This document shows positions 1 through 64,000 of a stretch of 64,000 nt of DNA, piece after piece. Under the pieces are notes generated by a model. The model saw nothing but the letters and a program-made list of their open reading frames with translations, made no database searches and was not told the DNA's origin. Position 1 is the first letter of the stretch, and the number at the start of each line of letters is the position of its first letter. The position numbers were made by a program, and so were the translations under genes. Source of the DNA: Methanobacteriota archaeon (lineage in GTDB: Archaea; Halobacteriota; Methanosarcinia; Methanosarcinales; Methanosarcinaceae); NCBI GenBank assembly GCA_030054735.1, contig JASGVX010000003.1, positions 1,532 to 65,531 of the forward strand. Direction: 5' to 3'.

Positions 1-76
1 ATCTTAACTCTTTGTCTTTCAGTTCCGCTGCCCCCTGGCTCTGGCATATTATAGCACTGAAAGCCCAGATAAGATA

Positions 77-250
77 GTCAACTACCCCACGCTAAACCAG
101 GAGGGTTTCCTTCCTTAAAATTCGTGAGTTCCATTCTATCGACCGTTAAATAGTCTCCTTTCCCATGACAAAATACATGAGAAATCGTGGTCATGTAAGG
201 CCATTCTTTGAGCAGGATAACAGCTCCGAGGAAGGAGACTTCCCACTTAG
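77..250. mobile_element. putative IS200/IS605-family (OMEGA-type) end / non-autonomous remnant
   Basis: Begins GTCAACTACCCC...CTAAA...GGGTTTCC (reverse: GGAAACCC...GGGGTAGTTGAC), the typical IS200/IS605 terminal hairpin. GTCTCCTT (~153) can pair with AAGGAGAC (~232). No transposase ORF. Confidence 0.45.
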
Positions 251-406
251 AGTTAAACTCGTAACTATATCAGTTTTTAATTATTATTTTTGAATCTAAT
301 ATTAAAACTGCACACTTAAGTATAAATATTATAATGTTGTAGTGTTTTTAGTTTAATAGTTTATAAAGCGGATGATATCATCTCATTAAAGGGGGGTCTG
401 ATCACG

Positions 407-3334
407 ATGATATCTCATAAGTTTAAACAGTATTCAAAATATGGACTAGTTCTCATACTTATGCTAAGTATGCTTAGCACTGCGCATGCAGATGCAAATC
501 AAATTGTATATTATAACTGGTGTGAAGACACTGGAAATACTATAGTTGACAATTCCGGATATGGAAATAATGGTATAAATTATGGCAGCACAACCTTTAT
601 TCTTCCAACAGGACAAACAGCAAGACATTTTAACGGACAAAACAGAGTAATAATACCTGAAAATGAGCAGTTAGCGTTCACTGATCCGCGTATAACATTT
701 GGGGTCTTTTTCTCTTATAATGACAATAATCCGACAAATTGTACATATCTGGTTTCTAAAGGCAATGACAGATGCAGGATCATCATTGACCATACAGATT
801 CAACCATAAAGTATGAAATTTACGCAGACGGTCATATTATTTCTGGTCACAGTGATTGTCAGATTGAGCCTGATGAGGATTATGAAGCTATTGTGACCTA
901 CGATGGTTCTAATGCTCAACTGTACATCAATGGAATTGCCAGTGGAAAAAGCGTGAATTATACGGCAGCTGCTTTAGATTCCAGCTATAAAACTGATATC
1001 TGGACGATAGGATCATCTCCTGGTGCAGAGTACGGGTTAAATGGGAATATATATGCTTTTTATGAGTATAACAGAACACTAAATTCATCAGAGGTCCTGG
1101 ATTTATACGTCAATGATCTCCACAGAATAAGGGCTTCAGATAGGCCAGGAGGCATTGCCCTATCCTGGGACGATGCAGGGAATATTCATAGCTGCTATAA
1201 ATATCTGCCAATGTTCCAGAAGTATAACGCTACATGCACCATGAATGCAAACAAAGTGAGTCACAGGCAACAGAATGTAATAGATGAACTGGGCAAGCTT
1301 CATTCAGCTGGATGGGAAATTGCTACACACGGGCACAATCACAAAAATGCAATTATTTTTCTAAACAATAGCACTACTCAAGAGTGGCTGGACCAGGAAA
1401 TTTTCCCGAACATCGTAGAATTGACCCGTTATGGTTATCCAGTTTGTACTCATGCATATCCCAATTCGGCCAGAAATCGAACTACCGATGCGTTACTATC
1501 TCCATATTTCCGGACGCTCAGGACAAGAACTCCTAATGTTATAAATGGTAACGTAAATGAAACACTTCTGGCTTATTACGACTGGGACAATGACCAACTT
1601 CTGTATGGTGTAGAAATAGATGACTGGTCAGGTGTTAGTTTACAGTCTATAGAATATGGAATAGACCGCGCAATAAAAACAGGTACTGTACTGGTGTTAT
1701 TTGGGCATGATATTACTTCAAACGTTACTAGAAAATATCAAACATCAGATTCAAGATTGGAATCAATTCTAAATTATACCAGCCAGAACGGCGGAGTATT
1801 TTATAACATGGGAGATCTGGGCAAATCGACCTGGGTAAGGCCTGCCAGGTTCTCTGACGTGACTGCAAAATTTACAGTTTCTGCAGACAATGTATCTGCC
1901 GGTGAAAGTGTGATTTTTAAAGATCACAGCATCAACCAGACCACCGAACTGCTCGATTTTGGGGATGGTTCGCCTGTTAGCAGTACTGCAAATATCGCTC
2001 ATATATATACTAAACCAGGAAATTATACGGCTAATCTAACGGTAGCAAATGACGTTTCAAGCCACTCAATGCTTAAAACAATTAAGGTAATTCTACCGCC
2101 AGCTCCAGTTGCGAATTTCACTTCAAATATAACATCTGGAAATGTCCCATTAACTGTCCAGTTTAGTGATATAAGTACCGGATATCCAACTGCATGGGAC
2201 TGGGACTTTGGAGACGGAAGCAGTTCAGTTGAGCAGAATCCAGTGCATATCTACTCAGCAGCAGGGAACTTTACGGTTACCCTGAGAGTAAGTAACGTGG
2301 AAGGCGCGGATTCAAAAGCTGCTGTTATAACTGTACTGCAAAAACAGGGAAGAGATGAAACTATTGTGCTTCCTGAAGCAGACTTCAGTACAAGTGTTAC
2401 AGGTGGCTATGCTCCCCTTTCAGTGGCTTTTACTGACCTTTCGAACAACACAACATCAAGGAGCTGGGACTTTGGAGATGGAAGCAGTTCAGTTGAGCAG
2501 AATCCAGTGCATATCTACTCAGCAGCAGGAACTTACACAGTTACTCTGACCGCATACAATGATTACGGCCAGGCTACAAAAACTGCCCGGATTTTTGTAG
2601 ATAGAGAGCGCAGTAGTGGAAGCGGCGGAAGTGGAGAAAGTGGAGGAAGTGGCGGTGGAGGTGGCGGCGGCTCGCCAGAACCTGCAAAAAACGTTGAGGT
2701 AAAGGAACTTTCCCAGGTTTTCATCACAAATGGAAACAACGTGAAGTTTGATTTCCCAAAAAATGTCACTGCAATTGTTAATTTAAGCTTTGATCCAAAG
2801 AAGACTGCTGGCAAGACAACGACCATTGTTGAAATGCTGAAAAATAAATCCACGCTCACCCCGGATGCACCTCAGGGCGAAGTCTACAGGTACCTGAATA
2901 TCTGGGTTGGAAACAGCGGGTATGCAAATTCAAGGAATATTGAAAATGCAATTGTATGCTTCAGGGTTAAAAAATCCTGGATTGAGGATCAAAGCATTGA
3001 CCAGTCTTCAATTATCCTGCACAGGTACAGTGATAAGAAATGGAATGAACTTCCAACCACTCTGCTCAGAGAAGATGATAGGTATCTTTATTTCACATCT
3101 GAAACTCCGGGATTCTCGTCCTTTGCAATTACGGCAAAAAAGATCGTAATTAAAATGCCGACTGACAATGAGAATCCCGAAAAATACGGAAGTATCAAAT
3201 CAGATATTAAAAAGGAGACAGATCAGGCAGGAAACACAAGCATTTCTCAAAAAGAAAACTTAAGTATTTCTGGATTTGAAATGATTTACTGTATTTTCGG
3301 GCTGATTGGAGTGTTAATGTATAGAAGAAGATAA
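407..3334 (+). CDS. secreted surface protein: LamG/ConA-like + polysaccharide deacetylase + 3 PKD + PGF-pre-PGF domain + C-terminal TM anchor
   Basis: Signal peptide; LSWDD and EIATHGHNH deacetylase motifs; WDFGDGS PKD motifs; Gly-rich linker then SPEPAKNVEVKELSQ; TPGFSSFAI; C-terminal SGFE-TM-RRR. Confidence 0.85.
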   Translation: MISHKFKQYSKYGLVLILMLSMLSTAHADANQIVYYNWCEDTGNTIVDNSGYGNNGINYGSTTFILPTGQTARHFNGQNRVIIPENEQLAFTDPRITFGVFFSYNDNNPTNCTYLVSKGNDRCRIIIDHTDSTIKYEIYADGHIISGHSDCQIEPDEDYEAIVTYDGSNAQLYINGIASGKSVNYTAAALDSSYKTDIWTIGSSPGAEYGLNGNIYAFYEYNRTLNSSEVLDLYVNDLHRIRASDRPGGIALSWDDAGNIHSCYKYLPMFQKYNATCTMNANKVSHRQQNVIDELGKLHSAGWEIATHGHNHKNAIIFLNNSTTQEWLDQEIFPNIVELTRYGYPVCTHAYPNSARNRTTDALLSPYFRTLRTRTPNVINGNVNETLLAYYDWDNDQLLYGVEIDDWSGVSLQSIEYGIDRAIKTGTVLVLFGHDITSNVTRKYQTSDSRLESILNYTSQNGGVFYNMGDLGKSTWVRPARFSDVTAKFTVSADNVSAGESVIFKDHSINQTTELLDFGDGSPVSSTANIAHIYTKPGNYTANLTVANDVSSHSMLKTIKVILPPAPVANFTSNITSGNVPLTVQFSDISTGYPTAWDWDFGDGSSSVEQNPVHIYSAAGNFTVTLRVSNVEGADSKAAVITVLQKQGRDETIVLPEADFSTSVTGGYAPLSVAFTDLSNNTTSRSWDFGDGSSSVEQNPVHIYSAAGTYTVTLTAYNDYGQATKTARIFVDRERSSGSGGSGESGGSGGGGGGGSPEPAKNVEVKELSQVFITNGNNVKFDFPKNVTAIVNLSFDPKKTAGKTTTIVEMLKNKSTLTPDAPQGEVYRYLNIWVGNSGYANSRNIENAIVCFRVKKSWIEDQSIDQSSIILHRYSDKKWNELPTTLLREDDRYLYFTSETPGFSSFAITAKKIVIKMPTDNENPEKYGSIKSDIKKETDQAGNTSISQKENLSISGFEMIYCIFGLIGVLMYRRR
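2200..2529 (+). repeat. two near-identical ~66-bp PKD-coding segments (2200-2265, 2464-2529)
   Basis: ctgggactttggaga(c/t)ggaagcagttcagttgagcagaatccagtgcatatctactcagcagcagg occurs twice. Confidence 0.9.
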
Positions 3335-3731
3335 AATTGAATAATTTGAAGTTAGATGGTGGGGCTAACCGCCCTGCTATCTAATTATTTATGGATAACA
3401 AATATATAATTTCAAGTATTTATGTTCCCTCTCTACTGTTGCTGACTATACTTATTGCATAATGAGGGAGGTTACAGAAGTAAAAGTGGAAATTAATTCT
3501 AAAGTCGTAACTCAAATTGCCAGGATGAACGAAGTTAAGGCCAGGATATATAAGGTTGATGGAGAAGAATTGTGAAAAATACTACTTTTGAGTGGAGATC
3601 TGAAGAAAGTCAGTCGTAGCCAGGAGCCTTTATTTTTCAATATCTTTGAAACTCCGGTATAAAGAAGAGAAAAGCAAGAAATATTAATGATAGATATTAA
3701 ACGGAGACTTGAGAAAAAGAAGGAGTAAAAA

Positions 3732-4190
3732 TCACCTTTGCTTTCTTGCTCTTGATTTTTCTTTTTGTCTTTCCTTCTGCTGGTTAAAAACAGAGGGCAG
3801 ATGGAGAGCATATGAACCTTCTTCCCTGATTGCCATAACGAGCTCTTTCCGCTCTAAAAGGGAATCCAGATTAAGTTCATAAGAGCCAGGGCCAAGAATC
3901 CTTACGGACTCCACCCTTTCCCCCTCAGTTTCATTTTCATATTCTGGCTGCTGCTCACTATCTTTTTCTTCGGATGCAAGAGCTTCGTCAATATTCCTGA
4001 CAACCTCATCCAGAGAGGCTTCAAGATCCAGTTTTTGTTCTTCCAGAGCAGGCGTCCCCTGGTTTTCCAAACCCTCTGGCTCTTTTTTCACATAGAGGAA
4101 CTTGTTCCAGCCACAGCTCGGGCAGCCGCTGAGGATTACAGAATCCCCGTCTTCAAAAATGGATCCGCATCTGGTACATCTATGGGGCAT
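3732..4190 (-). CDS. Zn-ribbon domain protein (DUF2072-like)
   Basis: MPHRCTRCG...GCPSCGWNKFLYV N-terminus; ESVRILGPGSYELNL. Confidence 0.8.
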   Translation of the reverse strand: MPHRCTRCGSIFEDGDSVILSGCPSCGWNKFLYVKKEPEGLENQGTPALEEQKLDLEASLDEVVRNIDEALASEEKDSEQQPEYENETEGERVESVRILGPGSYELNLDSLLERKELVMAIREEGSYALHLPSVFNQQKERQKEKSRARKQR

Positions 4191-4564
4191 GAGTTCACCG
4201 AAATCAATAATATGAACGTAATTGCTGCAGTTTGTAACCGTCTATAAGACGCTGTATATTAATTAGATTTATATCTTAAATTAATTTATTAAATTGGCCA
4301 CTTAGAGGGTAATTGAATTAGATATGAAATTGATTTTTATATAGAATAAACACGTATATCAGCATTTGATACATATTCAGTTATCTAAATAATATCTTAA
4401 ATAAGTACCTTTAATAAATATGTATATTCGTATTTACAGTTTTTTTATTTAATAAGTTTATATTAATATCAACCACTGGCTTTTTAGCACCCTTACCGGC
4501 TACAATCTTTTTGTTTGTAATATAAGGAAAATTATCAAGACTCAAGCAGGTAATAAAGTTTCTA

Positions 4565-5290
4565 TCATAAAAGTCTCCAGCACTTCTTCCCGTCAATAAG
4601 ATCAGACCTGGTCCTACCGACCCTATCCATCTCCTCCAGAACTTCTGGAAGCCTGCCGGGTTGAGTAATCTCAAAAACGATCGGATCGAGTGCATGATTT
4701 ACGTAAAGGCTGTGTTTAATATCTTCAAGACTCCAGAGCTTTCCAGAATCTTTTCTCATGCATTTTGTCAAAATACTTATCATATCTTCCATAAAATTCC
4801 AGGGATAGACGATCCATGCCCAATCCTCAAGCCGCTCTCCAATGTAATCAGGATCGATTTTCGAGCTCCCCATATATTGTAAAGAAGCGGTTCGAACCTC
4901 TTTCGGATTCTTGCTTTCTACATAAGCTTTAGCGCTGATCATACTTTCCCCTGTATCCACAACGTCGTCTACAATAAGAACTCTTTTGCCTTCGACCACA
5001 TCGTCTGAGAGAGGGTATCGTATATATGGTTCGCCAGTGTTAATGGCTGCATCCCCTATATAATGCTCGATTTTAAGACTGGAGAGGTCATCAAGACCCA
5101 GGAAATCACACAGCACACGTCCTGCAAACCAGCCTCCTCTGGCAAGTGCAATAATAACATCCGCTTCATACCCGGAGTTTTTGACTTCTCTTGAAATATT
5201 TCGGCACAGGTTGTAAATATAGTCCCAGTTCGTAAGCACACATCTAAACGATTCTATGTAAAACCCTCCCGGATCCGAAACCCGGTGCAT
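4565..5290 (-). CDS. purine-type phosphoribosyltransferase
   Basis: IIALARGG and VLIVDDVVDTGES PRPP-binding motif; WIVYPW. True start uncertain. Confidence 0.85.
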   Translation of the reverse strand: MHRVSDPGGFYIESFRCVLTNWDYIYNLCRNISREVKNSGYEADVIIALARGGWFAGRVLCDFLGLDDLSSLKIEHYIGDAAINTGEPYIRYPLSDDVVEGKRVLIVDDVVDTGESMISAKAYVESKNPKEVRTASLQYMGSSKIDPDYIGERLEDWAWIVYPWNFMEDMISILTKCMRKDSGKLWSLEDIKHSLYVNHALDPIVFEITQPGRLPEVLEEMDRVGRTRSDLIDGKKCWRLL

Positions 5291-5567
5291 TGATCAGAAA
5301 ATTATACTGTTTTAGGAGCACTCATGTCAAGGCTCCACATTCGAGATTATATAATTCAGCCATAGGCTTTAAGTTTTCTTATTTTGTAAGAACTTCTTTG
5401 AAATCGACTGAATAGTTTTGAAATCGGTTAAAAAGAAACAATTTAAACTGAATTAAGAACTTTACTGATAATTTACTGTGAGCAGAATTTCGAAAAAAAT
5501 CTTTAAATTAAAAACTTCTTTAAACTAAAGACTTATACTACTGCTTTATATCCTGAGTTCCCAAAAT

Positions 5568-5694
5568 TTAAGCGCATAAATCTAATTTCACTAATCTACT
5601 ATCTCAGATGATTGTTATTTTAAATTAGAACTTACTATTCATGCGCTTAAGTTTAAGCACATAATAAGATATCAGAAGAACCTTATGCGCTTAA
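5568..5694. promoter_or_regulatory. four copies of TTAAGCGCAT, putative operator array
   Basis: Forward 5568-5577, reverse 5641-5650, forward variant 5653-5662, reverse 5685-5694; lies upstream of the wHTH gene. Confidence 0.55.
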
Positions 5695-5815
5695 AAAGGC
5701 GGAAGTTAGGTTATATTGCTGCCTCCGTAAATAACTGGCTCAAAAGAGCTTCCAGAAAGCAGGGAGAGTCAAAAATAATATCTCCTCATAGGTGCGAATC
5801 CGGAAAGTGAAAACA

Positions 5816-6598
5816 ATGGATAAAATGTTGATAGACTTACTCTTTATGTCCCAGAAAAGAAAGGACCTTTTGCTCCTTCTCAAAGATGGAGAAAGGACAA
5901 TAGAAGAAATCGTAGATCTTCTTAATGTCACTCAAACAGGGATGCTCCCACAAATCAAAAAATTAAAGGATGAATTTCTGGTTATTCAGGACGATAGAAA
6001 ATACAGGCTTACACCTCTGGCAGAAATTCTGGTAGAAAAAATGCAGCCTTTGATTGACACTCTTGAAGTCATTGAAGAAAATAAAATTTTCTGGCAAGAG
6101 CGCGACCTGAGTGATTTGTCTCCAGCCTTTCTTGAGAGACTTAACGAACTAAAACCATATTCTCTTGTAAAACCCGATCCTGAAAAAATTTTCGAGATCC
6201 CTTCAGTATTTCTGAAAAACATAGAGAAATCAAAAAACATATTGTCTTTATTTTCAATATTCCATCCGGCACTCTCAGGGATATTTCTTAGAATTGAAGA
6301 CGATAACATTGAAATTAGCCTTATAGTAACGAAAAGAATTTATGAAAGATTAAAAAACGATTTTCAGGAAGAACTGAAACTTTATCTGGCCAGGAAAAAC
6401 AAACAGCTTTTTGTTTGCTCTGACGAAATGAAAATAGCTATGATAACAAAAACTGACTGTTTCATGATGGCTGACTTCCTTACATGGAAAGGAAACTACG
6501 ATCAGCAAAGTATCATGGCTTTTGAACCCGCTTCTCTGAAATTAGCTGAAGATCTTATTCTCCATTACAAAGACAGAGCTCAGAAGATAAAGGGGTGA
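5816..6598 (+). CDS. ArsR-like winged-helix transcriptional regulator with DUF1724-type C-terminal domain
   Basis: SQKRKDLLLLLKDGERTIEEI...PQIKKL...YRLT pattern typical of the Methanosarcina wHTH family. Confidence 0.8.
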   Translation: MDKMLIDLLFMSQKRKDLLLLLKDGERTIEEIVDLLNVTQTGMLPQIKKLKDEFLVIQDDRKYRLTPLAEILVEKMQPLIDTLEVIEENKIFWQERDLSDLSPAFLERLNELKPYSLVKPDPEKIFEIPSVFLKNIEKSKNILSLFSIFHPALSGIFLRIEDDNIEISLIVTKRIYERLKNDFQEELKLYLARKNKQLFVCSDEMKIAMITKTDCFMMADFLTWKGNYDQQSIMAFEPASLKLAEDLILHYKDRAQKIKG

Positions 6599-6847
6599 AT
6601 TCTGACAAAAAGATTGTCGAGAAAACTCTTGGTCTCAAAGTATGTCTCAAAGTATATTTTTCCCGCCTTTACAGGCAAATAGTGCCCTGATTTTCCTGCA
6701 TGCCTTTTCAACATGTATATACGTCGATTTGGGATTGAAGCTGCGAACAAAACTGAAGTCTAAGCAAAATATAAATTCAAAAAGGTTTATTTTTTAACCT
6801 ATATTAAAAAGAATAAAAAATGTTTAAAAGGAATCAGAGGGAAATAC

Positions 6848-7729
6848 ATGAAAGGAAAAATCAGAGGGAAATACATGAAAGGAAAAATAAATGACAGGCA
6901 CTTAATAAATGCAAGGTCTACAAAAACTGTGAAATTGATAGCATTCCTGTTTGTGATCATTACAGTTGCATTTTCCGGTTGTGTTGACAATAAGCAAAAC
7001 AATACGGGTAACGAAACCGAAAGTCCAGTAAATGATAGCCAGAACACCAGTGGACAAGAATACACATATGGTATGGCAAATGTGGAAAATATTGATATTA
7101 TGATTCTGGAATCTTTCCCGGTGCAGATAGTTGTGGAAGCAGAAGGCTACCTGCCTGATGGATGCACTGAGATTGATAAAATAAGTACGCAAAAAGAAGG
7201 AAATAATTTCAATATCACTTTCACGACAAAGCGTCCAAAAGATGCAATGTGCGCCCAGGCTATAGAGGGCTTTACAAAAACGATTCCTCTTGAAGTCCAG
7301 GGCCTCAGCGCCGGAAATTATACCGTAAATGTAAACGGAGTAAACGGATCTTTTGAGCTTGCTGTTGATAACACGTTAGACGAATTTCCAGCTCCATCAG
7401 GACAGAAGGAAATAACCGAGTCTGGTAACGGAACAACTGTAAGCCTCAAAAAAGGAGAAACTTTTTACCTGAGACTTAAAGAAAACCCAAGCACAGGCTA
7501 TGAATGGAAACTCAACCTGAGCAAGGGACTCAGTCAGGTTTCGGACAGGTACTATCCCCCGGAATCAAAAAAAGGCATAAGACCTCTTATTGGGGCCGAA
7601 GGAGTCCATGAGTGGAAAATAAAAGCGGACTCCGAGGGAAAACAGCTGATAACAGCTATATATAAAAAGTCCTGGGAAAATGAAACTGGCACGGAAGACA
7701 GATTTACACTTAACGTCGAAGTGGTCTGA
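6848..7729 (+). CDS. lipoprotein with C-terminal chagasin/I42 protease-inhibitor domain
   Basis: Lipobox AFSGC; ENPSTGYEW and G..G..EW chagasin motifs. True start probably downstream (GTG ~6929). Confidence 0.8.
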   Translation: MKGKIRGKYMKGKINDRHLINARSTKTVKLIAFLFVIITVAFSGCVDNKQNNTGNETESPVNDSQNTSGQEYTYGMANVENIDIMILESFPVQIVVEAEGYLPDGCTEIDKISTQKEGNNFNITFTTKRPKDAMCAQAIEGFTKTIPLEVQGLSAGNYTVNVNGVNGSFELAVDNTLDEFPAPSGQKEITESGNGTTVSLKKGETFYLRLKENPSTGYEWKLNLSKGLSQVSDRYYPPESKKGIRPLIGAEGVHEWKIKADSEGKQLITAIYKKSWENETGTEDRFTLNVEVV

Positions 7730-8143
7730 ACTGTGATTTAGCTTTTCATGCCTCTGCATCTTTTTATCTTCAAGTAAGTAAGAGAGCAAGGGCATGAAAA
7801 AGTTTTATTCCGCACCGGCCACAATTCAATCCTCCAGAGTTTTCACAGGAGCCCAGGAGTTTGTTTTAAGTCTTTTAGACAGCTGCCGCAGACATACGAC
7901 GTTCCTATCTGTGTACACACAGGTATATTTACATCTTCCCTGTGTTCTTAGTCTTCCGGATTTCCGGAATAGCTTTCGCAGTAAACTCCACAATTGACCT
8001 CACTATAGGCCCCGAAAAAACCTGTATGGAAAATGTTAAAAATGAAATTTGAAATAAAGCCAGATAAATTGAGTTGAAACTGTGAAAACTCCAAAGTGGA
8101 GGCATAAGTACCCCATATTTTACATGAAGATTGAGAAGCCGGG

Positions 8144-8157
8144 CGAAAAGTATATAA
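8144..8157 (+). promoter_or_regulatory. BRE/TATA promoter of the tRNA-iMet pair
   Basis: cgaaaagtatataa about 60 nt upstream of the first tRNA. Confidence 0.6.
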
Positions 8158-8218
8158 GCAATCGTTAGTATGTTCTGATAGCTGTCTCAGGCAGAGTGCC
8201 TGATGTATAAAATCCCGC

Positions 8219-8293
8219 AGCGGGGTAGGGTAGCCAGGAGATCCCGACGGGCTCATAACCCGTAGACCGATGGTTCGAATCCATCCCCCGCTA
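8219..8293 (+). tRNA. tRNA-Met (CAT), initiator
   Basis: AGCGGGG...CCCCGCTA; A1:U72 pair, GGG/CCC anticodon stem, CTCATAA loop, GGTTCGAATCC. Confidence 0.97.
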
Positions 8294-8361
8294 TAAGAGG
8301 AGCTTCAGATAACTCTTTTCCTGATGATAATTTTCTTTTTTAAAAGAATCACAAGCCCCGT

Positions 8362-8436
8362 AGCGGGGTAGGGTAGCCAGGAGATCCCGACGGGCTCATA
8401 ACCCGTAGACCGATGGTTCGAATCCATCCCCCGCTA
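8362..8436 (+). tRNA. tRNA-Met (CAT), initiator, second identical copy
   Basis: Identical 75-nt sequence 143 bp downstream. Confidence 0.97.
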
Positions 8437-8790
8437 TAGAAAACAATTTTCAGAAATTATTTTTTCGTAACTAAGGCTTTTAATACATCAGGCTTTGTTC
8501 TATACTTCGATTTTTCATATCCGAGCGGTTATTTATATTCGGAGCATTCAATCTTATCTAATTCAAATCCCATCTTAAATCCTGTTATACCTTCATAGCT
8601 TTTCAAGCATCAAAAACTAAAAGGCTTATTAAATAAAGATGGCTTCTTATTACAGGATAAAATAAATGCAAAAAAGATCACCTTCTTATAAAGGTAAAAA
8701 AAGCCAGAAAAAGCAACCTTGCACAAACTGATAAACTAAATTTAACTTATCTTTTTATCCATCCTCAAAATTAAGCAGGACGATTCTCAT

Positions 8791-10122
8791 ATGGTAATGG
8801 AAAAACTGGGAGACTCCTTACAGGGAGCACTAAAGAAGCTGATCGGCGCAGGGAGAATTGATGAGCGCACGGTCAATGAAGTAGTAAAGGATATTCAGCG
8901 CGCTCTGCTCCAGGCCGACGTTAATGTAAAGCTTGTCATGGGGATGTCGCAGAGAATCAAAGAGCGTGCAATGAAAGAAGACCCTCCTGCGGGTATGAAT
9001 CCAAGGGAGCACGTAATCCGCATTGTATATCAGGAATTAATGGAAATCATTGGGAAAGGAGCCGATATCAAGCTCAAGCCCCAGACAATCATGATGGTAG
9101 GACTGCAGGGAAGCGGAAAAACCACAAGTGCTGCAAAACTTGCCCGCTATTTCCAGAGAAAAGGGCTTAAAGCAGGTGTTGTTGCCGCTGATACCTTCCG
9201 TCCCGGAGCTTACCAGCAGCTCAAGACCCTCTCTGAAAAGCTCAATGTGGGTTTTTACGGAGAAGAAGGAAATCCAGATGCTGTTGAGATTACAAAACAT
9301 GGGCTTAAAGCGCTTGAAAAATACGATATAAAAATAGTGGACACTGCAGGCAGGCACGCCCTTGAAGCTGACCTGATAGAAGAAATGGAGAGAATCCATG
9401 CTATTGCAAAACCTGACCACAAGTTCATGGTCCTGGACGCAGGTATAGGGCAGCAGGCAAGCCAGCAGGCTCATGCTTTCAATAATTCTGTAGGGATCAC
9501 AGGCGTTATTATCACAAAGCTGGACGGGACAGCAAAAGGTGGTGGAGCGCTCTCAGCCGTTGCCGAAACAAAGGCACCGATTGCTTTTATAGGAGTTGGG
9601 GAAACCCCGGAAGACTTTGAGAAGTTCGAAGCCGACAGGTTCATTTCAAGGCTGCTTGGAATGGGAGACCTCAGGAGCCTTATGGAAAAGGCAGAGGAGA
9701 GTCTGAGCGAAGAAGAGATCAATGTTGAAGCCCTTATGCAGGGGCGTTTTACCCTGAAAGACCTGTACAAGCAGCTCGAAGCAATGAATAAAATGGGGCC
9801 CCTAAAGCAGATTATGTCAATGCTCCCAATGGGTTTGGGAGGAATGGGGGGCATGAAACTATCAGACGAAATGTTCCAGGCTACCAGTGACAAAATGAAA
9901 AACTATAAGGTCATCATGGACTCAATGACAGAAGAAGAAATGACAGATCCCAAACTTATAGGTGCCTCGCGGATTAAAAGGATCTCAAGAGGCTCGGGCC
10001 GTAGCCCTGAAGACGTGAGGGAGCTTCTGAAGTACCATAAAACCATGCAGACGGCTTTGAAAGGCTTTAGAGGCGGGAAATTCAATATACAGAAAATGAT
10101 GAAGAAAAAACTCGGGATGTAA
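8791..10122 (+). CDS. srp54: signal recognition particle protein SRP54
   Basis: [25 protein letters not shown]; Met-rich M domain. Confidence 0.97.
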
Positions 10123-10204
10123 TAATTCCGAGCCCTTTTTTAATTTGTAACTTAATAACTGACCTTATTTTTGATTCATTAGCAAGGACCAGTACTTATT
10201 AAGG

Positions 10205-10766
10205 TCAATACCGGCCACAAAGCTCAAAGAAATTCATCAATAACTCTTCTCCCTGCCTGCTGTGGGAAACCTAATTGAACGCCATAAATCGGTTTTGTGG
10301 GATGGCGCATGGCTTCAATTTCACAGATATCCGAGCGGGCGAGATGGATAAATCCTTCTGGAAGAACAGCCACTTCATCAGCATGAGAAGCCCATACGGT
10401 TGTTTTTGGGCCAAGCCCTCTGAGTATATCATCCTCTTCAAGGACCTCTATTTCAACTTCGGCATATCCTCCTCTTTTGCCTGCATGGACATGACCCCCA
10501 TAAGCAAGAGCAATTGCCTGGTGCCCGAGGCAAATCCCAAGGATATGGATTTCGATTTCTCGCACATAGTCAAAGCAAAGGCCCGCCCTTTCCATTTCCG
10601 GCCCTCCGCTCAGGATCAGCCCGTCAGGCTTTTCTGCCAGAATATCCTCTATAAGAGTTACATTGGGAATGATTTTTGCATCCATGTCAAGGTCCCGGAC
10701 AGCCCTGCGAATAAGGTGGCAAAACTGCCCATAGTTGTTCACAACAAGGATTTTTAGTTCTCTCAT
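10205..10766 (-). pseudogene. guaAA: GMP synthase glutamine amidotransferase subunit A, frameshifted near the 3' end
   Basis: NNYGQF, LSGGP, GICLGHQ present. After YGVQ the expected WHPE is missing and the homologous tail [21 protein letters not shown] continues in another frame to 10205. Confidence 0.8.
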
Positions 10767-11178
10767 AGTTCCTTCAGCTCATGTTTACAAATATAAAATG
10801 CATCTTACGCTCTGAGCTTATTCTATAGCCCTTGATATCCTATTTTAATTCTTGTATCTTCCTGGCTTTGCTTCAAAGATTTTTCACTCTCCATGCCTGG
10901 TTTTTGGGCCATACAATTACATCTAAATCACCTGGAAATAAACTATCAAATAAGAGAAAACTTTAAGAACTGAACATAATAGTACATTAATGTTCAAATT
11001 AGTTCGATATATACATTTTAAATTCAAAGCAACTTAAAACTGGATCAGAAACAGAGTTTGGATAAGTATAAATATAAGTGGCGTGTTAGTATGTCACACA
11101 CTATCACGCCAGAAAAGAAAAGACAATACTACAAAAATTGTAAAGAAAGTTAACTGGTTAGAACTTAGGGGAATCAAG

Positions 11179-12024
11179 ATGTCAGAAATTGGCAAAAAAA
11201 TACGCATAGAAAGGCTGATGAATCGGGAGAGCAGAAACATGGTGATTATTCCAATGGACCATGGAATCTCCGATGGACCTATTGAAGGGCTTATTAATAT
11301 TACCGATACAGTTAATAGGGTTGCTGAAGGAGGAGCAAATGCAGTCCTCATGCAAAAAGGCATGGTCAGGTACGGGCACAGAGGCTACGGCCATGACATC
11401 GGGCTTGTTGTGCATATAAGTGCCTCTTCAGTTCTGAGCCCAGACCCCAATGCCAAAGTTCAGGTCTGCACCGTTGAAGAAGTAATTAAGATGGGAGCTG
11501 ACGCAGTTTCCATGCATATCAATATAGGATCGAATACGGAAGCCGAACAGCTCGAACAGCTCGGGACAATATCAAGGGACTGTACGGAATGGGGCATGCC
11601 TCTTCTTGCCATGATGTACACCAGAGGCAAAAAGATCACAAATCCCCATGACCCTGTAAACGTGGCACATGCCGTCAGGATTGGAGCCGAACTGGGGGCT
11701 GATGTTGTGAAAACCGTATACACCGGAGATCCGGACAGTTTTAGAGATGTGGTAAAAGGCTGTCCTGTACCCGTAGTGATTGCAGGTGGACCAAAAACCT
11801 CATCAGACCGGGAACTTCTTGAAATGATTGACGGAGCAGTGGAAGCCGGAGCAAGAGGGGCTGCAATAGGAAGAAATATCTTCCAGCACAGAGACCCTGT
11901 GAGGTTGACCAGGGCTATCTGTGAAATCGTGCACAACAGAAGGCCTGTAGAGGAAGCTCTGGAACAGCTAAAGTTAGAGAGCCCTGAGAAAAAAGTTAAG
12001 AAGCAAAAATCAAGCCCAAAGTGA
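11179..12024 (+). CDS. aroA': 2-amino-3,7-dideoxy-D-threo-hept-6-ulosonate synthase (class I aldolase, DhnA family)
   Basis: [29 protein letters not shown]; first gene of the aro cluster. Confidence 0.92.
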
Positions 12025-12118
12025 AAAAACCACAAAAAGGATTCCGGAGTAAGTTGCCGGATAACGTACCGGAGTAAAGGCCGGAGTAAAAACAATTTAT
12101 AAACGGGGTTGAAAGCCT

Positions 12119-13261
12119 TTGGAAAAAAAAAGTGTCTGGATAAAAGCCGATAAAGGCAGATGGGAAGAACAGAAAGAGAGGATCACGACAGGTCTGGAAT
12201 CTGGAGCCGACTGTGTACTTGTAAATCCGGGAGATGTGGAAAAGGTCAGAGGACTCGGAAACATTACAGTTGCAGCCTTTGCACGTGACAACAGGTCCGG
12301 AGCCGATATTGTGGTCGTAGGCATAAGAGGAGAAGGCGATGGGACAAAACCCCTGCCCCAGGAAATTCCGGGTTCTTTTGATGTAAACGCAGCAATCCTG
12401 CTCACTGACAAAGGAGTAACAGTAGGCGGATACGTTGTCATAAAGGATAAAAATTATGAGCGTTTCGCAGCCGAAATGGGGAAAATCTGCGATTACTTAC
12501 TCGTTACAGGCACAGATTGGAAAGTCATCCCTCTCGAAAACCTGATAGCTGACCTCCAGCGCGAGAAAGTAAAGATTATCTTCGGTGTAAAAAGTGCAGA
12601 GGAAGCCAGACTAGCCTTCAAGACTCTCGAAAAAGGAGCAGATGGAGTCCTTCTTGACAGTGGAAATCCTCAGGAAATAAAAGACACAATCAAGATTGCA
12701 AGAGAACTTGAAAGAGAAAATGTCGAACTTGAGCCTGCTATTGTAACCAGGGTTGAACCTCTTGGAATGGGAGACCGGGTCTGTGTGGATACATGCAATC
12801 TCATGCAGCGTGGAGAAGGCATGCTCATAGGTTCGCAGGCTAACGGGATGTTCCTGGTAAATTCGGAGTCAGATGACAGCCCTTATGTAGCAGCCCGCCC
12901 TTTCAGAGTAAATGCAGGGGCAGTTCATTCTTATATCAAGATTGGGGATAAAACCCGCTATCTCTCAGAGCTCAAAACAGGAGACACCATAACTATTGTA
13001 GACTCAAATGGAAAACAGCGGGAAGGCATAGTTGGCAGAGTCAAGATAGAAAGCCGCCCCCTGATGCTAATTGAAGCAAAAGCTGGAGACAGGACCTTAA
13101 CTGCAATTCTGCAAAATGCCGAAACCATCAAGCTGGTGGCAAAGGATGGAAATCCTGTTTCTGTTGCAAAACTGAAAAAAGGAGATGAGGTACTGGTCCG
13201 TCTCGAAGAAGGAGCCAGGCATTTCGGCAAAAAAATAGAAGAAACAATCATAGAGAAATAA
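12119..13261 (+). CDS. aroB': 3-dehydroquinate synthase II
   Basis: DWKVIPLENLIA, GDRVCVDT, RPFRVNAGAVHSY, LQNAETI. Confidence 0.95.
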   Translation: MEKKSVWIKADKGRWEEQKERITTGLESGADCVLVNPGDVEKVRGLGNITVAAFARDNRSGADIVVVGIRGEGDGTKPLPQEIPGSFDVNAAILLTDKGVTVGGYVVIKDKNYERFAAEMGKICDYLLVTGTDWKVIPLENLIADLQREKVKIIFGVKSAEEARLAFKTLEKGADGVLLDSGNPQEIKDTIKIARELERENVELEPAIVTRVEPLGMGDRVCVDTCNLMQRGEGMLIGSQANGMFLVNSESDDSPYVAARPFRVNAGAVHSYIKIGDKTRYLSELKTGDTITIVDSNGKQREGIVGRVKIESRPLMLIEAKAGDRTLTAILQNAETIKLVAKDGNPVSVAKLKKGDEVLVRLEEGARHFGKKIEETIIEK

Positions 13262-13279
13262 ATCTAGAAAAAAAATCTA

Positions 13280-13353
13280 GAAAAACGCATATGAAATTCT
13301 TCAAATAACAGGCACAAAAAATGAAAGTACCTGGAAGCACTTTCATGCTAAAT
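13280..13353 (+). repeat. 74-bp dispersed repeat, copy 1 (copy 2 at 40417-40490)
   Basis: gaaaaacgca(t/c)atgaaattcttc(a/g)aataacaggcacaaaaaatgaaagtac(c/a)tggaagcactttcatgctaaat; internal ATGAAAGT/ACTTTCAT hairpin. Confidence 0.9.
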
Positions 13354-13418
13354 AAACCAGGAAAAGCTAAATAACAGTCGATAATCGCGGATTCTCTACT
13401 TCCGGTTTCGGAGTGAGT

Positions 13419-14147
13419 ATGGCTCAAATAGGCTCATTTGACATTGAAAATAAAGCTGCAGTTGTCGCAGTAATCCTTGAAAAACCTCTTGAGACTTCAA
13501 AAAAGGCAGCCGAGAAAGGAGCTGATATCCTTGAAATCCGGCTGGATTTGCTTGGTATCAGGGACCCGGAAAGGGCTATAGAGATAATCAGGGAGATAAA
13601 ATCCAAAACCGTTATTCCTCTACTCGTTACCAACCGTTCAAGGGCAGAAGGAGGGAAGTGGGAAGGAAAAGAGGAAGATAGAATTGGACTTCTTATGAAT
13701 CTCCTTTCTTTTAAAGATGGGCCGGATGCAATTGATATCGAGATTTCTGCCGGCAGGAAAGAAAGAGATAAAGTTATAAAAGCGGCTAAAGATCACGGAA
13801 AAACCGTAATTATCTCTTCCCATGACTTTTTAAAAACCCCTTCTTTCCAGGATATGAAAGCAATTATTGAGGAAATGTTTCTTGCAGGGGCAGATATTGC
13901 CAAACTTGCAGTCATGCCCAGGTCAATGGAAGATACCCTTAATCTGCTCAGGGTTACCCTGGACTTTACGGATAGAGGAAAATCAGTATCTACCATTGCA
14001 ATGGGCAGTCAGGGAAAACATACAAGAGTGGTTGCTCCTCTCTATGGCTCAGTCCTGACATATGCTTCGATAGAAAATGATGCATCCGCAGCTCCCGGCC
14101 AGCTTCCGCTAGATGAAGTAAAGAAAATAATGGAAATGCTAAGATGA
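13419..14147 (+). CDS. aroD: type I 3-dehydroquinate dehydratase
   Basis: EIRLD, TNRSRAEGG, SSHDF, IAKLAVMP, APGQL. Confidence 0.95.
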   Translation: MAQIGSFDIENKAAVVAVILEKPLETSKKAAEKGADILEIRLDLLGIRDPERAIEIIREIKSKTVIPLLVTNRSRAEGGKWEGKEEDRIGLLMNLLSFKDGPDAIDIEISAGRKERDKVIKAAKDHGKTVIISSHDFLKTPSFQDMKAIIEEMFLAGADIAKLAVMPRSMEDTLNLLRVTLDFTDRGKSVSTIAMGSQGKHTRVVAPLYGSVLTYASIENDASAAPGQLPLDEVKKIMEMLR

Positions 14148-14986
14148 AGCAAGTTTTTGCTGTATTTGGAGACCCTGTAAGTCATTCTCTTTCCCCTGCC
14201 ATGCATAACGCAGCTTTTTCAGCTCTTGGTATGGACTGTGTTTATCATGCTTTCAGGGTCAGACCGGAAAAACTGGAGAATGCGGTTCTTGGAGCCGAAG
14301 CTATGGGGTTTGGAGGGCTTAACCTGACAGTGCCCCTGAAAGAAAAGGCTTTGAAGCTTGACTTCATCAAGCCTGATCCCCTTGCAAAGAAAATCGGAGC
14401 AGTAAATACTATAGTCTTTGGAAAAGATGGAGAAATCCGGGGATATAATACTGATGGACCTGGGGCAAGGCAGGCACTTCTTGACACTTCAGTGGAAATT
14501 ATGGGATCTAGAATAGTGGTAGCTGGGGCTGGAGGAGCTGCAAGGGCGCTTACTTTTCAGCTTGCAGCCGACGGCGCAGATATCACAGTAGTAAACAGGA
14601 CAGAAGAGCGGGCAGTAGAACTTGCAAAGGAGATCTCGGCTGCAGCCCTTCCGGGAAAAATAAGAGCTACCGGGCTTTCAGGGTTAAAAGGCCTTTTGAG
14701 GGATGCAGATGTCCTGATCAATACCACAACTCTTGGGATGTACCCAAACACAGATGCAGCTATTGCGACAGCAGAAGAACTTCACAGCGGCCTTATTGTT
14801 TTTGATATCGTTTATAACCCTCTTGAAACCAGGCTTTTAAGGGAAGCAAAGGCGACTGGAGCAAAAACGATAAGTGGGGTTCTGATGCTTGTCTATCAGG
14901 GTGCAGAAGCTTTCAGGATCTGGACAGGAGTTGAACCGCCTGTGGAGCTTATGAAAAAAACCGTACTGGAGGCCCTTCAGGCTTGA
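14144..14986 (+). CDS. aroE: shikimate dehydrogenase
   Basis: HSLSPAMHN, NLTVPLK, GAVNT, NTDG, GAGGAA, DIVYNP. Confidence 0.97.
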   Translation: MKQVFAVFGDPVSHSLSPAMHNAAFSALGMDCVYHAFRVRPEKLENAVLGAEAMGFGGLNLTVPLKEKALKLDFIKPDPLAKKIGAVNTIVFGKDGEIRGYNTDGPGARQALLDTSVEIMGSRIVVAGAGGAARALTFQLAADGADITVVNRTEERAVELAKEISAAALPGKIRATGLSGLKGLLRDADVLINTTTLGMYPNTDAAIATAEELHSGLIVFDIVYNPLETRLLREAKATGAKTISGVLMLVYQGAEAFRIWTGVEPPVELMKKTVLEALQA

Positions 14987-16404
14987 ATATAGACTCTGAG
15001 ACCGGAAAAACTAAAGTTCTGATCCTTGGCGGGACCGGAGAAATGGGGCAGTGGTTCACGCGTTTTTTTAAGGACAGAGGCTATGAAGTTACAGTCTGGG
15101 GAAAAGGCGGCAAAATTGAGGTCGCAAAAAAACTGGAGGTCCCTTTTGCTTCGGACCTTGAGGCAGTTATCCCTGAAAGTGACATAGTAATAGTTTCAGT
15201 CCCGATCAATGCAACAGAAGAAAGCATTGCAGAAGTCGCCCCAAAGATGAAAGCAGGAAGCCTCCTTATGGATTTTACCTCCATCAAGGTGAAGCCTGTT
15301 GAAGCCATGAGAAAGTTTACACCAGGGGATGTTGAAATCCTTGGAACCCACCCTATGTTCGGCCCGACAATTCCAACAATAAGGGGGCAGACCGTAATCC
15401 TCGTCCCTGTAGAAGGGCGCTCAGAAAAATGGTTTCCGGTAATCAGACAGCTTTTTGAGGACAGCGGCGCGCACGTTGAGATCACAACTGCAGCCGAACA
15501 TGACAGGCTGGTCTCAGTATTACAGGGACTTACCCATTTTGCTTATATCAGCATAGGGACAACAATTGATAGGCTTGATTTTGATATCAAAAAGTCCAGG
15601 AAATTCGTAAGCCCTGTTTACAGTATAATGCTTGACTTTGTGGGCAGGATCCTGGGACAGAACCCTTACCTATATGCCCTGATTCAGATGGAAAACCCGG
15701 GCGTTCCTGAGGTACATGAGGCGTTTATAAAGGAATGTGAGGAACTTTCCGGCCTTGTGAGGGCGCATGACGAAGAAGGCTTTGTAAAGAAGATGAAAGC
15801 TGCCGCCAGGAAATATGATGATACTGCTCACGCCCTGCGCAGGTCGGACAAACTTATCAACTCCAGGATAAACGAATATGAAACTATCCTGAATTCTATA
15901 GGGAAAGTATGCGGTTTTTCTCATATTTACTCTGGAAATATCCATGTGGGCAGACTGGAAAAAGTGGGGCCGAACGAGGTAGTTCTTAAGAAACTTGTCT
16001 CAAAAGGTACAGCCCCCTATATAAAAAACAAATTCATAAAACTCAATCTTGAAAACCTCCACCTTCTTTCAGAATCTGAACTGAAAAGGTGGAGAGAAGA
16101 TAACTTAAAGCATTCAGTCAGGGATATTTCAGTCCTGATCCCCGAGGGCGCCGATCCTGAGATAATCCTCAGAGCAGTAAATACAAACAAATATCTTGCA
16201 GACTGTAAAATCAGTGATATCTACAAACTGGTTGATGAAACAGTATCCGATAAAAACGTAAGTAGAAGCGAAAAATTGGGAGTGACTTACAGAATTACTA
16301 TATTTGGGGATTGCGATGCAAATTATGTTGAAACTGAAGTTGCATCCCTTCTTTTAGGGCTAGGGTGCCGGATAAGAGAGAAAAACCTGAAGATAGAGAA
16401 ATGA
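14983..16404 (+). CDS. tyrA: prephenate dehydrogenase with C-terminal extension
   Basis: GGTGEMG, GTHPMFGP, EHDRLVSVLQGLTHF. Confidence 0.93.
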   Translation: MNIDSETGKTKVLILGGTGEMGQWFTRFFKDRGYEVTVWGKGGKIEVAKKLEVPFASDLEAVIPESDIVIVSVPINATEESIAEVAPKMKAGSLLMDFTSIKVKPVEAMRKFTPGDVEILGTHPMFGPTIPTIRGQTVILVPVEGRSEKWFPVIRQLFEDSGAHVEITTAAEHDRLVSVLQGLTHFAYISIGTTIDRLDFDIKKSRKFVSPVYSIMLDFVGRILGQNPYLYALIQMENPGVPEVHEAFIKECEELSGLVRAHDEEGFVKKMKAAARKYDDTAHALRRSDKLINSRINEYETILNSIGKVCGFSHIYSGNIHVGRLEKVGPNEVVLKKLVSKGTAPYIKNKFIKLNLENLHLLSESELKRWREDNLKHSVRDISVLIPEGADPEIILRAVNTNKYLADCKISDIYKLVDETVSDKNVSRSEKLGVTYRITIFGDCDANYVETEVASLLLGLGCRIREKNLKIEK

Positions 16405-16474
16405 AAAGATCTTTTCTTTGCCTGGTTTAATTAGAATAGAAATACATATAAACAATAAAAATATAGAAATTATA

Positions 16475-18007
16475 ATGCTTCAGGTTAAATGGAAAAATTA
16501 TCTTTTATTTGCAATCATCACTCTCTCTATATTTTTTTCGCTAATTCTAAGTGGTGATGAGCTTAAGGAAAGGCTGGAAAAAGAGACAAACACAACGTCA
16601 TTAGCTGGAGTTTCGGGAGAAAATCGGATTCTAAATCTCATAAACAGGCTGGAAAACAGCACTGACCATGAAACAAAGTTAAGTACCGCAGCCAGCCTTG
16701 GCAGACTAGGAAAGCCAGCAGCCAGTGCTATTATCCAAAAAATTGAAACCAAAAACTCTAGTTCAGGGGGAGAAATAAGCAGTTATATACTTCTCGCACT
16801 TCTTGAAACTGGAGATGAAAGAATAGAAAATATTCTTTTGGGAAAGATTGGAAAAGAAACTCCAAATATGACTGCACCCGATAGGGTACAGAGTAAGAGA
16901 GAGGTCCCGGAAGATATTATTCAGGCTATAGAAGTAAAAGATAGAGCTATGCGAGAAAGCCTTGCAAGGTCTTTTAACATTGAATATGGAAATCACACTG
17001 ATATTCTTGAAGAAGCCCTCAAGGCAGAAGAACAGAATTCCACTCTCTATACTTCCTTTGTGCTTTCAAATTTCGAATCTGAAGAATCGGAAAACGAAAC
17101 AGAAATACTCCTTAACGCTCTTAAAAGCGAAAAAGGATACGTAAGAGTTGCAGCTGCGATGGCTCTTGGACAAAAGAAGGAAAAAGCCGCAACTGATCCC
17201 TTAATGAAGATGCTTTCTCAGGATTATCCCCTGGCTGGACACAGTGCAGTTATGGCACTTGGAGAACTTGGAGATGAAAGAGCTGTAAATGCCCTGATGT
17301 TGGAATTGAAAAACAGTAAGAAAGATTATATAAGGAGCAGCACTGCAGTCGCCCTTGGTAAAATAGGTTCAGATGAAGCTGTGCCCTATCTTACTGAGAG
17401 ACTGAGAGACACAAAGGCTCCTGTAAGAAGTAATGCAGCCCTCGCACTTGGCAGAATTGGAAATGAGGCGGCAGTAGAGCCCCTGATAAATATCCTGGAT
17501 AGTGGAAAAGGAGCCGAAGGAAGAAGAATAGATACCCTGAACACATATATAGATGTCCGAAAAAGCGCTGTCCTTGCTCTTGGAGGAATAGGAGGCAGTG
17601 AGGCCAGGCGAGCAGTAAGCGGCGTACTAACCGACGACGGAGAAAGACTTGAGGTAAGGATTGCAGCAGCTTCTGCTCTTGGGAACATAGGAAGCGCTGA
17701 AGCTGTAAGTACTCTTAAAACAGTATTTGACAACCAGAGCATGAATATGGACATCAGAAAAGCAGCCCTTCTTGCTCTTGGTAAAACTGAGCGGGAAACT
17801 GCAGGGTTTTTTATAGAAAAAATAGGAGATGAGGACTTTGGAGTAAGTGCCAGAGAAGCACTTATTGAAATGGGAGAAACAACAGTTGACACTCTTATAG
17901 AAAACCTGAAAACGGATGACCAGAAAATTAAGAACGAAATCGCTCTGATTCTTATAGAAATAGGAGATCAAAGAGCGATAAAGCCTCTTATTGAAGCTTA
18001 CAAGTAA
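16475..18007 (+). CDS. membrane-anchored HEAT/PBS-lyase repeat protein
   Basis: N-terminal hydrophobic segment; repeated VR..AA.ALG.IG...AV..L units. Confidence 0.85.
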   Translation: MLQVKWKNYLLFAIITLSIFFSLILSGDELKERLEKETNTTSLAGVSGENRILNLINRLENSTDHETKLSTAASLGRLGKPAASAIIQKIETKNSSSGGEISSYILLALLETGDERIENILLGKIGKETPNMTAPDRVQSKREVPEDIIQAIEVKDRAMRESLARSFNIEYGNHTDILEEALKAEEQNSTLYTSFVLSNFESEESENETEILLNALKSEKGYVRVAAAMALGQKKEKAATDPLMKMLSQDYPLAGHSAVMALGELGDERAVNALMLELKNSKKDYIRSSTAVALGKIGSDEAVPYLTERLRDTKAPVRSNAALALGRIGNEAAVEPLINILDSGKGAEGRRIDTLNTYIDVRKSAVLALGGIGGSEARRAVSGVLTDDGERLEVRIAAASALGNIGSAEAVSTLKTVFDNQSMNMDIRKAALLALGKTERETAGFFIEKIGDEDFGVSAREALIEMGETTVDTLIENLKTDDQKIKNEIALILIEIGDQRAIKPLIEAYK

Positions 18008-18280
18008 GTGAACCGCTCCGCCTGCTTTATTCGAAAGCGAGGACGGAGCTTCCTTCGAGTGTTTACTTCATTTTTGGAAGTATAGCTTTCATCAATTTTT
18101 ATTAACTTTTTACCTATAAGTTCTGGCTTTATAGGCTAAAAATTCGATGAAGCAAGATAAATATCCTTGATTTTGGGTTGACCTATTCATAGATCTTTTT
18201 CTTTTTCCTTTGAGTTTTTTGGACTGAGCCATGTTTTTAATTTTCAGATCTCCAACAATAATAGTATTAGCCTTAATGTC
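18008..18280 (-). pseudogene. tnpB: internally deleted tnpB remnant with IS200/IS605 right end
   Basis: Minus strand reads ANTIIVGDLKIKNMAQ...GYLSCFIEFLAYKA / +1 shift / ELIGKKLIKIDESYTSK, then GAAGCTCCGTCC-hairpin-GCGGTTCAC. Confidence 0.8.
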
Positions 18281-18677
18281 TTGTCAGTCATCAATGAGTA
18301 TACGATTTTGAATCGTTGTAATCGATTATATACGATATCTTAACGCTGACGCGACATTAGTATTGCTAAGCATATTCTTAGACAGTTTATGCTGAAAATC
18401 TCAATCTAAGTAAGAGATAAAGTGATTTCGTTATTGCACGACAGCATATAAATGTATTCATTTAAAAATACCTCAACAAAGTTAAATAGCTAATAATATT
18501 ATATTATATCAAAAAAGTAACATTAAATTACGATTATGTTATTGTTTTTCTAAATAGAATAATATTAAAATAGAGTGATGAAACTTAGAAAAGTCAAAAA
18601 TTTATAAAAAAGTAGTATGCCGATCCGAGAAGATAAGCCGCTAAAACACAGAAAATAGGTTCAAAGAGGTTACAAAA

Positions 18678-19799
18678 ATGAATAAAAAAACTAAATTTTT
18701 CTTCATGGTCATTTTACTATTCTCCTCAGTTTTTTTAAGCGGATGTGTGGATAACCAGGAAGAAAAAGAAAAAACAAATCTAAGCCATGTTACAGAAAAG
18801 ACTGTCCAGGCCCATGGACAGGAAGAAATAACGGTTATTGACGATATAGGAAGAGAAATAACAGTACCATACCCCTGTGAAAGGTCTGTGTTCCTGGTTG
18901 AAAACGCCATGAACTCCATGTATGCCATAGGAGGAGCTGACAAAATTAGCGGAATAGGTGCTGTCTGGTACGAAGATACAAAGGCACCTTTCTTCAAGGC
19001 CATAGACCCAAATTATGATAAGAAGAGACTTTCTAAAGGAAGTGAACAGCCAGGCACTGAAACCATAGCAACAGCAAACCCTCAGGTCGTCTTCCTATGG
19101 GCATCGGATTGGGGAAGTGAGGATATAAAAGCAATTGAAGAGACTCTAAATATCCCGGTCTATGGAGTTTATATCGACAGCCTTGATGACCTGCAAAGGC
19201 AAATGAAAACGTTCAGCAAACTCATTGGAGAGGAAGAGCGTGGAGAAGAAGTAATTGAGTTGATGAATAATAGTATGAAAAAGGTTACAGATCTAACCGG
19301 AGCACTGCCAGCAGAAGAAAAACCAGAAGTCTACTGGATGTGGGGAGATATCTATGGTACTGCAGGCCTGGCCAGTACAGCTAACACCCTCATAGAGAGA
19401 TCTGGCGGGATTAATGTCCTCAATAAATGGACAAACGAAACAAAGAGTTTGGAACATCCGGTTCTTAACCTTGAAGCCCTGCTTGCGATGAACCCGGAAG
19501 TCATATACATGTGGAATAATGAGAACCTTGACCCCATAAATATAATTTCTGGAGACACTGTAGATGGAATAGATTTCAGCACATGGAGCAAAATTTCCGC
19601 CGTGAAAAATGGCAGAGTGTATGAGATCTCTGATCCTTTTGTCTATGACTTCCACTCCCCGAGACTACCCCTTGCAATGATGCATGTTGCAAAAGACCTG
19701 CACCCTGACAAATTTGCAGACCTGAACCTTACAGAAGAAACAGATCAGTACTATGTTGACGTGTACGGGGTTCATTATCCCGGATTCGAGCCTGCATAA
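18678..19799 (+). CDS. Fe-siderophore/cobalamin-type ABC transporter substrate-binding lipoprotein
   Basis: Lipobox LSGC; VIDDIGREI; E.LLAMNPEVI; AVKNGRVY. Confidence 0.88.
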   Translation: MNKKTKFFFMVILLFSSVFLSGCVDNQEEKEKTNLSHVTEKTVQAHGQEEITVIDDIGREITVPYPCERSVFLVENAMNSMYAIGGADKISGIGAVWYEDTKAPFFKAIDPNYDKKRLSKGSEQPGTETIATANPQVVFLWASDWGSEDIKAIEETLNIPVYGVYIDSLDDLQRQMKTFSKLIGEEERGEEVIELMNNSMKKVTDLTGALPAEEKPEVYWMWGDIYGTAGLASTANTLIERSGGINVLNKWTNETKSLEHPVLNLEALLAMNPEVIYMWNNENLDPINIISGDTVDGIDFSTWSKISAVKNGRVYEISDPFVYDFHSPRLPLAMMHVAKDLHPDKFADLNLTEETDQYYVDVYGVHYPGFEPA

Positions 19800-19814
19800 A
19801 GGACATGATCTGGC

Positions 19815-20885
19815 ATGAAATTACCGGAAAACGAAAAAAATCATGGGTACCCGGCCTGCAGACCGGGTATACCTTTTTATTTAAAATGGAAAAAACCGGC
19901 ATTTATAGTCTTTTTGCTTTTACCTGTACCTGTATTCTTCGTCTCAATTTTCCTTGGAACCTATCCTTTACCCCCTCTGGATCTTCTTAAGGTCCTTCTA
20001 TCCCATATTACAGCATATGAATATAGCTATCCTCCAATTTATGACACCGTCATTTTCAACAGCCGCTTCCCAAGAGTTCTTATTGCAATGATGGTAGGAT
20101 CGGCCCTTTCAATATCAGGAGCCACGTTTCAGGGGATATTTAGAAATCCCCTCGTGAGCCCTTACATCCTTGGACTTTCTTCAGGAGCAGCCTTTGGAGC
20201 TGCACTGTCTATTGCAGTTATCCCTGAACTTCCCGCCCAGATTGGAGCTTTTATCTTCAGCCTGATAGCTCTTGGGTTTTCCTATACAATGGCCAGGGTA
20301 GGAAGGCAGACTTCAACTGTTGCCCTTATACTTTCAGGAGTGATTACATCTTCTGTTTTTGGAGCTTTACTTTCGATAATTCAGTATATAACTGACGAAA
20401 AAGCCGTCCAGAGCATTGTTTACTGGACTATGGGCTGTCTGCACACCTCGTGCTGGTCCAAATTTTATGATGCGTTTCCACTTATACTCACCGGCTGCCT
20501 TATCATATATCTCCTGCGCTGGAAACTTAATGTCCTTGCTCTTGGAGAAGAAGAGGCAAAAGCAGTGGGTATGAATGTTGAGCTTTATAAGGCAGTATTT
20601 ATAACCGCTGCTTCCCTTGCAGCCTCAGCGGCTGTGGCTGTCGCAGGGATTATCGGGCTCCTGGGCCTGATCGTACCTCACATACTTAGAATGATCTTTG
20701 GGCCGGACCACAGGAAGATAATACCTCTTTCAATCACCTTCGGAGCTGCTTTTCTGGCTCTAGTAGACGACATTGCAAGGTCAACATTTGGGTTTGAAAT
20801 CCCTGTCGGGATTATTACCACTCTTCTTGGAGCTCCCTTTTTCCTCTACCTCTTAAGAACTACAAAAATAGGGGGATGGGAATGA
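19815..20885 (+). CDS. FecCD/BtuC-family ABC permease
   Basis: RFPRVL, FRNPLVSPYILG, LGEEEAKAVG, GLIVPH, GAPFF. Confidence 0.93.
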   Translation: MKLPENEKNHGYPACRPGIPFYLKWKKPAFIVFLLLPVPVFFVSIFLGTYPLPPLDLLKVLLSHITAYEYSYPPIYDTVIFNSRFPRVLIAMMVGSALSISGATFQGIFRNPLVSPYILGLSSGAAFGAALSIAVIPELPAQIGAFIFSLIALGFSYTMARVGRQTSTVALILSGVITSSVFGALLSIIQYITDEKAVQSIVYWTMGCLHTSCWSKFYDAFPLILTGCLIIYLLRWKLNVLALGEEEAKAVGMNVELYKAVFITAASLAASAAVAVAGIIGLLGLIVPHILRMIFGPDHRKIIPLSITFGAAFLALVDDIARSTFGFEIPVGIITTLLGAPFFLYLLRTTKIGGWE

Positions 20886-21760
20886 AAGAAAAAAATATTC
20901 AAAAAAATAAAGGCATATCCGTAGAAAACCTGACATTGAGCTATGAGAAAAACCTCGTTTTAAACAATGTCAATTTTTCAATAAAAAAAGGATCTGTAGT
21001 ATCCCTTCTAGGCCCGAATGGTTGTGGAAAAACGACCCTTCTTAAAATCATAAACGGTTTTCTCAGACAGAATGAAGGAACGGTCTATATAGACAGCAGG
21101 AACATAGAGGAAATTGCAAACCGAGAGCTTGCAAAGATTCTGGGACATGTATCCCAGATGCACAAATCCTCCTTTCCATTTTCCGTACTGGACGTCGTAC
21201 TTACAGGACGCATGCCCTATATCTCCATATTTGCAAGCCCAGGAAAAAAAGATATAGAAAAAGCCTATCAGGTCCTGGAATTTATGGGCATAGCACATTT
21301 TGCCCAGAGGCCTTACACCCAGATCAGCGGAGGAGAGCGGCAAATGGTGATGATTGCAAAAGCTCTTGCCCAGGAGCCTGATTTTCTCCTTCTTGACGAG
21401 CCGACTTCCTTTCTTGACCTGAAAAACCAGATCCACGTCCTGAAAACCATCATCAACCTTGCCAGAACCCGGAATATAACCGTGCTGATGACCCTGCATG
21501 AACCAAACTATGCTCTTCTGTTTTCTGATGAGGTCATTCTCCTGAGAAAATTGGAAAACGGAAATTTTACAAACAGACATGAATACAGCCACGGTGCATC
21601 TCCGGAAAAAGCGAAGATTCTGACACTCCCAGAGGAAAATATAGTTAGTTCAGGACCTCCAGAAAAAGTGATGACACCTGAAAAAATAAAAGAAGCTTAT
21701 GGAATAGATGTCGAGGTGCTGGAACATAAAGGGAAAAGGATGATCATCCCTGAAATTTAA
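20882..21760 (+). CDS. ABC transporter ATP-binding protein (FecE/BtuD type)
   Basis: GPNGCGKTT, ISGGERQ, LLLDEPT. Confidence 0.93.
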   Translation: MKEKNIQKNKGISVENLTLSYEKNLVLNNVNFSIKKGSVVSLLGPNGCGKTTLLKIINGFLRQNEGTVYIDSRNIEEIANRELAKILGHVSQMHKSSFPFSVLDVVLTGRMPYISIFASPGKKDIEKAYQVLEFMGIAHFAQRPYTQISGGERQMVMIAKALAQEPDFLLLDEPTSFLDLKNQIHVLKTIINLARTRNITVLMTLHEPNYALLFSDEVILLRKLENGNFTNRHEYSHGASPEKAKILTLPEENIVSSGPPEKVMTPEKIKEAYGIDVEVLEHKGKRMIIPEI

Positions 21761-21927
21761 ACTTCAAAACCAGGGTGAGGGCCTCTTGAAGACCCTTAAA
21801 AAAGCTCTTGAGGATTAATTAAAATTGAAGATGAAAGGACAATAGATTCTCTCATCAATACCCGGAGACACCATCATACTCCAGAGACAAATGATGAAGC
21901 TCAAGCTGAAATTCGAGAAAATAAAAC

Positions 21928-22596
21928 TTAAACCAGACTAATAAGATCCTCCAGTGCTGCCTTTGGGTCTTTAGCTTTCACGATTCCCGAAGCCAGAAGC
22001 ACGCCTTCCGAACCAAGGTCAAGAGCTGCCCTGAGGTCTTCACCTTTTGAAATTCCTGCACCGCAGAGCACTTTTACACCAGGATTGATTTTTGCAACTG
22101 CTTCAACAGAGCCGCTAACAACTCCAGGGTCGGCTTTGGAGACAGGAATTCCACTTCCTATAAGTTCCGGGGGCTCTATTGCAACATAATCAGGACCAAG
22201 GACTGCAGCTGCTGCCGTTGTAGGGACATTATTCGTACATATTACTGTCCTTAGCCCAAATTCTTTTGCAGCCTTTAAGGAAGCTTCAATTTCTGCAAGG
22301 GTCAGACGCCTTTCAGAGTGATTGATTAAAGTTCCTACAGCTCCTGCTTCTTTTATGCATTTTCCGAAAACATGCCCTGTAAAACTCCCTGCCCCTATTC
22401 CATCCAGATGCTGGGAAAAAACCGGAAGTTCAACTTCAGAAGCTACCCTGTAAATATCCGGGAGCTGAGGAGCTACTGCAATTTCGATACCTGACTCTTC
22501 GGACACGGCTTTGCAGGCTTTTGCAATCTCAACTGCTCCCAGCCCTGTTCCCTGTGTATATGTCTTATAGTTCAGTAAAATGAATGGTGAATTCAA
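21928..22596 (-). CDS. tpiA: triosephosphate isomerase (archaeal type)
   Basis: LNYKTY, NHSERR, AIEPPELIGSG, LLASG. Confidence 0.97.
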   Translation of the reverse strand: MNSPFILLNYKTYTQGTGLGAVEIAKACKAVSEESGIEIAVAPQLPDIYRVASEVELPVFSQHLDGIGAGSFTGHVFGKCIKEAGAVGTLINHSERRLTLAEIEASLKAAKEFGLRTVICTNNVPTTAAAAVLGPDYVAIEPPELIGSGIPVSKADPGVVSGSVEAVAKINPGVKVLCGAGISKGEDLRAALDLGSEGVLLASGIVKAKDPKAALEDLISLV

Positions 22597-22783
22597 AGAA
22601 GGTGCCCTCCTGAAAAATGAAAATAAAATGGAGAGGAAAAAGCATGGAAATCCACACTTTCTCCAATGGTCTCTGCCGGAAGTTTTGCCGTAATTTTGCT
22701 ATTAACGGTTTACTATCTGTTCTTAAGAATTTCCATAATAGCTGTATTAGCAGTTTTCCGGCAGCTCTTTTTTCAAAGCCTGC

Positions 22784-23962
22784 TCAGAAGTCGGTCATGA
22801 TCCTGAACTGGTCAATTTCAGGCTTGTTTAAGCTGTTGATAAACTGTCCGGCTGCTTCCCGGATGTCCTTTGCTCCTGCAATGGCTCTTCCGACCACAAG
22901 GATATCAGCACCCTGACTAAGCGCTACAGGCACATTGTCGAGGCGGACTCCGCCCGCAACTGCAACAAGAGTCCTTGGAGCGATCTTCTTGATTTCAGCG
23001 ATATTGCCCCAGGCGTGTTCTGTGTTTTCAATGTCGATTCCGCGGTGGAGCTCAATTACATCGGGCATAGTTTTGAGCTGCTTTAAGACAGAAATCGGGT
23101 CGGGATGGTTAAGAGTATCCATAACTGCGTAGATGCCTGTCTTGTGGGCTTCCTCAATGAGCTTGTCAATGGTGCTGATAGGTGCAAGGGCTGATACTAC
23201 GATAGCATCACCTGCTGCATCTGCAACCATTCTGGCTTCAAGGTTCCCGGTGTCCAAGGTCTTTAAGTCAGCAACAATGAAGGCATCAGGCCTGACCTCT
23301 CTGATCTTCGAAACCACGTCCATGCCATAGCGCTTGACAAGGGGTGTGCCTGCTTCGATAATGACGTGGTCGCTCTTCGGGATCTGGGAGATAGCCGAAA
23401 GGACAAACTCGAGGTTCGGGTTGTCAAAGGCAATCTGCAGGTATGGTGGGTCCCAGAGCCTTGTGACTTTAAAGCCCATGATAGCGTGTGTTGACTTGTT
23501 GCTTTCCTCAAGCACGGTATCGATGTCCGGGAAGCCTTTTAGTGCTCTCTTGATTGCGAGCTTTGTGGCTCCGTAGTTATACCTGTAGATTTTATTGTAG
23601 TCCTGAGCATCAGGGTGGATAAAGACACTTGCTACGATAACAATGTCTTCAACCTGGTCCTTCGGGATCACGCCTTCTTCTACAGAATCTGCTACTGCTT
23701 TTGCAACAGCTGACTGGGCAGGCCCGAAAATCCTTGCTGCCTGATCCATATTCTTTACTGTAACCTTCGGGATAATAAGGGTCGAAGGCTTGGGCGGCAG
23801 GTTTGGCCTGATAACTGAAAGGAGAGGGGTGTGTCCGGCTGAGAGTTGTGTAAGGCCATTTGCGAAAGCCTGTCCTACAGGACCTTCCTTGTCTCCTATC
23901 ATCAAATCAACATGGGCAAGTTCTGAGCCCTGTCCCATTAATGCTTCTCCTATCTGAAACAT
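22784..23962 (-). CDS. fae-hps: bifunctional formaldehyde-activating enzyme / 3-hexulose-6-phosphate synthase
   Basis: Fae domain (IGEAL...AHVDL...GPAQ...YNYGAT) fused to an HPS domain (IEAGTPL, ADLKTLD, VAGG). Confidence 0.96.
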
Positions 23963-24239
23963 GTTTAACCTCGCGAGTTGGTAAATGTGAGATGCAGATT
24001 ACTGATAACATATGTTGTGCAGAGTATTAGATAATATACGTGTAAAGTATACGTGTAAAGTATGATAGCTGTGCACCTGAAATGAATCTGTCATAGAATT
24101 CTGGGATTAGCATAACCCTTTTGCCTGCTTAATGCCAGCTTTATATAAATAATCTCGTATCCCTAATAAGAATTTTCCACCCCTGTACAACGCCTTACGG
24201 TTTTGATTCTATAGTTTTAATAGTTTCAGAAACTCCTGA

Positions 24240-24863
24240 TTAAATGAGAATTTTAGGGCATATATCGTTCAGGACGCAAATTCCGCACCTCGGAGATACA
24301 GGCCGGCAGACATTTTGCCCGAATTTTACAAGCAAAATATTTACGTGCCTCCAGTATTTTTGCGGAAGGGCCTTTTTTAATTTTATTTCTGTCTCTTCAG
24401 GATTATTTGTCGCTACCAGCCCAAGCCTGTTAGATATCCTGTGTACATGTGTATCGACAGCAAGGGCGTCTTCTTTAAGGAATGCATGAGCAAGAACGCA
24501 GTTAGCTGTTTTCCTGCCAACTCCGGGAAGTTTCAAAAGAGCCTCCATCTCGTCCGGGACTCTGCCGTTGTATTCCTCCAGTAAAATTCTGGAGATTTCC
24601 TTTATCCTTCCAGCTTTGACTCTATAAAAACCAACATCTCTAATAAGCGCTTCAATCTCCTCAACATCAGCTTCGACCATTTCCTCAGGGGTTGAAAATC
24701 TTTCAAAAAGCTTCTCTGCTGCAGGATAGGTCACATCGTCCCGGGTCCTGTGCGACATGACAGTGGAGATTAATGCAAAAAAGGGCTCCCGTATGTCTAC
24801 AGTACATCCATCAGGATAAAGTTCGAAAAGCCTCTGCATGAGTTCATCAATATCCATGCCCAT
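24240..24863 (-). CDS. nth: endonuclease III
   Basis: HhH motif LPGVGRKTA, AVDTHVHR, CRPVSPRC..C......C Fe-S motif. Confidence 0.95.
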   Translation of the reverse strand: MGMDIDELMQRLFELYPDGCTVDIREPFFALISTVMSHRTRDDVTYPAAEKLFERFSTPEEMVEADVEEIEALIRDVGFYRVKAGRIKEISRILLEEYNGRVPDEMEALLKLPGVGRKTANCVLAHAFLKEDALAVDTHVHRISNRLGLVATNNPEETEIKLKKALPQKYWRHVNILLVKFGQNVCRPVSPRCGICVLNDICPKILI

Positions 24864-25044
24864 AATTAGTATCCTCCTGATATAAAAATACCAGATTAGA
24901 GCATAACTGATTTAACTGAAAAAACAAAGCAGACCCTCTGGGGAAGTCTGAATTAAAGACAAAATAAATTTGAAAAGTTTTTAGAAAAGGCAAAAAAGCA
25001 AAAAAGAAACAAAGTATAAAAAGAGAAACTTAAAATGTTTAAAA

Positions 25045-25116
25045 AGCCAAGGTCCGGATTCGAACCGGAATGGTATCGCTCTGCAGGCGATTGCGTAGCC
25101 GCTCCGCCACCTTGGC
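25045..25116 (-). tRNA. tRNA-Cys (GCA)
   Basis: Reverse strand GCCAAGG...CTGCAGA...GGTTCGAATCC...CCTTGGCT. Confidence 0.96.
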
Positions 25117-25185
25117 ACAAAATGGATTTGCTTAAAGCACTTTATTGAATATATAGTTTTGGTTAAATTACTTTTAAAAGAGAAA

Positions 25186-25257
25186 AGCCAAGATCCGGAT
25201 TCGAACCGGAATGGTATCGCTCTGCAGGCGATTGCGTAGCCGCTCCGCCATCTTGGC
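25186..25257 (-). tRNA. tRNA-Cys (GCA), second copy
   Basis: Same sequence but acceptor pair 7:66 is A:T instead of G:C. Confidence 0.96.
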
Positions 25258-25306
25258 ACTATTGATCACGTACTGGTCGTGTAGATGCAATTAAAGTAAT
25301 TTCTTG

Positions 25307-25314
25307 TATATAAA
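25307..25314 (-). promoter_or_regulatory. TATA box of the tRNA-Cys pair
   Basis: Minus-strand TTTATATA about 50 nt upstream of the upstream tRNA-Cys. Confidence 0.55.
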
Positions 25315-25377
25315 TATTTAGCTTGAAGAAATAAATCTGAAGAATTTGATATAAACATTAGAAAAATAATAAATAAT

Positions 25378-25423
25378 TTCAAGGAAGGAAATCTCAAGGA
25401 AGGAAATCTCAAGGAAGGAAATA
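25378..25423. repeat. 15-bp tandem repeat (tcaaggaaggaaatc) x3
   Basis: Directly visible tandem. Confidence 0.85.
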
Positions 25424-26093
25424 ATCAAATTAGGGGGAAGGAAGATCCGAAAATGGCCTCAGCAGGAATGCTCTTGATGAATATTTTAAGAGGAGTTTAC
25501 TCAAGTTTTTCTGGAATACAACCCTTATTTAACAGATTCAGTTAATTAATAGAGAATTTTATTACACAAAACACAGCGCATTGACATATTATATTTAAGT
25601 AATATAGTAAATATCAAAAAATCATAAGATTCAAGACAAAACATTTCATTCTATGATGAAAACAGAAGCATGAAGCCCATTTAGACATTATATACTTTAT
25701 GCCTCTGTAAAACTTAGGATCAAAAGTACAAACTCTCAAGTCAGAACTTCCTTAATTACATAGAAAAATTGGATGAAGAAACGATTCGAAAATTTGCATT
25801 AAATGTCTCAGTTAAAGCTTTGGAAACGGAAATAGAAAGTATTTCAATGAAGGAAAAAGGTCGAAAATCCGGGAAATTTTGAAAATACATTTTTGAGTAT
25901 CCTGGTGTATTCCAGAAAAACGATAGCATGAAAAATTGAAGGATCTCTGTGGAAAGCCGGCTGAAATTTTGAAAACAAATTACAAAAATTCAAGTGGAAT
26001 GAAGATCAAGAACGCGTTTTATGTGTAATTAGTATCATTGTTTAAATACACCATATAAAGACGCTACTTAAGTACACCTGCTCCCCAGAATCA

Positions 26094-26354
26094 TTACCTG
26101 TACAGCACAACTGTCCTGCCGCGTATATCAATAAGTGTGGACCTTGTGGCTTCGGCAAGCTCATCTGCAATAGTTTTCAAGTCCTTTCCTTCTTCTGCAC
26201 TTTTGAGTACTTTGACTTTTACAAGCCTGTTAGCTTTTATCTGCTTGTTCAGTTCTTCGATCAAAGCATCGGTGACCCCATTCTTTCCAATATTAAGAAC
26301 AGGATTTAGTTTGCTTGCATCGGATTTCAGCTGGTATAATTTTTCTTTCTCCAT
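26094..26354 (-). CDS. YhbY/CRM-domain RNA-binding protein
   Basis: LNIGKNG...LVKVK...RGRTVVLYR. Confidence 0.92.
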   Translation of the reverse strand: MEKEKLYQLKSDASKLNPVLNIGKNGVTDALIEELNKQIKANRLVKVKVLKSAEEGKDLKTIADELAEATRSTLIDIRGRTVVLYR

Positions 26355-26686
26355 TACCCTTCCTCACATCGCTAATGATTAAACCGTCTGCCAGTTATAA
26401 AAAGCTCACATCATCAATAAATGAGATATGTATAAATCGGTGAAATAATTCCTTTTACCTTAAAGCCAGTTTACCCTGAATATAATTCCACCCAATCACA
26501 GCAGCACCTATATCAAAGTTTCCAGGTGAACCTGATTTCAGCTTACAGCCAGACTCCAGACCCTTATAGTCATTCATTTTTACCCTGTACAGGCTTTGCG
26601 TTAATAGATTCGAAGCGGACAGGGATTTCAAACAATTTCAACATCTTATTCTTGATTTGAGGGACCTAAAAAATATGCGAAAAAAT

Positions 26687-27625
26687 TCATTTACGTTCTC
26701 CAAGGAAAACCATCACCCCTGCAGGTGAAGCTCTTTTGTAGATTTTCTCCAGTGATTCAAGCAGGTCTTCTTCACCGCACCAGAAGGGGAATTTTCCAAG
26801 CCTTTTCGGAAGAGCGGCTGGAACTGGAGGTATATGAGCCTCAATGGAGCAGATTTTTTCCTCTTCAGTGTATTCAGGGAGCCTTCCCCAGAAAACTTCA
26901 GGATCAAGGGGAAGAAGCTCAGGAGAAACTGGAGAGATTTCAGCTTCGAATGCAGTTCTGGTTTTATCATCAGGCCTTTCTGTAAGAACCCCCACTTCTG
27001 CTACCCGGTCTACAGTTTCCGGAACAAAGCCCTTTCCGATAATAGACATAAAATCGTCCATATCCACGCCCCTTAGCTTAAAGATAAGGAAGGGATCTCT
27101 ATCAAATTCTTCCCCAAGCAGGTAATAGACGGCTGCAATGTGCTTACATGGGTTTGACCAATCAGGACAGGAGCAGTCTGTTTCAAGGTCGTCGAGTGTT
27201 TCAGGAAAGAGAGAGAGTCCTATTTCCCTGAATGAAGAGTCGATATCTGCAGGCATCTCTCCTGCGAGGAGCTTTGCCGCAAAGATTGGTTTCAGAGCAA
27301 GTTTTTCTGCAAGGAGTTCCCATTCGGAGCCGGTCAGGGTCCTGACTTTGATCGTTACCGAATAGGGCTTGGGGTCCGAACCCTGGACTTTAGCCCTTAC
27401 AAATCCGGTCTCTATTTTTATAGAGGTTACCTGTCCTTTACGGGCATAGCTTTTTCCGCGGCTTAACCTGGCACCCAGATTAAAGCTTTCAAGGGTTTCA
27501 ATCCAGCGTTTTGCCCACCAGCTCTTGACAAAGCTTCCACGTTTGGATTGTGCCTTGATGCCTCCTTTAACCTCAATTGGCTTTGTGGGCTCATAATAAC
27601 CATAGCCGTTCCAGTAAGCTGCCAT
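26687..27625 (-). CDS. SWIM zinc-finger protein (SNF2 partner)
   Basis: CSCPDWSNPCKHIAA; RLSRGKSYARKGQV; DPFLIFKLRG. Confidence 0.92.
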   Translation of the reverse strand: MAAYWNGYGYYEPTKPIEVKGGIKAQSKRGSFVKSWWAKRWIETLESFNLGARLSRGKSYARKGQVTSIKIETGFVRAKVQGSDPKPYSVTIKVRTLTGSEWELLAEKLALKPIFAAKLLAGEMPADIDSSFREIGLSLFPETLDDLETDCSCPDWSNPCKHIAAVYYLLGEEFDRDPFLIFKLRGVDMDDFMSIIGKGFVPETVDRVAEVGVLTERPDDKTRTAFEAEISPVSPELLPLDPEVFWGRLPEYTEEEKICSIEAHIPPVPAALPKRLGKFPFWCGEEDLLESLEKIYKRASPAGVMVFLGERK

Positions 27626-27626
27626 T

Positions 27627-30600
27627 TTATTCACCTACCGCTTCTTCTCGAAGAGCAAAAATATCTTTCAGTTCATCATTGGAAAGTTCTGTCAGCCAGC
27701 CTTCCCCTGTTCCGACGACGTTCTCTGCGACCTCTACTTTACGCTCGATAATCTCATCTATTTTTTCTTCAAGTGTTCCTGCACAGATGAACTTATGCAC
27801 CCCAACGTTTTTCGTCTGGCCTATACGGAATGCCCTGTCTGTAGCCTGATTTTCAACAGCCGGGTTCCACCAGCGGTCAAAGTGGAAAACGTGATTGGCT
27901 CCAGTAAGGTTAAGCCCCGTACCTCCGGCTTTCAGGGAAAGGACAAAAATAGGCAGGTATTCTTTTCCCTCCTGGAAGCGCTCAATCATCCGGTCCCTCT
28001 GTTTTCTGGGAACTTCCCCGTGCAGGAAAAGGACTTCACAGCCGAAACTTGCCTGCAGGTGTTCTTTTAGCATTCTGCCCATCTCCGCAAACTGGGTGAA
28101 AACAAGGGCTTTTTCCCCATTTTCCAGGACTGTATCCAAAATTTCAGTAAGCCTTGCGACTTTTCCTGACCTGCCGGGTACAGCGGAGTTATCCTTCAAA
28201 AACTGTGCAGGATGATTACAGACCTGCTTTAACCTGGTAAGGGCAGACAGGATTATGCCTTTTCTCTGAATTCCTTCTTCAGCTTCTTCCATTGCATCTC
28301 CAATGTCTTCGAGGACTGCAGCATAGAGGGAAGCCTGTTCTTTTGTAAGTGTACAATAGGTTTTCATCTCTATTTTTTCCGGCAGGTCGGAGATGATCGA
28401 AGTATCTGTCTTCAAACGGCGCAGGATGAAGGGACCGGTAATTTCTTTTAGCCTCCTTGCAGCCTCAGGATCTCTTTCAGCCTGAATGGGGATAAAGAAA
28501 TTCCGCTTGAAACCTGCCTGGCTACCAAGGAAACCGGGGTTTAAAAACTCCATTATGGACCAGAGGTCGCCTACATTATTTTCAACCGGAGTCCCTGTAA
28601 GGGCTATGCGGTAATCAGCTTCCAGAGCCCTGGCTGCCTTTGCCTGTTTGGTTTCCGGGTTTTTGATATTCTGGGCTTCGTCAAGTACAACTCCGGCCCA
28701 GGAAACTCCTTTTAAAAACTCAAGATCGCGCTGCAAAAGGCCATAGCTTGAGATGACGATAGCATGACTCAGGGCTTCCGTTGTGAATTCCTCTTTCTTT
28801 TTCCGGCTGGTCCCGTGGTGAACCATCACCGAAAGTTCCGGGGTAAAGCGGGCAGCCTCTTTTTTCCAGTTGTTTATAACAGAGGTAGGACAGACAAGAA
28901 GAACCGGTTTTTGGTTTTTATGTCCATCAACTTTTTCAACCTGCTCTTTAACCTGTTCCATGTCGTGCTGGATAAGAGCTAAAGTCTGGACGGTTTTACC
29001 AAGCCCCATGTCGTCTGCAAGGCAGGCCCCTATGCCCCACTGTCTCAGGAAAGCAAGCCAGGAGTAACCACGGAACTGGTATGGACGAAGAGTTCCTGAA
29101 AATCCACTGGGAGCCGGAAGTTCTTCAAATCCGGATTTGTCCTTTAAGCGGCTGATTAATTCTCCGATCCAGCCGGCTGCATTAAGCCCTTCAACGTCCA
29201 GACCATTGGCTTTTTCAGAAGCTCCCACTGCCATTTTTAGAACATCGCGCAGACTTGCTTCTCCCTGGGGGTTTTTCTTCCAGAAATCAAGAGCAGCACG
29301 AATTTCCGCATCGTTTACCTCTACCCACTGCCCGCGGAATTTCACAAGCGGAGCTTTGAGTTTTGCAAGAGCCTGCAGTTCTCTGACTGTTAATACCCGG
29401 TCACCAAGAGCGATTTCCCAGTCAAAGCTTACTATTTTTTCGAGGGTTAGCCCGCTTCCGGCCTGCAACTCTTTCTTGCCCTTAACTTTTGCCTGGGCTT
29501 TCAGATGGGTTTTTGTGCCTTTACGTGTCCACCAGCCAGGGAGAAGCAGCCCAAAGCCGGCCTGGCTTAAGTTTGCTGCGCTTTCGGTCAGGAAGCGGTA
29601 AGCCTCTTTCGTATCAAGGGAATATCCGGAGGGGTTGGGAGCCTCAAGACTGAAAGCAATTTCTGCACTGATACTGGAAGCCTGCCCAAGGGAAGATAAT
29701 AGAAATTGGCGAATATTTTTTACATCGTATTTTTTCAACGGGCTGCCCTTCTTTGGCTTCCATGCCTCTTTTACAGGGATCAGAAGGCTTGGGTCTTCGT
29801 AGGACTGAAGCAGGTAGCGGACATACCAGAGCCCTTCGGGAACTTCTATATCAGCTATCCCTTCCCTGCTTTTTTTAGTATCTCTTCTCCCGGCTTCGGG
29901 TTCTTCGAGCTCTTCTTCTACAGCCGGTTCTTCCAGCCTGAAACAGAACCTGAAGGGAGAAGTGGTAAGGACCTTGAGGGGACGCTGCCATTCACGGGAC
30001 CGGGACGCAAGTTGAAGAAGTTCTTTTTCGTCTCCATAGATCAGCCCTTCAGGGCTTTTAAGAGCAGAAACCCAGGCGTCATGGATGCTATCAAATGATT
30101 TTCTTTTGTGCGTCTCTTTTGAAAGCTTTTTTTCTCCAATCTCGGAGCGGACTATCTGGTCAAGAGCATCTTCAATAAACTGCCTTGCTACTAAAGCTGC
30201 AGGCATTTCCGGCGGCATGGAAGAGGCTTCAGGAGCAAGAGCCCTTGCAGCAGGAGGCATTTGCTTTGCCAGCTTTGCCAGCTCTCCTGCATCTTCTCCG
30301 GAAAATACGGGTTCCCAGAAAGCCCTGTACTCTTCTTCCCCGACTCTGACCCCGGGAAGGTATTTCTGTCCTGCTACCAGCGAGCCTGCAAATTTCAGGG
30401 CATCTGCCCACCAGAGGAGGTCATTTCCCGAGATTATGCCGGGAGCAAGAACCCGTTTCCCCATACAGGTGCAGAGGAGAAGAATAGCTTCTTCAGTTTC
30501 CAGAGGATATGCATGAACAGTCCAGGGAGCCAGTGAAGGTTCTGCTTTTGAATCAGGGATTTCAGCAACAAGAGGGCTTGAAGGGAGAGGAATCCCGCCT

Positions 30601-30827
30601 ACCGTAGGGACCCAGACGTTGATTTTCTCTGCCATTTTCCGGCCATTAATGCCCAGCAGCTCAAGAGTGGAAGACAGGTTTTCAAATCCCGAATCATAAG
30701 GATAAGGCTTTACAATAGGATTTTTAGGCTTTCTCCCACGCCGAACAAGCGGAATTTCATTTTCAGACGGACTTTCGCCCCATAAGAAGAACTGTTTTCC
30801 GACTCTTCCTGCATGAAGAATTATCAT
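27627..30827 (-). CDS. SNF2-family helicase with DUF3670-type N-terminal region
   Basis: LRPYQ, LADDMGLGKT, LDEAQNIKN, LTGTPVEN, SLKAGGTGLN, DRWWNPAVENQATDRA. Confidence 0.95.
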   Translation of the reverse strand: MIILHAGRVGKQFFLWGESPSENEIPLVRRGRKPKNPIVKPYPYDSGFENLSSTLELLGINGRKMAEKINVWVPTVGGIPLPSSPLVAEIPDSKAEPSLAPWTVHAYPLETEEAILLLCTCMGKRVLAPGIISGNDLLWWADALKFAGSLVAGQKYLPGVRVGEEEYRAFWEPVFSGEDAGELAKLAKQMPPAARALAPEASSMPPEMPAALVARQFIEDALDQIVRSEIGEKKLSKETHKRKSFDSIHDAWVSALKSPEGLIYGDEKELLQLASRSREWQRPLKVLTTSPFRFCFRLEEPAVEEELEEPEAGRRDTKKSREGIADIEVPEGLWYVRYLLQSYEDPSLLIPVKEAWKPKKGSPLKKYDVKNIRQFLLSSLGQASSISAEIAFSLEAPNPSGYSLDTKEAYRFLTESAANLSQAGFGLLLPGWWTRKGTKTHLKAQAKVKGKKELQAGSGLTLEKIVSFDWEIALGDRVLTVRELQALAKLKAPLVKFRGQWVEVNDAEIRAALDFWKKNPQGEASLRDVLKMAVGASEKANGLDVEGLNAAGWIGELISRLKDKSGFEELPAPSGFSGTLRPYQFRGYSWLAFLRQWGIGACLADDMGLGKTVQTLALIQHDMEQVKEQVEKVDGHKNQKPVLLVCPTSVINNWKKEAARFTPELSVMVHHGTSRKKKEEFTTEALSHAIVISSYGLLQRDLEFLKGVSWAGVVLDEAQNIKNPETKQAKAARALEADYRIALTGTPVENNVGDLWSIMEFLNPGFLGSQAGFKRNFFIPIQAERDPEAARRLKEITGPFILRRLKTDTSIISDLPEKIEMKTYCTLTKEQASLYAAVLEDIGDAMEEAEEGIQRKGIILSALTRLKQVCNHPAQFLKDNSAVPGRSGKVARLTEILDTVLENGEKALVFTQFAEMGRMLKEHLQASFGCEVLFLHGEVPRKQRDRMIERFQEGKEYLPIFVLSLKAGGTGLNLTGANHVFHFDRWWNPAVENQATDRAFRIGQTKNVGVHKFICAGTLEEKIDEIIERKVEVAENVVGTGEGWLTELSNDELKDIFALREEAVGE

Positions 30828-31099
30828 ATATTTGTATAAAGAAGGAAGATATATTAAAAATGATAGGGGACAAGCCATTTCAAGGGTTTGATTTTACAAT
30901 AGATATTCCGTAGAATTTCCGGCTTATTATTGATGCGTTTCTTTTATCTGGTTATTGAAATTGAAAGTTCGGCAGTGTAATATAGGGTGAGTTGAAAATA
31001 CTTTAAAAAACCGAAGGTTTTGATTTTAGAAAGCATTTTCTAGAGGGATTATATAGTAATTACCCCCAAAATCACTTATTAAATCTTAAAGGTGATGAA

Positions 31100-31447
31100 A
31101 TGTCTAAAGCCGTCATGATAAAAGCAGGAGAAACGATATTTTTTGCCGAAACCGACGAATCAATTGAGATACCATATCTCGGGTCGCTTCCAGATGGGCC
31201 AAAAGGGATGCAAGCCACGGCAGGCACAGAAAAGATAACTCAAGAAATGACAACTATTCAAGACATAATCGCAGCATGCAGTGAAGGGGTGTTCAACGCC
31301 ATCAAGAGTAAAAGCCCTAAACCTGAGAGAGTTACCGTCGATTTCGGAATCAAATTTGCGGGGGAAGGCGGCTTTCCGATGTTGGCAAAAGCATCTGGTG
31401 AAGCAAATTTAAATATCTCCATCGAATGGAAGACAAGTGAATCTTAA
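31100..31447 (+). CDS. Trypco1 / CU044_2847-like trypsin-co-occurring protein
   Basis: KPERVTVDFGIKFAGEGG...AKASGEANLNISIEW matches the recalled family consensus; a trypsin-like start follows. Confidence 0.75.
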   Translation: MSKAVMIKAGETIFFAETDESIEIPYLGSLPDGPKGMQATAGTEKITQEMTTIQDIIAACSEGVFNAIKSKSPKPERVTVDFGIKFAGEGGFPMLAKASGEANLNISIEWKTSES

Positions 31448-31501
31448 AAACTTAAGGTTACTACTTTCTGATTACTGACGCGAAATTAGGCAACTGGACA
31501 A

Positions 31502-31606
31502 GTGAGAAGAATTGAGCACCCTCCATATGCAGTTTGCATCAGCGGTACAAAAAATGGTCAAATGTCTTCAAATGGAACAGGCTTTATTGTAAGTAAAGAA
31601 GGCTAG
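31502..31606 (+). pseudogene. 5' fragment of a trypsin-like serine protease, truncated by a MITE
   Basis: ...AVCISG...NGTGFIVSKEG* ; the TAG stop is formed by the first bases of the MITE. Confidence 0.65.
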
Positions 31607-31720
31607 GACTTACGCAGTTGAATTGAAAAACACGAGCGGAAGTGACTTAACGGTATAAACTCAAATAATATTGACGAGCCTGCATCTGTCTGATTTTACA
31701 TTTCAACTGCGTAAGTCCTA
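31604..31720. mobile_element. 117-bp MITE, copy 1
   Basis: Terminal inverted repeats TAGGACTTACGCAGTTGAA / TTCAACTGCGTAAGTCCTA; near-identical copy at 58555-58671. Confidence 0.85.
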
Positions 31721-31749
31721 TAAGAGTCAAAATTAATTTTCTAATTTCC

Positions 31750-34533
31750 TCAATTCATTTTTCTAATTAGCAGTTTCCTCACAACTTTTCTCTTTTCACC
31801 TTTTTCGAGAGTTTCATTTTCTGTAGCTTCGAAGAGCTCAGTCCATGCCTTGAAACGGTAATTGCTGCCCGCTCCAAGGTCCCTGATCCTTATCTCAAAG
31901 GGCTTTTCTCTAGTAGCTTCCTTTTGCCCTGCGAGTTTTTGGTGGAATGTTTTTGCTGCGGCTTTTTCCGGAGAAGGAGCTGAGACAACTCCAATCAATC
32001 CTCCATTTTCATCCGTGGCAATGAAGGTTTTTTCCTTTTTCTTCTGCTCTGCCTGAGCTTCCTGTTTTATGCTTTCCCGCCTGAGCTGTCTTCTGACCCT
32101 GTCAAGGGCACCTCCTGCATCCTTTTTTTCTTGTGGGTCTGTCCCTGGGGGTCTGGATTCAGAAAGATGTTTTTCTTTTTTTTCGGGAGGAATGTAAGGA
32201 TCTTTTCCCAGGAGTTCATGCAGGAGCATAATTGCCGCATGCTTATCAAGAGGCTCGTTGTTGTTCCCGCACTTTGGGGACTGGATACAGCCAGGACAGC
32301 CGCTTTCACAGGGGCAGCTTTCAATAGCCTTTAAGGTGCCTTCCAGGACCTCTTCTATCAGGTCATAGCCTTTTTCGGCATACCCAACTCCCCCCCTGTG
32401 CCCGTCATAGATGAAAATCCCGCTTTTACCACCGAGGTCGGGATGGGACGGAGTTGAAACCCCTCCTACGTCACTCCTGTCCACAAGCAGGTGCAGAGGG
32501 TACATGGAAATCATTGCATGCTCAACAGCATGAATCCCGCCAGCAAAATCCAGCTTATTGTCCCCTATCAGCTCCTGCATCCTGTCAGGAAGCTTAATCC
32601 AGAGCGCAACTGTCTGGAGGGTTATAGGAGGCATTTCAATATCATGAGCGCTCATTGTCTCATTGTTGTAGGTCCGGATTTTCCTGTAGCCTATAATTCT
32701 ATCTGTTACCTCCACATCCCCAAGCCCAAGCTCTACCTCAGGAGCATGCAGGAGAGGCTTTACCGCATAAGTCTCCTGCACCAGTACGGACGAATCTATC
32801 ATGGGTTTTGTATAATAGCTATCATACGTCTTTACGGCATGAATTTCCTTTTTCTCATGGTCGATCCTGTTTATGTAGAAAGGTTCCCCCCTGTGCATGT
32901 AGACTGCACCCGGGTGGCACTCCCGGAACGCCAGAGCCTCTTCGATTTCTTTTTCTATGGGAAAGCTCCTTTCTCCTTCAAAAGCAAGCAGAGAGTAAGT
33001 ATTATTGTCAATTCCCCGAAGGGAGACATGTTTATAAGGGAAAGGGTCAGTAGAATATTTCAGGTCGCTGCCTGCGAGCAGCCCTTCTGCTTCAAGGAGC
33101 TCTACAACTCTTGAATACTCCATGCCAAAGAACTTTTCATCTGATTCTCTGAGAGGGACTTCTTTTGCTGCACAGAGCAGGTGCCCTGTAAGGATATAGG
33201 GGTTTTTAGGGTTGAGCACTGCATTTTCGCTGCTTCTTGCAAAGAAGTCGTTGGGGTTTCGCATATAATACTGGTCAAGAGCATTTGTCCCGGCTACCAT
33301 AAAGACAAGGCTTTCATTTCCGCTCCTGCCCGCCCTTCCTGCCTGCTGCCTCGCGTTCATAACCGTCCCCGGATAGCCGTCAAGAATACAGGCATCAAGC
33401 CCACCGATGTCTATTCCGAGTTCAAGGGCGTTTGTGGAAATAATACCCCTGAGCTCTCCAGAATTCATTTTCTTTTCTATATCTTCCCTTTCCCTGTCAA
33501 AATAGCCGCTTCTGTATGAGCAGATCGAAGAAGAGAGCGCACGTTCTCTCAAAAGTTCCCTGCAACTCTTATACATTCTCTCCACCCCCTGCCTTGACCT
33601 GGTAAAAACAAGGGTCTGGAGCCCGGCCTGGACTGCCCGGACAAAAAGAGCCGAGGTTTCGGAAAAGCTGCTTTTCCTTACTGTGCATCCTCTCCCATTC
33701 AGGTAAAGAGGTGGATTCCAGAATACAAATCTCTGGGGGCCCTGTGATGAACCGTTATTCTCAACCACCTCTACTTTCCTTCCCAGCAGAGTTTCAGTAT
33801 GCTCTTTTGGGTTCCCTATGGTCGCCGAACAACAGATGAACTGTGGGGAAGATCCATAGTATTCCACAACCCTGAGGAGCCTTCTGAGCACGTTTGCCAT
33901 ATTGCTCCCTATAACTCCCCTGTAATAGTGGCTCTCGTCAATAACAATGAATTTAAGGTTTGAAAAAAAGCGCCTCCAGAGGTGGTGCCAGGCAAGAAAA
34001 CTCATGTGCACCATCTCAGGGTTTGTGAAAACAATATTTGTCTGTCCTTCCCTGATTTCTCTCTTCTGGGATGCAGTCAAAGCTCCAGTATAACGGGCTA
34101 TGCCTGCCCCGGAGTTCAGTGACTTTTCAAATTCAAGGAAAGCTTTTAACTGGTCGTTTACAAGGGCATTGAGAGGAGAGATATAAAGTGAAGTAGCCTC
34201 AGGGTCATTCATAATGGCTTCAAAAATAGGGACCATGTAAGTAAGGGACTTTCCGCTTGCTGTGCTTGTGCAGAGCACCAGGTCTTTTCCTTCACGGATT
34301 TTTTCTATTGCTTCAACTTGATGGGAATAAAGAGCTTCAATCCCAATACCTGAAAGGGCAGCCCTTATCTGCGCCCTCAGTTCAAGAGGTGCATAAATGG
34401 CATCTCTTGCAGGAGTTTCTTCAATATGAACTATCTGGTTTTCATAACGGCTGCTAGCTTTAATTTCATTCAGCAGGCGGGAAATTTCCATTTTTCTACT
34501 CCATTTTATTTCATCCACTTTATTATACGCCAC
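31750..34533 (-). CDS. Hrq1/SftH/MrfA-like SF2 helicase with DUF1998 and a C-terminal MC1-like domain
   Basis: TASGKSL, IDESH, SATIGNP, STNALELGIDIG, QQAGRAGR; C-C-C-C DUF1998 cluster (CPCESGCPGCIQSPKC). Start may be ATG 34491. Confidence 0.92.
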   Translation of the reverse strand: MAYNKVDEIKWSRKMEISRLLNEIKASSRYENQIVHIEETPARDAIYAPLELRAQIRAALSGIGIEALYSHQVEAIEKIREGKDLVLCTSTASGKSLTYMVPIFEAIMNDPEATSLYISPLNALVNDQLKAFLEFEKSLNSGAGIARYTGALTASQKREIREGQTNIVFTNPEMVHMSFLAWHHLWRRFFSNLKFIVIDESHYYRGVIGSNMANVLRRLLRVVEYYGSSPQFICCSATIGNPKEHTETLLGRKVEVVENNGSSQGPQRFVFWNPPLYLNGRGCTVRKSSFSETSALFVRAVQAGLQTLVFTRSRQGVERMYKSCRELLRERALSSSICSYRSGYFDREREDIEKKMNSGELRGIISTNALELGIDIGGLDACILDGYPGTVMNARQQAGRAGRSGNESLVFMVAGTNALDQYYMRNPNDFFARSSENAVLNPKNPYILTGHLLCAAKEVPLRESDEKFFGMEYSRVVELLEAEGLLAGSDLKYSTDPFPYKHVSLRGIDNNTYSLLAFEGERSFPIEKEIEEALAFRECHPGAVYMHRGEPFYINRIDHEKKEIHAVKTYDSYYTKPMIDSSVLVQETYAVKPLLHAPEVELGLGDVEVTDRIIGYRKIRTYNNETMSAHDIEMPPITLQTVALWIKLPDRMQELIGDNKLDFAGGIHAVEHAMISMYPLHLLVDRSDVGGVSTPSHPDLGGKSGIFIYDGHRGGVGYAEKGYDLIEEVLEGTLKAIESCPCESGCPGCIQSPKCGNNNEPLDKHAAIMLLHELLGKDPYIPPEKKEKHLSESRPPGTDPQEKKDAGGALDRVRRQLRRESIKQEAQAEQKKKEKTFIATDENGGLIGVVSAPSPEKAAAKTFHQKLAGQKEATREKPFEIRIRDLGAGSNYRFKAWTELFEATENETLEKGEKRKVVRKLLIRKMN

Positions 34534-35118
34534 ATTCTGCTAATCCACATAGGACTGATATTTTATTTCACTTTCCGCAGTAAAATATCGGGATTTTATA
34601 TTTTTTAAATCATGTAAGTAATTTTTATAAAATTTCTTTCAGTTTTACCTTGAGAACCCATTTCCAGCCCATAATCTACAACTCAAACACCTTAATAAAA
34701 CACAGACACCAAGCATGAAATGAGTACTCTTTCGGTTCAGGAGAGAAAGTTTTTTTCTCCTCCATCATATACATATTTTTAAAATAGTTGAGCTGTCAAC
34801 TGAATCATATTTTTCACTACATTATAAGTTGCAAAGATATCCCAATATTTAAATATGTCTCTTAATTTTTGAGAAATTACGCTCATTGATGCCCATTTTA
34901 CACAGAATAAGTATTTATACAACTATATCAATTATACTATTGATAAAACATAATACTATTAAACAAGAATAATACGAATGGCTTACCGGGGGGTAGCAAT
35001 GAGTGTTTTGATTTGGAAAAAATCCCAGTTATTATTACAGCTTTTACAACAGTTGCTGGAGAATAATGAACTGGCAAGAGGATATGGGTTATAAAACGCA
35101 TAGATTTGCATGCCTGTA

Positions 35119-35157
35119 GTGAACTATCTCTGAGCTAAAGACTCAGGAGTTTTACGC
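35119..35157 (-). mobile_element. isolated IS200/IS605-type terminal hairpin
   Basis: Minus strand AAACTCCTGAGTCTTTAGCTCAGAGATAGTTCAC. Confidence 0.55.
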
Positions 35158-35313
35158 TTATTCATATAAATGTTTGCTTTTCAGAACAAATTTACAAAAT
35201 ATAAAATCTGAATAAAAAACGGAAGTTAAAAATAGTAATTAGATTGGGTAATGAGAAATTAATATAAAAAATATGAGATAAATATAGAAAAAAAAGTTTG
35301 GGAGTGGAACCAG

Positions 35314-35505
35314 ATGACGCTTTCTAACCTGACTGAGGCTGAAAAAATGATTTTAATGGATGAAACGGTTGCCGACTTTAAACGCTCATTAGAATTTGCC
35401 ATTAAAAATTTACTTGCAGAATACAAAACAGACCTTGAAACTAACCTTGATATTTCGAAAGTCGATGTAAGCTTCATTGTAAAAATGGACGGAATTGAGG
35501 TATAA
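35314..35505 (+). CDS. small hypothetical protein (63 aa)
   Basis: ATG start in an AT-rich gap; acidic, plausible composition; no recognised motif. Confidence 0.5.
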   Translation: MTLSNLTEAEKMILMDETVADFKRSLEFAIKNLLAEYKTDLETNLDISKVDVSFIVKMDGIEV

Positions 35506-35519
35506 GGTTTATCACTTCA

Positions 35520-35575
35520 AAAGTGCGGGTTCCATAGATACCCTTCTTTGAGGTAGGGGTTGAAGTGAACTCGCG
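35520..35575. mobile_element. degenerate IS200/IS605-like end
   Basis: ...ATACCCTTCTTTGAGGTAGGGGTTGAAGTGAAC hairpin resembling a recurring Methanosarcina element end (from recall). Confidence 0.4.
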
Positions 35576-35789
35576 CCAGCTTTTTTTCCTGTGTTTTTGA
35601 CTAATTAGATAATTGTATATTGTTATATAGTGATACCTGGTGTTTTAAAGGTTAAATATTGATACAGATCAATGATTTATCGAGATTTATGGTTTTATGA
35701 TACCTAACCTGGGCGCATCAAAATATTCAGGCAAGGGTATGTCCTAAAATCCAGTTAATATTTAGTAGAGTTTTTGTGGCTCAATTACT

Positions 35790-37622
35790 CTAATTCTTTT
35801 TAATTTTTGCGCTCTCTTCGCTCAGCCCTGCCCATATTACCCTATACCCCAGGTGTTCAAGCACAGGATAATAGAGACTGCTATCAATCCCGAATTCCTC
35901 AAAGACTTTAACCGCATCGGCGTAAGTCTTCACAGCTCCTGGTTTTTCAAGCTCAAGATTTATTCGCTCAAGTAGCTGCCTGTGGACTAGATAATTTTCA
36001 AGAAGCACATAATCTCTGTATTTTCCGGACTCTTCATACCCTTCAATTTCTTCTTTCACTCCGAATTTGTCAGGTTTCCGAATTTCTGCAAATCTCTCTG
36101 CAAGCTCTTCTTTTAAAGCTTCAGGCATAACTCCTCTGGCGTCTGCGATTTCTTTAAGGCTGACCAGTTCCCCAGAAAGAGATATCTCTGTGCCACAGAG
36201 CTTTAACCTGTCTTCTGCAAGCCTTTTTTCCTCGTATTTTCTAAGCACCTGTGTGACTTCATTTGCCGGAATCTTCCTGTCAAAAAAAATCACGTCCTGT
36301 GCAGGAAAATCTTTTTCAGAGCACTTGAGTTTTCTATTAATCAGGAGAATAACAGGTTCTTTTACATCTTTGAGTTTCTCAGTTTTCTTTTTAAGGTAGT
36401 CAGGAGTCCAGAAGCCAACAATCTCTGCATAAACTTTTATCCCATTCTTCTGCATGGAAAAGTCTGGAACAAAAGCGAAGCGGCCTGCTTTTAAAATCGT
36501 AGGCTCCCTTTTTATCTCCCAGCCCCCGAAACTGAAGTTTGCAAACTGCTGCTCATAAGTGCTGTCGAAAGCTTCACTTTCAGTATCTGTTTCTGCGTCC
36601 TGAGTTCCAGATTCCCTGTCTATAAATTCAGGATCTTTTTCGATTCCTGTTCTGGTCCCGGCTTTGTATTCTTCCTGTCCTTCCGCAAGATGAAAGTCGA
36701 GAGAAATCCCATCAGGATCGTCACCAGGTGCTCTGGATATAAACCTGAAAGCTTCTTCAGAGTCGTCAAGGGCAAATTCGAGGACTCGCTTTCCCTGGTA
36801 ACCTTTGTGCAGAATACCTGCCTTCAATCTCCAGCCCTTTGATTTCAGGAGAATCGGAAAGAGTTTGGCAAAAGAATTACCATACCGTTCCGACATTCTG
36901 AAAAGTGATGCAGGGCCATCAAGGTGGAGGTGAACGCTTTTTAACCTTTCAGGGTCTTTGTTTTCATCCATTCTTTTACTATCTCTATTTCCTCCTTCTA
37001 TTTCCTGCTTTCCGCCTTCTATTTCCGGTGTATCCTCAAGGGAATACATAAGTCCAGACTTGAGGATTTTCCAGAGGACTCTCTGAAAATCTCCTCTAAT
37101 CCAGATATCCAGGTCAACAGCACGGAAAAGCAGGGTCTGGGTCAGGGAAATATTATACTGCCTTAAGAGTTCTGCAGGAGCTGGAGGATTGAATTCTTTG
37201 AGGACCTGGTTTTCCTCAAGGTCTGCCCACAAAGATTTTTCAAGGTCAGGAACTGAAATTGAAAGATTTCTTGCGGCTATTTGCAGCGACTTTTGCCTTT
37301 CGGCAGGAAAAAGGGCCATTCCCTCACAGGCTTCAAAGACAGCTTCCCTGGCTCTGGAAGGGTCAACGGCTGAAGAGGTCTCGACCAAAGCCTTCCTTCC
37401 CAGAAGCTGTGAAAGACCCCGTATAAAGCGGTAGTTCATCTCTTCATAGCCTTCAAGTTCTGCAAGCAGGTCGCCGTAAGTTTTTCCGACATGCTGCTTG
37501 AATGTCTCTATAAGAAGCTCTGCAAGCTCAAGGTTTTCCGAGTCAAAAACTGCATATGCAGGCCGGATCTTACCCCTGGAGATATGGGTTACAAGGAGGT
37601 CAGATGTCAGCATGAGGGGCAC
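35790..37622 (-). CDS. DUF790 / Bax1-like endonuclease (XPB partner)
   Basis: LTSDLL, YNISLTQTLLF, GPASLF...RYG, FVPDF...EIVGFWTPDYL; overlaps the XPB gene end. Confidence 0.88.
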   Translation of the reverse strand: MPLMLTSDLLVTHISRGKIRPAYAVFDSENLELAELLIETFKQHVGKTYGDLLAELEGYEEMNYRFIRGLSQLLGRKALVETSSAVDPSRAREAVFEACEGMALFPAERQKSLQIAARNLSISVPDLEKSLWADLEENQVLKEFNPPAPAELLRQYNISLTQTLLFRAVDLDIWIRGDFQRVLWKILKSGLMYSLEDTPEIEGGKQEIEGGNRDSKRMDENKDPERLKSVHLHLDGPASLFRMSERYGNSFAKLFPILLKSKGWRLKAGILHKGYQGKRVLEFALDDSEEAFRFISRAPGDDPDGISLDFHLAEGQEEYKAGTRTGIEKDPEFIDRESGTQDAETDTESEAFDSTYEQQFANFSFGGWEIKREPTILKAGRFAFVPDFSMQKNGIKVYAEIVGFWTPDYLKKKTEKLKDVKEPVILLINRKLKCSEKDFPAQDVIFFDRKIPANEVTQVLRKYEEKRLAEDRLKLCGTEISLSGELVSLKEIADARGVMPEALKEELAERFAEIRKPDKFGVKEEIEGYEESGKYRDYVLLENYLVHRQLLERINLELEKPGAVKTYADAVKVFEEFGIDSSLYYPVLEHLGYRVIWAGLSEESAKIKKN

Positions 37623-39084
37623 CTTTCCCGCTTTCAGGGCTTACTTTTCCTGTCCCCTGATTTTTTATTCCTGTCTTTTCTTTTTCTGCTTTTTTCCGGG
37701 GACTTCCTTCTGGACTTTTTCTGGAAGAGAAAGCCTCTTTTCTTCTCTTTGCAGTTCCCATTTCAGTGGTTTCTTCAGCAATAATTTCATAAAGCATAGC
37801 TTCCTTTCCTTCTTTTTTCCTCAGGATCCTTCCAAGGCGCTGGACATATGCCCGTTTGCTTCCTGTCCCGCTTGCTATAATTCCTACATTTGCTTCCGGG
37901 ACATCGATACCTTCGTCAAGCACCTTTGAGGTAACTACAGCCCTGTACCTGCCCTGCCTGAACTTTTCGAGAATGGAATTTCTTTCTTTTGGAGGAGTCC
38001 TGTAAGTGATCGCAGGAATAAAAAAGGCATTGGAAATCCGGTGCACAAGCCGGTTGTGTTCCGTGAAGATAAATACTCTATCTTCTCTGTGCTGCACAAG
38101 GATCTCTCGTAATTTTTCTATTTTAGAATAACTGTTAAAGGCAATATCTCTTGCTGTATTTCTTGCAAGGAGGGCTTTTCTGGCTTCAGGGTCCCTCCCA
38201 CTTTTCATGACCAGCTTTTGAAAGTCCTGCGGGCTTCTCATTATCATGCCGGTTTTTCTGATGTAGTCAAGGAATATGGCATAATTCTGATCATACTCTT
38301 TTTGTTCTTTGCCTGTGAGCGTCACATTAATCCGTTTTATCGTATAAGGGGAAAGGTGCTTCCCTGCAAGTTCCGATACCTTTTTTTCATAAACCTTACC
38401 CCCTGCAAGCTGGTTGAGTTCAGTATGCAGCCCGTCTTCCCTTTCATATGTGGCTGTAAGCCCGAGCCTGCAAGGCGCTGCGGAAAACTCGGCAATGCTC
38501 CTGTAAGCGGCTGCAGGAAGGTGATGAACTTCATCAAAAATTATGAGGCCGAACCTGTTCCCAAGGGTTTCGGCGTGAATATAGGCAGAGTCATAGGTGG
38601 AAACCGTTATTGGAAGAATTTTCTTTTCCCCGCCCCCAAGCTTTCCGACTTCCATTGAAAAGGCTTCCTCAAGCTCTTTCTTCCACTGTTCAAGGAGGTC
38701 CAGGGTTGGGACAAGTACAAGGGCAGGGGTGTTGCAACTCGAAATTGCCCGGATACCGGTTAAAGTCTTTCCGCTTCCTGTAGGCAGGACAAGAACTCCC
38801 CATTTTTCATTTTCCCCCCAGGAAATAAGAGCTTCTGCCTGATAATCTCTTAATTTCAACTTCTTTCCCGAAGCTTCGTAAGCCGCTGTAAGGTCAGGAC
38901 AGGGAAGAAGGTCAAGGACAGCATCTTCAAAATCAACCCCAGAATTTTTCAAATAACTGATAGTATCTTTGTAGTACATTGCAGGAGCCCTGAAACTTCC
39001 GCTCCTTTCATCCCATACTGAATTCGGAACCCTGATATTTCCTTTTATGAGAATAGTTCCCTGCTTGAAGCTGATTTTTACCAT
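37600..39084 (-). CDS. xpb: XPB/Rad25-family helicase
   Basis: LRDYQ, PTGSGKT, FDEVHH, GLTATYER, VLDEGIDVP, QRLGRILR. Confidence 0.92.
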   Translation of the reverse strand: MVKISFKQGTILIKGNIRVPNSVWDERSGSFRAPAMYYKDTISYLKNSGVDFEDAVLDLLPCPDLTAAYEASGKKLKLRDYQAEALISWGENEKWGVLVLPTGSGKTLTGIRAISSCNTPALVLVPTLDLLEQWKKELEEAFSMEVGKLGGGEKKILPITVSTYDSAYIHAETLGNRFGLIIFDEVHHLPAAAYRSIAEFSAAPCRLGLTATYEREDGLHTELNQLAGGKVYEKKVSELAGKHLSPYTIKRINVTLTGKEQKEYDQNYAIFLDYIRKTGMIMRSPQDFQKLVMKSGRDPEARKALLARNTARDIAFNSYSKIEKLREILVQHREDRVFIFTEHNRLVHRISNAFFIPAITYRTPPKERNSILEKFRQGRYRAVVTSKVLDEGIDVPEANVGIIASGTGSKRAYVQRLGRILRKKEGKEAMLYEIIAEETTEMGTAKRRKEAFSSRKSPEGSPRKKAEKEKTGIKNQGTGKVSPESGKGAPHADI

Positions 39085-39350
39085 TATTTATTAAGATCCG
39101 AGATGTTATATATAATATTTTAGTTATCGGTAGGCTCTCTAGCTGGAAATTTCCGGTACTGAGCCATTTTCTCTAAACAAATTTTTATATATTTTACTAC
39201 AAAATTAGTAGAATAAATTGCTTTATTGCGTACACAGCACATGATTACATAAAGCAAAAGAGTTTAATTTTCCTTTCGACTAAAAAAGAGGAAAATAGAG
39301 AAAAAAGTAAGTGAAAAGAGAAGTAAAGAAAAGGAAAGAAGGGTATTTCA

Positions 39351-40001
39351 GTGAAATCCAATACAATTTCAGCAGGGGACAATCTGTCAGAGAAGAAAGA
39401 AAAGCCCTCTCCCGAGCCCCTTGACCTCGAAGCTCTTTACCACAGGTATGGGATTGAACGCAGCCATGCCGACAATGTGGCACGGAATGTGCTTGAGCTT
39501 TTTGACATCCTTGCTCCTTTCCACGGGCTTGGCCCTGAATTCCGAAAGCTTGTAGAAATAGCAGCTCTTGTCCACGATTCTGGAGTAACTACTGACCTGG
39601 AAAACCACCATAAGGCGGGAAGGGATATCCTGCTCCTGCACCCTCCTGCGAATCTTCCTGAGAAACTATGGCCGGTTGTTGCCTGGACAGCTTTCCTGCA
39701 TAAAAAGAAGATGGGGGAAAAGAAACTCAGAAAACTCCGTGAAAAAGAGTTTGGAAGTATGCCTGAAGACCTCCAGTCCCTTACCCTGAAAGTAGCGGCC
39801 CTTGTGAGGCTTGCAGATGCTCTGGACTACAGCCGGATGGAAAGTAAGCTAGGGAAAGTCACTTTTGGAGAACAGAGCATCAAATTCGAAATTAATGGCA
39901 GCGGTTCTGCAATCGATGCTGAAAGAATGCGTGAAAAAGGTGACCTTTGGCACCTTCTGCAAAAAATGAAACTTGATTTCATGCCGGAAATAAAAAGATG
40001 A
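39351..40001 (+). CDS. stand-alone HD-domain protein (Ppx/GppA C-terminal-like)
   Basis: HADNVA, AALVHDSG, HHKAG, LVRLADALD. Confidence 0.8.
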   Translation: MKSNTISAGDNLSEKKEKPSPEPLDLEALYHRYGIERSHADNVARNVLELFDILAPFHGLGPEFRKLVEIAALVHDSGVTTDLENHHKAGRDILLLHPPANLPEKLWPVVAWTAFLHKKKMGEKKLRKLREKEFGSMPEDLQSLTLKVAALVRLADALDYSRMESKLGKVTFGEQSIKFEINGSGSAIDAERMREKGDLWHLLQKMKLDFMPEIKR

Positions 40002-40123
40002 CAAAAGGAAATATGAACCAGTAATGTGTCAGTAATTATTATTTTATGAATATTATTCACAAAATAAAAATATTACTCTCCAATTATTACTCTACAGGTG
40101 GTAATTAAACTTTTGTGAAAAAA

Positions 40124-40380
40124 GATCCAGTATCTATAAATGTGGTGATAGTTGAGCCACATGTTAAGCAATAGATGAAATATGACTTCAAGTTTTCACT
40201 TTGCTAATGGCTCTATAATTGCACTTCCCAATATCATTAATGACATTATGGAGTATAGTGTTTGGAATTAAATTTTTACCATTCCTAAGCAACTTTCAAT
40301 TTCATTTCTAGTTAGGAGTTACCATAAAACGACATCAAGAAAAATGTTCTGATTTTTAATGTCAACCTGCCGAATGCAGG
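40124..40380. repeat. repeat A (plus copy) interrupted by repeat B (40172-40285) between TAAGCAA direct repeats
   Basis: 40124-40171 + 40293-40380 match the reverse complement of 45090-45225; the insert matches 45939-46050. Confidence 0.85.
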
Positions 40381-40416
40381 CTAAATTAATTTGATTTATT
40401 TCAAAAACGTTATCAG

Positions 40417-40490
40417 GAAAAACGCACATGAAATTCTTCGAATAACAGGCACAAAAAATGAAAGTACATGGAAGCACTTTCATGCTAAAT
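40417..40490 (+). repeat. 74-bp dispersed repeat, copy 2
   Basis: Three mismatches to 13280-13353. Confidence 0.9.
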
Positions 40491-40579
40491 ATTGATTTTT
40501 GAAAAATACTGTGAAATAAGGGTTACTCAAAAACCTGACCTGCTATTCAAGGTTTCCAGGAAGAGATATTTCACCAGGG

Positions 40580-43078
40580 TTATTTGCGGGATAAACTTAT
40601 AATCTCATCAATTTGTTGTGCACGGTTTTTCCATGTATTCTCCTTTGCTTCTTTATCAAGCAAAGCTAGATAGGGTTTATCCTTTTTTAATTTCAGGCCT
40701 TCATCAATCTTTTTGATAAAATCTTCATAATCTTTTCCTATTAAAACTGAGCTGTATTTCCTGCATTCTCTCATATCAGTAGTGACTATCGGCGTGCCAA
40801 GTGCCATATATTCAAAAATTTTTATTGGTGATGTAGATTCTGTAACTTCGTTTAATACAAAAGGAATTATAGAAACATCAAACCATATAGCATACTCTGG
40901 AAGAACTGGATATTTTTTTACTCCCAAATAGTGAATATTATCATAATGATCCAATCTATGATCCTTCATACTCCTGTCATAGTCCCATCCAACAAGTACT
41001 ATTTCATAATTTGGCCTTTTTTCTGCTAGTTCTATTATAAGTTTGTAATCAAACCATGTTGCAAGTGCCCCATAATATCCGATTATCGGGTTTCCTTTTT
41101 TTATAATTGGTCTGAGATCAGACGGGATATTTTCAGGGTTTCTGGTGATATGGAAGTGTTCGTAATCCACGCCATTTGGATTGAGATATACATCGTTTTG
41201 CCTTATTTTTGTTACATCATCGAACAGTTTATCTGCTGTTGCAATGACAACATCAGCAGACTTTATTAGATATTGGTGACGGCGAATTATATTTTCAATA
41301 GAAGTGCCGGAAATATCTTCGGAAATTTCGTCGATGTATTCATAAATAATGAATGCCTTAGACATCAGGCTCTGAATACCATTAAGAGTAATTGCCATAT
41401 TAGTGGATGAAAATAAAAGAATGAATTCTGGTAACTCTTTTATTAATAGGTCGTAACAATTTGTTATATAACACCTATCTTCAATTTTTTGAAAACCTTC
41501 CACATGATCATACTCCTTGCTTCCCGACGAGAAGAAAAATAAATAACCCTCTCTTGAGAGTTGTAATGCAAGTTGTTGAGGGCGTTGAAATAGAGGAATA
41601 TTCCAATCAACTGTCGGAGGATATATGATAATTCCCTTAATCTTACCTTTGTGTTCTTCTAAAATATTATTAAATTCTAATTTATACAGATTTTCTTCTT
41701 CAGCATTATTATTAGAATAAGATTCAGATTTATTGGGACCCACTATCCAATTGAGAAGAGGAGTAACAATTTTTGTTATAGGAGAATTAACGCTGAAATA
41801 TTTCCCGTAATACTGGCTAAATCTCCATGATAATGAACTTTCTCTTTGATTTAGTGTTTCTTTTAAGTCAAGAATTTCATTTGTTTTGTCTTCGAGTTGA
41901 GATTTGAAATCCGAGCTTAGATTTTGCAACTCTTTTATTTTGTTGTCTTTTTCTCCAAGTTTAGATGTGAGATCAAAAGCTACACTTTGCAATTTATGGA
42001 TCTTATTATCCTTTTCTTCAAGCTGGGAGATAAAGTCATCAGTTGCGTTTTGCAATTCATGGATCTTATTATCCTTTTCTTCGAGCTGAGACATAAAGTC
42101 AGCAGCTACATTTTGCAATTCATGGACCTTATTATCCTTTTCTTCGAGCCGGGATATAAAGTCATCAGTTGCGTTTTGCAATTCGTTTATTTTCTGACTT
42201 AACTCATTAACTTCAGTATTTTTATTTTCAAGATAGGAATTTAAAGAAGAAAAATCAAAGTAATACGTATCATTTTCAATTTTTGATTCTTTTCTAAGTA
42301 CATTTTCAATTATTTTTTCATAATTAGACGGGGTATCCTTATTTTTAGGACGTGCTATCAATGCAATTAAATAATTTTGTTCCTGTGGAATAAGTTGTTG
42401 ATCTATATCCCTATATTTTGCTCCCAGTTTGGAATTGACGTAATCAAACAGATCGTAGGTAAAATGCCTTCCAATATATTGTTCTTCAATAACTTCAAGC
42501 CCTGCAGCTTCTGCAAGATGTTTCATGGAGTCTCTGAGCAGTTCCCTCCCCCATATCCAGTCACCTTTTTCCATTGCATGTTGGCGAAATAGAAGATAAG
42601 GCACACTCATTGCATTTGGTACGAGAACAAGGACATATTTTCTGGTAACCTGCTTCATTTTTTTCAAAACTTCAATGACTTCCCAGGCATTAAAATGCTC
42701 AAGTACTCCTGAATTCCAGACAACGTCGTGAGGTTCGACCAGGTCGGCAGATAGGTCAAACATGTCTGCATTAATAAAATTTCCTGTAATATTATTTTGT
42801 TCATAATGCTTTTTTGCTTTTTCCAGAGCTACTTTACTAAAGTCAATAAGTGTTGTCTGAAAACCTCTACCTGCAAGATATCCCGACAAATGCCCACTCC
42901 CAGACCCAACTTCTAGTAAAGAGGAACCAGGTTCAATTCCCAATCCTAATAATAATTGCTCAATCTCTTGACCGAGTTTAATTTCCGAAGTGTTTGCGGT
43001 GTCAGAATAAGTCTCTGCTACATTATCCCACAATTGAGGCGATTGAGAATTAATTGTTATATTGTCATTTTCTTTCAT
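40580..43078 (-). CDS. class I SAM methyltransferase + 21-aa-repeat coiled coil + GT4 (TuaH-like) glycosyltransferase
   Basis: LLEVGSGSG, WNSGVLEHF; five ELQN...LEEKDNK repeats; SLSWR; FQRPQQLA, PNGVDYEHF, SPIKIFEYMALGTPIV. Confidence 0.85.
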   Translation of the reverse strand: MKENDNITINSQSPQLWDNVAETYSDTANTSEIKLGQEIEQLLLGLGIEPGSSLLEVGSGSGHLSGYLAGRGFQTTLIDFSKVALEKAKKHYEQNNITGNFINADMFDLSADLVEPHDVVWNSGVLEHFNAWEVIEVLKKMKQVTRKYVLVLVPNAMSVPYLLFRQHAMEKGDWIWGRELLRDSMKHLAEAAGLEVIEEQYIGRHFTYDLFDYVNSKLGAKYRDIDQQLIPQEQNYLIALIARPKNKDTPSNYEKIIENVLRKESKIENDTYYFDFSSLNSYLENKNTEVNELSQKINELQNATDDFISRLEEKDNKVHELQNVAADFMSQLEEKDNKIHELQNATDDFISQLEEKDNKIHKLQSVAFDLTSKLGEKDNKIKELQNLSSDFKSQLEDKTNEILDLKETLNQRESSLSWRFSQYYGKYFSVNSPITKIVTPLLNWIVGPNKSESYSNNNAEEENLYKLEFNNILEEHKGKIKGIIIYPPTVDWNIPLFQRPQQLALQLSREGYLFFFSSGSKEYDHVEGFQKIEDRCYITNCYDLLIKELPEFILLFSSTNMAITLNGIQSLMSKAFIIYEYIDEISEDISGTSIENIIRRHQYLIKSADVVIATADKLFDDVTKIRQNDVYLNPNGVDYEHFHITRNPENIPSDLRPIIKKGNPIIGYYGALATWFDYKLIIELAEKRPNYEIVLVGWDYDRSMKDHRLDHYDNIHYLGVKKYPVLPEYAIWFDVSIIPFVLNEVTESTSPIKIFEYMALGTPIVTTDMRECRKYSSVLIGKDYEDFIKKIDEGLKLKKDKPYLALLDKEAKENTWKNRAQQIDEIISLSRK
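41870..42184 (-). repeat. 63-bp (21-aa) intragenic tandem repeat x5
   Basis: ELQNATDDFISRLEEKDNKVH and four variants. Confidence 0.92.
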
Positions 43079-43308
43079 GGTATCAAAATTTAGAGATTTG
43101 TTTGTATAGAAGATGAACTGCTAGCCATACCAAAACCAGAAAATAGGTATAGATTATTTTATAATAATTTTTGAATCGATTTTATTGGCGGGAAAAGCTC
43201 TTATTTCAAAGATATCTCATGAATCTTGATCAGTCTTTCCCCATTAAAAGGGAAAAGAACGATATATATTTTTTGAGAATGAAAATATATAAAAAGTTGT
43301 TGAGATAA

Positions 43309-43512
43309 ATGTATCCAATACTTAGAAGATTAATTTGTCCTTTTGACGAGGTTATTCGATATATCCCTTCCTATGGCAAATTACTTGACGTTAGGAGTGG
43401 ATATGGCATATTCTGTTCTGCATTAGGAGAAGAAAAGCCTAATCTCAAGATAATAGGAATAGAAATTGATAAATTTTGGTTTAGAAGCTATTTGTTTTTA
43501 TTAATATTGTGA
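43309..43512 (+). pseudogene. truncated class I SAM methyltransferase fragment
   Basis: KLLDVRSGYG (degenerate motif I) ...IIGIEID, then ends. Confidence 0.6.
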
Positions 43513-43999
43513 GATGGTAGCAAAGGAGTTGAAAAAGTTAATAGAGAACTCCAATTTTGATTTAAACACTGAATAGAGCCTGGTCTAAAGCTTGATGGAT
43601 AGAAGAAAAGTCTCATCAAGAAGGCTATTGAACCGGAAAAATGCTCCTTCAGGAAATAGATTTACCACTTATGAAAAAAACTTACTTGAAAACAACCAGG
43701 TCTCATAAGCCATGGAAAAATAAAGCCGTATGTAACCAGATTTTTATTATGAGATAAATACCTAATTTTTGTCTTGTCTGAAGCCCTATTCATTGTCTCT
43801 TCTACAGACCGAAAGACTGTTATTTCATACCCGCATGATCATCTGCAGGAACATTCTATTCATAACTGAAAAATCTCAGCTTCCTGAACAAGCAAATTTT
43901 AATTTACCATTTTAACTGAAAGCCTTTAATAAGAGTTCTGCAAATTAAAGTCCAAATCCATAACAGAGTTAATACAAAAAATAGATAAGACGTTATTAT

Positions 44000-45052
44000 A
44001 TGATCATAACAAATTTTCTAATTCTTTTACTTGGCCTGGTTTTCCTGGTGAAGGGCTCAGACTATTTCGTGAAATCTGCCTCAGAGATTGCAAAAAAGCT
44101 TGGAGTTTCTGAATTTGTTATAGGGCTGACCCTTGTGGCAGTAGGTACATCAATTCCGGAACTTGCTTCTTCTATTGTTGCTTCTATTCAGCAGGCAAGT
44201 GGTATAGTAATAGGAAACGTTGTAGGCTCAAACATTGTAAACATAGGTTTGATTGTTGGGCTTGCTGCATTTCTTTCTCCGATGAAAACCGAAGTTGAGA
44301 TGCTCAGAAGAGATGGCTATATAATGCTCTTTGCAGCCGTGCTTTTCTTTGTTTTTGCACTCAACGGGGAATTGTCGAAAATTGAGTCCGGCTTATTTTT
44401 ACTGCTGTATATTGCATACACATTTTTCCTGTTTGAAGAAGCAGAAAAATATGACGGAAAACCCTATTTCAAAGAGTTCATAAAGTATTTTTTAAAATTC
44501 CAATATATTAACAGTGCAAGGCAAAAAATCAATGATATAAACAAAGGTGTAAACCATGCTAAGAACTCGGATACGGGCGAAAAAAACGAACAGTTAAAAG
44601 ACGGCTTTGCAAAAGATATCCTTACCCTTATTTTAAGCTGTGCAGCTATTATATTAGGAGCAAAATATTTCGTTAACGAGTCAATATTTTTTGCGGAGCT
44701 CCTGAAACTTCCTGATACTATAATAGGCACAACTCTTGTTGCAGTAGGGACCTCCCTTCCTGAGCTTGCTGTGACTGTATCCGCAGCAAGAAAGGGTTAC
44801 GGAAAAATTGCCCTCGGTAACATAATAGGTTCAAACATCACAAACGTATTTATGATCCTCGGGATTTCAGGGCTTCTATACCCCATAACTGTTGCAGATA
44901 TAAGCCTATTCTTTACGACTCCTGTAATGATATTAATAAGTGTGGTTCTGCTAATTTTTATCAGCACAGGCTGGGAAATAAAAAGATGGGAAGGAGCAGC
45001 ATTGATGGTTCTTTATGCAGCTTTTCTTCCAGTGCTCTTCAGGATTAGCTGA
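44000..45052 (+). CDS. calcium/sodium antiporter (CaCA, YrbG-like)
   Basis: Two alpha repeats GTSIPEL / GTSLPEL and GNVVGSN / GNIIGSN. Confidence 0.93.
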   Translation: MIITNFLILLLGLVFLVKGSDYFVKSASEIAKKLGVSEFVIGLTLVAVGTSIPELASSIVASIQQASGIVIGNVVGSNIVNIGLIVGLAAFLSPMKTEVEMLRRDGYIMLFAAVLFFVFALNGELSKIESGLFLLLYIAYTFFLFEEAEKYDGKPYFKEFIKYFLKFQYINSARQKINDINKGVNHAKNSDTGEKNEQLKDGFAKDILTLILSCAAIILGAKYFVNESIFFAELLKLPDTIIGTTLVAVGTSLPELAVTVSAARKGYGKIALGNIIGSNITNVFMILGISGLLYPITVADISLFFTTPVMILISVVLLIFISTGWEIKRWEGAALMVLYAAFLPVLFRIS

Positions 45053-45089
45053 AAAATATTTGTTCAGAATGGTTGAAATATGATTTCAA

Positions 45090-45225
45090 CCTGCATTCGG
45101 CAGGTCAACATTAAAAATCAGAACATTTTTCTTGATGTCGTTTTATGGTATCCACTATCTAGAAATGAGATTGAAAGTTGCTTAACATGTGGCTTAACTA
45201 TCACCACATATATAAATACTGGATC
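45090..45225 (-). repeat. repeat A, uninterrupted inverted copy, preceded by palindrome GGTTGAAAT-atg-ATTTCAACC (45071-45091)
   Basis: Reverse complement matches the split copy at 40124-40380. Confidence 0.85.
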
Positions 45226-45456
45226 ATTTTTTCATAAAAGTTTAATATGATATATTGTTAATTGATCATATGTAAACCTAAAAGTTAGGTACAAATACTA
45301 TGTATTATTTCAAAATCGGCCTCAATAAAAATTATAAAAAATTAAATGTCACCTGCCGAAAGAAGGATTTAAATTCTAATTTATCATTATTATTTTTAAA
45401 CCGTCTCATTGCATGACCCAGGTATTGTCATTATCTCAGGACAGGAGGTGAATAAG

Positions 45457-45942
45457 ATGGCTAATGAAGACAAAAAAGATTTTAATGCTATGTTGCATGA
45501 TAGCAAGGATATGCCTAAATTTAAGATTATCACAGATGAGCCAAGTATTAAAAAATATGGTGGAAATAGAATGTACTTTGCTCCTCCAATTGACTATGAT
45601 GCCATCATGAAAATGATACCACGTGGGAAAGTTATCACTGTTGGAAAAATTCGTGAGTATTTTGCTATTAAATCAGGTGCAGATTTTACAGAGCCAATCA
45701 CAGCAGGTATTTTTGTGTCTATCGCTGCATGGGCAAGTCATCAAAGAGTAGATGATAAAACTCCTTTCTGGAGGACACTGAAAGCAAATGGCGAACTGAA
45801 TGAGAAATATCCCGGTGGTGCAATGGCACAAAAAGAAAAACTGGAAAAAGAGGGACACACTATAATCCAAAAAGGCAGGAAAAATATCAGATACTTTGTT
45901 AAAGACTATAAGTGTGCTCTCTTTGAATTAAGGATTGATTGA
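45457..45942 (+). CDS. alkyltransferase-like (ATL/MGMT DNA-binding domain) protein
   Basis: IPRGKVIT; PFWR in place of PCHR; GELNEKYPGG...Q..KLE.EG; SD GGAGGTG. Confidence 0.8.
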   Translation: MANEDKKDFNAMLHDSKDMPKFKIITDEPSIKKYGGNRMYFAPPIDYDAIMKMIPRGKVITVGKIREYFAIKSGADFTEPITAGIFVSIAAWASHQRVDDKTPFWRTLKANGELNEKYPGGAMAQKEKLEKEGHTIIQKGRKNIRYFVKDYKCALFELRID

Positions 45943-46050
45943 AATATAACTTCAAGTTTTCACTTTGCTAATGGCTCTATAATTGCACTTCCCAATATCA
46001 TTAATGGAAATGTAGGAAATAAGTCATTGAAATTAAATTTCTGCCATTCC
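45939..46050 (+). repeat. repeat B, copy 2
   Basis: tgaaatat(a/g)acttcaagttttcactttgctaatggctctataattgcacttcccaatatcattaatg shared with 40176-40242, weaker match beyond. Confidence 0.88.
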
Positions 46051-46054
46051 TTAG

Positions 46055-46285
46055 AAATATGTTTTTCAGTGTTCGCCTATGCCATGGGTAAGATATACCT
46101 AGATTTCGCACAGCAATTCCGGAAAGAGAGATAATGCTACTCCGCTGTTTGATTGGGGAAAGTATTGTGAAAAGGATGCTAAATTAATGATACCTATTTC
46201 TGTTAAGGCAGATCATTCTTTTGTTGATGGTATTCATATTGCTGAGTTTGTGAATATGTTAGAAGAAGATCTGAATAGTTTTTAG
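46055..46285 (+). pseudogene. cat: C-terminal remnant of a chloramphenicol acetyltransferase (CatA-like)
   Basis: VFQCSPMPWVRYT*ISHSNSGKRDNATPLFDWGKY...ADHSFVDGIHIAEF; internal TAG at 46100; 5' half absent. Confidence 0.75.
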
Positions 46286-46476
46286 TGGTAAATTCATATT
46301 TTTCATGCTGCGAGATGCGTTGTATTGAATCTTATTACAAAAGAAGTAGAGAATATGTCATGTCTCTCAAGTTGGATTTCAACAAATTACAATTTACACG
46401 GATGATGTTAGAATCACAATCTTAAATAGAACAATATTGAAAAATAATATTTGATTTAAAGGAGAGAAGATCTGAA

Positions 46477-47400
46477 ATGGATTTATACAAAGGATATTTA
46501 ACCGATGTTCCGGGAATAATTGTAGGTCACGCTCAAGACCCTGAAGGAGTGACAGGTGTAACCGTTGCAATATGTGAAAAAGGCGCAGGAGGCGGAGTGG
46601 ATGTGAGAGGATCGGCTCCGGGGACAAGGGAGACCGATCTTTTTCAAGCCGAAAAAACGGTAGACAAAGTCCATGCCATTGTTTTATCCGGCAGTTCGGC
46701 ATTCGGCCTTTCCGCTTCTTCAGGTGTTGCGGATTATCTGGCGGAAAAGAAAATCGGCTTTGAAGTTCAAGGTCATATTGTACCCATAGTTGCCCAAGCT
46801 GTCATATTCGATTTAGCTTTCGGAAATCCTGACATTAAAGTCAATGCGATGATGGGTTATGAAGCTGCAAAAAATGCTTCCTCTGAAGAAAATAGACAGG
46901 GTAATATCGGAGCAGGTACAGGTGCCACGGTAGGAAAAATTTTAGGAAATGATTCCGCCATGAAAGCAGGCCTGGGATCGGCATCTTTAAGGGTTAGAGA
47001 CTTGATTGTTTCCGCTATGGTAGTCGTCAATGCATTGGGAGATGTGTTTGATTTAGACAATCAAATAATCGCCGGCGCCAAAAATCCTCATGGACAAGGC
47101 TTTTTAAATACGGCGGAATTTTATAAAAAATCGGAAGTAAAGATGGGAGAAGGAAATACGACAATCGGCATTATCGCAACAAATGCGAAACTTAGTAAAG
47201 CGGGCGGAAACAAAACTGCACAATTAGCTCAAAACGCTTTCGCCAGAAGAATTGTACCTGCTCACACGGCTTTTGACGGTGACACAATCTTTGTTATGGC
47301 AACAGGAGAAGTCGAGAGCGATATCACCCTTGTGGGAATTCTTGCAGTCGAAGCTATGGAAAAAGCAATAATAAATGCAGTTAAAAGCGTTAAAGACTGA
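46477..47400 (+). CDS. P1/S58 (DmpA-like) peptidase
   Basis: TDVPGIIVGH, DVRGSAPGTRET, GAGTGA, GNTTIG, AHTAFDGD. Confidence 0.9.
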   Translation: MDLYKGYLTDVPGIIVGHAQDPEGVTGVTVAICEKGAGGGVDVRGSAPGTRETDLFQAEKTVDKVHAIVLSGSSAFGLSASSGVADYLAEKKIGFEVQGHIVPIVAQAVIFDLAFGNPDIKVNAMMGYEAAKNASSEENRQGNIGAGTGATVGKILGNDSAMKAGLGSASLRVRDLIVSAMVVVNALGDVFDLDNQIIAGAKNPHGQGFLNTAEFYKKSEVKMGEGNTTIGIIATNAKLSKAGGNKTAQLAQNAFARRIVPAHTAFDGDTIFVMATGEVESDITLVGILAVEAMEKAIINAVKSVKD

Positions 47401-47441
47401 AAGATTTTGGGTGAAGAATTTTCTTATTAAAAAATTCCAAT

Positions 47442-48392
47442 TTATCTGTTCAGGCTCTCAATAAACTCTCTCATTTCCTCGTTTATCTGCTTTTGTCTGA
47501 ATTGATGTATCATATGTCCACAGTCAAGGTCGACTGTTTGTGCATCTGTCAGATCAGAAGCATAATCTTTCTGTGCATTTATCCAGCTTTCTCCGCCTAT
47601 TTCCGAACCGTCCGAAATAAACATGAGCACAGGTACATCCGGTTTGGGTTTACTGTTTATCATACCTATAGCTCCTAAGATATGTTTTCCTTCATTACGA
47701 ACGTTTTTATTGCAGAATTTTGAGCTGGCAACGGCTCGGTATATATCCTTTTCATTTTGTGTCAGGGAATCCGAGAGGGCATTATCGGAAAAAATCAATC
47801 TGACTACTCCTATTTCACGCCCGGCAGAAAGGATATTCACAAGCATATCTTTTTTCCAGCCAAAATATTCCTCATTGTAGGCACCTGGTACACTCATATC
47901 AAGTCCTACAATCGCTTCGACTTCATCGGGATAAGTCTGCGTCCAGAGTATCGCTTCAATTCCAGACATCGAGTGAGGGCAAAGAATGAACGGTCCGTCT
48001 ATTCCTGCTTTTGAAAGGGCCTCTCTGTCCTGCCTGAGCATGGTCTCAAATGATCTTTCATCGTCTGTCACATCGCTGAAACCATAGCCGAATTTCTCAA
48101 TAACAACTACCTTATAATCATCGCTAAGCAGACTGTAAATAGGCTTGTATTCAAGTATCGGTGACACTGTCGCCGATCCTGCCATGAACACAAGTGTGTG
48201 GTCACCCTCACCCTCGGTGTAGATACTCATATTGTGACCGTCCACCTCGACTATCTGTCCGAGTGGTTCACGCAATGGTTCTTCCATTTGGAGCATAACC
48301 CTGTTGTAGATGAACAGCAACAGCAGAAACACGATAAGGATTATTAGAATGACGCGTAGAATTTTACCAGCTATTTTGATTACTTTTTTCAT
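47442..48392 (-). CDS. membrane-anchored alpha/beta hydrolase
   Basis: N-terminal TM; EKFGYGFSD; PHSMSG nucleophile elbow; GHMIH. Confidence 0.85.
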   Translation of the reverse strand: MKKVIKIAGKILRVILIILIVFLLLLFIYNRVMLQMEEPLREPLGQIVEVDGHNMSIYTEGEGDHTLVFMAGSATVSPILEYKPIYSLLSDDYKVVVIEKFGYGFSDVTDDERSFETMLRQDREALSKAGIDGPFILCPHSMSGIEAILWTQTYPDEVEAIVGLDMSVPGAYNEEYFGWKKDMLVNILSAGREIGVVRLIFSDNALSDSLTQNEKDIYRAVASSKFCNKNVRNEGKHILGAIGMINSKPKPDVPVLMFISDGSEIGGESWINAQKDYASDLTDAQTVDLDCGHMIHQFRQKQINEEMREFIESLNR

Positions 48393-48741
48393 ACGATTAT
48401 TACTCCGGAAATCCCGATTTGTCTCAATTTTCTAGCATTATAGCGACCAGGTGTCACATCAAAGCGGAAAAGAGCAAGAGGACAACCGCCCAGCACCCCT
48501 TCCCAATTTTGTAATCCGCCCCCTTTTTTCAGGAGCTTTTTGATTCCGTCTAACCCATTCTCTCTGGCGACGAGAAATAAGGCGGCAAGCAAGGGTCCCC
48601 ACGCACCGTGAACACCAGATTTGTCCACCAGAGAGTATTGGGAAGCACGCCTCTTTTTGCGAGCCCATCGGGAATCCAGAACAGCCAGGTAAAACCTATC
48701 GCTATTACAAAAAATGTAATAAGCTCCACTCTTCTTTTCAT
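48389..48741 (-). pseudogene. N-terminal remnant of a CPBP/CAAX-type intramembrane protease
   Basis: FFVIAIGFTWLFW / GAWGPLLAALFLV / DYKIGKGCWAVVLLLF pieces lie in different frames. Confidence 0.6.
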
Positions 48742-49353
48742 TTTGACCCTCCTTTCAATAATTGAAAGTATATTGATACTATACGCATTAAAAGTAATAA
48801 TACTACCTGTATTTTATCATTTTAATACCCTTGTCGCAACTTTTATTTCTAGCAATCAAATCGACATTTTTCCCAGAACAGGAAAGCTTTATCGACAGTT
48901 TTGCCAAGAGAAGCAAAAGCTTAAAAATAGGCAGACTCGAGCCTGCGGTTTCAATGCACGTTGAAACGGTAGTATTGATAGCAAGGGCCAACAAGTAAGT
49001 GTAGTAAGAAATCTCAGTAGTTCACTAAAGTCTTTCCTTCACTATTAGTCTAGCTAGATTATTGTTTTAAAGAGTACTCTTCATAACTGTTCTTCCCTTC
49101 CTCTCTTTCTAATGATCGTCTTCTGTTCTTCAAGTCTCTTGCCCAAGTTTTCATATTCTTTACAGAATAGGGGATATAAGTACAGGTAAATTTCTATTTT
49201 AAATGCTTCGATTGAAGTTTAAAAAAAGTAAAAATAAGCAAATTGTAGGAGATTTTAATTAAGTGGAGTTAAGGTTCAAAATGACAGCTAAGTTTTCGGC
49301 GACCAACTACGAATTATCCCTCTGGGAACTTTTTTATTTTCATACCTTCCTTT

Positions 49354-49947
49354 TTATTCCCACAGGTTCCTGTTTTTATCAATAAAAGCCCACTGAGTCT
49401 CGGTCTTTGAAGCCGTGTAAATCAGTGCTGCGGGGTGATAAAGTTTCAGGATAGTTCTTCCTTCGTGTTCCACAGGCACTCCCCAATCCAGTTTTTTTTC
49501 CGGGCAGTAGGACTTTTCGGCTGTGTTGCCGAGGAGGATTATGATTTTCGGGTCGAGCAGGGTTATCTGGGCAACAAGGAAGGGTTTACAGCAGTCGATT
49601 TCACTCGCCTTTGGGTTTCTATTTTCCGGAGGGCGGCATTTGACCGTATTTAGCACAGTCCAGTCCTTTTCAGTAAGCCCCATGTAATCTATCATTTTGT
49701 CCAGCTTTTTTCCCGCTCTTCCGCAAAATGGAATTCCTGTTTCATTTTCATTTTTCCCAGGTGCCTCTCCTATAAAGAGCACTTTAGGATTGCAGGACCC
49801 CTTTCCTATTACTCTTTTGATTGCACTTTTATGGAGCTGGCATCGTGTACAGGCGAGTATTTCGCTGCTAATAGCGGCATAACCGGCTTCCACCAGTTTT
49901 CGAACTCGCTCTTCAAAATTTCCACAGTCTTCCTCCTCTGCTGCCAT
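49354..49947 (-). CDS. udg: uracil-DNA glycosylase family 4
   Basis: C..C Fe-S, IGEAPG, PFCGRAG, KCRPPENR, YHPAA. Confidence 0.92.
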   Translation of the reverse strand: MAAEEEDCGNFEERVRKLVEAGYAAISSEILACTRCQLHKSAIKRVIGKGSCNPKVLFIGEAPGKNENETGIPFCGRAGKKLDKMIDYMGLTEKDWTVLNTVKCRPPENRNPKASEIDCCKPFLVAQITLLDPKIIILLGNTAEKSYCPEKKLDWGVPVEHEGRTILKLYHPAALIYTASKTETQWAFIDKNRNLWE

Positions 49948-50279
49948 AAATAATATCTCCTTCGTTTTTTCTCCTATCTCCAGTGAGTATGTTTTATCTG
50001 AAGCTTATACACCTAACCAGTATCTTATTTCTTCCGGCATTTGCTTGCCTTTTTCCTTTAAGCTGGCTTTTTCCCTGTATTTATTGTCTTTTCTCTTATT
50101 TATCGTATAGAAATCCATTTTGAGATATATATGGAACAAACTTATTTATGGAAAAAATTCCATGACAAAGATAAGCAATACTATGATAAAGATAAGCAAG
50201 ATTGAAAAAAAAATATTTTCTAATATTTTATTGGCTGAGTTTTATTCTCTATTATATATAATATTTTATTTACAAAGGT

Positions 50280-51530
50280 GTGCTGAGGGTAATGACTTCC
50301 AGAAACTTTCTTACGATAGATGACTTTGACATACGCGGAAAGACAATTCTTTTAAGAGTCGATATGAACTCTCCTATGGACACTCAGGGTCACATTCTGG
50401 ACGATATGAGGATAAGGAGTCATATTGCGACTCTTAAAGACCTCGAGAAAGCAAAAGTTGTTGTGCTTGCGCACCAGAGCAGACCTGGAAGAAAAGATTT
50501 CACTACTATGAAACCTCATGCCCATCTGCTGTCCAGGTATCTGGGCAGGCAAGTTACTTATGTGGATGACATCTTCGGGACTTTTGCAAAAACCCAGATT
50601 ACTTCTATGGAAGATGGGGATGTCATTGTGCTCGAAAATGTCAGGTTCTATTCTGAAGAAAGCATTGAAAGGACGCCAGCCGAACAGGCTAATTCCTACA
50701 TGGTTCAAAAACTCTTGCCTTTTATCGATATTTTTCTCAATGACGCATTTGCAGTATCCCACAGGTCCCATCTTTCTGTTGTAGGCTTTACCGAAGTTCT
50801 TCCTTCGGGAGCCGGCAGAGTAATGGAAAAAGAACTTACCTCTCTGGACAGGGCGGTTAAAGGAGGGGAAAGGCCATGTATTTTTGTCCTGGGCGGGGCA
50901 AAGGTGGATGACTCCCTGAAAGTAACTGAAAATATCCTCGCAAGTGGCGGGGCTGACAGAGTGCTTCTTACAGGGGTGGTTGCAAACGTTGCTCTTGCCG
51001 CTTCTGGAGTAGAGATCGGAAAAGTCAATATGGATTTTATTAAGTCTCAGGGCTATGAAGACCAGATCGAAAGGGCAAAAAGTTTACTTGCGAAGTTTAA
51101 CGGCAAAATTGGTCTTCCGAAGGATGTAGCTTTAAATGACCACAAAAAACGCGTTGAAGCTCGTATTTCTAAACTTAATTCCAATTCTCTGCCCATCAAT
51201 GATATAGGGCTCGAAACTATTGTGGAATACAGTAATGAAATCCAGAACGCCAAAACCGTTGTCCTGAATGGTCCTGCAGGGGTTTCTGAGGCGGATGATT
51301 TTGCCCTAGGTACTCATGAAATTATAAAAGCTGCTATTAAATCCGAATTCTCTATCGTCGGAGGTGGACATATCTCAGTTGAAGTCGCACACCTCGGGCT
51401 GGAACACCGCTTTTCACACATCAGCACGGGCGGAGGAGCCTGTATTGATTACCTTGCAGGAGAAAAGTTGCCAGGAGTTGAGGCTCTTAAGGCAGCCTGC
51501 AACAAATATCAGGGAGCTAAAGAACTTTAA
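50280..51530 (+). CDS. pgk: phosphoglycerate kinase
   Basis: LRVDMNSP, AHQSRPG, LENVRF, GGAKV, GGGH, HISTGGGA. Confidence 0.97.
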   Translation: MLRVMTSRNFLTIDDFDIRGKTILLRVDMNSPMDTQGHILDDMRIRSHIATLKDLEKAKVVVLAHQSRPGRKDFTTMKPHAHLLSRYLGRQVTYVDDIFGTFAKTQITSMEDGDVIVLENVRFYSEESIERTPAEQANSYMVQKLLPFIDIFLNDAFAVSHRSHLSVVGFTEVLPSGAGRVMEKELTSLDRAVKGGERPCIFVLGGAKVDDSLKVTENILASGGADRVLLTGVVANVALAASGVEIGKVNMDFIKSQGYEDQIERAKSLLAKFNGKIGLPKDVALNDHKKRVEARISKLNSNSLPINDIGLETIVEYSNEIQNAKTVVLNGPAGVSEADDFALGTHEIIKAAIKSEFSIVGGGHISVEVAHLGLEHRFSHISTGGGACIDYLAGEKLPGVEALKAACNKYQGAKEL

Positions 51531-51629
51531 GGCCTGTTTCCTCCAATTTCCTCCAATGCCAGAAACATACTTTAAACAGCTTCAATAAACATACTGTTAT
51601 ACCAGTATACAGGTATACCGTCATCTGAG

Positions 51630-51696
51630 AGTGGCTGATAAGTAGCTGATAAAGTGGCTGATAAAGTGGCTGATAAAGTAGCTGATAAAGTGGCTG
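51630..51696. repeat. 12-bp tandem repeat AAAGT(G/A)GCTGAT, ~5.5 units
   Basis: Directly visible tandem between pgk and the AMMECR1 gene. Confidence 0.9.
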
Positions 51697-51758
51697 GTAC
51701 TTACAGCTTAAAGATACGATTGACGAGTTAAATACAGTTTACAGGTGTTGGTTCAAGA

Positions 51759-52358
51759 ATGCTTACAGAAACAGAAGGCAGGGCTGCAGTCAAGCTGGCA
51801 AGAAAAACGATTGAAGCGTTTTTATCAGAGGGGAAGATCCCTGATTCTCAGGAATTGGGTATTGATATTTCTCCAGTCTTTGGGGAATATAGAGGTGTTT
51901 TTGTCACATTGAGCGAAGACGGGCTCCTGAGAGGTTGTATTGGGCATCCTTACCCTGACTCAACTCTTGAAGATGCAATTCTTGATTCCGCAATATCTGC
52001 GGCAACCCGTGACCCACGCTTTCCTCCTGTTGAGGAAGAGGAGCTAAAAAGCATAACTGTTGAGGTTACAATACTGACTCAACCTGAAAAAATCAATGCT
52101 TCTCCAAAAGACCTTCCGGATAAGGTGGAGATTGGCAAACACGGGCTCATAGTAAAACAGGGATACTACCAGGGACTGCTGCTTCCGCAGGTCGCTCCTG
52201 AAAATAATATGGATTCTATTGATTTTCTGAGCCATACATGCATTAAAGCCGGCCTTTCTCCGGACGCCTGGCTTAAAGGAGCAGAGGTTTACTGTTTTGA
52301 GGGGCAGATCTTTAAGGAAAAGAATCCTGAAGGAGAAGTCATGGAAGAGAAATTCTAA
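51759..52358 (+). CDS. AMMECR1-domain protein
   Basis: GVFVTL, LRGCIG, DPRFPPV, GLLLPQV, C.KAGL...W. Confidence 0.93.
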
Positions 52359-52603
52359 ACTTTGAATCTCTTCTTTGAATAATTTCTTCTTCGAATAATT
52401 TCTTCTTTGAATAATTTCATAAAATAGTCTCTTAAAAAGAACCTGCTGGCTCATATGAGCTCTAATTTGCTGTATCAGTCTGTTTGCAGGTTCTTTTCAG
52501 GGTTTTTTTATGGGGGAGCTAACCTTTTCTGTTTTTCAGGTTAAGTTCAAGATATGACAGTCTGACATTAATCCGTTTTATCGGTTTATTTAGTCTGAAG
52601 GGT

Positions 52604-53062
52604 TTATTCAATCTGAATCTTGTTTCCGGTCAAAGATTTCGTTTTTGGCAGAGTGACTGTTAAGACACCATTTTTGAGCTGGGCAGTTGCCCCTTCTTCT
52701 GTTACGTTTTCTGGAAGAGAAATCTCACGGTAGTAGCGCATGAAAGACCTCTCTTTTCTGAGATAGCCTTCATTTTTTGTCTCCTCTTCTTTTCCTTTCC
52801 CTGCGCTGATCACAAGGATGTTGTTCTTCAGGTTCAGCTCGACATTTTCTTTGTCAATGCCAGGCAGGTCAGTTGTAACAATTACCTTATCATCTTCTTC
52901 CACAACATCAGTCAGAGGTTCTAATGTCTCGCTTACGTACCTGTTATCAAGTGCAGGGAATGTTCTTAACATATGTTCCATATAGTCCTGCATCCTTCTT
53001 ATCTCATCAAACGGGTCCCAGGTGTACACGTCACGGGATGGTCTCTTTATTGGCAGTTTCAT
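52604..53062 (-). CDS. small heat shock protein Hsp20
   Basis: DLPGIDKENV, ERSF..Y.R...LP, A.LKNGVLTVTLPK. Confidence 0.95.
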   Translation of the reverse strand: MKLPIKRPSRDVYTWDPFDEIRRMQDYMEHMLRTFPALDNRYVSETLEPLTDVVEEDDKVIVTTDLPGIDKENVELNLKNNILVISAGKGKEEETKNEGYLRKERSFMRYYREISLPENVTEEGATAQLKNGVLTVTLPKTKSLTGNKIQIE

Positions 53063-53149
53063 GTAAATTCCTCCTTAGTCTTATTCAGGAAATCCTCTGA
53101 TACCGGTTCTTCCGGTCTTTTTTCGGATTTTCTGGTTTTAGTTAATTTT

Positions 53150-53335
53150 TTGTTGGTTTAGGTTGATGTTTTTTAGGTCGGTTGGTGTTTTTTAAGTTGG
53201 TTGATGTTTTTTAAGTTGGTTGATGTTGTTTAGGTTGGTTGGGGTTGTTTAGGTCGGTTGGAGTTGTTTAGGTTGGTTGGTGTTTTTTAGGTTGGTTGGA
53301 GGTTGATTGGAGTTGTTTAGGTCGCTTGGTGTTTT
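53150..53335. repeat. degenerate ~19-bp G/T-rich tandem repeat upstream of hsp20
   Basis: Units like TTTAGGTTGGTTGGTGTTT repeated roughly 8-9 times. Confidence 0.85.
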
Positions 53336-53967
53336 TTATTCGATCTGTAAGTTTCTGGAGGTGTGGAACAGTTCATTTTCTTTCTTCACAGGAAGCTGCC
53401 TGAAAGCATGGAAACCTTATCAGGGGGGAGATTTGAGAGTGGAGATTTTTTTCTCTGTAATGGCTTAGAGGCAAAATAGATGAGAGTTTCAGGCTCTCAT
53501 CGCTTTCGTGAAGGAAATTAATCCGTTTTTAAGGTGGTGCAAGTTCACCTTCTGTCTGTTCGCAGATCTTGTTTACAGGTCTTTGAAAGAGTAACTGATA
53601 GTCTTGCCTCACTGATAGTATTTTTTGGTTACTATCTAGTTTGATTATCTCTCAGTTACTATCCCTTAGTTAGTGCTCTTTATATTTATAACTTTCGTTT
53701 GAGTTCACTTTGCCTATAAGACCCAAGAAAAAACGCTGTGTGCTGGGTTTGAGGGGTATTTTTTACTAAGCGTATGAAAATTAAGAGAACGAAAACCGGG
53801 AAAAACAGCAGCATTAGATAATGTGCTTGCCCATAAAATACCATGAAAACAGTTATTTTTAAGGTAAATGGGACGTTTTTTGGGTGGAGAACTTATTTTT
53901 TGGGTACAGACGTGATTTCTTCTGTTTTTGAGATAGTTTATATATATTCATTTTCTAAAATATACAT

Positions 53968-54339
53968 ATGAATGAAGGCAAGATAAAGAATACTATAACT
54001 AGAAGTTTTGAGCTTCAGGACTACATGATAGGAGGAGCGGAACTTTCAGGCTTCTGGGCAAACCTGCTCAGTGAGGAAGAACTGACAGTTGAGGTAAATT
54101 ACAGGCCTGAAAGCAAAAAGATATTCAGTCCTGCAGAAATAGAAACTCTTATCCGTGAAATCTGCGGGAAATGCAAAAGCTTTGAAACCCAGCTTCCAGA
54201 AAACATAAAATGTGAGGTCACCTTCAAGGATTTCGGGGGAAAAGTATACAAAACAAGCCAGTCAAACTTTGAACTTCATCCAGGGGAAATAGATGAGCTT
54301 AAGGTTGTTTACCGCTTCTACGTAGCTTATTACGTTTAA
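53968..54339 (+). CDS. hypothetical protein (123 aa)
   Basis: ATG-started ORF with normal composition; no motif recognised. Confidence 0.7.
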   Translation: MNEGKIKNTITRSFELQDYMIGGAELSGFWANLLSEEELTVEVNYRPESKKIFSPAEIETLIREICGKCKSFETQLPENIKCEVTFKDFGGKVYKTSQSNFELHPGEIDELKVVYRFYVAYYV

Positions 54340-55051
54340 CTTTTCTTTTAATTTTTTATTGTATGCTGGAATGGAAAAAAGAAGAAAAACCCTGACTTGA
54401 AGTTTTCTTATAGCCTTTGATCTGATCTTTATCAACTTTAAGATTGTAAGCGGCAATCCGGGGATTTGTAATCCCGGTGCTCCTGTCTACAAAGGTTATG
54501 AAACCACCTGTTCAATTAAATTTTAAATAGGTGAGCTCATTTATATAAATATACGTTGAACAGTATATATTGACGGGGATAATTAATCAGCAGCATTAGG
54601 CATTGACTATAAAATTTAATCCTAATATATTTTAATAATGTGTATATATTATTACCAATATAATCTCTAAAAAAAATCAAAGGAAGAATTGTATTTATTT
54701 TTTAACCCTGAGCTTCATTTGGTGCTGATGCTCCAATGCTCAATATGATAGTCTTTTTTTTACCTGCTTCAGTTATAGTTCTGATAGCCATGTTTGCCTA
54801 TGCAAAAAATATTTGCAAAAAACGCAAGAAACGAAAAGGATAGATGAAGCCGAAAGAGACTTCATGAAAGCAGAAAAAAGAGAAACTGCAAGAAGAATAG
54901 AAGAAAGGTGTACTCGGAAAGTGACGAAATTGGAGAGTATGATGACGATTTTGATAATGACGGAGAATGAAAATTACAACTGTAATATCTTAAAAATATA
55001 AAAAAGAGAGCTTAAGTTTTAAGGGCTTACACGCCTTAAAACTCTGTTAAT

Positions 55052-55795
55052 TTATTCTTCCTTTCTGCGACCAAAAATAAACATTAAACCAAGCATTGCT
55101 GCAACGGGCAGAGCTATTGTGGGGAATTCTGGAATTTCTGTAGTATTACCAGTGCCCATGAAGTAAGCACTGCTCAGATTATAATCTTGCCCCCATTCAA
55201 CATATGCACCAAAAATTGGCGCTGGATCAGTAAGTGGTTCTTTTAAAGTGACATGGATTTCAGAAAATCTATCACGGTTCTTAGGATTCGTCGCAGAATC
55301 ATGTATTATAAAAACATTAGTAAAGGTAATTTCAGTACCAGGATATTTAAAGTCATCAAAAACTACATAAATAGGTATAATAGAGTTTTGCGATGTTAAA
55401 GGGCTTTGCGATATTAAAGGGTTTTGCGATGTTAAAGAGCTTGGCAATGGTAAGGAGTTTGGCAATGCTAAAGAATTTGGCAATGCTAAAGAGTTTGGCA
55501 ATAGTAAAGAGTTTGGCAATAGTAAAGGATCAATCTTACTGTGATTTTTATCTGTTACTTTATCCACTTTTACGCCTTCAGGAAGTCCTAACATATAAAA
55601 CCAACCATCTGGAGCACCTCTTCCCTGCGTACTAAAAGTTACCACATTACCTGAAACACTTGCAGTAACATATTGTTTTTCTTTATAGCTAGGTATACTA
55701 CAGTTATCAAGCACAGCATAATAATCAGCAGCTAAAGCTGTGCCTGTTAAAGAGATTAAACACACTAATATTCCAATAATGTATTTTAATTTCAC
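55052..55795 (-). CDS. PEF-CTERM surface protein 1
   Basis: GTG start MKLKYIIGIL signal; C-terminal PEFPTIALPVAAMLGLMFIFGRRKEE. Confidence 0.92.
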   Translation of the reverse strand: MKLKYIIGILVCLISLTGTALAADYYAVLDNCSIPSYKEKQYVTASVSGNVVTFSTQGRGAPDGWFYMLGLPEGVKVDKVTDKNHSKIDPLLLPNSLLLPNSLALPNSLALPNSLPLPSSLTSQNPLISQSPLTSQNSIIPIYVVFDDFKYPGTEITFTNVFIIHDSATNPKNRDRFSEIHVTLKEPLTDPAPIFGAYVEWGQDYNLSSAYFMGTGNTTEIPEFPTIALPVAAMLGLMFIFGRRKEE

Positions 55796-56351
55796 TCGTT
55801 CAAAACCTCCTTTAGAGGAAAATATAGTTGTTTTCTTATTAATCTACAAATGCATATACTTATTCACATAAATATAATTTATATAGTAGATATGTACAAA
55901 AACAAATTATCTAGGATGTCTCAAAACTCAAACCATTTCTACAATTGGATAATGAGATACATTAACTTTAAAAATAAGCCCACTTAAAATAGAGAAATTT
56001 AGATATAAATTAACCTTGTAGTGGAAAATTTGACACTATTGTAGAATTAACTTTATTTTTGAGACAGTCTGTATCAATGGTTACAACTATTTAACATTAA
56101 ATTTAAATCATGAAAGATATTGATATTTAAGTTCTATAAAAATGTATAATTAATATCTTAAAAATTAGAGGAGGCCGTGTGTGCTTTAAATTCTGAAATT
56201 TTACCCGCTGCTTATGATCCTATACTCAGAATTGGAGAATTGATGACAGTTCAGATAATAACTGGGAATGAAAATCACAACAGTACTATCTCAAAAATAT
56301 AAAAAAGAAAAGTTAAGTTTTAAGGGCTTTACGCCTTAAAACTCTGTTGAT

Positions 56352-57005
56352 TTATTTCTGTTTTCTGCGGCCAAAAATAAACATTAAACCAAGAATTGCT
56401 GCAATGGGCAGAGCTATTGTGGGGAATTCTGGAATGTTTGAACTGCCTCCGTTTGAACTGCCTCCGTTTGAACTGCCTCTGCTTCCCCCTACATAGTTAG
56501 ACTTATCTCCACCCCAACTGACCTTGAGAACTATCGAATAACCATCAATCTTTTTAATCTCTGATTCAAGACCTTCATGTGTAATTACAATTGGTCCTCC
56601 AGATTTATACTCATTTCTCGTACTTCCTTCCCATGCAGATACAGGCGAAAAATCTCCGAAGAAGTTAGGGCTTACCTTTCCTTTGTCAATATGACCCCAA
56701 ACTTCAACTAAATTTTTTTCTTGTAGTTTAGGATCATTGTTTACTGCGTCATCCCCTTCCTTATAATTAACACGTAAATAAATACCTTGAATATCAAAAT
56801 CTGTGGGCAAACTCGCAGCTCCATTTGTTGGTTTTGCTTCCACACTTACTGTATTTCCGTCAAATATAGCCTTAATCTCAACATTCTCAGGAACTTCATA
56901 TGGATCGTCCTTATAAATATCTACAGGAACCACTGTTTTCGCACTTGCAGTGCCAACTATAAGCAACAGAAGTGCAAGAATTCCAATAATGTATTTTAAT
57001 TTCAC
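56352..57005 (-). CDS. PEF-CTERM surface protein 2
   Basis: Same signal; PEFPTIALPIAAILGLMFIFGRRKQK; GGSSN linker repeats. Confidence 0.92.
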   Translation of the reverse strand: MKLKYIIGILALLLLIVGTASAKTVVPVDIYKDDPYEVPENVEIKAIFDGNTVSVEAKPTNGAASLPTDFDIQGIYLRVNYKEGDDAVNNDPKLQEKNLVEVWGHIDKGKVSPNFFGDFSPVSAWEGSTRNEYKSGGPIVITHEGLESEIKKIDGYSIVLKVSWGGDKSNYVGGSRGSSNGGSSNGGSSNIPEFPTIALPIAAILGLMFIFGRRKQK

Positions 57006-57443
57006 CCTTTCAAACCCCCTTTGAATAATTAAGTAAACATTTATCTATTAATTTATAAGAAGATAAACTTTTCTATACAGATATAATTTATATAGTAGAA
57101 CTAAACAAAAATAAATTAAAAATGGCTATAACTATTTAATTCTGAATTAAAATTATGAAAAATATTGATATTTAAGTTCTATGAAAAGTTCATAAAAGCA
57201 GAAAAAAGAGAAACTGCAAGAAGAATAAAACAGTATACCCTGAAGGGGACGAAATTGAAGAATATGGTGAAGGTTCTGATAATAGCGGAGAATGAAAATC
57301 ACAGTTAGGCTATCTTTAAAATATAAAAAGAAAAAAATAAGTTTTAAGGGCTTTCGCACCTTAAAAGTCATCACAATTGGGCTATCTTAAAAATATAAAA
57401 AAATTAAATTTTAAGGGCTTTCGCGCCTTAAAACTCTGTTAAT

Positions 57444-58031
57444 TTATTCCTCTTTTCTGCGGCCAAAAATAAATATTAAACCAAGCATTGCTGCAACTGG
57501 CAGGGCTATTGTGGGGAATTCTGGAATAGAATAACCTGAAACCCATGTGCTGCCTACAAGAGCCTCACCCTGCTTCCCAAACGAAATATGAACAACAACA
57601 CTGTTCCCCTGGTCATTTGTAGGAAGTGAACTTTCCAAAGGTTTATCTAATGTGATTGTAATTGGACCTCTTGTTTTTATACTACCTCCTTCCTTTTTAA
57701 TTTCTGTATTGAATTTTCCGAATTCGCTTTCCTGAAATTCACCGTAGGAAGTTTCCCATGTACTACCCTGACCCTCATCGACAACATTTAGAACCGTGTA
57801 GCCGGCAGGAAGCACAATTCCAATCGTTTTAAGATCCACATTTGAGATACCAACTAGACCGGGGCTGACGTCCTGGACGGTTATAGTGTCTCCTACACAT
57901 GTGACTTGAATCTTTATTTTTCCTGAATATTGTATCTTATTTACGTCTTCCAAATAAAATGTTTCTGCACTTGCAGTGCCAGCCATAAGCAACAGTAGTG
58001 CAAGAATTCCAATAATATATTTTAATTTCAC
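57444..58031 (-). CDS. PEF-CTERM surface protein 3
   Basis: Same signal and PEF-CTERM tail. Confidence 0.92.
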   Translation of the reverse strand: MKLKYIIGILALLLLMAGTASAETFYLEDVNKIQYSGKIKIQVTCVGDTITVQDVSPGLVGISNVDLKTIGIVLPAGYTVLNVVDEGQGSTWETSYGEFQESEFGKFNTEIKKEGGSIKTRGPITITLDKPLESSLPTNDQGNSVVVHISFGKQGEALVGSTWVSGYSIPEFPTIALPVAAMLGLIFIFGRRKEE

Positions 58032-58554
58032 CCGTTCAAAACCTCCTTGTATAGTACAAAGTTGATGTTTTTTCTATTAATCTATAAGTAGATATACTTA
58101 TTCAGATAAATATAATTTATATAGTAGATCTAAGCAAAAATAGATCATTAATAGCTATAAATATTCAATATTGAATTAAAATCATGAAACTCATTGATAA
58201 TTAATTTCTATAAAATTATCAAATCAATATCTTAAAAAAATTAGAGGAGCCCGTGTCTGCTTTCAATTCAGATATTTTACCCGCCGCTTATGATCCTATA
58301 CTCAATATAATACTTCTTTTCACTTGCTTTAATTATATTGCTTATAACAAAGTTTGCCTCTGTGAAATATAAGCGCAAAAGAAAGAATTTGAAGACGAAA
58401 GCTCTTATGACTCTTATTATATGGAATGGAGGCCTGAATAGAGTTAACTCCTCAAAAGACGAGGTAAAAAAGAAAAGCTTAAATTTTAAAGCTGCATTCC
58501 GCAGTATTTTTCGAAAATCTATACTTTTCTTGATAGCGTTTTTGAAAACATCAA

Positions 58555-58671
58555 TAGGACTTGCGCAGTTGAATTGAAAACCACGAGCGTATGTGACTTA
58601 ACTGTATAAACTCAAATAATGTTGACGAGCTTGCATGTGTCTGATTTTACATTTCAACTGCGTAAGTCCTA
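58555..58671. mobile_element. 117-bp MITE, copy 2
   Basis: TAGGACTTGCGCAGTTGAA...TTCAACTGCGTAAGTCCTA; same length as 31604-31720. Confidence 0.85.
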
Positions 58672-59061
58672 ATAATATCTAAAAAAACCAGAGGAAGAAC
58701 TGTATTTATTTTTCGATCCTGAACCTCATTCGCTGCTGATGCTCCAATGCTCAATATGATACCCGTTTTTTACCGGCTTCAGTTACAGTTCTGATACCCA
58801 TGTTTGCCTGTGTAAAATATATTGCAAAAAAAGCAAGAAACGAAAAGGACAGATGAAGCCGAAAGAGAGTTCATAAAAGCAGAAAAAAGAGAAACTGCAA
58901 GAAGAATAGAAGAAACAATATACTCAGAAAGGGACGAAATAAGAGAATTGATGACGGTTCTGATAATGGCGGAGGATGAAAGTTACAACTCTACTATCAT
59001 AATAATATAAAAAAAGAGAGGTTAAGTTTTAAGGGTTTTCGCGCCTTAAAACTCTGTTAAT

Positions 59062-59709
59062 TTATTCCTCTTTTTTGCGGCCAAAAACAAATATTAAACC
59101 AAGCATTGCTGCAACTGGCAGGGCTATTGTGGGGAATTCTGGAACTTGTGTAGGTGTATCTGGAATAGTCTTATAACCTGAAACATATGTACAATATTGA
59201 GGATCCAAACGATCTTCAATACAAACAGCAACTTTATTCCCATTCGTAAAAAGTGAACCTTTTAAATTTTGATCTAATGTGATTATAATTGGACCTCTTG
59301 TATACACGCTACTAGATAAATTGCGTTCCTCATAGCTATCAGAGCCACCAAAATTATCAAAGTAATGACTGAAAAGTCCGATGCCTCTAACAAACCAATC
59401 TTTATCCGCAGGCTTCCCCATCTTAAGCTTATCTACCTCACACCAAAAACTACGCTTACTCCCATCGCTAATCTCTTCAACATTGTAGCCTTCAGGAAGA
59501 TCAATTACAATCCACGCAAGTTTCATATTTTTGGTATTTGGGCTGACGTCCTCGACGGTTATAGTCTTTCCTTCACACGTGACTTTAATCATTACTTTTC
59601 CTTTATAAAATTCACTACTTGCATTTTCCAAATAAAATGTTTCTGCACTTGCAGTGCCAGCCATAAGCAACAAAATTGCAAGAATTCCAATAATGTATTT
59701 TAATTTCAC
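59062..59709 (-). CDS. PEF-CTERM surface protein 4 (paralog of 3)
   Basis: AETFYLE...VTC.G.TITV.DVSP...TRGPI.ITLD shared with protein 3. Confidence 0.92.
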   Translation of the reverse strand: MKLKYIIGILAILLLMAGTASAETFYLENASSEFYKGKVMIKVTCEGKTITVEDVSPNTKNMKLAWIVIDLPEGYNVEEISDGSKRSFWCEVDKLKMGKPADKDWFVRGIGLFSHYFDNFGGSDSYEERNLSSSVYTRGPIIITLDQNLKGSLFTNGNKVAVCIEDRLDPQYCTYVSGYKTIPDTPTQVPEFPTIALPVAAMLGLIFVFGRKKEE

Positions 59710-60393
59710 CTTTTCAAAACCCCCTTTGATGAATTAATTAAACACTTATCTATTAATGTCTAAGTAGATAAATCTACTCATAATAATATAATTTATATAG
59801 TGAGATTAAACAAAAATAGGTCATAAATGACTACAACTATTTAATGTTAAATTATAATCGTGAAAGATATTTATATTTTAATTATAAAATATTATGTAAT
59901 CAATATCTTAAGCAAATTAGGGGATGTCATGTGTTCTTTCAATTCTGAAATTTTTACCGCTGCTTATGATCTCATATTATTTTAACGTTTATATATTATT
60001 ACTAAAATAATACCTGAAAAACAAGAGAGAACTGTATTATATTTTTCGATCCTGAACCTCATTCTCTGCTGATGCTCCAAAGCTTAATATGATACCCGTT
60101 TTTTACCGGCTTCAGTTATAGTTCTGATAAGCATCTTTGCCTGTGCAAATATATTGCAAAAAAAGCAAGAAACGAAAAGAATAGATGAAGTTGAAAGAGA
60201 GTTCATGAAAGCAGAAAAAAGAGAAACTGCAAGAAGAATAGAAGAAACAGTATACTCAGAAAGGGACGAAATAGGAGGATTGATGACGGTTCTGATAATG
60301 GCGGAGGATGAAAGTTACAACTCTACTATCATAATAATATAAAAAAAGAGAGGTTAAGTTTTAAGGGCTTTCACGCCTTAAAACTCTGTTAAT

Positions 60394-61053
60394 TTATTCC
60401 TCTTTTTTGCGGCCAAAAATAAATATTAAACCAAGCATTGCTGCAACTGGCAGGGCAATTGTGGGGAATTCTGGAACTTGTGTAGGTGTATTTGTAGTAG
60501 TACCAGTACCCATGAAGCAAGCACAAGTGATCGGACAACAACATGGTACACAGCAACAACGTTTTTGTGTTACCCAGTCAACACGAGCACCAAAAGTTGG
60601 CGCAGGATCAGTAAGTGGTTCTTTTAAAGTCACATGGATTTCAGAAAATCTATCAGGGTTGTGAATATTCAACACCCTAGCATGATATAAAACAACTTTA
60701 GTTAAGGTTATTTCGGTATTAAGATATTTACTACTATAAACCCAATAGCGAGGGTAGTTCAATATGTTATATGGATAATATGGATGGATCTTACCGTTAT
60801 ATTTATCTGTTACTGAAACCACTTCTACGCCATCAGGAAGTCCTACCATATAAAACCAACCAGTTTGAGTAGGATTTATTCCCTGCGTTCTAAAAGTTAC
60901 CACATTACCTGAAACACTTGCTGTAACATGTTGTTTTTCTTCACCGCCAGGTACGCTACAGTCATCAAGTACAGCATAATAATCAGTAGCTAATGCTGTA
61001 CCTGTCAAAGAGATTAAACCCACTAATATTCCAATAATGTATTTTAATTTCAC
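60394..61053 (-). CDS. PEF-CTERM surface protein 5 (paralog of 1) with Cys-rich insert
   Basis: DYYAVLD.CS...VTASVSGNVVTF shared with protein 1; CCCVPCCCPITCAC. Confidence 0.92.
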   Translation of the reverse strand: MKLKYIIGILVGLISLTGTALATDYYAVLDDCSVPGGEEKQHVTASVSGNVVTFRTQGINPTQTGWFYMVGLPDGVEVVSVTDKYNGKIHPYYPYNILNYPRYWVYSSKYLNTEITLTKVVLYHARVLNIHNPDRFSEIHVTLKEPLTDPAPTFGARVDWVTQKRCCCVPCCCPITCACFMGTGTTTNTPTQVPEFPTIALPVAAMLGLIFIFGRKKEE

Positions 61054-61821
61054 CCTCTCAAAACCTCCTTTAGAGAATAAAAGTATATACTTTTCTATTA
61101 ATCTGCAAATAGATAAACTTATTCATATAAATATAATTTATATGGTAAACGTATACAAAAATTAATTATAAATAACTATAACTATCTAACATTAAATTAA
61201 AATCATAAAAGACAGTTATATTCAAGTTCTGTAAAATTATATAATCAATATCTTAAAAAAAACTAGAGAAGGCCGTGTTTGCATTCAATTCTGAAATTTT
61301 ACCCGTTGCTAATGGTCCTTCCTATGCTCAATATAGTACTTATTCTTATATGCTTTAAATATATTGCTTATAATGAAGTTTGCCTCTTTTAAATATAACG
61401 CAAAAGTAAGAATTTGCAGACGAAGACTCTTATGATTCGATGATATGTAACGGAGGCCGGGATAGGATTAACCTTCCAAAAACTGAGGTAAAAAAGAAAA
61501 GCTTAAATTTTAAACCTATATTCCACAGGATTTTTCGAAAATCAATATTTTTTGGATAGCGTTTTTGAAATAAATCAAATAAATTGCAAAAAAAGCAAGA
61601 AACGAAAAGGACAGATGAAGCCGAAAGAGAGTTCATGAAATCAGAAAAAGAGAAACTACAATAAGAATAGAAGAAACAGTATACTCAGAAAGGGACGAAA
61701 TTGGAGAATTGATGACGGTTCTGATAATGACTGAGAATGAAAATTACAAATCTACAATCTTAATAATATAAAAAAAGAGAGGTTAAGTTTTAAGGGCTTT
61801 CGCGCCTTAAACTCTGTTAAT

Positions 61822-62319
61822 TTATTCCTCTTTTTTGCGGCCAAAAATAAATATTAAACCAAGCATTGCTGCAACTGGCAGGGATATTGTGGGGAATTCT
61901 GGAACTGCGGTCGGTGCTTTAAAATTTACTTTCACGGTGTCTTCATTCGATTCTTTCCAGCACTTATTGCCCGACCGGTAGTACATACCTTTCGCATATG
62001 CTATGTTGGTTATACTACCATTAGTGAGGTCTTCCTCTTTTGTTATATAGGTAGCTGTCCCTTTAACACTCTTATTGGGTTCAAGCGGTCCATTAGATAT
62101 TGACATATTACCAAGCTTGTTGTCAACGACATATATGTCGTAGATATTTACATCGCCTGTATTGGTCACATTATAAGTGTATTCGATTGGCTGTCCCACA
62201 GCGGTATATGTTGATATATTAGCTGATTTTTTAAGGCTAATTGAAGGATCACAAGCATTTGCGGAGCCCATTGTTAATATTAAAATAACTAATACTCCAA
62301 TAATATCAATCATTTTCAT
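61822..62319 (-). CDS. PEF-CTERM surface protein 6 (DUF11/DUF7507-like Ig domain)
   Basis: ISLKKSA...G.PIEYTYNVTNTGDV; PEFPTISLPV tail. Confidence 0.9.
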   Translation of the reverse strand: MKMIDIIGVLVILILTMGSANACDPSISLKKSANISTYTAVGQPIEYTYNVTNTGDVNIYDIYVVDNKLGNMSISNGPLEPNKSVKGTATYITKEEDLTNGSITNIAYAKGMYYRSGNKCWKESNEDTVKVNFKAPTAVPEFPTISLPVAAMLGLIFIFGRKKEE

Positions 62320-62744
62320 TTATACAAACCCCCTCCAATAAATAATTTAATTAGTTCTCATTTATCTCTATTTATAGATAAACTTTCTTAGTTAAATATT
62401 CTTTAGAGTGTATAAATACAAACAATAGATACTATTATTATCAATAAATGGATGTAATTTAACTAAGAAGTAATGTATACTGAAAATTTAGATTATATGT
62501 AGAACAACTATATTTAATAAAACCAGAATTTTTTTGTAGTAAGCTACTATTTTTTTATATATGAATTTTTTACTATGAAAAATACCGCTCCAGGTATGAT
62601 TTTATTTTTATCCCTTGGGCAAGGAGATGAGCACCTAAGTCAATTCACATTCAGCATAGTAACAAAATTTATAAATAATGTAATATTAGATATTAAAATA
62701 TAAAATGAAAATCTAATTCATATCCGGAATTCTGAGGTGAGATT

Positions 62745-63347
62745 ATGAAATTAAAACCGAGTAAAAGGGAACAAATTTTCCCCCTGCCTGTAGCCCTTAT
62801 TTCTACAGTTTCAGGGGAGGGTGTGCGAAATATTGCTCCGTGGTCTAATGTAACTCCGATCCTTCGACCGCTGGAAGAAGTAATGCTTGCTTCCTGGATA
62901 AAGCGCGATACTCTCACAAATATCCGTGAAACAGGGGAATTCGTAATCAACATCCCTCCTGTCGGGATGGAAAAAGCTGTTATGGTCTGCTCCCGGAATT
63001 ACCCTCCGGAAGTCGATGAATACGAAATGGCCGGACTAAAGGCCCGTTTATCTGAGGTGGTCAGGGCTCCCGGGATTGAAGGATGCCTGGCCTGGGCTGA
63101 ATGTACCCTTGTAGAGGAAGTCCTGAGAGAAAAGTTCTCTCTAATCATAGGAAAAGTCGTAAACCTGGAAGTTGATGAGAACTTCTTTGATGAAGAAGGC
63201 AAAATGGACTTTGAAAACGCAAAACCCTTGTCCTGCATTCTGGGAGCAACAGGACTTACTTTCACCTATCCCAAAAATACCGGAATATCTGCAAGCTACT
63301 CTGAAATGTTTCTTAAAGAAAAAGAGGCTTCAGGTCCGGAGCCCTGA
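62745..63347 (+). CDS. flavin reductase-like family protein
   Basis: PLPVALIST, NIAPWS, DTLTNIRETGEFVIN, ECTL. Confidence 0.88.
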   Translation: MKLKPSKREQIFPLPVALISTVSGEGVRNIAPWSNVTPILRPLEEVMLASWIKRDTLTNIRETGEFVINIPPVGMEKAVMVCSRNYPPEVDEYEMAGLKARLSEVVRAPGIEGCLAWAECTLVEEVLREKFSLIIGKVVNLEVDENFFDEEGKMDFENAKPLSCILGATGLTFTYPKNTGISASYSEMFLKEKEASGPEP

Positions 63348-63444
63348 GTTTCAGCCTTCCTGGCTTGTGCTGGCGAAAGAAAATTCATATCCTTTTAAAA
63401 GGAGATAGCCGGGCTTACTTTAAGGCTCAGCCATCTCAAGCACT

Positions 63445-64000
63445 TCACACCGCTTTAAGCTCTTTTTCGAGTTTCTTTATGAGTTCCCTGAGCTGGATCG
63501 CACGCTCAAAGTCCAGCCTGTCGGCAGCTTCCCTCATTTCCGCGTCCAGCTCAATAATCATACTGGGGATATCGGTCTTCGGGATATGTTTTGTGTCCGT
63601 TATGTCCACGACTTTTTCTCTAATGGGTTTTTTGATGGTTGCAGGGACAATGCCGTGTTCTTTATTGTAGGCAATCTGCATTGTGCGGCGGCGTTCGGTT
63701 TCCTCTACGGCATTTTTGATGGAGTCCGTCATCCTGTCTGCATAAAGGACAACCCTTGAACTGGAGTTCCGGGCTGCACGGCCTATTATCTGTATAAGGC
63801 TCTTTGCGTTCCTTAGAAAGCCTTCCTTATCTGCGTCAAGGATTCCTATGAAACCAACTTCCGGGATATCAAGCCCTTCCCTTAGCAGGTTGATCCCGAC
63901 AAGCACATCAAACTTTCCAAGGCGCAGTTCACGTATGATTTCCGTCCTTTCTATGGTCTTTATATCCGAGTGCAGATAGCGGGCTTTGATCTCGTTTCTG
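63445..64000 (-). CDS. uvrB: excinuclease ABC subunit B, C-terminal part (5' end outside window)
   Basis: [49 protein letters not shown]. Confidence 0.96.

Follow-up and report, generated by a model that had tools for sequence, protein, structure and literature searches.

The last 93 amino acids of a helicase encoded in the window (the whole stretch of DNA that was analysed, 64,000 nucleotides) are, by pairwise and profile comparison, homologous to MC1, a nucleoid protein of archaea. This kinship and the equal length of the two proteins had been proposed in a reading of the sequence alone, and both were upheld by searches. Comparing the tail with all PDB sequences by phmmer returned MC1 (1t23_A) as the sole match (E = 2.6e-6), and BLASTP against MC1 gave 33% identity across 80 residues (E = 9e-12). 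Alignment of tail and MC1 profiles with hhalign gave probabilities of 95-96% (E = 4e-8 and 3.6e-9); the best of these comparisons (96.1%, E = 3.6e-9) was between 39 tails and 26 MC1 proteins. The Pfam MC1 search suggested by the same reading supported the relationship in part: 24 of the 39 orthologous tails matched PF05854 at E <= 0.01 (best 4.7e-5) and matched no other family, but the score of the isolated tail (19.8-20 bits) fell below the gathering cut-off of 23. The whole protein scored 14.6 bits, and orthologues scored 12.5-13.2 bits or had no match. The tail is like MC1 of Methanosarcina thermophila (PF05854; PDB 1T23, 2KHL and 2NBJ) in its 93-residue length, order of elements and 33% identity, but MC1 is a free, abundant monomer whereas the MC1-like domain is fused to an 830-residue helicase.

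We also searched 1.84e9 proteins with a tail-only HMM and recovered P0271, an MC1 protein (E = 6.4e-4), and P0267, in which MC1 is repeated four times (E = 7.5e-7; 43.8 bits with Pfam MC1). P0267 outscored canonical MC1 in this search, and the sequences are too short and divergent for a tree. Either the mc1 gene of the host or a divergent MC1 lineage may be the source of the tail. Multi-match results of the same search, including P0265 (twitchin-like), P0268 (Ig-domain) and P0272 (FN3-like repeats), were rejected as beta-repeat false positives.

The helicase and its C-terminal slot

The MC1-like domain (amino acids 835-927; 31753..32031, minus strand) ends an open reading frame on the minus strand (31750..34533; stop codon at 31750-31752) that encodes an MrfA/YprA/Hrq1-type DExH helicase with a C-terminal extension. 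Translation of 31750-32031 gives KTFIATDENGGLIGVVSAPSPEKAAAK...KVVRKLLIRKMN followed by the stop, at the C terminus of the frame, and agrees exactly with the tail sequence given in the sequence-only reading. The protein has 927 amino acids if the GTG at 34533 is used and 913 from the ATG at 34491; the latter, which gives a length like that of the orthologues, is the likely start. Four Pfam domains were found above their cut-offs and in the expected order on the minus strand: the DEAD/DExH RecA1 domain (amino acids 70-242; 33808..34326; PF00270, E = 1.1e-30), the Helicase_C RecA2 domain (302-405; 33319..33630; PF00271, E = 2e-16), the HRQ1-type winged-helix domain WHD_HRQ1 (441-508; 33010..33213; PF22982, E = 4.2e-15) and the MrfA Zn-binding domain (MZB, formerly DUF1998; 670-750; 32284..32526; PF09369, E = 8.9e-24). 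The Walker A motif ASGKS starts at amino acid 92, DESH at 199 and the Zn-binding cysteine cluster CPCESGCPGC...KC at 740. Similarity to the structurally characterised Bacillus subtilis YprA (6znp; E = 2.1e-148, 499 bits) was full-length, with residues 6-738 of the 913-residue form aligned to chain residues 11-732. These matches confirm the earlier assignment of the carrier as an Hrq1/MrfA-type helicase with a DUF1998 (MZB) domain.

The protein missed the cut-off of the NCBIfam hypothetical equivalog TIGR03817 (DECH_helic; 721.4 versus 874.1 bits, residues 34-775). PADLOC defence models gave partial, weak matches to the helicase core only (best E = 4.8e-44, against 1e-148 for MrfA); the defence-type YprA helicases considered were DISARM DrmA, Dpd, Druantia DruE and ARMADA. 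The gene product is a complete SF2 DExH helicase of the MrfA/YprA/Hrq1 family, belonging to the repair-associated branch and not to defence. Its nearest helicases are MrfA, yeast Hrq1 and Mycobacterium smegmatis SftH (PMC3424565), and by family membership it would be expected to unwind DNA in the 3'-5' direction and to help repair crosslinks such as those made by mitomycin C (PMC7797055, PMC3424565).

The protein aligns end to end with B. subtilis MrfA/YprA (PDB 6ZNP/6ZNQ/6ZNS; PMC7797055) and shares its domain order. However, MrfA stops soon after MZB, whereas the Methanosarcina protein has about 175 extra residues, which form a linker with a basic helix and then the MC1-like domain. The Pro/Lys/Glu-rich linker (751-834; 32032..32283, minus strand) lies past the B. 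subtilis MrfA end, as judged from the YprA alignment and from the tails of the orthologues. Within it, the basic helix ALDRVRRQLRRE (809-820; 32074..32109, minus strand) is conserved in orthologues and is common to all those from archaea, whichever C-terminal module comes after it; the pattern ALxRVRxQLRR is kept in Methanosarcina, Methanolobus and an 850-residue group.

Where Methanosarcina has the MC1-like domain, orthologues from sister lineages end in other modules, of TPR, HTH or coiled-coil type. Those of Methanolobus have TPR repeats there, and P0118 has HTH_40 (PF14493); two of the alternative modules, HTH_40 of P0118 among them, look DNA-binding. Because TPR, HTH_40 and coiled-coil modules occupy this position in sister lineages, we regard it as a swappable targeting or adaptor position, and the comparison suggests that archaeal MrfA-like helicases have such a C-terminal slot. 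The arrangement resembles the C-terminal accessory domains of other repair helicases, in which a small auxiliary domain is likewise joined by a flexible linker to the C terminus of an SF2 helicase; RecQ, for example, has a C-terminal HRDC domain. Unlike HRDC or HTH_40, the MC1-like module has a fold and origin in the lineage's own nucleoid-associated protein family.

In the window, the neighbours of the helicase are SNF2, SWIM, Trypco1, Bax1 and XPB genes. None of these was found within a few kilobases of the helicase in at least 26 other species. We rejected an operon or defence-island reading of the XPB-Bax1, SNF2-SWIM and Trypco1 neighbours because no such gene adjoins the helicase in other Methanosarcina species.

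Distribution and selection

The sequence-only reading had proposed a survey of phyletic distribution, and among 32 species-level genomes, all of them Methanosarcina or Methanosarcinaceae, 28 had the fusion in frame within one HSP. Every Methanosarcina orthologue (about 912 residues) spanned 98% of the query, and the divergent orthologues P0098 and P0099 (67% identity) retained the MC1-like domain. The frame was intact in 26 complete species-level genes. dN/dS was 0.06 for the helicase core, 0.12 for the body of the MC1-like domain, 0.22 for beta5, 0.63 for the arm and 0.17 for the tail, values that are approximate because dS is near saturation (pS about 0.55-0.6). The arm, which is invariant in MC1 proteins, is thus nearly neutral in the tails. 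From this distribution and these ratios, we conclude that the fusion arose in, or before, the Methanosarcina common ancestor and is maintained by purifying selection. Low-depth metatranscriptome contigs covered parts of the gene, including 31691-31897, without mismatches; they indicate presence and little more.

Predicted fold and the MC1 residues kept and replaced

An AlphaFold2 (AF2) model of the tail (pLDDT 80.5) contained strands (tail residues 2-6, 12-17, 45-51, 57-68, 83-92) and one helix (21-33), with the arm at pLDDT < 50 (residues 70-80). The elements follow one another as in MC1, both as described from NMR and in an AF2 control model; the tail helix is five residues longer than that of MC1. 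Searching BFVD with the tail model gave as best match a 'Chromosomal protein MC1 domain-containing protein' (TM 0.68, probability 1.00), followed by three further named MC1 matches. By contrast, Foldseek found no PDB match to the tail model at E <= 0.001, and 1T23 was absent from the matches. We do not take this negative as a refutation because a control showed the search to be insensitive: with the AF2 model of a true MC1 (82% identity to 1T23) as query, 1T23 was found only at TM 0.46 (rmsd 8.1 A), which makes the NMR structure an unsuitable target for Foldseek. The AlphaFold and Foldseek comparison that had been suggested at the outset was thus MC1-like in element order and BFVD matches, but not in the PDB search. 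The models predict that the tail has the MC1 pseudo-barrel fold, beta1-beta2-alpha-beta3-beta4-arm-beta5.

Residues of the fold core are retained (Phe6, Gly13, Gly17, Pro24, Ala27-Ala28, Lys30 and Pro42 in MC1 numbering), as are the IRLRE strand (Ile45 to Glu49), Gly51, Phe58 and Trp61. Across 39 tails, nine columns are invariant and 17 others show conservation of 90% or more. The tails also have the basic beta5 face (Lys81, Arg/Lys85, Lys86 (90%), Ile89 (77%), Arg90 and Lys91), with position 88, which is Arg/Lys in MC1, being Ile or Leu in the tails.

Other DNA contacts of MC1 are replaced. In a merged alignment, the Arg25 position is Glu in 95% of tails (Glu856 in the window, tail residue 22; 31966..31968, minus strand), and the invariant helix motif Pro24-Arg25-Gln-Ala-Ala-Leu-Lys30 of MC1 reads Pro-Glu-Lys-Ala-Ala-Ala-Lys in the tail. 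Arg25 of MC1 contacts DNA phosphates, and its mutation to Ala or Gln lowers affinity more than 100-fold (PMC3928310); by analogy, reversing the charge here should be unfavourable to DNA binding by the tail. Lys22 is replaced by Pro, Lys53 and Lys54 by Gly and Ser, and Arg71 by Glu. The LP5 arm of MC1 has Pro72, Trp74 and Met75, which enter the minor groove and are needed for bending and for recognition of bent DNA; Trp74Ala and Met75Ala abolish this recognition and strongly reduce bending (PMC3928310). The tail lacks all three residues: the LP5 tip Pro72-Ala-Trp74-Met75-Pro76 is represented by TENETLEKGEK (904-914; 31792..31824, minus strand), an acidic arm loop that is predicted to be disordered. 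None of 71 tail arms contained Trp, as against 112 of 112 MC1 arms, which agrees with the earlier observation that the Pro-Ala-Trp-Met arm is not retained. The tail arms are acidic (mean charge -2.7), variable in length (11-30 residues) and unconstrained, whereas all MC1 arms have 16 residues. The tails have a pI of about 9.2-9.8 and a net charge of +4 (+6 for that of the window), compared with a net charge of +10 for MC1.

Divergent MC1 folds within larger or multi-domain proteins are also found in giant viruses (gp275; BFVD A0A3G5A176, Faunusvirus), and models of these viral domains were the best structural matches of the tail model (TM 0.59-0.68). To our knowledge, giant viruses are the only place outside archaea where the MC1 fold occurs. 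Lys126 of gp275 may correspond to the Arg25 position of MC1. Mimivirus gp275, which has a divergent MC1 domain (about 30% identity) inside a larger protein, binds and bends DNA, and Lys126 was chosen for mutation through comparison with MC1 (10.1101/2024.02.22.580433). Unlike the helicase tail, the viral proteins are genome-packaging architectural proteins and not enzyme fusions. Full-text searches, which took in the most relevant recent papers, turned up no description of an MC1-helicase fusion, consistent with the sequence-only reading, which knew of none. A 2025 study of Methanosarcina acetivorans chromatin in which mitomycin C sensitivity was tested counted only mc1a and mc1b (10.1101/2025.11.24.690127).

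Candidate roles of the tail

The best explanation, to which we give an even chance, is that the tail is a non-bending, tethered accessory targeting module, with DNA contact its most likely activity. The domain would have given up the wrapping and sharp bending of DNA typical of MC1 and would act as a tethered targeting module, analogous to the HRDC and HTH domains at the C termini of other repair helicases. Most likely, low-specificity contact with duplex DNA or the minor groove would come from the beta5 face together with the Lys-rich linker beside it, and this contact may hold the 3'-5' helicase on its substrate, or recruit it there, in MC1-organised chromatin. The tail is still net basic, with Lys/Arg at 81, 85, 86 and 91 and Ile89 conserved, which favours DNA contact, as do the DNA-binding look of two of the alternative modules and the DNA binding of the divergent, embedded MC1 domain of gp275; the Glu at the Arg25 position, the acidic arm and a net charge under half that of MC1 (+4 versus +10) count against it.

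A tentative alternative, which we consider possible although not probable, is that the helicase has put the MC1 fold to a new use, in protein interaction or in regulation. The partner might be a nuclease, RPA, PCNA or MC1-coated chromatin; in another variant, the acidic arm would fold onto the DNA-binding groove of the helicase as an autoinhibitory DNA mimic. Consistent with this alternative, Arg25, Lys22, Lys53, Lys54 and Arg71 are all replaced and the arm is negatively charged. Glu22 is itself 95% conserved, suggesting a new selected function at that site. The TPR repeats in the equivalent slot of Methanolobus are protein-binding, and the slot may therefore serve partner recruitment instead of DNA contact; in B. 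subtilis, the MrfA partner MrfB contains a TPR domain. However, an arm that is almost neutral and varies from 11 to 30 residues is hard to square with its acting specifically as a DNA mimic or docking site, the domain has stayed net basic and conserves a beta5 rich in Lys/Arg, and the genes flanking the helicase in the window are not conserved beside it elsewhere.

Targeting of MC1-coated chromatin by the tail, as raised in the sequence-only reading, is speculation. A broader proposal, which we consider unlikely, is that the Methanosarcina lineage adapted the fold of its own essential nucleoid protein so that a crosslink-repair helicase gained an interface with chromatin, one that reads, competes with or displaces MC1 on DNA, or fills MC1-type sites unbent. 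If true, loading of the helicase would be coupled to the nucleoid that MC1 organises, an archaeal nucleoid-protein fold would for the first time be seen to serve as an enzyme-targeting domain, and a hidden third MC1-family product would come to light in a genus whose two canonical mc1 genes are jointly essential.

On the original proposal, the tail could act as a functional, DNA-bending MC1 domain and, by the MC1 mechanism, direct the helicase to DNA that is bent, four-way or damaged. MC1 homology, the matching fold and the retained beta5 contacts (Lys85, Lys86 and Ile89) fit this idea, as does the preference of MC1 for four-way junctions and minicircles (PMC3928310). It is nonetheless unlikely: the tail has Glu at the position of Arg25 and no Trp in any of the 71 arms, changes at the very sites where substitution (Arg25Ala/Gln, Trp74Ala or Met75Ala) cripples MC1 itself (PMC3928310), and the arm evolves at a dN/dS of 0.63 yet is invariant in MC1. 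The altered binding and bending determinants (Arg25 to Glu; Pro72, Trp74 and Met75 absent) do not support the idea that the helicase carries a functioning MC1 able to recognise bent or four-way DNA as the host protein does.

We consider it very unlikely that the tail is a functionless, decaying relic of an old fusion. The tail does evolve faster than the helicase core (dN/dS 0.17 versus 0.06), its arm is close to neutral, and its Pfam match now falls short of the family threshold. However, the body of the domain is constrained (0.12), its nine invariant and 17 highly conserved columns persist across the 39 tails, the frame is intact in 26 complete species-level genes, and P0098 and P0099 still carry the domain at 67% identity.

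Finally, chance or compositional similarity, or an assembly or annotation artefact joining two genes, could be suspected from the Lys/Glu-rich tail and the sub-threshold Pfam score, but this reading is already refuted and is exceedingly improbable: composition-corrected E-values are significant, none of 5,000 shuffles equalled the Smith-Waterman score of tail versus MC1 (107; shuffles 26 +/- 5), the matched positions are the hydrophobic, Gly, Pro and Trp core, and the identical in-frame fusion recurs in independent assemblies from 28 species, with mismatch-free metatranscriptome contigs.

In this helicase the MC1 fold is a cryptic enzyme domain, conserved genus-wide in the genetically tractable Methanosarcina and missed by Pfam-threshold annotation. 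With the fold kept and Arg25 and the bending arm gone, the tail is a natural experiment that helps to sort structural from functional features of MC1, and the swappable slot offers a handle on what the uncharacterised archaeal MrfA-like repair helicases act upon.

Short tail proteins (P0016-P0021; 78-102 residues) were considered as an independent gene family, which we rejected on the evidence of P0020. This protein immediately follows the pieces of a split helicase gene, in a lineage whose helicase is pseudogenised; the others may be contig-end or internal-Met calls.

The helicase and its C-terminal extension

The helicase ORF lies on the minus strand at 31750..34533 and encodes 927 aa from a GTG; starting at the ATG at 34491, as the orthologues and the stored product do, gives 913 aa. 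Pfam assigned DEAD (aa 70-242), Helicase_C (aa 302-405), an HRQ1 winged helix (aa 441-508) and the MrfA Zn-binding domain MZB, formerly DUF1998 (aa 670-750), and the Walker A, DESH and Cys-cluster motifs were all found. The closest relative with a solved structure was B. subtilis YprA/MrfA (E 2.1e-148, residues 6-738). The sequence-only reading was therefore right to name an Hrq1/DUF1998 helicase as the carrier; MrfA/YprA/Hrq1/SftH helicases are well described (PMC7797055, PMC3424565). Models of the defence proteins BrxH, DruE, DpdF and DrmA matched the helicase core only, far more weakly than YprA/MrfA, and none of the genes flanking the helicase in the window was found within a few kb of it in the 26 or more other species compared. 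Both observations argue for a repair/housekeeping placement, and by sequence the helicase falls in that branch in the YprA family scheme of 10.1101/2025.09.15.676423, a paper that mentions neither MC1 nor Methanosarcina.

Whereas B. subtilis MrfA ends just after MZB, the window protein continues for ~175 residues, beginning with a linker rich in Pro, Lys and Glu that contains a basic, conserved helix (ALDRVRRQLRRE, aa 809-820) and ending in an MC1-like domain (aa 835-927). This last domain, the tail, comprises the final 93 residues and, with the stop codon, spans 31750-32031 on the minus strand, the translation of which is identical to the peptide first quoted for it.

Homology and fold of the tail

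In Methanosarcinales, Methanomicrobiales and Halobacteria, MC1 is known as a free protein of the nucleoid. When the last 116 residues were searched against every PDB sequence with phmmer, MC1 (1t23_A) was the sole match (E 2.6e-6; MC1 residues 4-87 against tail residues 1-87). BLASTP aligned tail and MC1 over 80 residues at 33% identity (E 9e-12), and their Smith-Waterman score was 107, compared with 26 ± 5 for 5,000 shuffles of the tail. Alignment by hhalign of 39 non-redundant orthologous tails with 26 bona fide MC1 proteins covered columns 2-74 (E 3.6e-9, probability 96.1%), and a second, independent run gave E 4e-8 and 95%. An HMM made from helicase tails alone and searched against 1.84 billion representative proteins recovered fragments of the same helicases, an MC1 of 96 aa (P0271, E 6.4e-4) and a protein with four MC1 repeats (P0267, E 7.5e-7; Pfam MC1 43.8 bits). 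Together, these searches uphold the proposed homology to MC1. Three giant Ig/FN3 repeat proteins in the HMM list were false positives. In Pfam, MC1 (PF05854) was the only family matched by the tail, at 19.8-20 bits, below the gathering cut-off of 23, which explains why precomputed annotation shows no MC1 domain in the orthologues; 24 of the 39 tails matched PF05854, and no other family, at E ≤ 0.01.

An AlphaFold2 model built on a tails-only alignment (mean pLDDT 80.5) contained a helix at 21-33, strands at 2-6, 12-17, 45-51, 57-68 and 83-92 and a disordered loop at 70-80. By NMR, MC1 has beta1 at 4-9, beta2 at 15-21, a helix at 25-34, beta3 at 43-49, beta4 at 54-66, an arm at 67-77 and beta5 at 78-90 (PMC3928310). 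The predicted topology is that of MC1, as judged by this description and by a control AlphaFold2 model of real MC1. A Foldseek search of the PDB with the tail model returned no match; this negative carries little weight, since a control model of an MC1 82% identical to 1T23 reached 1T23 at a TM of only 0.46. Among predicted viral structures (BFVD), the best match was 'Chromosomal protein MC1 domain-containing protein [Faunusvirus]' (TM 0.68/0.66, probability 1.00, E 9.8e-3), and ranks 10, 17 and 29 were further named MC1-domain proteins.

The sequence-only reading knew of no description of this fusion, and our literature search likewise found no paper linking MC1 with MrfA/YprA/Hrq1/SftH helicases. 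A 2025 paper on the chromatin proteins of M. acetivorans counted two mc1 genes by PF05854 and nowhere mentions a helicase. The novelty of the MC1-like tail on an MrfA-type helicase lies in the domain architecture; it does not amount to a new kind of system. Giant viruses carry divergent MC1 copies, some inside larger proteins (10.1101/2024.02.22.580433). P0267 (469 aa, from a 5.1 kb Logan contig), perhaps of giant-virus or eukaryotic origin, scored above canonical MC1 with the tail HMM, and its four tandem repeats have a longer helix ending in K-x-F, as in the tail.

Conservation and possible role of the tail

All Methanosarcina orthologues of ~912 aa carry the tail (98% of the query covered). 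With one genome scanned for each GTDB species, 32 loci were found, every one from Methanosarcina or unclassified Methanosarcinaceae/Methanosarcinales, and helicase and tail formed one in-frame tblastn segment in 28 of them, establishing that the fusion is real. A diverged tail is also present in two more distant metagenomic orthologues (P0098 and P0099, 67% identity), in which the arm, the loop between the last two strands, is longer. The window comes from a Methanosarcina that occurs in anaerobic digesters and whose helicase shares 93% identity with its counterpart in MAG UBA10923 and 87-88% with the one in M. siciliae; low-depth metatranscriptome contigs from such digesters covered parts of the gene, including 31691-31897, with zero mismatches. 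Median pairwise Nei-Gojobori dN/dS across 26 complete genes, approximate because synonymous sites are near saturation, was lowest in the helicase core (0.06), followed by the MC1-like body (0.12), the linker (0.17), beta5 (0.22) and the arm (0.63). Thus, an MC1-fold domain, conserved and under selection, is tethered to the C terminus of an MrfA-type helicase. In one metagenomic Methanosarcinaceae lineage (loci L033-L035, ~2600-5309) the helicase, 53-61% identical to the window protein, lies in at least five ORF fragments, the last of which is P0020 (102 aa), rejected as a 'stand-alone' tail protein. Several neighbouring genes (UPF0014, ABC_tran) also look split, which together with the split helicase suggests a pseudogene-rich genome.

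In a merged alignment (1T23 numbering), the tail keeps the fold core (Phe6, Gly13, Gly17, Val18, Pro24, Ala27, Ala28, Lys30, Pro42, Ile45-Arg-Leu-Arg-Glu49, with Asp for Glu49 in the tail, Gly51, Phe58, Trp61 and Val84) and the basic beta5 face (Lys81, Lys85, Lys86, Ile89 and Lys91). Its helix is five residues longer than that of MC1. Arg25 is replaced by Glu in 95% of tails, Lys22 by Pro, Lys53 and Lys54 by Gly and Ser, and Arg71 by Glu. MC1 arms always have 16 residues, a net charge of +1.8 and Trp (112/112; Trp-Met in 111), whereas tail arms have 11-30 residues, a net charge of -2.7 and no Trp (0/71), which agrees with the sequence-only reading that the Pro-Ala-Trp-Met arm is not retained. 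Net domain charge averages +4 in tails (+6 in the window) versus +10 in MC1.

Published mutagenesis of MC1 sets the functional weight of these changes: Arg25Ala or Arg25Gln lowers affinity >100-fold, bending and bent-DNA recognition depend on Trp74 and Met75, Ile89Ala costs ~13-fold, and the Pro24 to Lys30 segment is described as invariant across MC1 proteins (PMC3928310). Two of the three regions through which MC1 contacts DNA are missing from the tail, and its arm is unconstrained; we therefore infer that the tail should neither bend DNA nor select bent DNA in the way that MC1 does. The tail would most likely serve as a low-specificity DNA tether, a role to which we give roughly an even chance, given that the basic beta5 face is retained, that a Lys-rich segment (QKKKEK) lies immediately upstream and that the overall charge is basic. 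A protein-binding or regulatory module is a less probable role, which would fit the conservation of Glu in place of Arg25 and the presence of TPR repeats in the same slot in Methanolobus. The fusion and the MC1 homology put forward from sequence alone stand; the idea that the helicase carries a working DNA bender is not supported, given Glu at position 25 and an unconstrained arm without Trp.

Archaeal MrfA-like helicases (P0100-P0141) have a linker and a helix, ALxRVRxQLRR, after MZB, followed by a lineage-specific C-terminal module: the TPR repeats of Methanolobus, HTH_40 (PF14493) in P0118, a short HTH-like segment in P0106 and P0115, or a coiled coil (EEKKILDKIKQIEE) in an 850-aa group that includes a Methanomicrobiales MAG. 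Because other modules follow the shared helix outside Methanosarcina, this position is a swap site for targeting or adaptor modules.

Genomic surroundings

An archaeal XPB helicase gene (37600-39084, minus strand; Pfam XPB_DRD, ResIII and ERCC3_RAD25_C) overlaps a DUF790/Bax1-type nuclease gene (35790-37622, minus strand) by 23 nt. This classic XPB-Bax1 pair shares its strand with the MrfA-like helicase and lies ~1.2 kb upstream of it; in other Methanosarcina species the pair is not adjacent to the helicase. Downstream, a SNF2 helicase gene with DUF3670 (27627-30878, minus strand; E ~1e-132 against the PADLOC ZorD and DpdE models) overlaps a SWIM zinc-finger gene (26687-27634, minus strand). 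This pair was absent downstream of the helicase in at least 26 other species checked and so may be a strain-specific insertion. A small Trypco1 ORF (31100-31447, plus strand; PF19493, E 1.6e-18), convergent with the helicase, lies under the region's deepest metatranscriptome contig (depth 17 versus 2-4 for the helicase). Tandem pairs of tRNA-Met(CAT) (8219-8437, plus strand) and tRNA-Cys(GCA) (25045-25257, minus strand) each contain two copies nearly equal in Rfam tRNA model score. A fusion of formaldehyde-activating enzyme with an OMPdecase/HUMPS domain (Fae-Hps; 22784-23962, minus strand) and an endonuclease III gene (24240-24863, minus strand) lie near both helicase clusters, in a region rich in DNA-repair genes.

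What the first reader, a model, noticed from the sequence alone, without database searches (positions are those of the whole stretch)
40580..43078. Methyltransferase-coiled coil-glycosyltransferase: candidate archaeal glycan chain-length ruler
A capping-type MTase is separated from a GT by five exact 3-heptad repeats followed by an SLSWR amphipathic segment. This echoes bacterial WbdD/WbbB/WsaE, where coiled-coil length sets polysaccharide length and methylation terminates it. The 63-bp units can expand or contract in register. The GT resembles TuaH (GalNAc/GlcA teichuronic acid), chemically akin to methanochondroitin (inference).
Basis: partly seen in the sequence, partly recalled or inferred. 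Interest (0 to 1): 0.66.

Follow-up and report, generated by a model that had tools for sequence, protein, structure and literature searches.

The report
Archaeal methyltransferase–coiled-coil–glycosyltransferase, orphaned copy
This Methanosarcina gene encodes a sugar-chain-building enzyme and a methyl-adding enzyme held about 21 nm apart by a repeat-built rigid rod, a layout bacteria use to cap and measure surface polysaccharides; here it is an expressed single gene that has moved away from its usual export gene cluster.

Summary
The 832-aa ORF (40580-43078, minus strand) is real. It has an N-terminal class I SAM methyltransferase, one unbroken ~160-residue heptad helix, a conserved SxSW[RK] junction and a C-terminal GT4-like GT-B glycosyltransferase. 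The five 21-aa units are in phase but not exact: DNA identity is 87-94% for units 1-3 and about 60-68% for units 4-5.

Relatives support a glycan terminator–spacer–transferase of an ABC-transporter-dependent pathway (WsaE/WbbB/WbdD-like):
- Methanosarcina and Nitrosopumilus orthologues sit beside Wzm/Wzt-type exporters, AglJ-like and GT4 genes, and AglB.
- A Lysinibacillus orthologue directly follows wzm and a wzt that carries the cap-binding Wzt_C domain.
- Close relatives carry 2-5 units, and their lengths differ by multiples of 7 residues.
- All four combinations of methyltransferase or pyruvyltransferase with either of two GT types exist, joined at the coil.

Caveats:
- In this genome the gene is solitary, low in GC and bracketed by high-copy repeats, though transcribed. 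A homologous exporter cluster occurs elsewhere at equal read depth.
- Archaeal Wzt proteins lack the cap-binding module.
- There is no specific homology to WbdD or WbbB.
- The TuaH match is far below cut-off, and the methanochondroitin link is unsupported.
- Ruler function is inferred, not shown.

The parts
40580..43078 (-). Complete ORF, 832 aa: methyltransferase, coiled coil, SxSW junction, GT4-like glycosyltransferase
   Evidence: ORF list. Pfam and NCBIfam domains. N-terminus aligns with homologues. GC is 34.0%, the lowest of all ORFs in the window. Metatranscriptome contigs cover it at 100% identity.
42332..43054 (-). Class I SAM-dependent methyltransferase domain (aa 9-249), SAM motif LEVGSGSGH
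   Evidence: Pfam Methyltransf_25/23/31/11. AlphaFold2 pLDDT is mostly above 90. PDB profile hits are generic class I methyltransferases (3mgg 1.5e-12, 1ve3, 6mro), with no WbdD among the best 60. It is 85-91% identical to the N-modules of P0002, P0007, P0009 and P0011.
41843..42322 (-). Continuous coiled-coil helix (aa 253-412, about 160 residues; heptad-regular for about 20 heptads, roughly 21-24 nm)
   Evidence: AlphaFold2 gives a single helix, residues 252-411 in model numbering, which is true numbering minus 1. The 3.5-residue periodicity has z = 11.9, with one register, 0 Pro and 1 Gly. Coordinates verified.
41870..42184 (-). Five in-phase 63-bp / 21-aa units (aa 299-403): consensus ELQNxxxDFxSQLEEKDNKIx
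   Evidence: Unit table and identity matrices. TRF period 63, 3.2 copies, 88%. Relatives have 2-5 units, and length differences are multiples of 7.
41705..41842 (-). Post-coil junction (aa 413-458) with the conserved SxSW[RK] motif (SLSWR = 41822-41836) and an aromatic/basic then hydrophobic stretch; candidate membrane or partner docking element
   Evidence: The motif's Ser and Trp (S415 and W418 in true numbering) are conserved in at least 90% of 39 homologues (the call lists them as S414 and W417, which is true numbering minus 1). The same motif ends the stand-alone methyltransferase-coil proteins of Brucella/Ochrobactrum. pLDDT is below 50. Amphipathicity is only moderate.
40583..41704 (-). 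GT-B fold, GT4-like glycosyltransferase domain (aa 459-832), 'type A' module
   Evidence: Pfam Glyco_trans_1_4 and Glycos_transf_1. Foldseek top hits are MshA, PimA, BshA, WaaG and HepE, E about 1e-13 to 1e-10. NCBIfam TuaH scores 87.6 bits against a cut-off of 550. It is 78-86% identical to the C-modules of P0002, P0003, P0004 and P0006, but only 24-26% to the type B modules of P0007, P0009, P0011 and P0083.
43079..43307 (-). Upstream region conserved with orthologous loci (putative promoter and 5' leader)
   Evidence: blastn homology with L003 and L004 extends about 225-230 bp upstream of the ATG and then stops.
40104..40491 (.). High-copy interspersed repeat mosaic immediately downstream of the stop codon; marks the end of homology with orthologous loci
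   Evidence: Contig depth is 500-3000 against 15-27 for flanking single-copy DNA. Inverted copies lie at 45080-45246 and a direct copy at 45928-46057. Homology with L020 ends 57 bp after the stop.
45080..45360 (.). Inverted copy of the same repeat family on the far side of the Na/Ca-exchanger gene; the assembly contig carrying the gene (40477-45123) ends in these repeats
   Evidence: the repeat finder I1, I2 and I5, 90-95% complementary. High depth and contig ends.

Best explanation
The gene encodes a single-polypeptide 'modifier, spacer, transferase' enzyme of a lipid-linked (dolichol-phosphate) surface-glycan pathway that uses a Wzm/Wzt-type ABC exporter. It is an archaeal counterpart, in layout, of WsaE, WbbB and K. 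pneumoniae ORF6-O7.

Proposed mechanism:
- The C-terminal GT4-like domain and the SxSW junction sit at the cytoplasmic face of the membrane and add sugar(s) to the growing chain.
- The parallel coiled coil of about 20 heptads holds the N-terminal SAM-methyltransferase about 21-24 nm away.
- Only chains long enough to reach that site are methylated at their non-reducing end. Methylation stops extension, so coil length biases modal chain length.
- The coil is built from 21-aa (three-heptad) units. Gain or loss of units changes its length in register. The unit array also serves as a recombination joint where terminator and GT modules are exchanged.

In this particular genome the gene, with its own roughly 230-bp upstream region, has been separated from the exporter/GT cluster. 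It sits alone between high-copy repeats and is still transcribed.

Shown: the domain architecture, the coiled-coil character, repeat-number variation, module exchange, the cluster context in relatives and transcription.

Inferred: methylation of a glycan terminus, chain termination, membrane association, oligomeric state and the ruler effect.
For: Architecture:
- Domains and order are methyltransferase, coil, GT.
- The coil has one unbroken heptad register over about 160 residues, z = 11.9, and forms a single AlphaFold2 helix. The length is comparable to the ~200 A WbdD ruler (PMC5082667).

Context of orthologues:
- P0002 (76% identical) and Methanosarcina UBA10923 (90% DNA identity) are followed by a PMT_2 GT-C, a Wzt-like NBD, a Wzm-like permease, two GT4s and an AglJ-like Dol-P-hexose GT2.
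- P0009 and P0083 lie beside AglB, a UDP-GlcNAc 2-epimerase and GT4s.
- Nitrosopumilus P0015 lies next to ABC_tran + ABC2_membrane + GT4.
- The Lysinibacillus orthologue directly follows wzm and a 425-aa wzt carrying the Wzt_C cap-binding domain. This is the wzm-wzt-wsaE order described for the S-layer glycan cluster, where the WsaE N-terminal methyltransferase makes the terminating 2-O-methyl cap (PMC2943079).
- Brucella/Ochrobactrum have the methyltransferase-coil-STSWR module alone, next to an 800-aa dual-GT4 protein. This is a WbdD/WbdA-like split.

Length variation and modularity:
- Close relatives have 2-5 units, with anchor-to-anchor differences in multiples of 7. The family range is 61-261 residues.
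- Terminator-type modules are swapped: methyltransferase versus pyruvyl transferase, with terminal pyruvate known for K. pneumoniae O1 (PMC11231755). This happens on the same coil + GT, and two GT types occur on the same methyltransferase + coil.

This genome:
- The same digester samples contain an 8.3-kb contig about 93% identical to the Wzt-Wzm-GT4-GT4-GT2 cluster. Its depth matches that of the gene (26.1 vs 26.9; 9.2 vs 8.6; 10.7 vs 15).
- The gene is covered by metatranscriptome contigs.
Against: - In the window itself no glycan gene or exporter lies within 64 kb. The PMT_2 gene that follows the orthologues was not found in the samples.
- Wzt proteins of the archaeal clusters are NBD-only (242-250 aa, no Wzt_C). 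PMC11231755 states that all terminated O-antigen systems carry a CBM on Wzt, and that CBM-less systems (K. pneumoniae O2a) set length by coupling to export.
- The methyltransferase is a generic class I enzyme with no specific similarity to WbdD. Nothing shows that it acts on a sugar, or only on the terminal one.
- There is only one GT domain, which suffices as a polymerase only for a single-linkage homopolymer or together with other GTs.
- The junction is not convincingly amphipathic, and its model confidence is low.
- No repeat-number polymorphism was seen within the samples.
- For WsaE, methylation was chain-length independent in vitro (PMC2943079).
Confidence: 0.55

Rival explanations
1. 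It is a bifunctional glycan-decorating enzyme in which the coiled coil is only an oligomerisation or scaffold element. The methyltransferase (or pyruvyl transferase in the allelic forms) modifies internal or every-repeat residues and does not terminate chains. Chain length is set by coupling to a CBM-less exporter, as in K. pneumoniae O2a.
For: - Archaeal Wzt partners lack the cap-recognising Wzt_C domain. PMC11231755 links CBM-less transporters to export-coupled length control.
- Extra stand-alone methyltransferases in the clusters show that methylation there is not only a cap.
- WsaE methylation was length-independent in vitro (PMC2943079).
- No homology to WbdD.
Against: - A simple dimerisation element need not be about 160 residues long, kept in strict heptad register, hypervariable in length (61-261 residues) and always placed between the modifier and the GT.
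- The bacterial orthologue does sit behind a CBM-bearing Wzt.
- The split Brucella form mirrors WbdD/WbdA.
Confidence: 0.28
2. The copy in this genome is a functionally stranded remnant. It was displaced from its cluster by repeat-mediated rearrangement or horizontal transfer and no longer contributes to glycan synthesis.
For: - It is a solitary gene with the lowest GC in the window: 34.0% against 40.1% for the window and 45-47% for its flanking helicase and HD-domain genes.
- It is bracketed by high-copy repeats.
- Homology with orthologous loci is limited to the gene plus about 230 bp upstream and 57 bp downstream.
- The adjacent PMT_2 gene of relatives is missing.
Against: - The 832-codon ORF is intact and keeps all conserved motifs.
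- The upstream region is conserved.
- RNA contigs cover it at levels like its neighbours.
- A homologous exporter/GT cluster occurs at the same depth in the same samples. Enzymes of such pathways can act in trans (PMC11231755).
Confidence: 0.12
3. It is the methanochondroitin (GalNAc/GlcA polymer) synthase or its length regulator, as the first reader inferred from the TuaH resemblance.
For: - The best NCBIfam hit of the GT domain is TuaH, E 7.7e-25.
- Methanochondroitin genes are still unidentified (PMC12369344), so the role is vacant.
Against: - The TuaH score is 87.6 bits against a cut-off of 550.
- The fold and family are GT4-like (retaining), whereas methanochondroitin is beta-linked (PMC12369344).
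- A single GT domain would have to make a three-linkage repeat.
- The family occurs in Nitrosopumilus, Methanoregula and Bacillota, which are not known to make this polymer.
- Relatives sit with AglB and AglJ-like genes, which points to protein-linked glycans.
- The gene is absent from most representative Methanosarcina genomes scanned.
Confidence: 0.03

Closest known systems
WsaE of Geobacillus stearothermophilus NRS 2004/3a (S-layer glycan: N-terminal 2-O-methyltransferase plus two rhamnosyltransferase domains; PMC2943079)
   Same: - An N-terminal methyltransferase is fused to glycosyltransferase module(s) in one protein of an ABC-transporter-dependent, protein-linked glycan pathway.
- The Lysinibacillus orthologue of the window protein sits in the same wzm-wzt-gene order.
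- Distant full-length hits (27-29% identity, about 1060-1150 aa, methyltransferase + GT2 + GT) from Paenibacillus, Saccharibacillus and Carboxydocella have a WsaE-like composition.
   Different: - The window protein has one GT4-like GT-B domain instead of two rhamnosyltransferase domains.
- It has a long repeat-built coiled coil and an SxSW junction.
- It is archaeal.
WbbB (K. pneumoniae O12) and ORF6-O7 (K. pneumoniae O7): single polypeptides with an N-terminal terminator, a coiled-coil ruler and C-terminal polymerase GT modules (PMC11231755)
   Same: - The order of parts is the same: terminator-type enzyme distal, coiled coil in the middle, GT proximal.
- ABC-exporter context in orthologues.
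- Modules are distributed and exchanged between systems.
   Different: - The catalytic families differ. WbbB has a GT99 Kdo transferase with GT102/GT103. ORF6-O7 has a methyltransferase-kinase with two GT2s.
- No detectable homology beyond generic folds.
- Only one GT domain.
- The archaeal Wzt partners lack the CBM.
WbdD/WbdA of E. coli O9a / K. pneumoniae O3 (PMC5082667, PMC3482155, PMC11231755)
   Same: - A methyltransferase-containing terminator is held about 20 nm from the membrane by a coiled coil, followed by a membrane-proximal C-terminal element.
- The predicted coil here is of similar length.
- Stand-alone methyltransferase-coil-STSWR relatives next to a dual-GT4 protein in Brucella mirror the WbdD/WbdA split.
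   Different: - There is no kinase domain.
- The GT is fused rather than recruited.
- WbdD is not among the PDB sequence or fold matches.
- The trimeric state is unknown.
- The coil is built of recent 21-aa tandem repeats.
TuaH (B. subtilis teichuronic acid GT; NCBIfam NF047676)
   Same: It is the best-scoring named NCBIfam model for the GT domain, aligned to model positions 112-380. Both are GT4-like GT-B enzymes.
   Different: - The score of 87.6 bits is far below the 550-bit equivalog cut-off.
- The N-terminal third of the model is not matched.
- No teichuronic-acid context.

Membership tests
Coiled-coil terminator/ruler proteins of ABC-transporter-dependent glycan assembly (WbdD, WbbB, ORF6-O7, ORF7-O4 class; an architectural class, not one homologous family) | A chain-terminating enzyme at the membrane-distal (N-terminal) end of the coil | tested here: inconclusive
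   A class I SAM methyltransferase is at the N-terminus. Allelic forms carry a pyruvyl transferase instead. Whether it acts on the terminal sugar and terminates extension cannot be told from sequence.
Coiled-coil terminator/ruler proteins of ABC-transporter-dependent glycan assembly | An extended coiled coil separating the terminator from the membrane or polymerase | tested here: met
   One unbroken heptad register over about 160 residues, z = 11.9 against shuffles. AlphaFold2 gives a single helix. Oligomeric state not tested.
Coiled-coil terminator/ruler proteins of ABC-transporter-dependent glycan assembly | A membrane-proximal C-terminal region carrying polymerase GT module(s) or a recruitment site and a membrane-binding helix | tested here: inconclusive
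   A GT4-like GT-B domain and a conserved SxSW[RK] junction are present. Amphipathicity is only moderate and the model confidence is low. Polymerase activity is unknown.
Coiled-coil terminator/ruler proteins of ABC-transporter-dependent glycan assembly | Genetic linkage to a Wzm/Wzt ABC exporter and other glycan genes, in this window | tested here: not met
   Neighbours are an XPB helicase, DUF790, an HD-domain protein and a Na/Ca exchanger. No GT or glycan exporter lies in the 64 kb. A homologous Wzt-Wzm-GT cluster exists in the same samples at equal depth but on another contig.
Coiled-coil terminator/ruler proteins of ABC-transporter-dependent glycan assembly | Genetic linkage to a Wzm/Wzt ABC exporter, in orthologous loci | tested here: met
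   Linkage is seen in L003, L004 and L020 (Methanosarcina), L088 (Nitrosopumilus) and L007 (Lysinibacillus).
Coiled-coil terminator/ruler proteins of ABC-transporter-dependent glycan assembly | Wzt carries a C-terminal carbohydrate-binding module that recognises the terminal cap | tested here: not met
   The archaeal Wzt-like proteins are 242-250 aa and NBD-only. The feature is met only in the Lysinibacillus locus, where Wzt_C PF14524 scores 1.8e-23.
Coiled-coil terminator/ruler proteins of ABC-transporter-dependent glycan assembly | Changing coil length changes modal glycan length | not testable with these tools
   This needs genetics and glycan analysis. Natural variation of 2-5 units, in multiples of 7 residues, is documented, but no glycan data exist.
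WbdD / WbbB as homologous families | Detectable sequence or fold similarity to the WbdD methyltransferase-kinase or the WbbB GT99 domain | tested here: not met
   WbdD and WbbB are absent from the phmmer hits, from the best 60 profile hits and from the top 50 Foldseek hits.
TuaH (NCBIfam NF047676 equivalog) | Whole-protein score at or above the curated cut-off of 550 bits | tested here: not met
   87.6 bits, matching only model positions 112-380.
GT4-like GT-B glycosyltransferases (Pfam Glycos_transf_1 / Glyco_trans_1_4) | Pfam score above the gathering threshold, and a GT-B two-Rossmann fold resembling GT4 structures | tested here: met
   PF13692 scores 38.1 bits (cut-off 27) and PF00534 scores 32.9 bits (cut-off 26.4). 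Foldseek hits to MshA, PimA, BshA and WaaG have E 1e-13 to 1e-10 and TM (target) 0.6-0.7.
Class I SAM-dependent methyltransferases | Rossmann-like fold with the glycine-rich SAM motif I, and Pfam score above threshold | tested here: met
   PF13649 scores 51 bits (cut-off 27). The motif LEVGSGSGH has invariant G50, G52, S53 and G54 in the family alignment. Structural matches are 4htf, 8joz and 3mgg.
WsaE-type multifunctional S-layer glycan enzymes | An N-terminal cap-forming O-methyltransferase fused to repeat-unit GT domains, encoded directly after wzm-wzt | tested here: inconclusive
   The layout and the gene order in the Lysinibacillus orthologue agree (PMC2943079). However, the GT module differs (one GT4-like domain against two rhamnosyltransferase domains), and no direct alignment with WsaE could be made.

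The most novel reading that the evidence does not exclude
Methanosarcina, and other archaea such as Nitrosopumilus and Methanoregula, make long, end-capped, length-controlled polysaccharide chains on dolichol phosphate by a bacterial-type Wzm/Wzt pathway. The chains are then attached to surface proteins (AglB-adjacent loci). Chain length is set by a coiled-coil ruler that evolves by slippage of 21-aa units. The repeat array is also the recombination joint through which cap enzymes (methyl or pyruvyl) and transferase modules are mixed and matched between strains, and cap recognition by the exporter is dispensed with.
Probability: 0.3. Interest if true: 0.7.

Novelty: new variant of a known kind. 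Interest (0 to 1): 0.5.

Why it matters
Known archaeal N-glycans are short oligosaccharides, and how archaea move lipid-linked glycans across the membrane is still unclear. A widespread archaeal protein family with the hallmark layout of bacterial chain terminators/rulers, encoded beside Wzm/Wzt exporters and AglB, would point to an ABC-transporter-dependent, length-controlled polysaccharide pathway in archaea.

It would also offer a very tractable test. Natural alleles with 2-5 repeat units, and with methyl or pyruvyl cap modules, already exist. The repeat-built coil used as an exchange joint for catalytic modules may also be useful for glycoengineering.

For this particular window the finding is more modest: a relocated, still-expressed single copy of such a gene. 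The general ruler principle is already established in bacteria, and archaeal homologues of one such protein have been mentioned in passing (PMC11231755).

Tried and rejected
- PDB sequence search with the whole protein and with a methyltransferase-domain profile, plus Foldseek of the full model, looking for WbdD or WbbB. Only generic class I methyltransferases and GT4 enzymes were found.
- TuaH membership is rejected on score.
- Search for repeat-number polymorphism in the metagenomes that hold the gene. Contigs of X1, X5 and X10 match the window exactly. Related strains in X13-X19 gave only one unclean joint (41911 to 42238, 326 bp, intervening letters unknown), which is not interpretable as unit loss.
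- The apparent 5.8-kb 'skip' joints (40257 to 46027 and others) have only 22-45 nt on the short side and lie inside repeat copies. I treat them as repeat artefacts, not as a deletion variant.
- I tried to lay the samples' contigs on the AglB-adjacent locus L004, to ask whether this organism also has a type-B paralogue.
- The loose-end sequence next to the exporter contig was searched in the window to link the two loci. No match.
- Helical hydrophobic moment of the SLSWR stretch is too low to call it an amphipathic helix.
- The 92-aa ORF at 41924-42202 (+) is the antisense reading of the repeat array, not a gene.
- An N-terminal-domain database search meant to pull out a named WsaE returned no named WsaE. 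It did reveal the stand-alone methyltransferase-coil proteins.


Full report
**1. What is in the sequence**

The finding's coordinates match an intact ORF on the minus strand, 40580-43078, 832 aa, from ATG to stop (start and stop verified).

Domains:
- Pfam places a class I SAM-methyltransferase at the N-terminus: Methyltransf_25 2.5e-13, also _23, _31 and _11, at aa ~40-200.
- A GT4-type C-terminal half is found at aa ~660-795: Glyco_trans_1_4 2.3e-09 and Glycos_transf_1 5.7e-08.
- Only weak coiled-coil-like matches lie in between.
- The best NCBIfam hit is TuaH at 87.6 bits, against an equivalog cut-off of 550. This is family-level similarity, not identity of function.

AlphaFold2 (39-sequence alignment, mean pLDDT 85) gives four parts:
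- a confident methyltransferase domain;
- one continuous helix of 160 residues;
- a low-confidence linker (pLDDT below 50);
- a confident two-Rossmann GT-B domain.

Numbering note: I trimmed the wrong end of the minus-strand range when building alignment A1. Model and alignment residue n is therefore true residue n+1. In true numbering the helix is 253-412, SLSWR is 415-419 and the GT domain is 459-832. Coordinates were verified.

Foldseek against the PDB matches the GT domain to GT4 retaining enzymes (MshA 1.3e-13, PimA, BshA, WaaG, HepE). It matches the methyltransferase to generic small-molecule or tRNA methyltransferases.

**2. The repeats and the coil**

- Five consecutive 21-aa units occupy aa 299-403 (window 41870-42184).
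- They are in one phase but not exact. Units 1-3 share 87-94% DNA identity. Units 4 and 5 share about 60-68% with units 1-3. TRF reports 3.2 copies at 88%.
- Over aa 252-411 the hydrophobicity has a sharp 3.5-residue periodicity: z = 11.9, with none of 2000 shuffles reaching it.
- There is a single unbroken register. The a positions read KRNFLVITLVALITLIALISLIL and the d positions read ESYLKLLFKLFKLFKLLKLFKL. The segment has no proline and one glycine.
- At about 0.15 nm per residue, this is roughly 21-24 nm. That is similar to the ~200 A ruler of WbdD (PMC5082667).
- The oligomeric state could not be tested.

**3. The junction**

- After the coil comes RESSLSWRFSQYYGKYF...
- The Ser and Trp of the motif are conserved in at least 90% of 39 homologues from archaea and bacteria.
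- The same motif (ESTSWRLTSPIRY) forms the C-terminal end of 383-aa stand-alone methyltransferase-coil proteins in Brucella intermedia and Ochrobactrum.
- So it is a real, conserved element that marks the membrane-proximal end of the coil in both fused and split forms.
- It is aromatic and basic but not strongly amphipathic as a helix (muH 0.2-0.3). A more amphipathic, proline-containing stretch follows.
- Membrane or partner docking is therefore an inference.

**4. Relatives: length variation and module exchange**

Eighty-five homologues were found.

Length variation:
- Among the close Methanosarcina group, the number of 21-aa units is 5 (window), 3 (P0002), 4 (P0009), 5 (P0011), 3 (P0007, P0004, P0083) and about 2 (P0021).
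- I measured the distance between a conserved methyltransferase anchor and the motif Trp. Relative to the window it differs by -49, -42, -7 and -7 residues. For P0009 it differs by -22, which is -28 plus a 6-aa insertion in the pre-coil linker. The coil changes are all multiples of seven.
- Across the whole family the spacing ranges from 61 to 261 residues.
- In-register expansion and contraction has therefore occurred repeatedly.

Module exchange:
- The methyltransferase module is 85-91% identical among the window protein, P0002, P0007, P0009 and P0011.
- The GT module comes in two types that are only 24-26% identical to each other.
- Type A (window, P0002, P0003, P0004, P0006) is 78-86% identical to the window module. 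Type B (P0007, P0009, P0011, P0083) is 83-94% identical to P0009.
- The N-terminal module can instead be a polysaccharide pyruvyl transferase: P0004 (type A GT) and P0083 (type B GT) are 92% identical in that part.
- All four combinations exist, joined at the repeat-built coil (53-72% identity).
- At the DNA level, homology between the window and the P0009 locus runs from about 230 bp upstream of the ATG into the repeat array and stops there.

**5. Genomic context**

In the window the gene is solitary:
- On one side are XPB-type helicase and DUF790 genes and an HD-domain gene. On the other are a 67-aa ORF and a Na/Ca exchanger.
- There is no glycosyltransferase or glycan exporter anywhere in the 64 kb.
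- Its GC content (34.0%) is the lowest of all ORFs. The window is at 40.1%, and the helicase and HD-domain genes beside it are at 45-47%.

Orthologues are clustered:
- P0002 (76% identical) and Methanosarcina sp. UBA10923 (90% DNA identity) are followed by several genes:
  - a PMT_2 GT-C enzyme;
  - a 242-aa Wzt/TagH-like NBD;
  - a Wzm-like permease;
  - two GT4s;
  - an AglJ-like dolichyl-phosphate hexose transferase.
- P0004 has the same start of this arrangement.
- P0009 and P0083 lie a few kb from AglB, with a UDP-GlcNAc 2-epimerase, GT4s and an acyltransferase. In the P0009 locus, PMT_2 and Wzm/Wzt are also present.
- A Nitrosopumilus orthologue sits with ABC_tran, ABC2_membrane, a GT4 and two methyltransferases.
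- In Lysinibacillus sp. LZ02 the orthologue directly follows wzm and a 425-aa wzt that carries the Wzt_C carbohydrate-binding domain. It lies in a cluster with a Wzy_C-type ligase/oligosaccharyltransferase-like gene. This is the wzm-wzt-wsaE layout of S-layer glycan clusters, in which the N-terminal methyltransferase of WsaE forms the chain-terminating 2-O-methyl cap (PMC2943079).
- The Brucella stand-alone methyltransferase-coil protein is adjacent to an 800-aa dual-GT4 protein. This is reminiscent of WbdD/WbdA.

**6. This organism**

- The gene occurs, base for base, in anaerobic-digester metagenomes.
- In three such samples, an 8.3-kb contig about 93% identical to the Wzt-Wzm-GT4-GT4-GT2 cluster of UBA10923 is present. 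Its depth matches the gene's contig: 10.7 vs 15, 26.1 vs 26.9, 9.2 vs 8.6.
- The PMT_2 gene that separates the two in relatives was not recovered.
- The gene's assembly contig (40477-45123) ends on both sides in short repeats of very high copy number (depth 500-3000). These are present as inverted copies (40104-40390 against 45080-45246) and direct copies (40164-40292 against 45928-46057).
- Homology with orthologous loci ends 57 bp past the stop codon, at that repeat.
- The simplest reading is that the gene, with its own upstream region, was separated from the cluster by a repeat-associated rearrangement.
- Metatranscriptome contigs from the same samples cover most of the gene at 100% identity, at depths like those of the neighbours. 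It is therefore probably expressed, with the usual caveat about DNA carry-over.

**7. Interpretation**

[quoted passage not shown] The features are:
- a modifier distal to the membrane;
- a long in-register coil of variable length;
- a conserved membrane-proximal junction;
- a GT domain;
- linkage to a Wzm/Wzt exporter in relatives;
- a CBM-bearing Wzt in a bacterial relative;
- interchange of methyl- and pyruvyl-transferase modules.

I therefore favour a terminator-spacer-transferase of a dolichol-linked, ABC-exported surface glycan (confidence 0.55).

What is shown is architecture, coil character, natural length variation, module exchange, context and transcription. Glycan methylation, termination, membrane association, oligomerisation and the ruler effect itself are inferred.

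The main counter-evidence:
- The archaeal Wzt partners are NBD-only. In all characterised terminated systems Wzt carries a cap-binding module, and CBM-less systems set chain length differently (PMC11231755).
- There is only one GT domain.
- The methyltransferase is generic.
- WsaE methylation was length-independent in vitro (PMC2943079).

A scaffold-only coil with a non-terminating decoration is the main rival (0.28). A stranded remnant (0.12) and a methanochondroitin role (0.03) are less likely.

**8. Comparison with the known and novelty**

- It works like WsaE, WbbB, ORF6-O7 and WbdD, but it is not a homologous member of the WbdD or WbbB families.
- It is not a TuaH equivalog.
- The principle is established in bacteria. 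Archaeal homologues of ORF6-O7 in Methanoculleus have been noted in passing (PMC11231755). The idea of an archaeal ruler is therefore not entirely new, but no archaeal system has been characterised.
- This methyltransferase-coil-SxSW-GT4 family, its tandem-repeat coil, the four-way module exchange and the absence of a Wzt CBM make it a new variant of a known kind.
- The methanochondroitin link is unsupported. That polymer is beta-linked and its genes are unknown (PMC12369344), and this family is widespread outside Methanosarcina.

**9. Verdict**

- Interest is 0.5.

Noticed in passing
window 40104-40491, 45080-45360, 45928-46057; also 13280-13354 and 61555-61585: A mosaic of short interspersed repeats with very high copy number in the digester metagenomes (contig depth 500-3000 against 15-27 for flanking DNA). 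Inverted and direct copies bracket the 4.6-kb segment that carries the gene and the Na/Ca exchanger. RNA contigs also pile up on 40170-40637. The element type (MITE-like?) was not determined.
   Followed up: partly
L004 10001-12457 versus L087 10001-12799 (AglB-adjacent loci of two Methanosarcina genomes): At the same AglB / epimerase / GT4 locus, one strain has methyltransferase-coil-GT(type B) and another has pyruvyl transferase-coil-GT(type B). This is an allelic swap of the presumed cap enzyme. The L087 locus has no Wzm/Wzt within 10 kb.
   Followed up: partly
L089 8001-11606 (Brucella intermedia GCA_032062405.1): A stand-alone methyltransferase-coiled-coil protein ending in ESTSWRLTSPIRY lies next to an 800-aa dual-GT4 protein (a WbdD/WbdA-like pair). 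The region also encodes Mtd_N and ddrB-ParB domain proteins, which suggests a mobile or phage-related element.
   Followed up: no
window 27627-39084 (-): A run of DNA-repair or remodelling helicase genes: an SNF2/DUF3670 helicase (27627-30878), an Hrq1/MrfA-like DEAD helicase with an MZB zinc domain (31750-34533), DUF790 (35790-37622; my reading, not tested here: Bax1-like nuclease partner of XPB) and an XPB-type helicase (37600-39084).
   Followed up: no
window 43309-43512 (+): A 67-aa ORF with no Pfam match, called in public assemblies and divergent from the gene's upstream region. It is covered by a metatranscriptome contig (43322-43516).
   Followed up: no
window 407-3334 (+): A 975-aa predicted surface protein with LamG-like, polysaccharide deacetylase and three PKD domains. 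It is another cell-surface or glycan-related gene in the window but is 37 kb from the finding.
   Followed up: no
window 41924-42202 (+): A 92-aa ORF that is simply the antisense reading of the 63-bp repeat array (its translation is itself repetitive). Not a gene.
   Followed up: yes
L020 770-2194; L003 12674-14104; L086 8631-10055; L004 15219-16649: A conserved 474-476-aa PMT_2-family GT-C protein lies downstream of the orthologues, and it was not recovered from the window organism's samples. Together with the AglJ-like GT2, it could form an extracytoplasmic glycan-modifying or glycan-transferring step.
   Followed up: partly
P0015 versus P0016/P0017/P0018 (Nitrosopumilus): Near-identical thaumarchaeal orthologues differ by a 32-aa insertion made of 14- and 18-residue coil units (LKNDLTLEKQTVST...). 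Coil-length polymorphism by tandem units is therefore not restricted to Methanosarcina. This change is 4 heptads plus a 4-residue stutter.
   Followed up: partly
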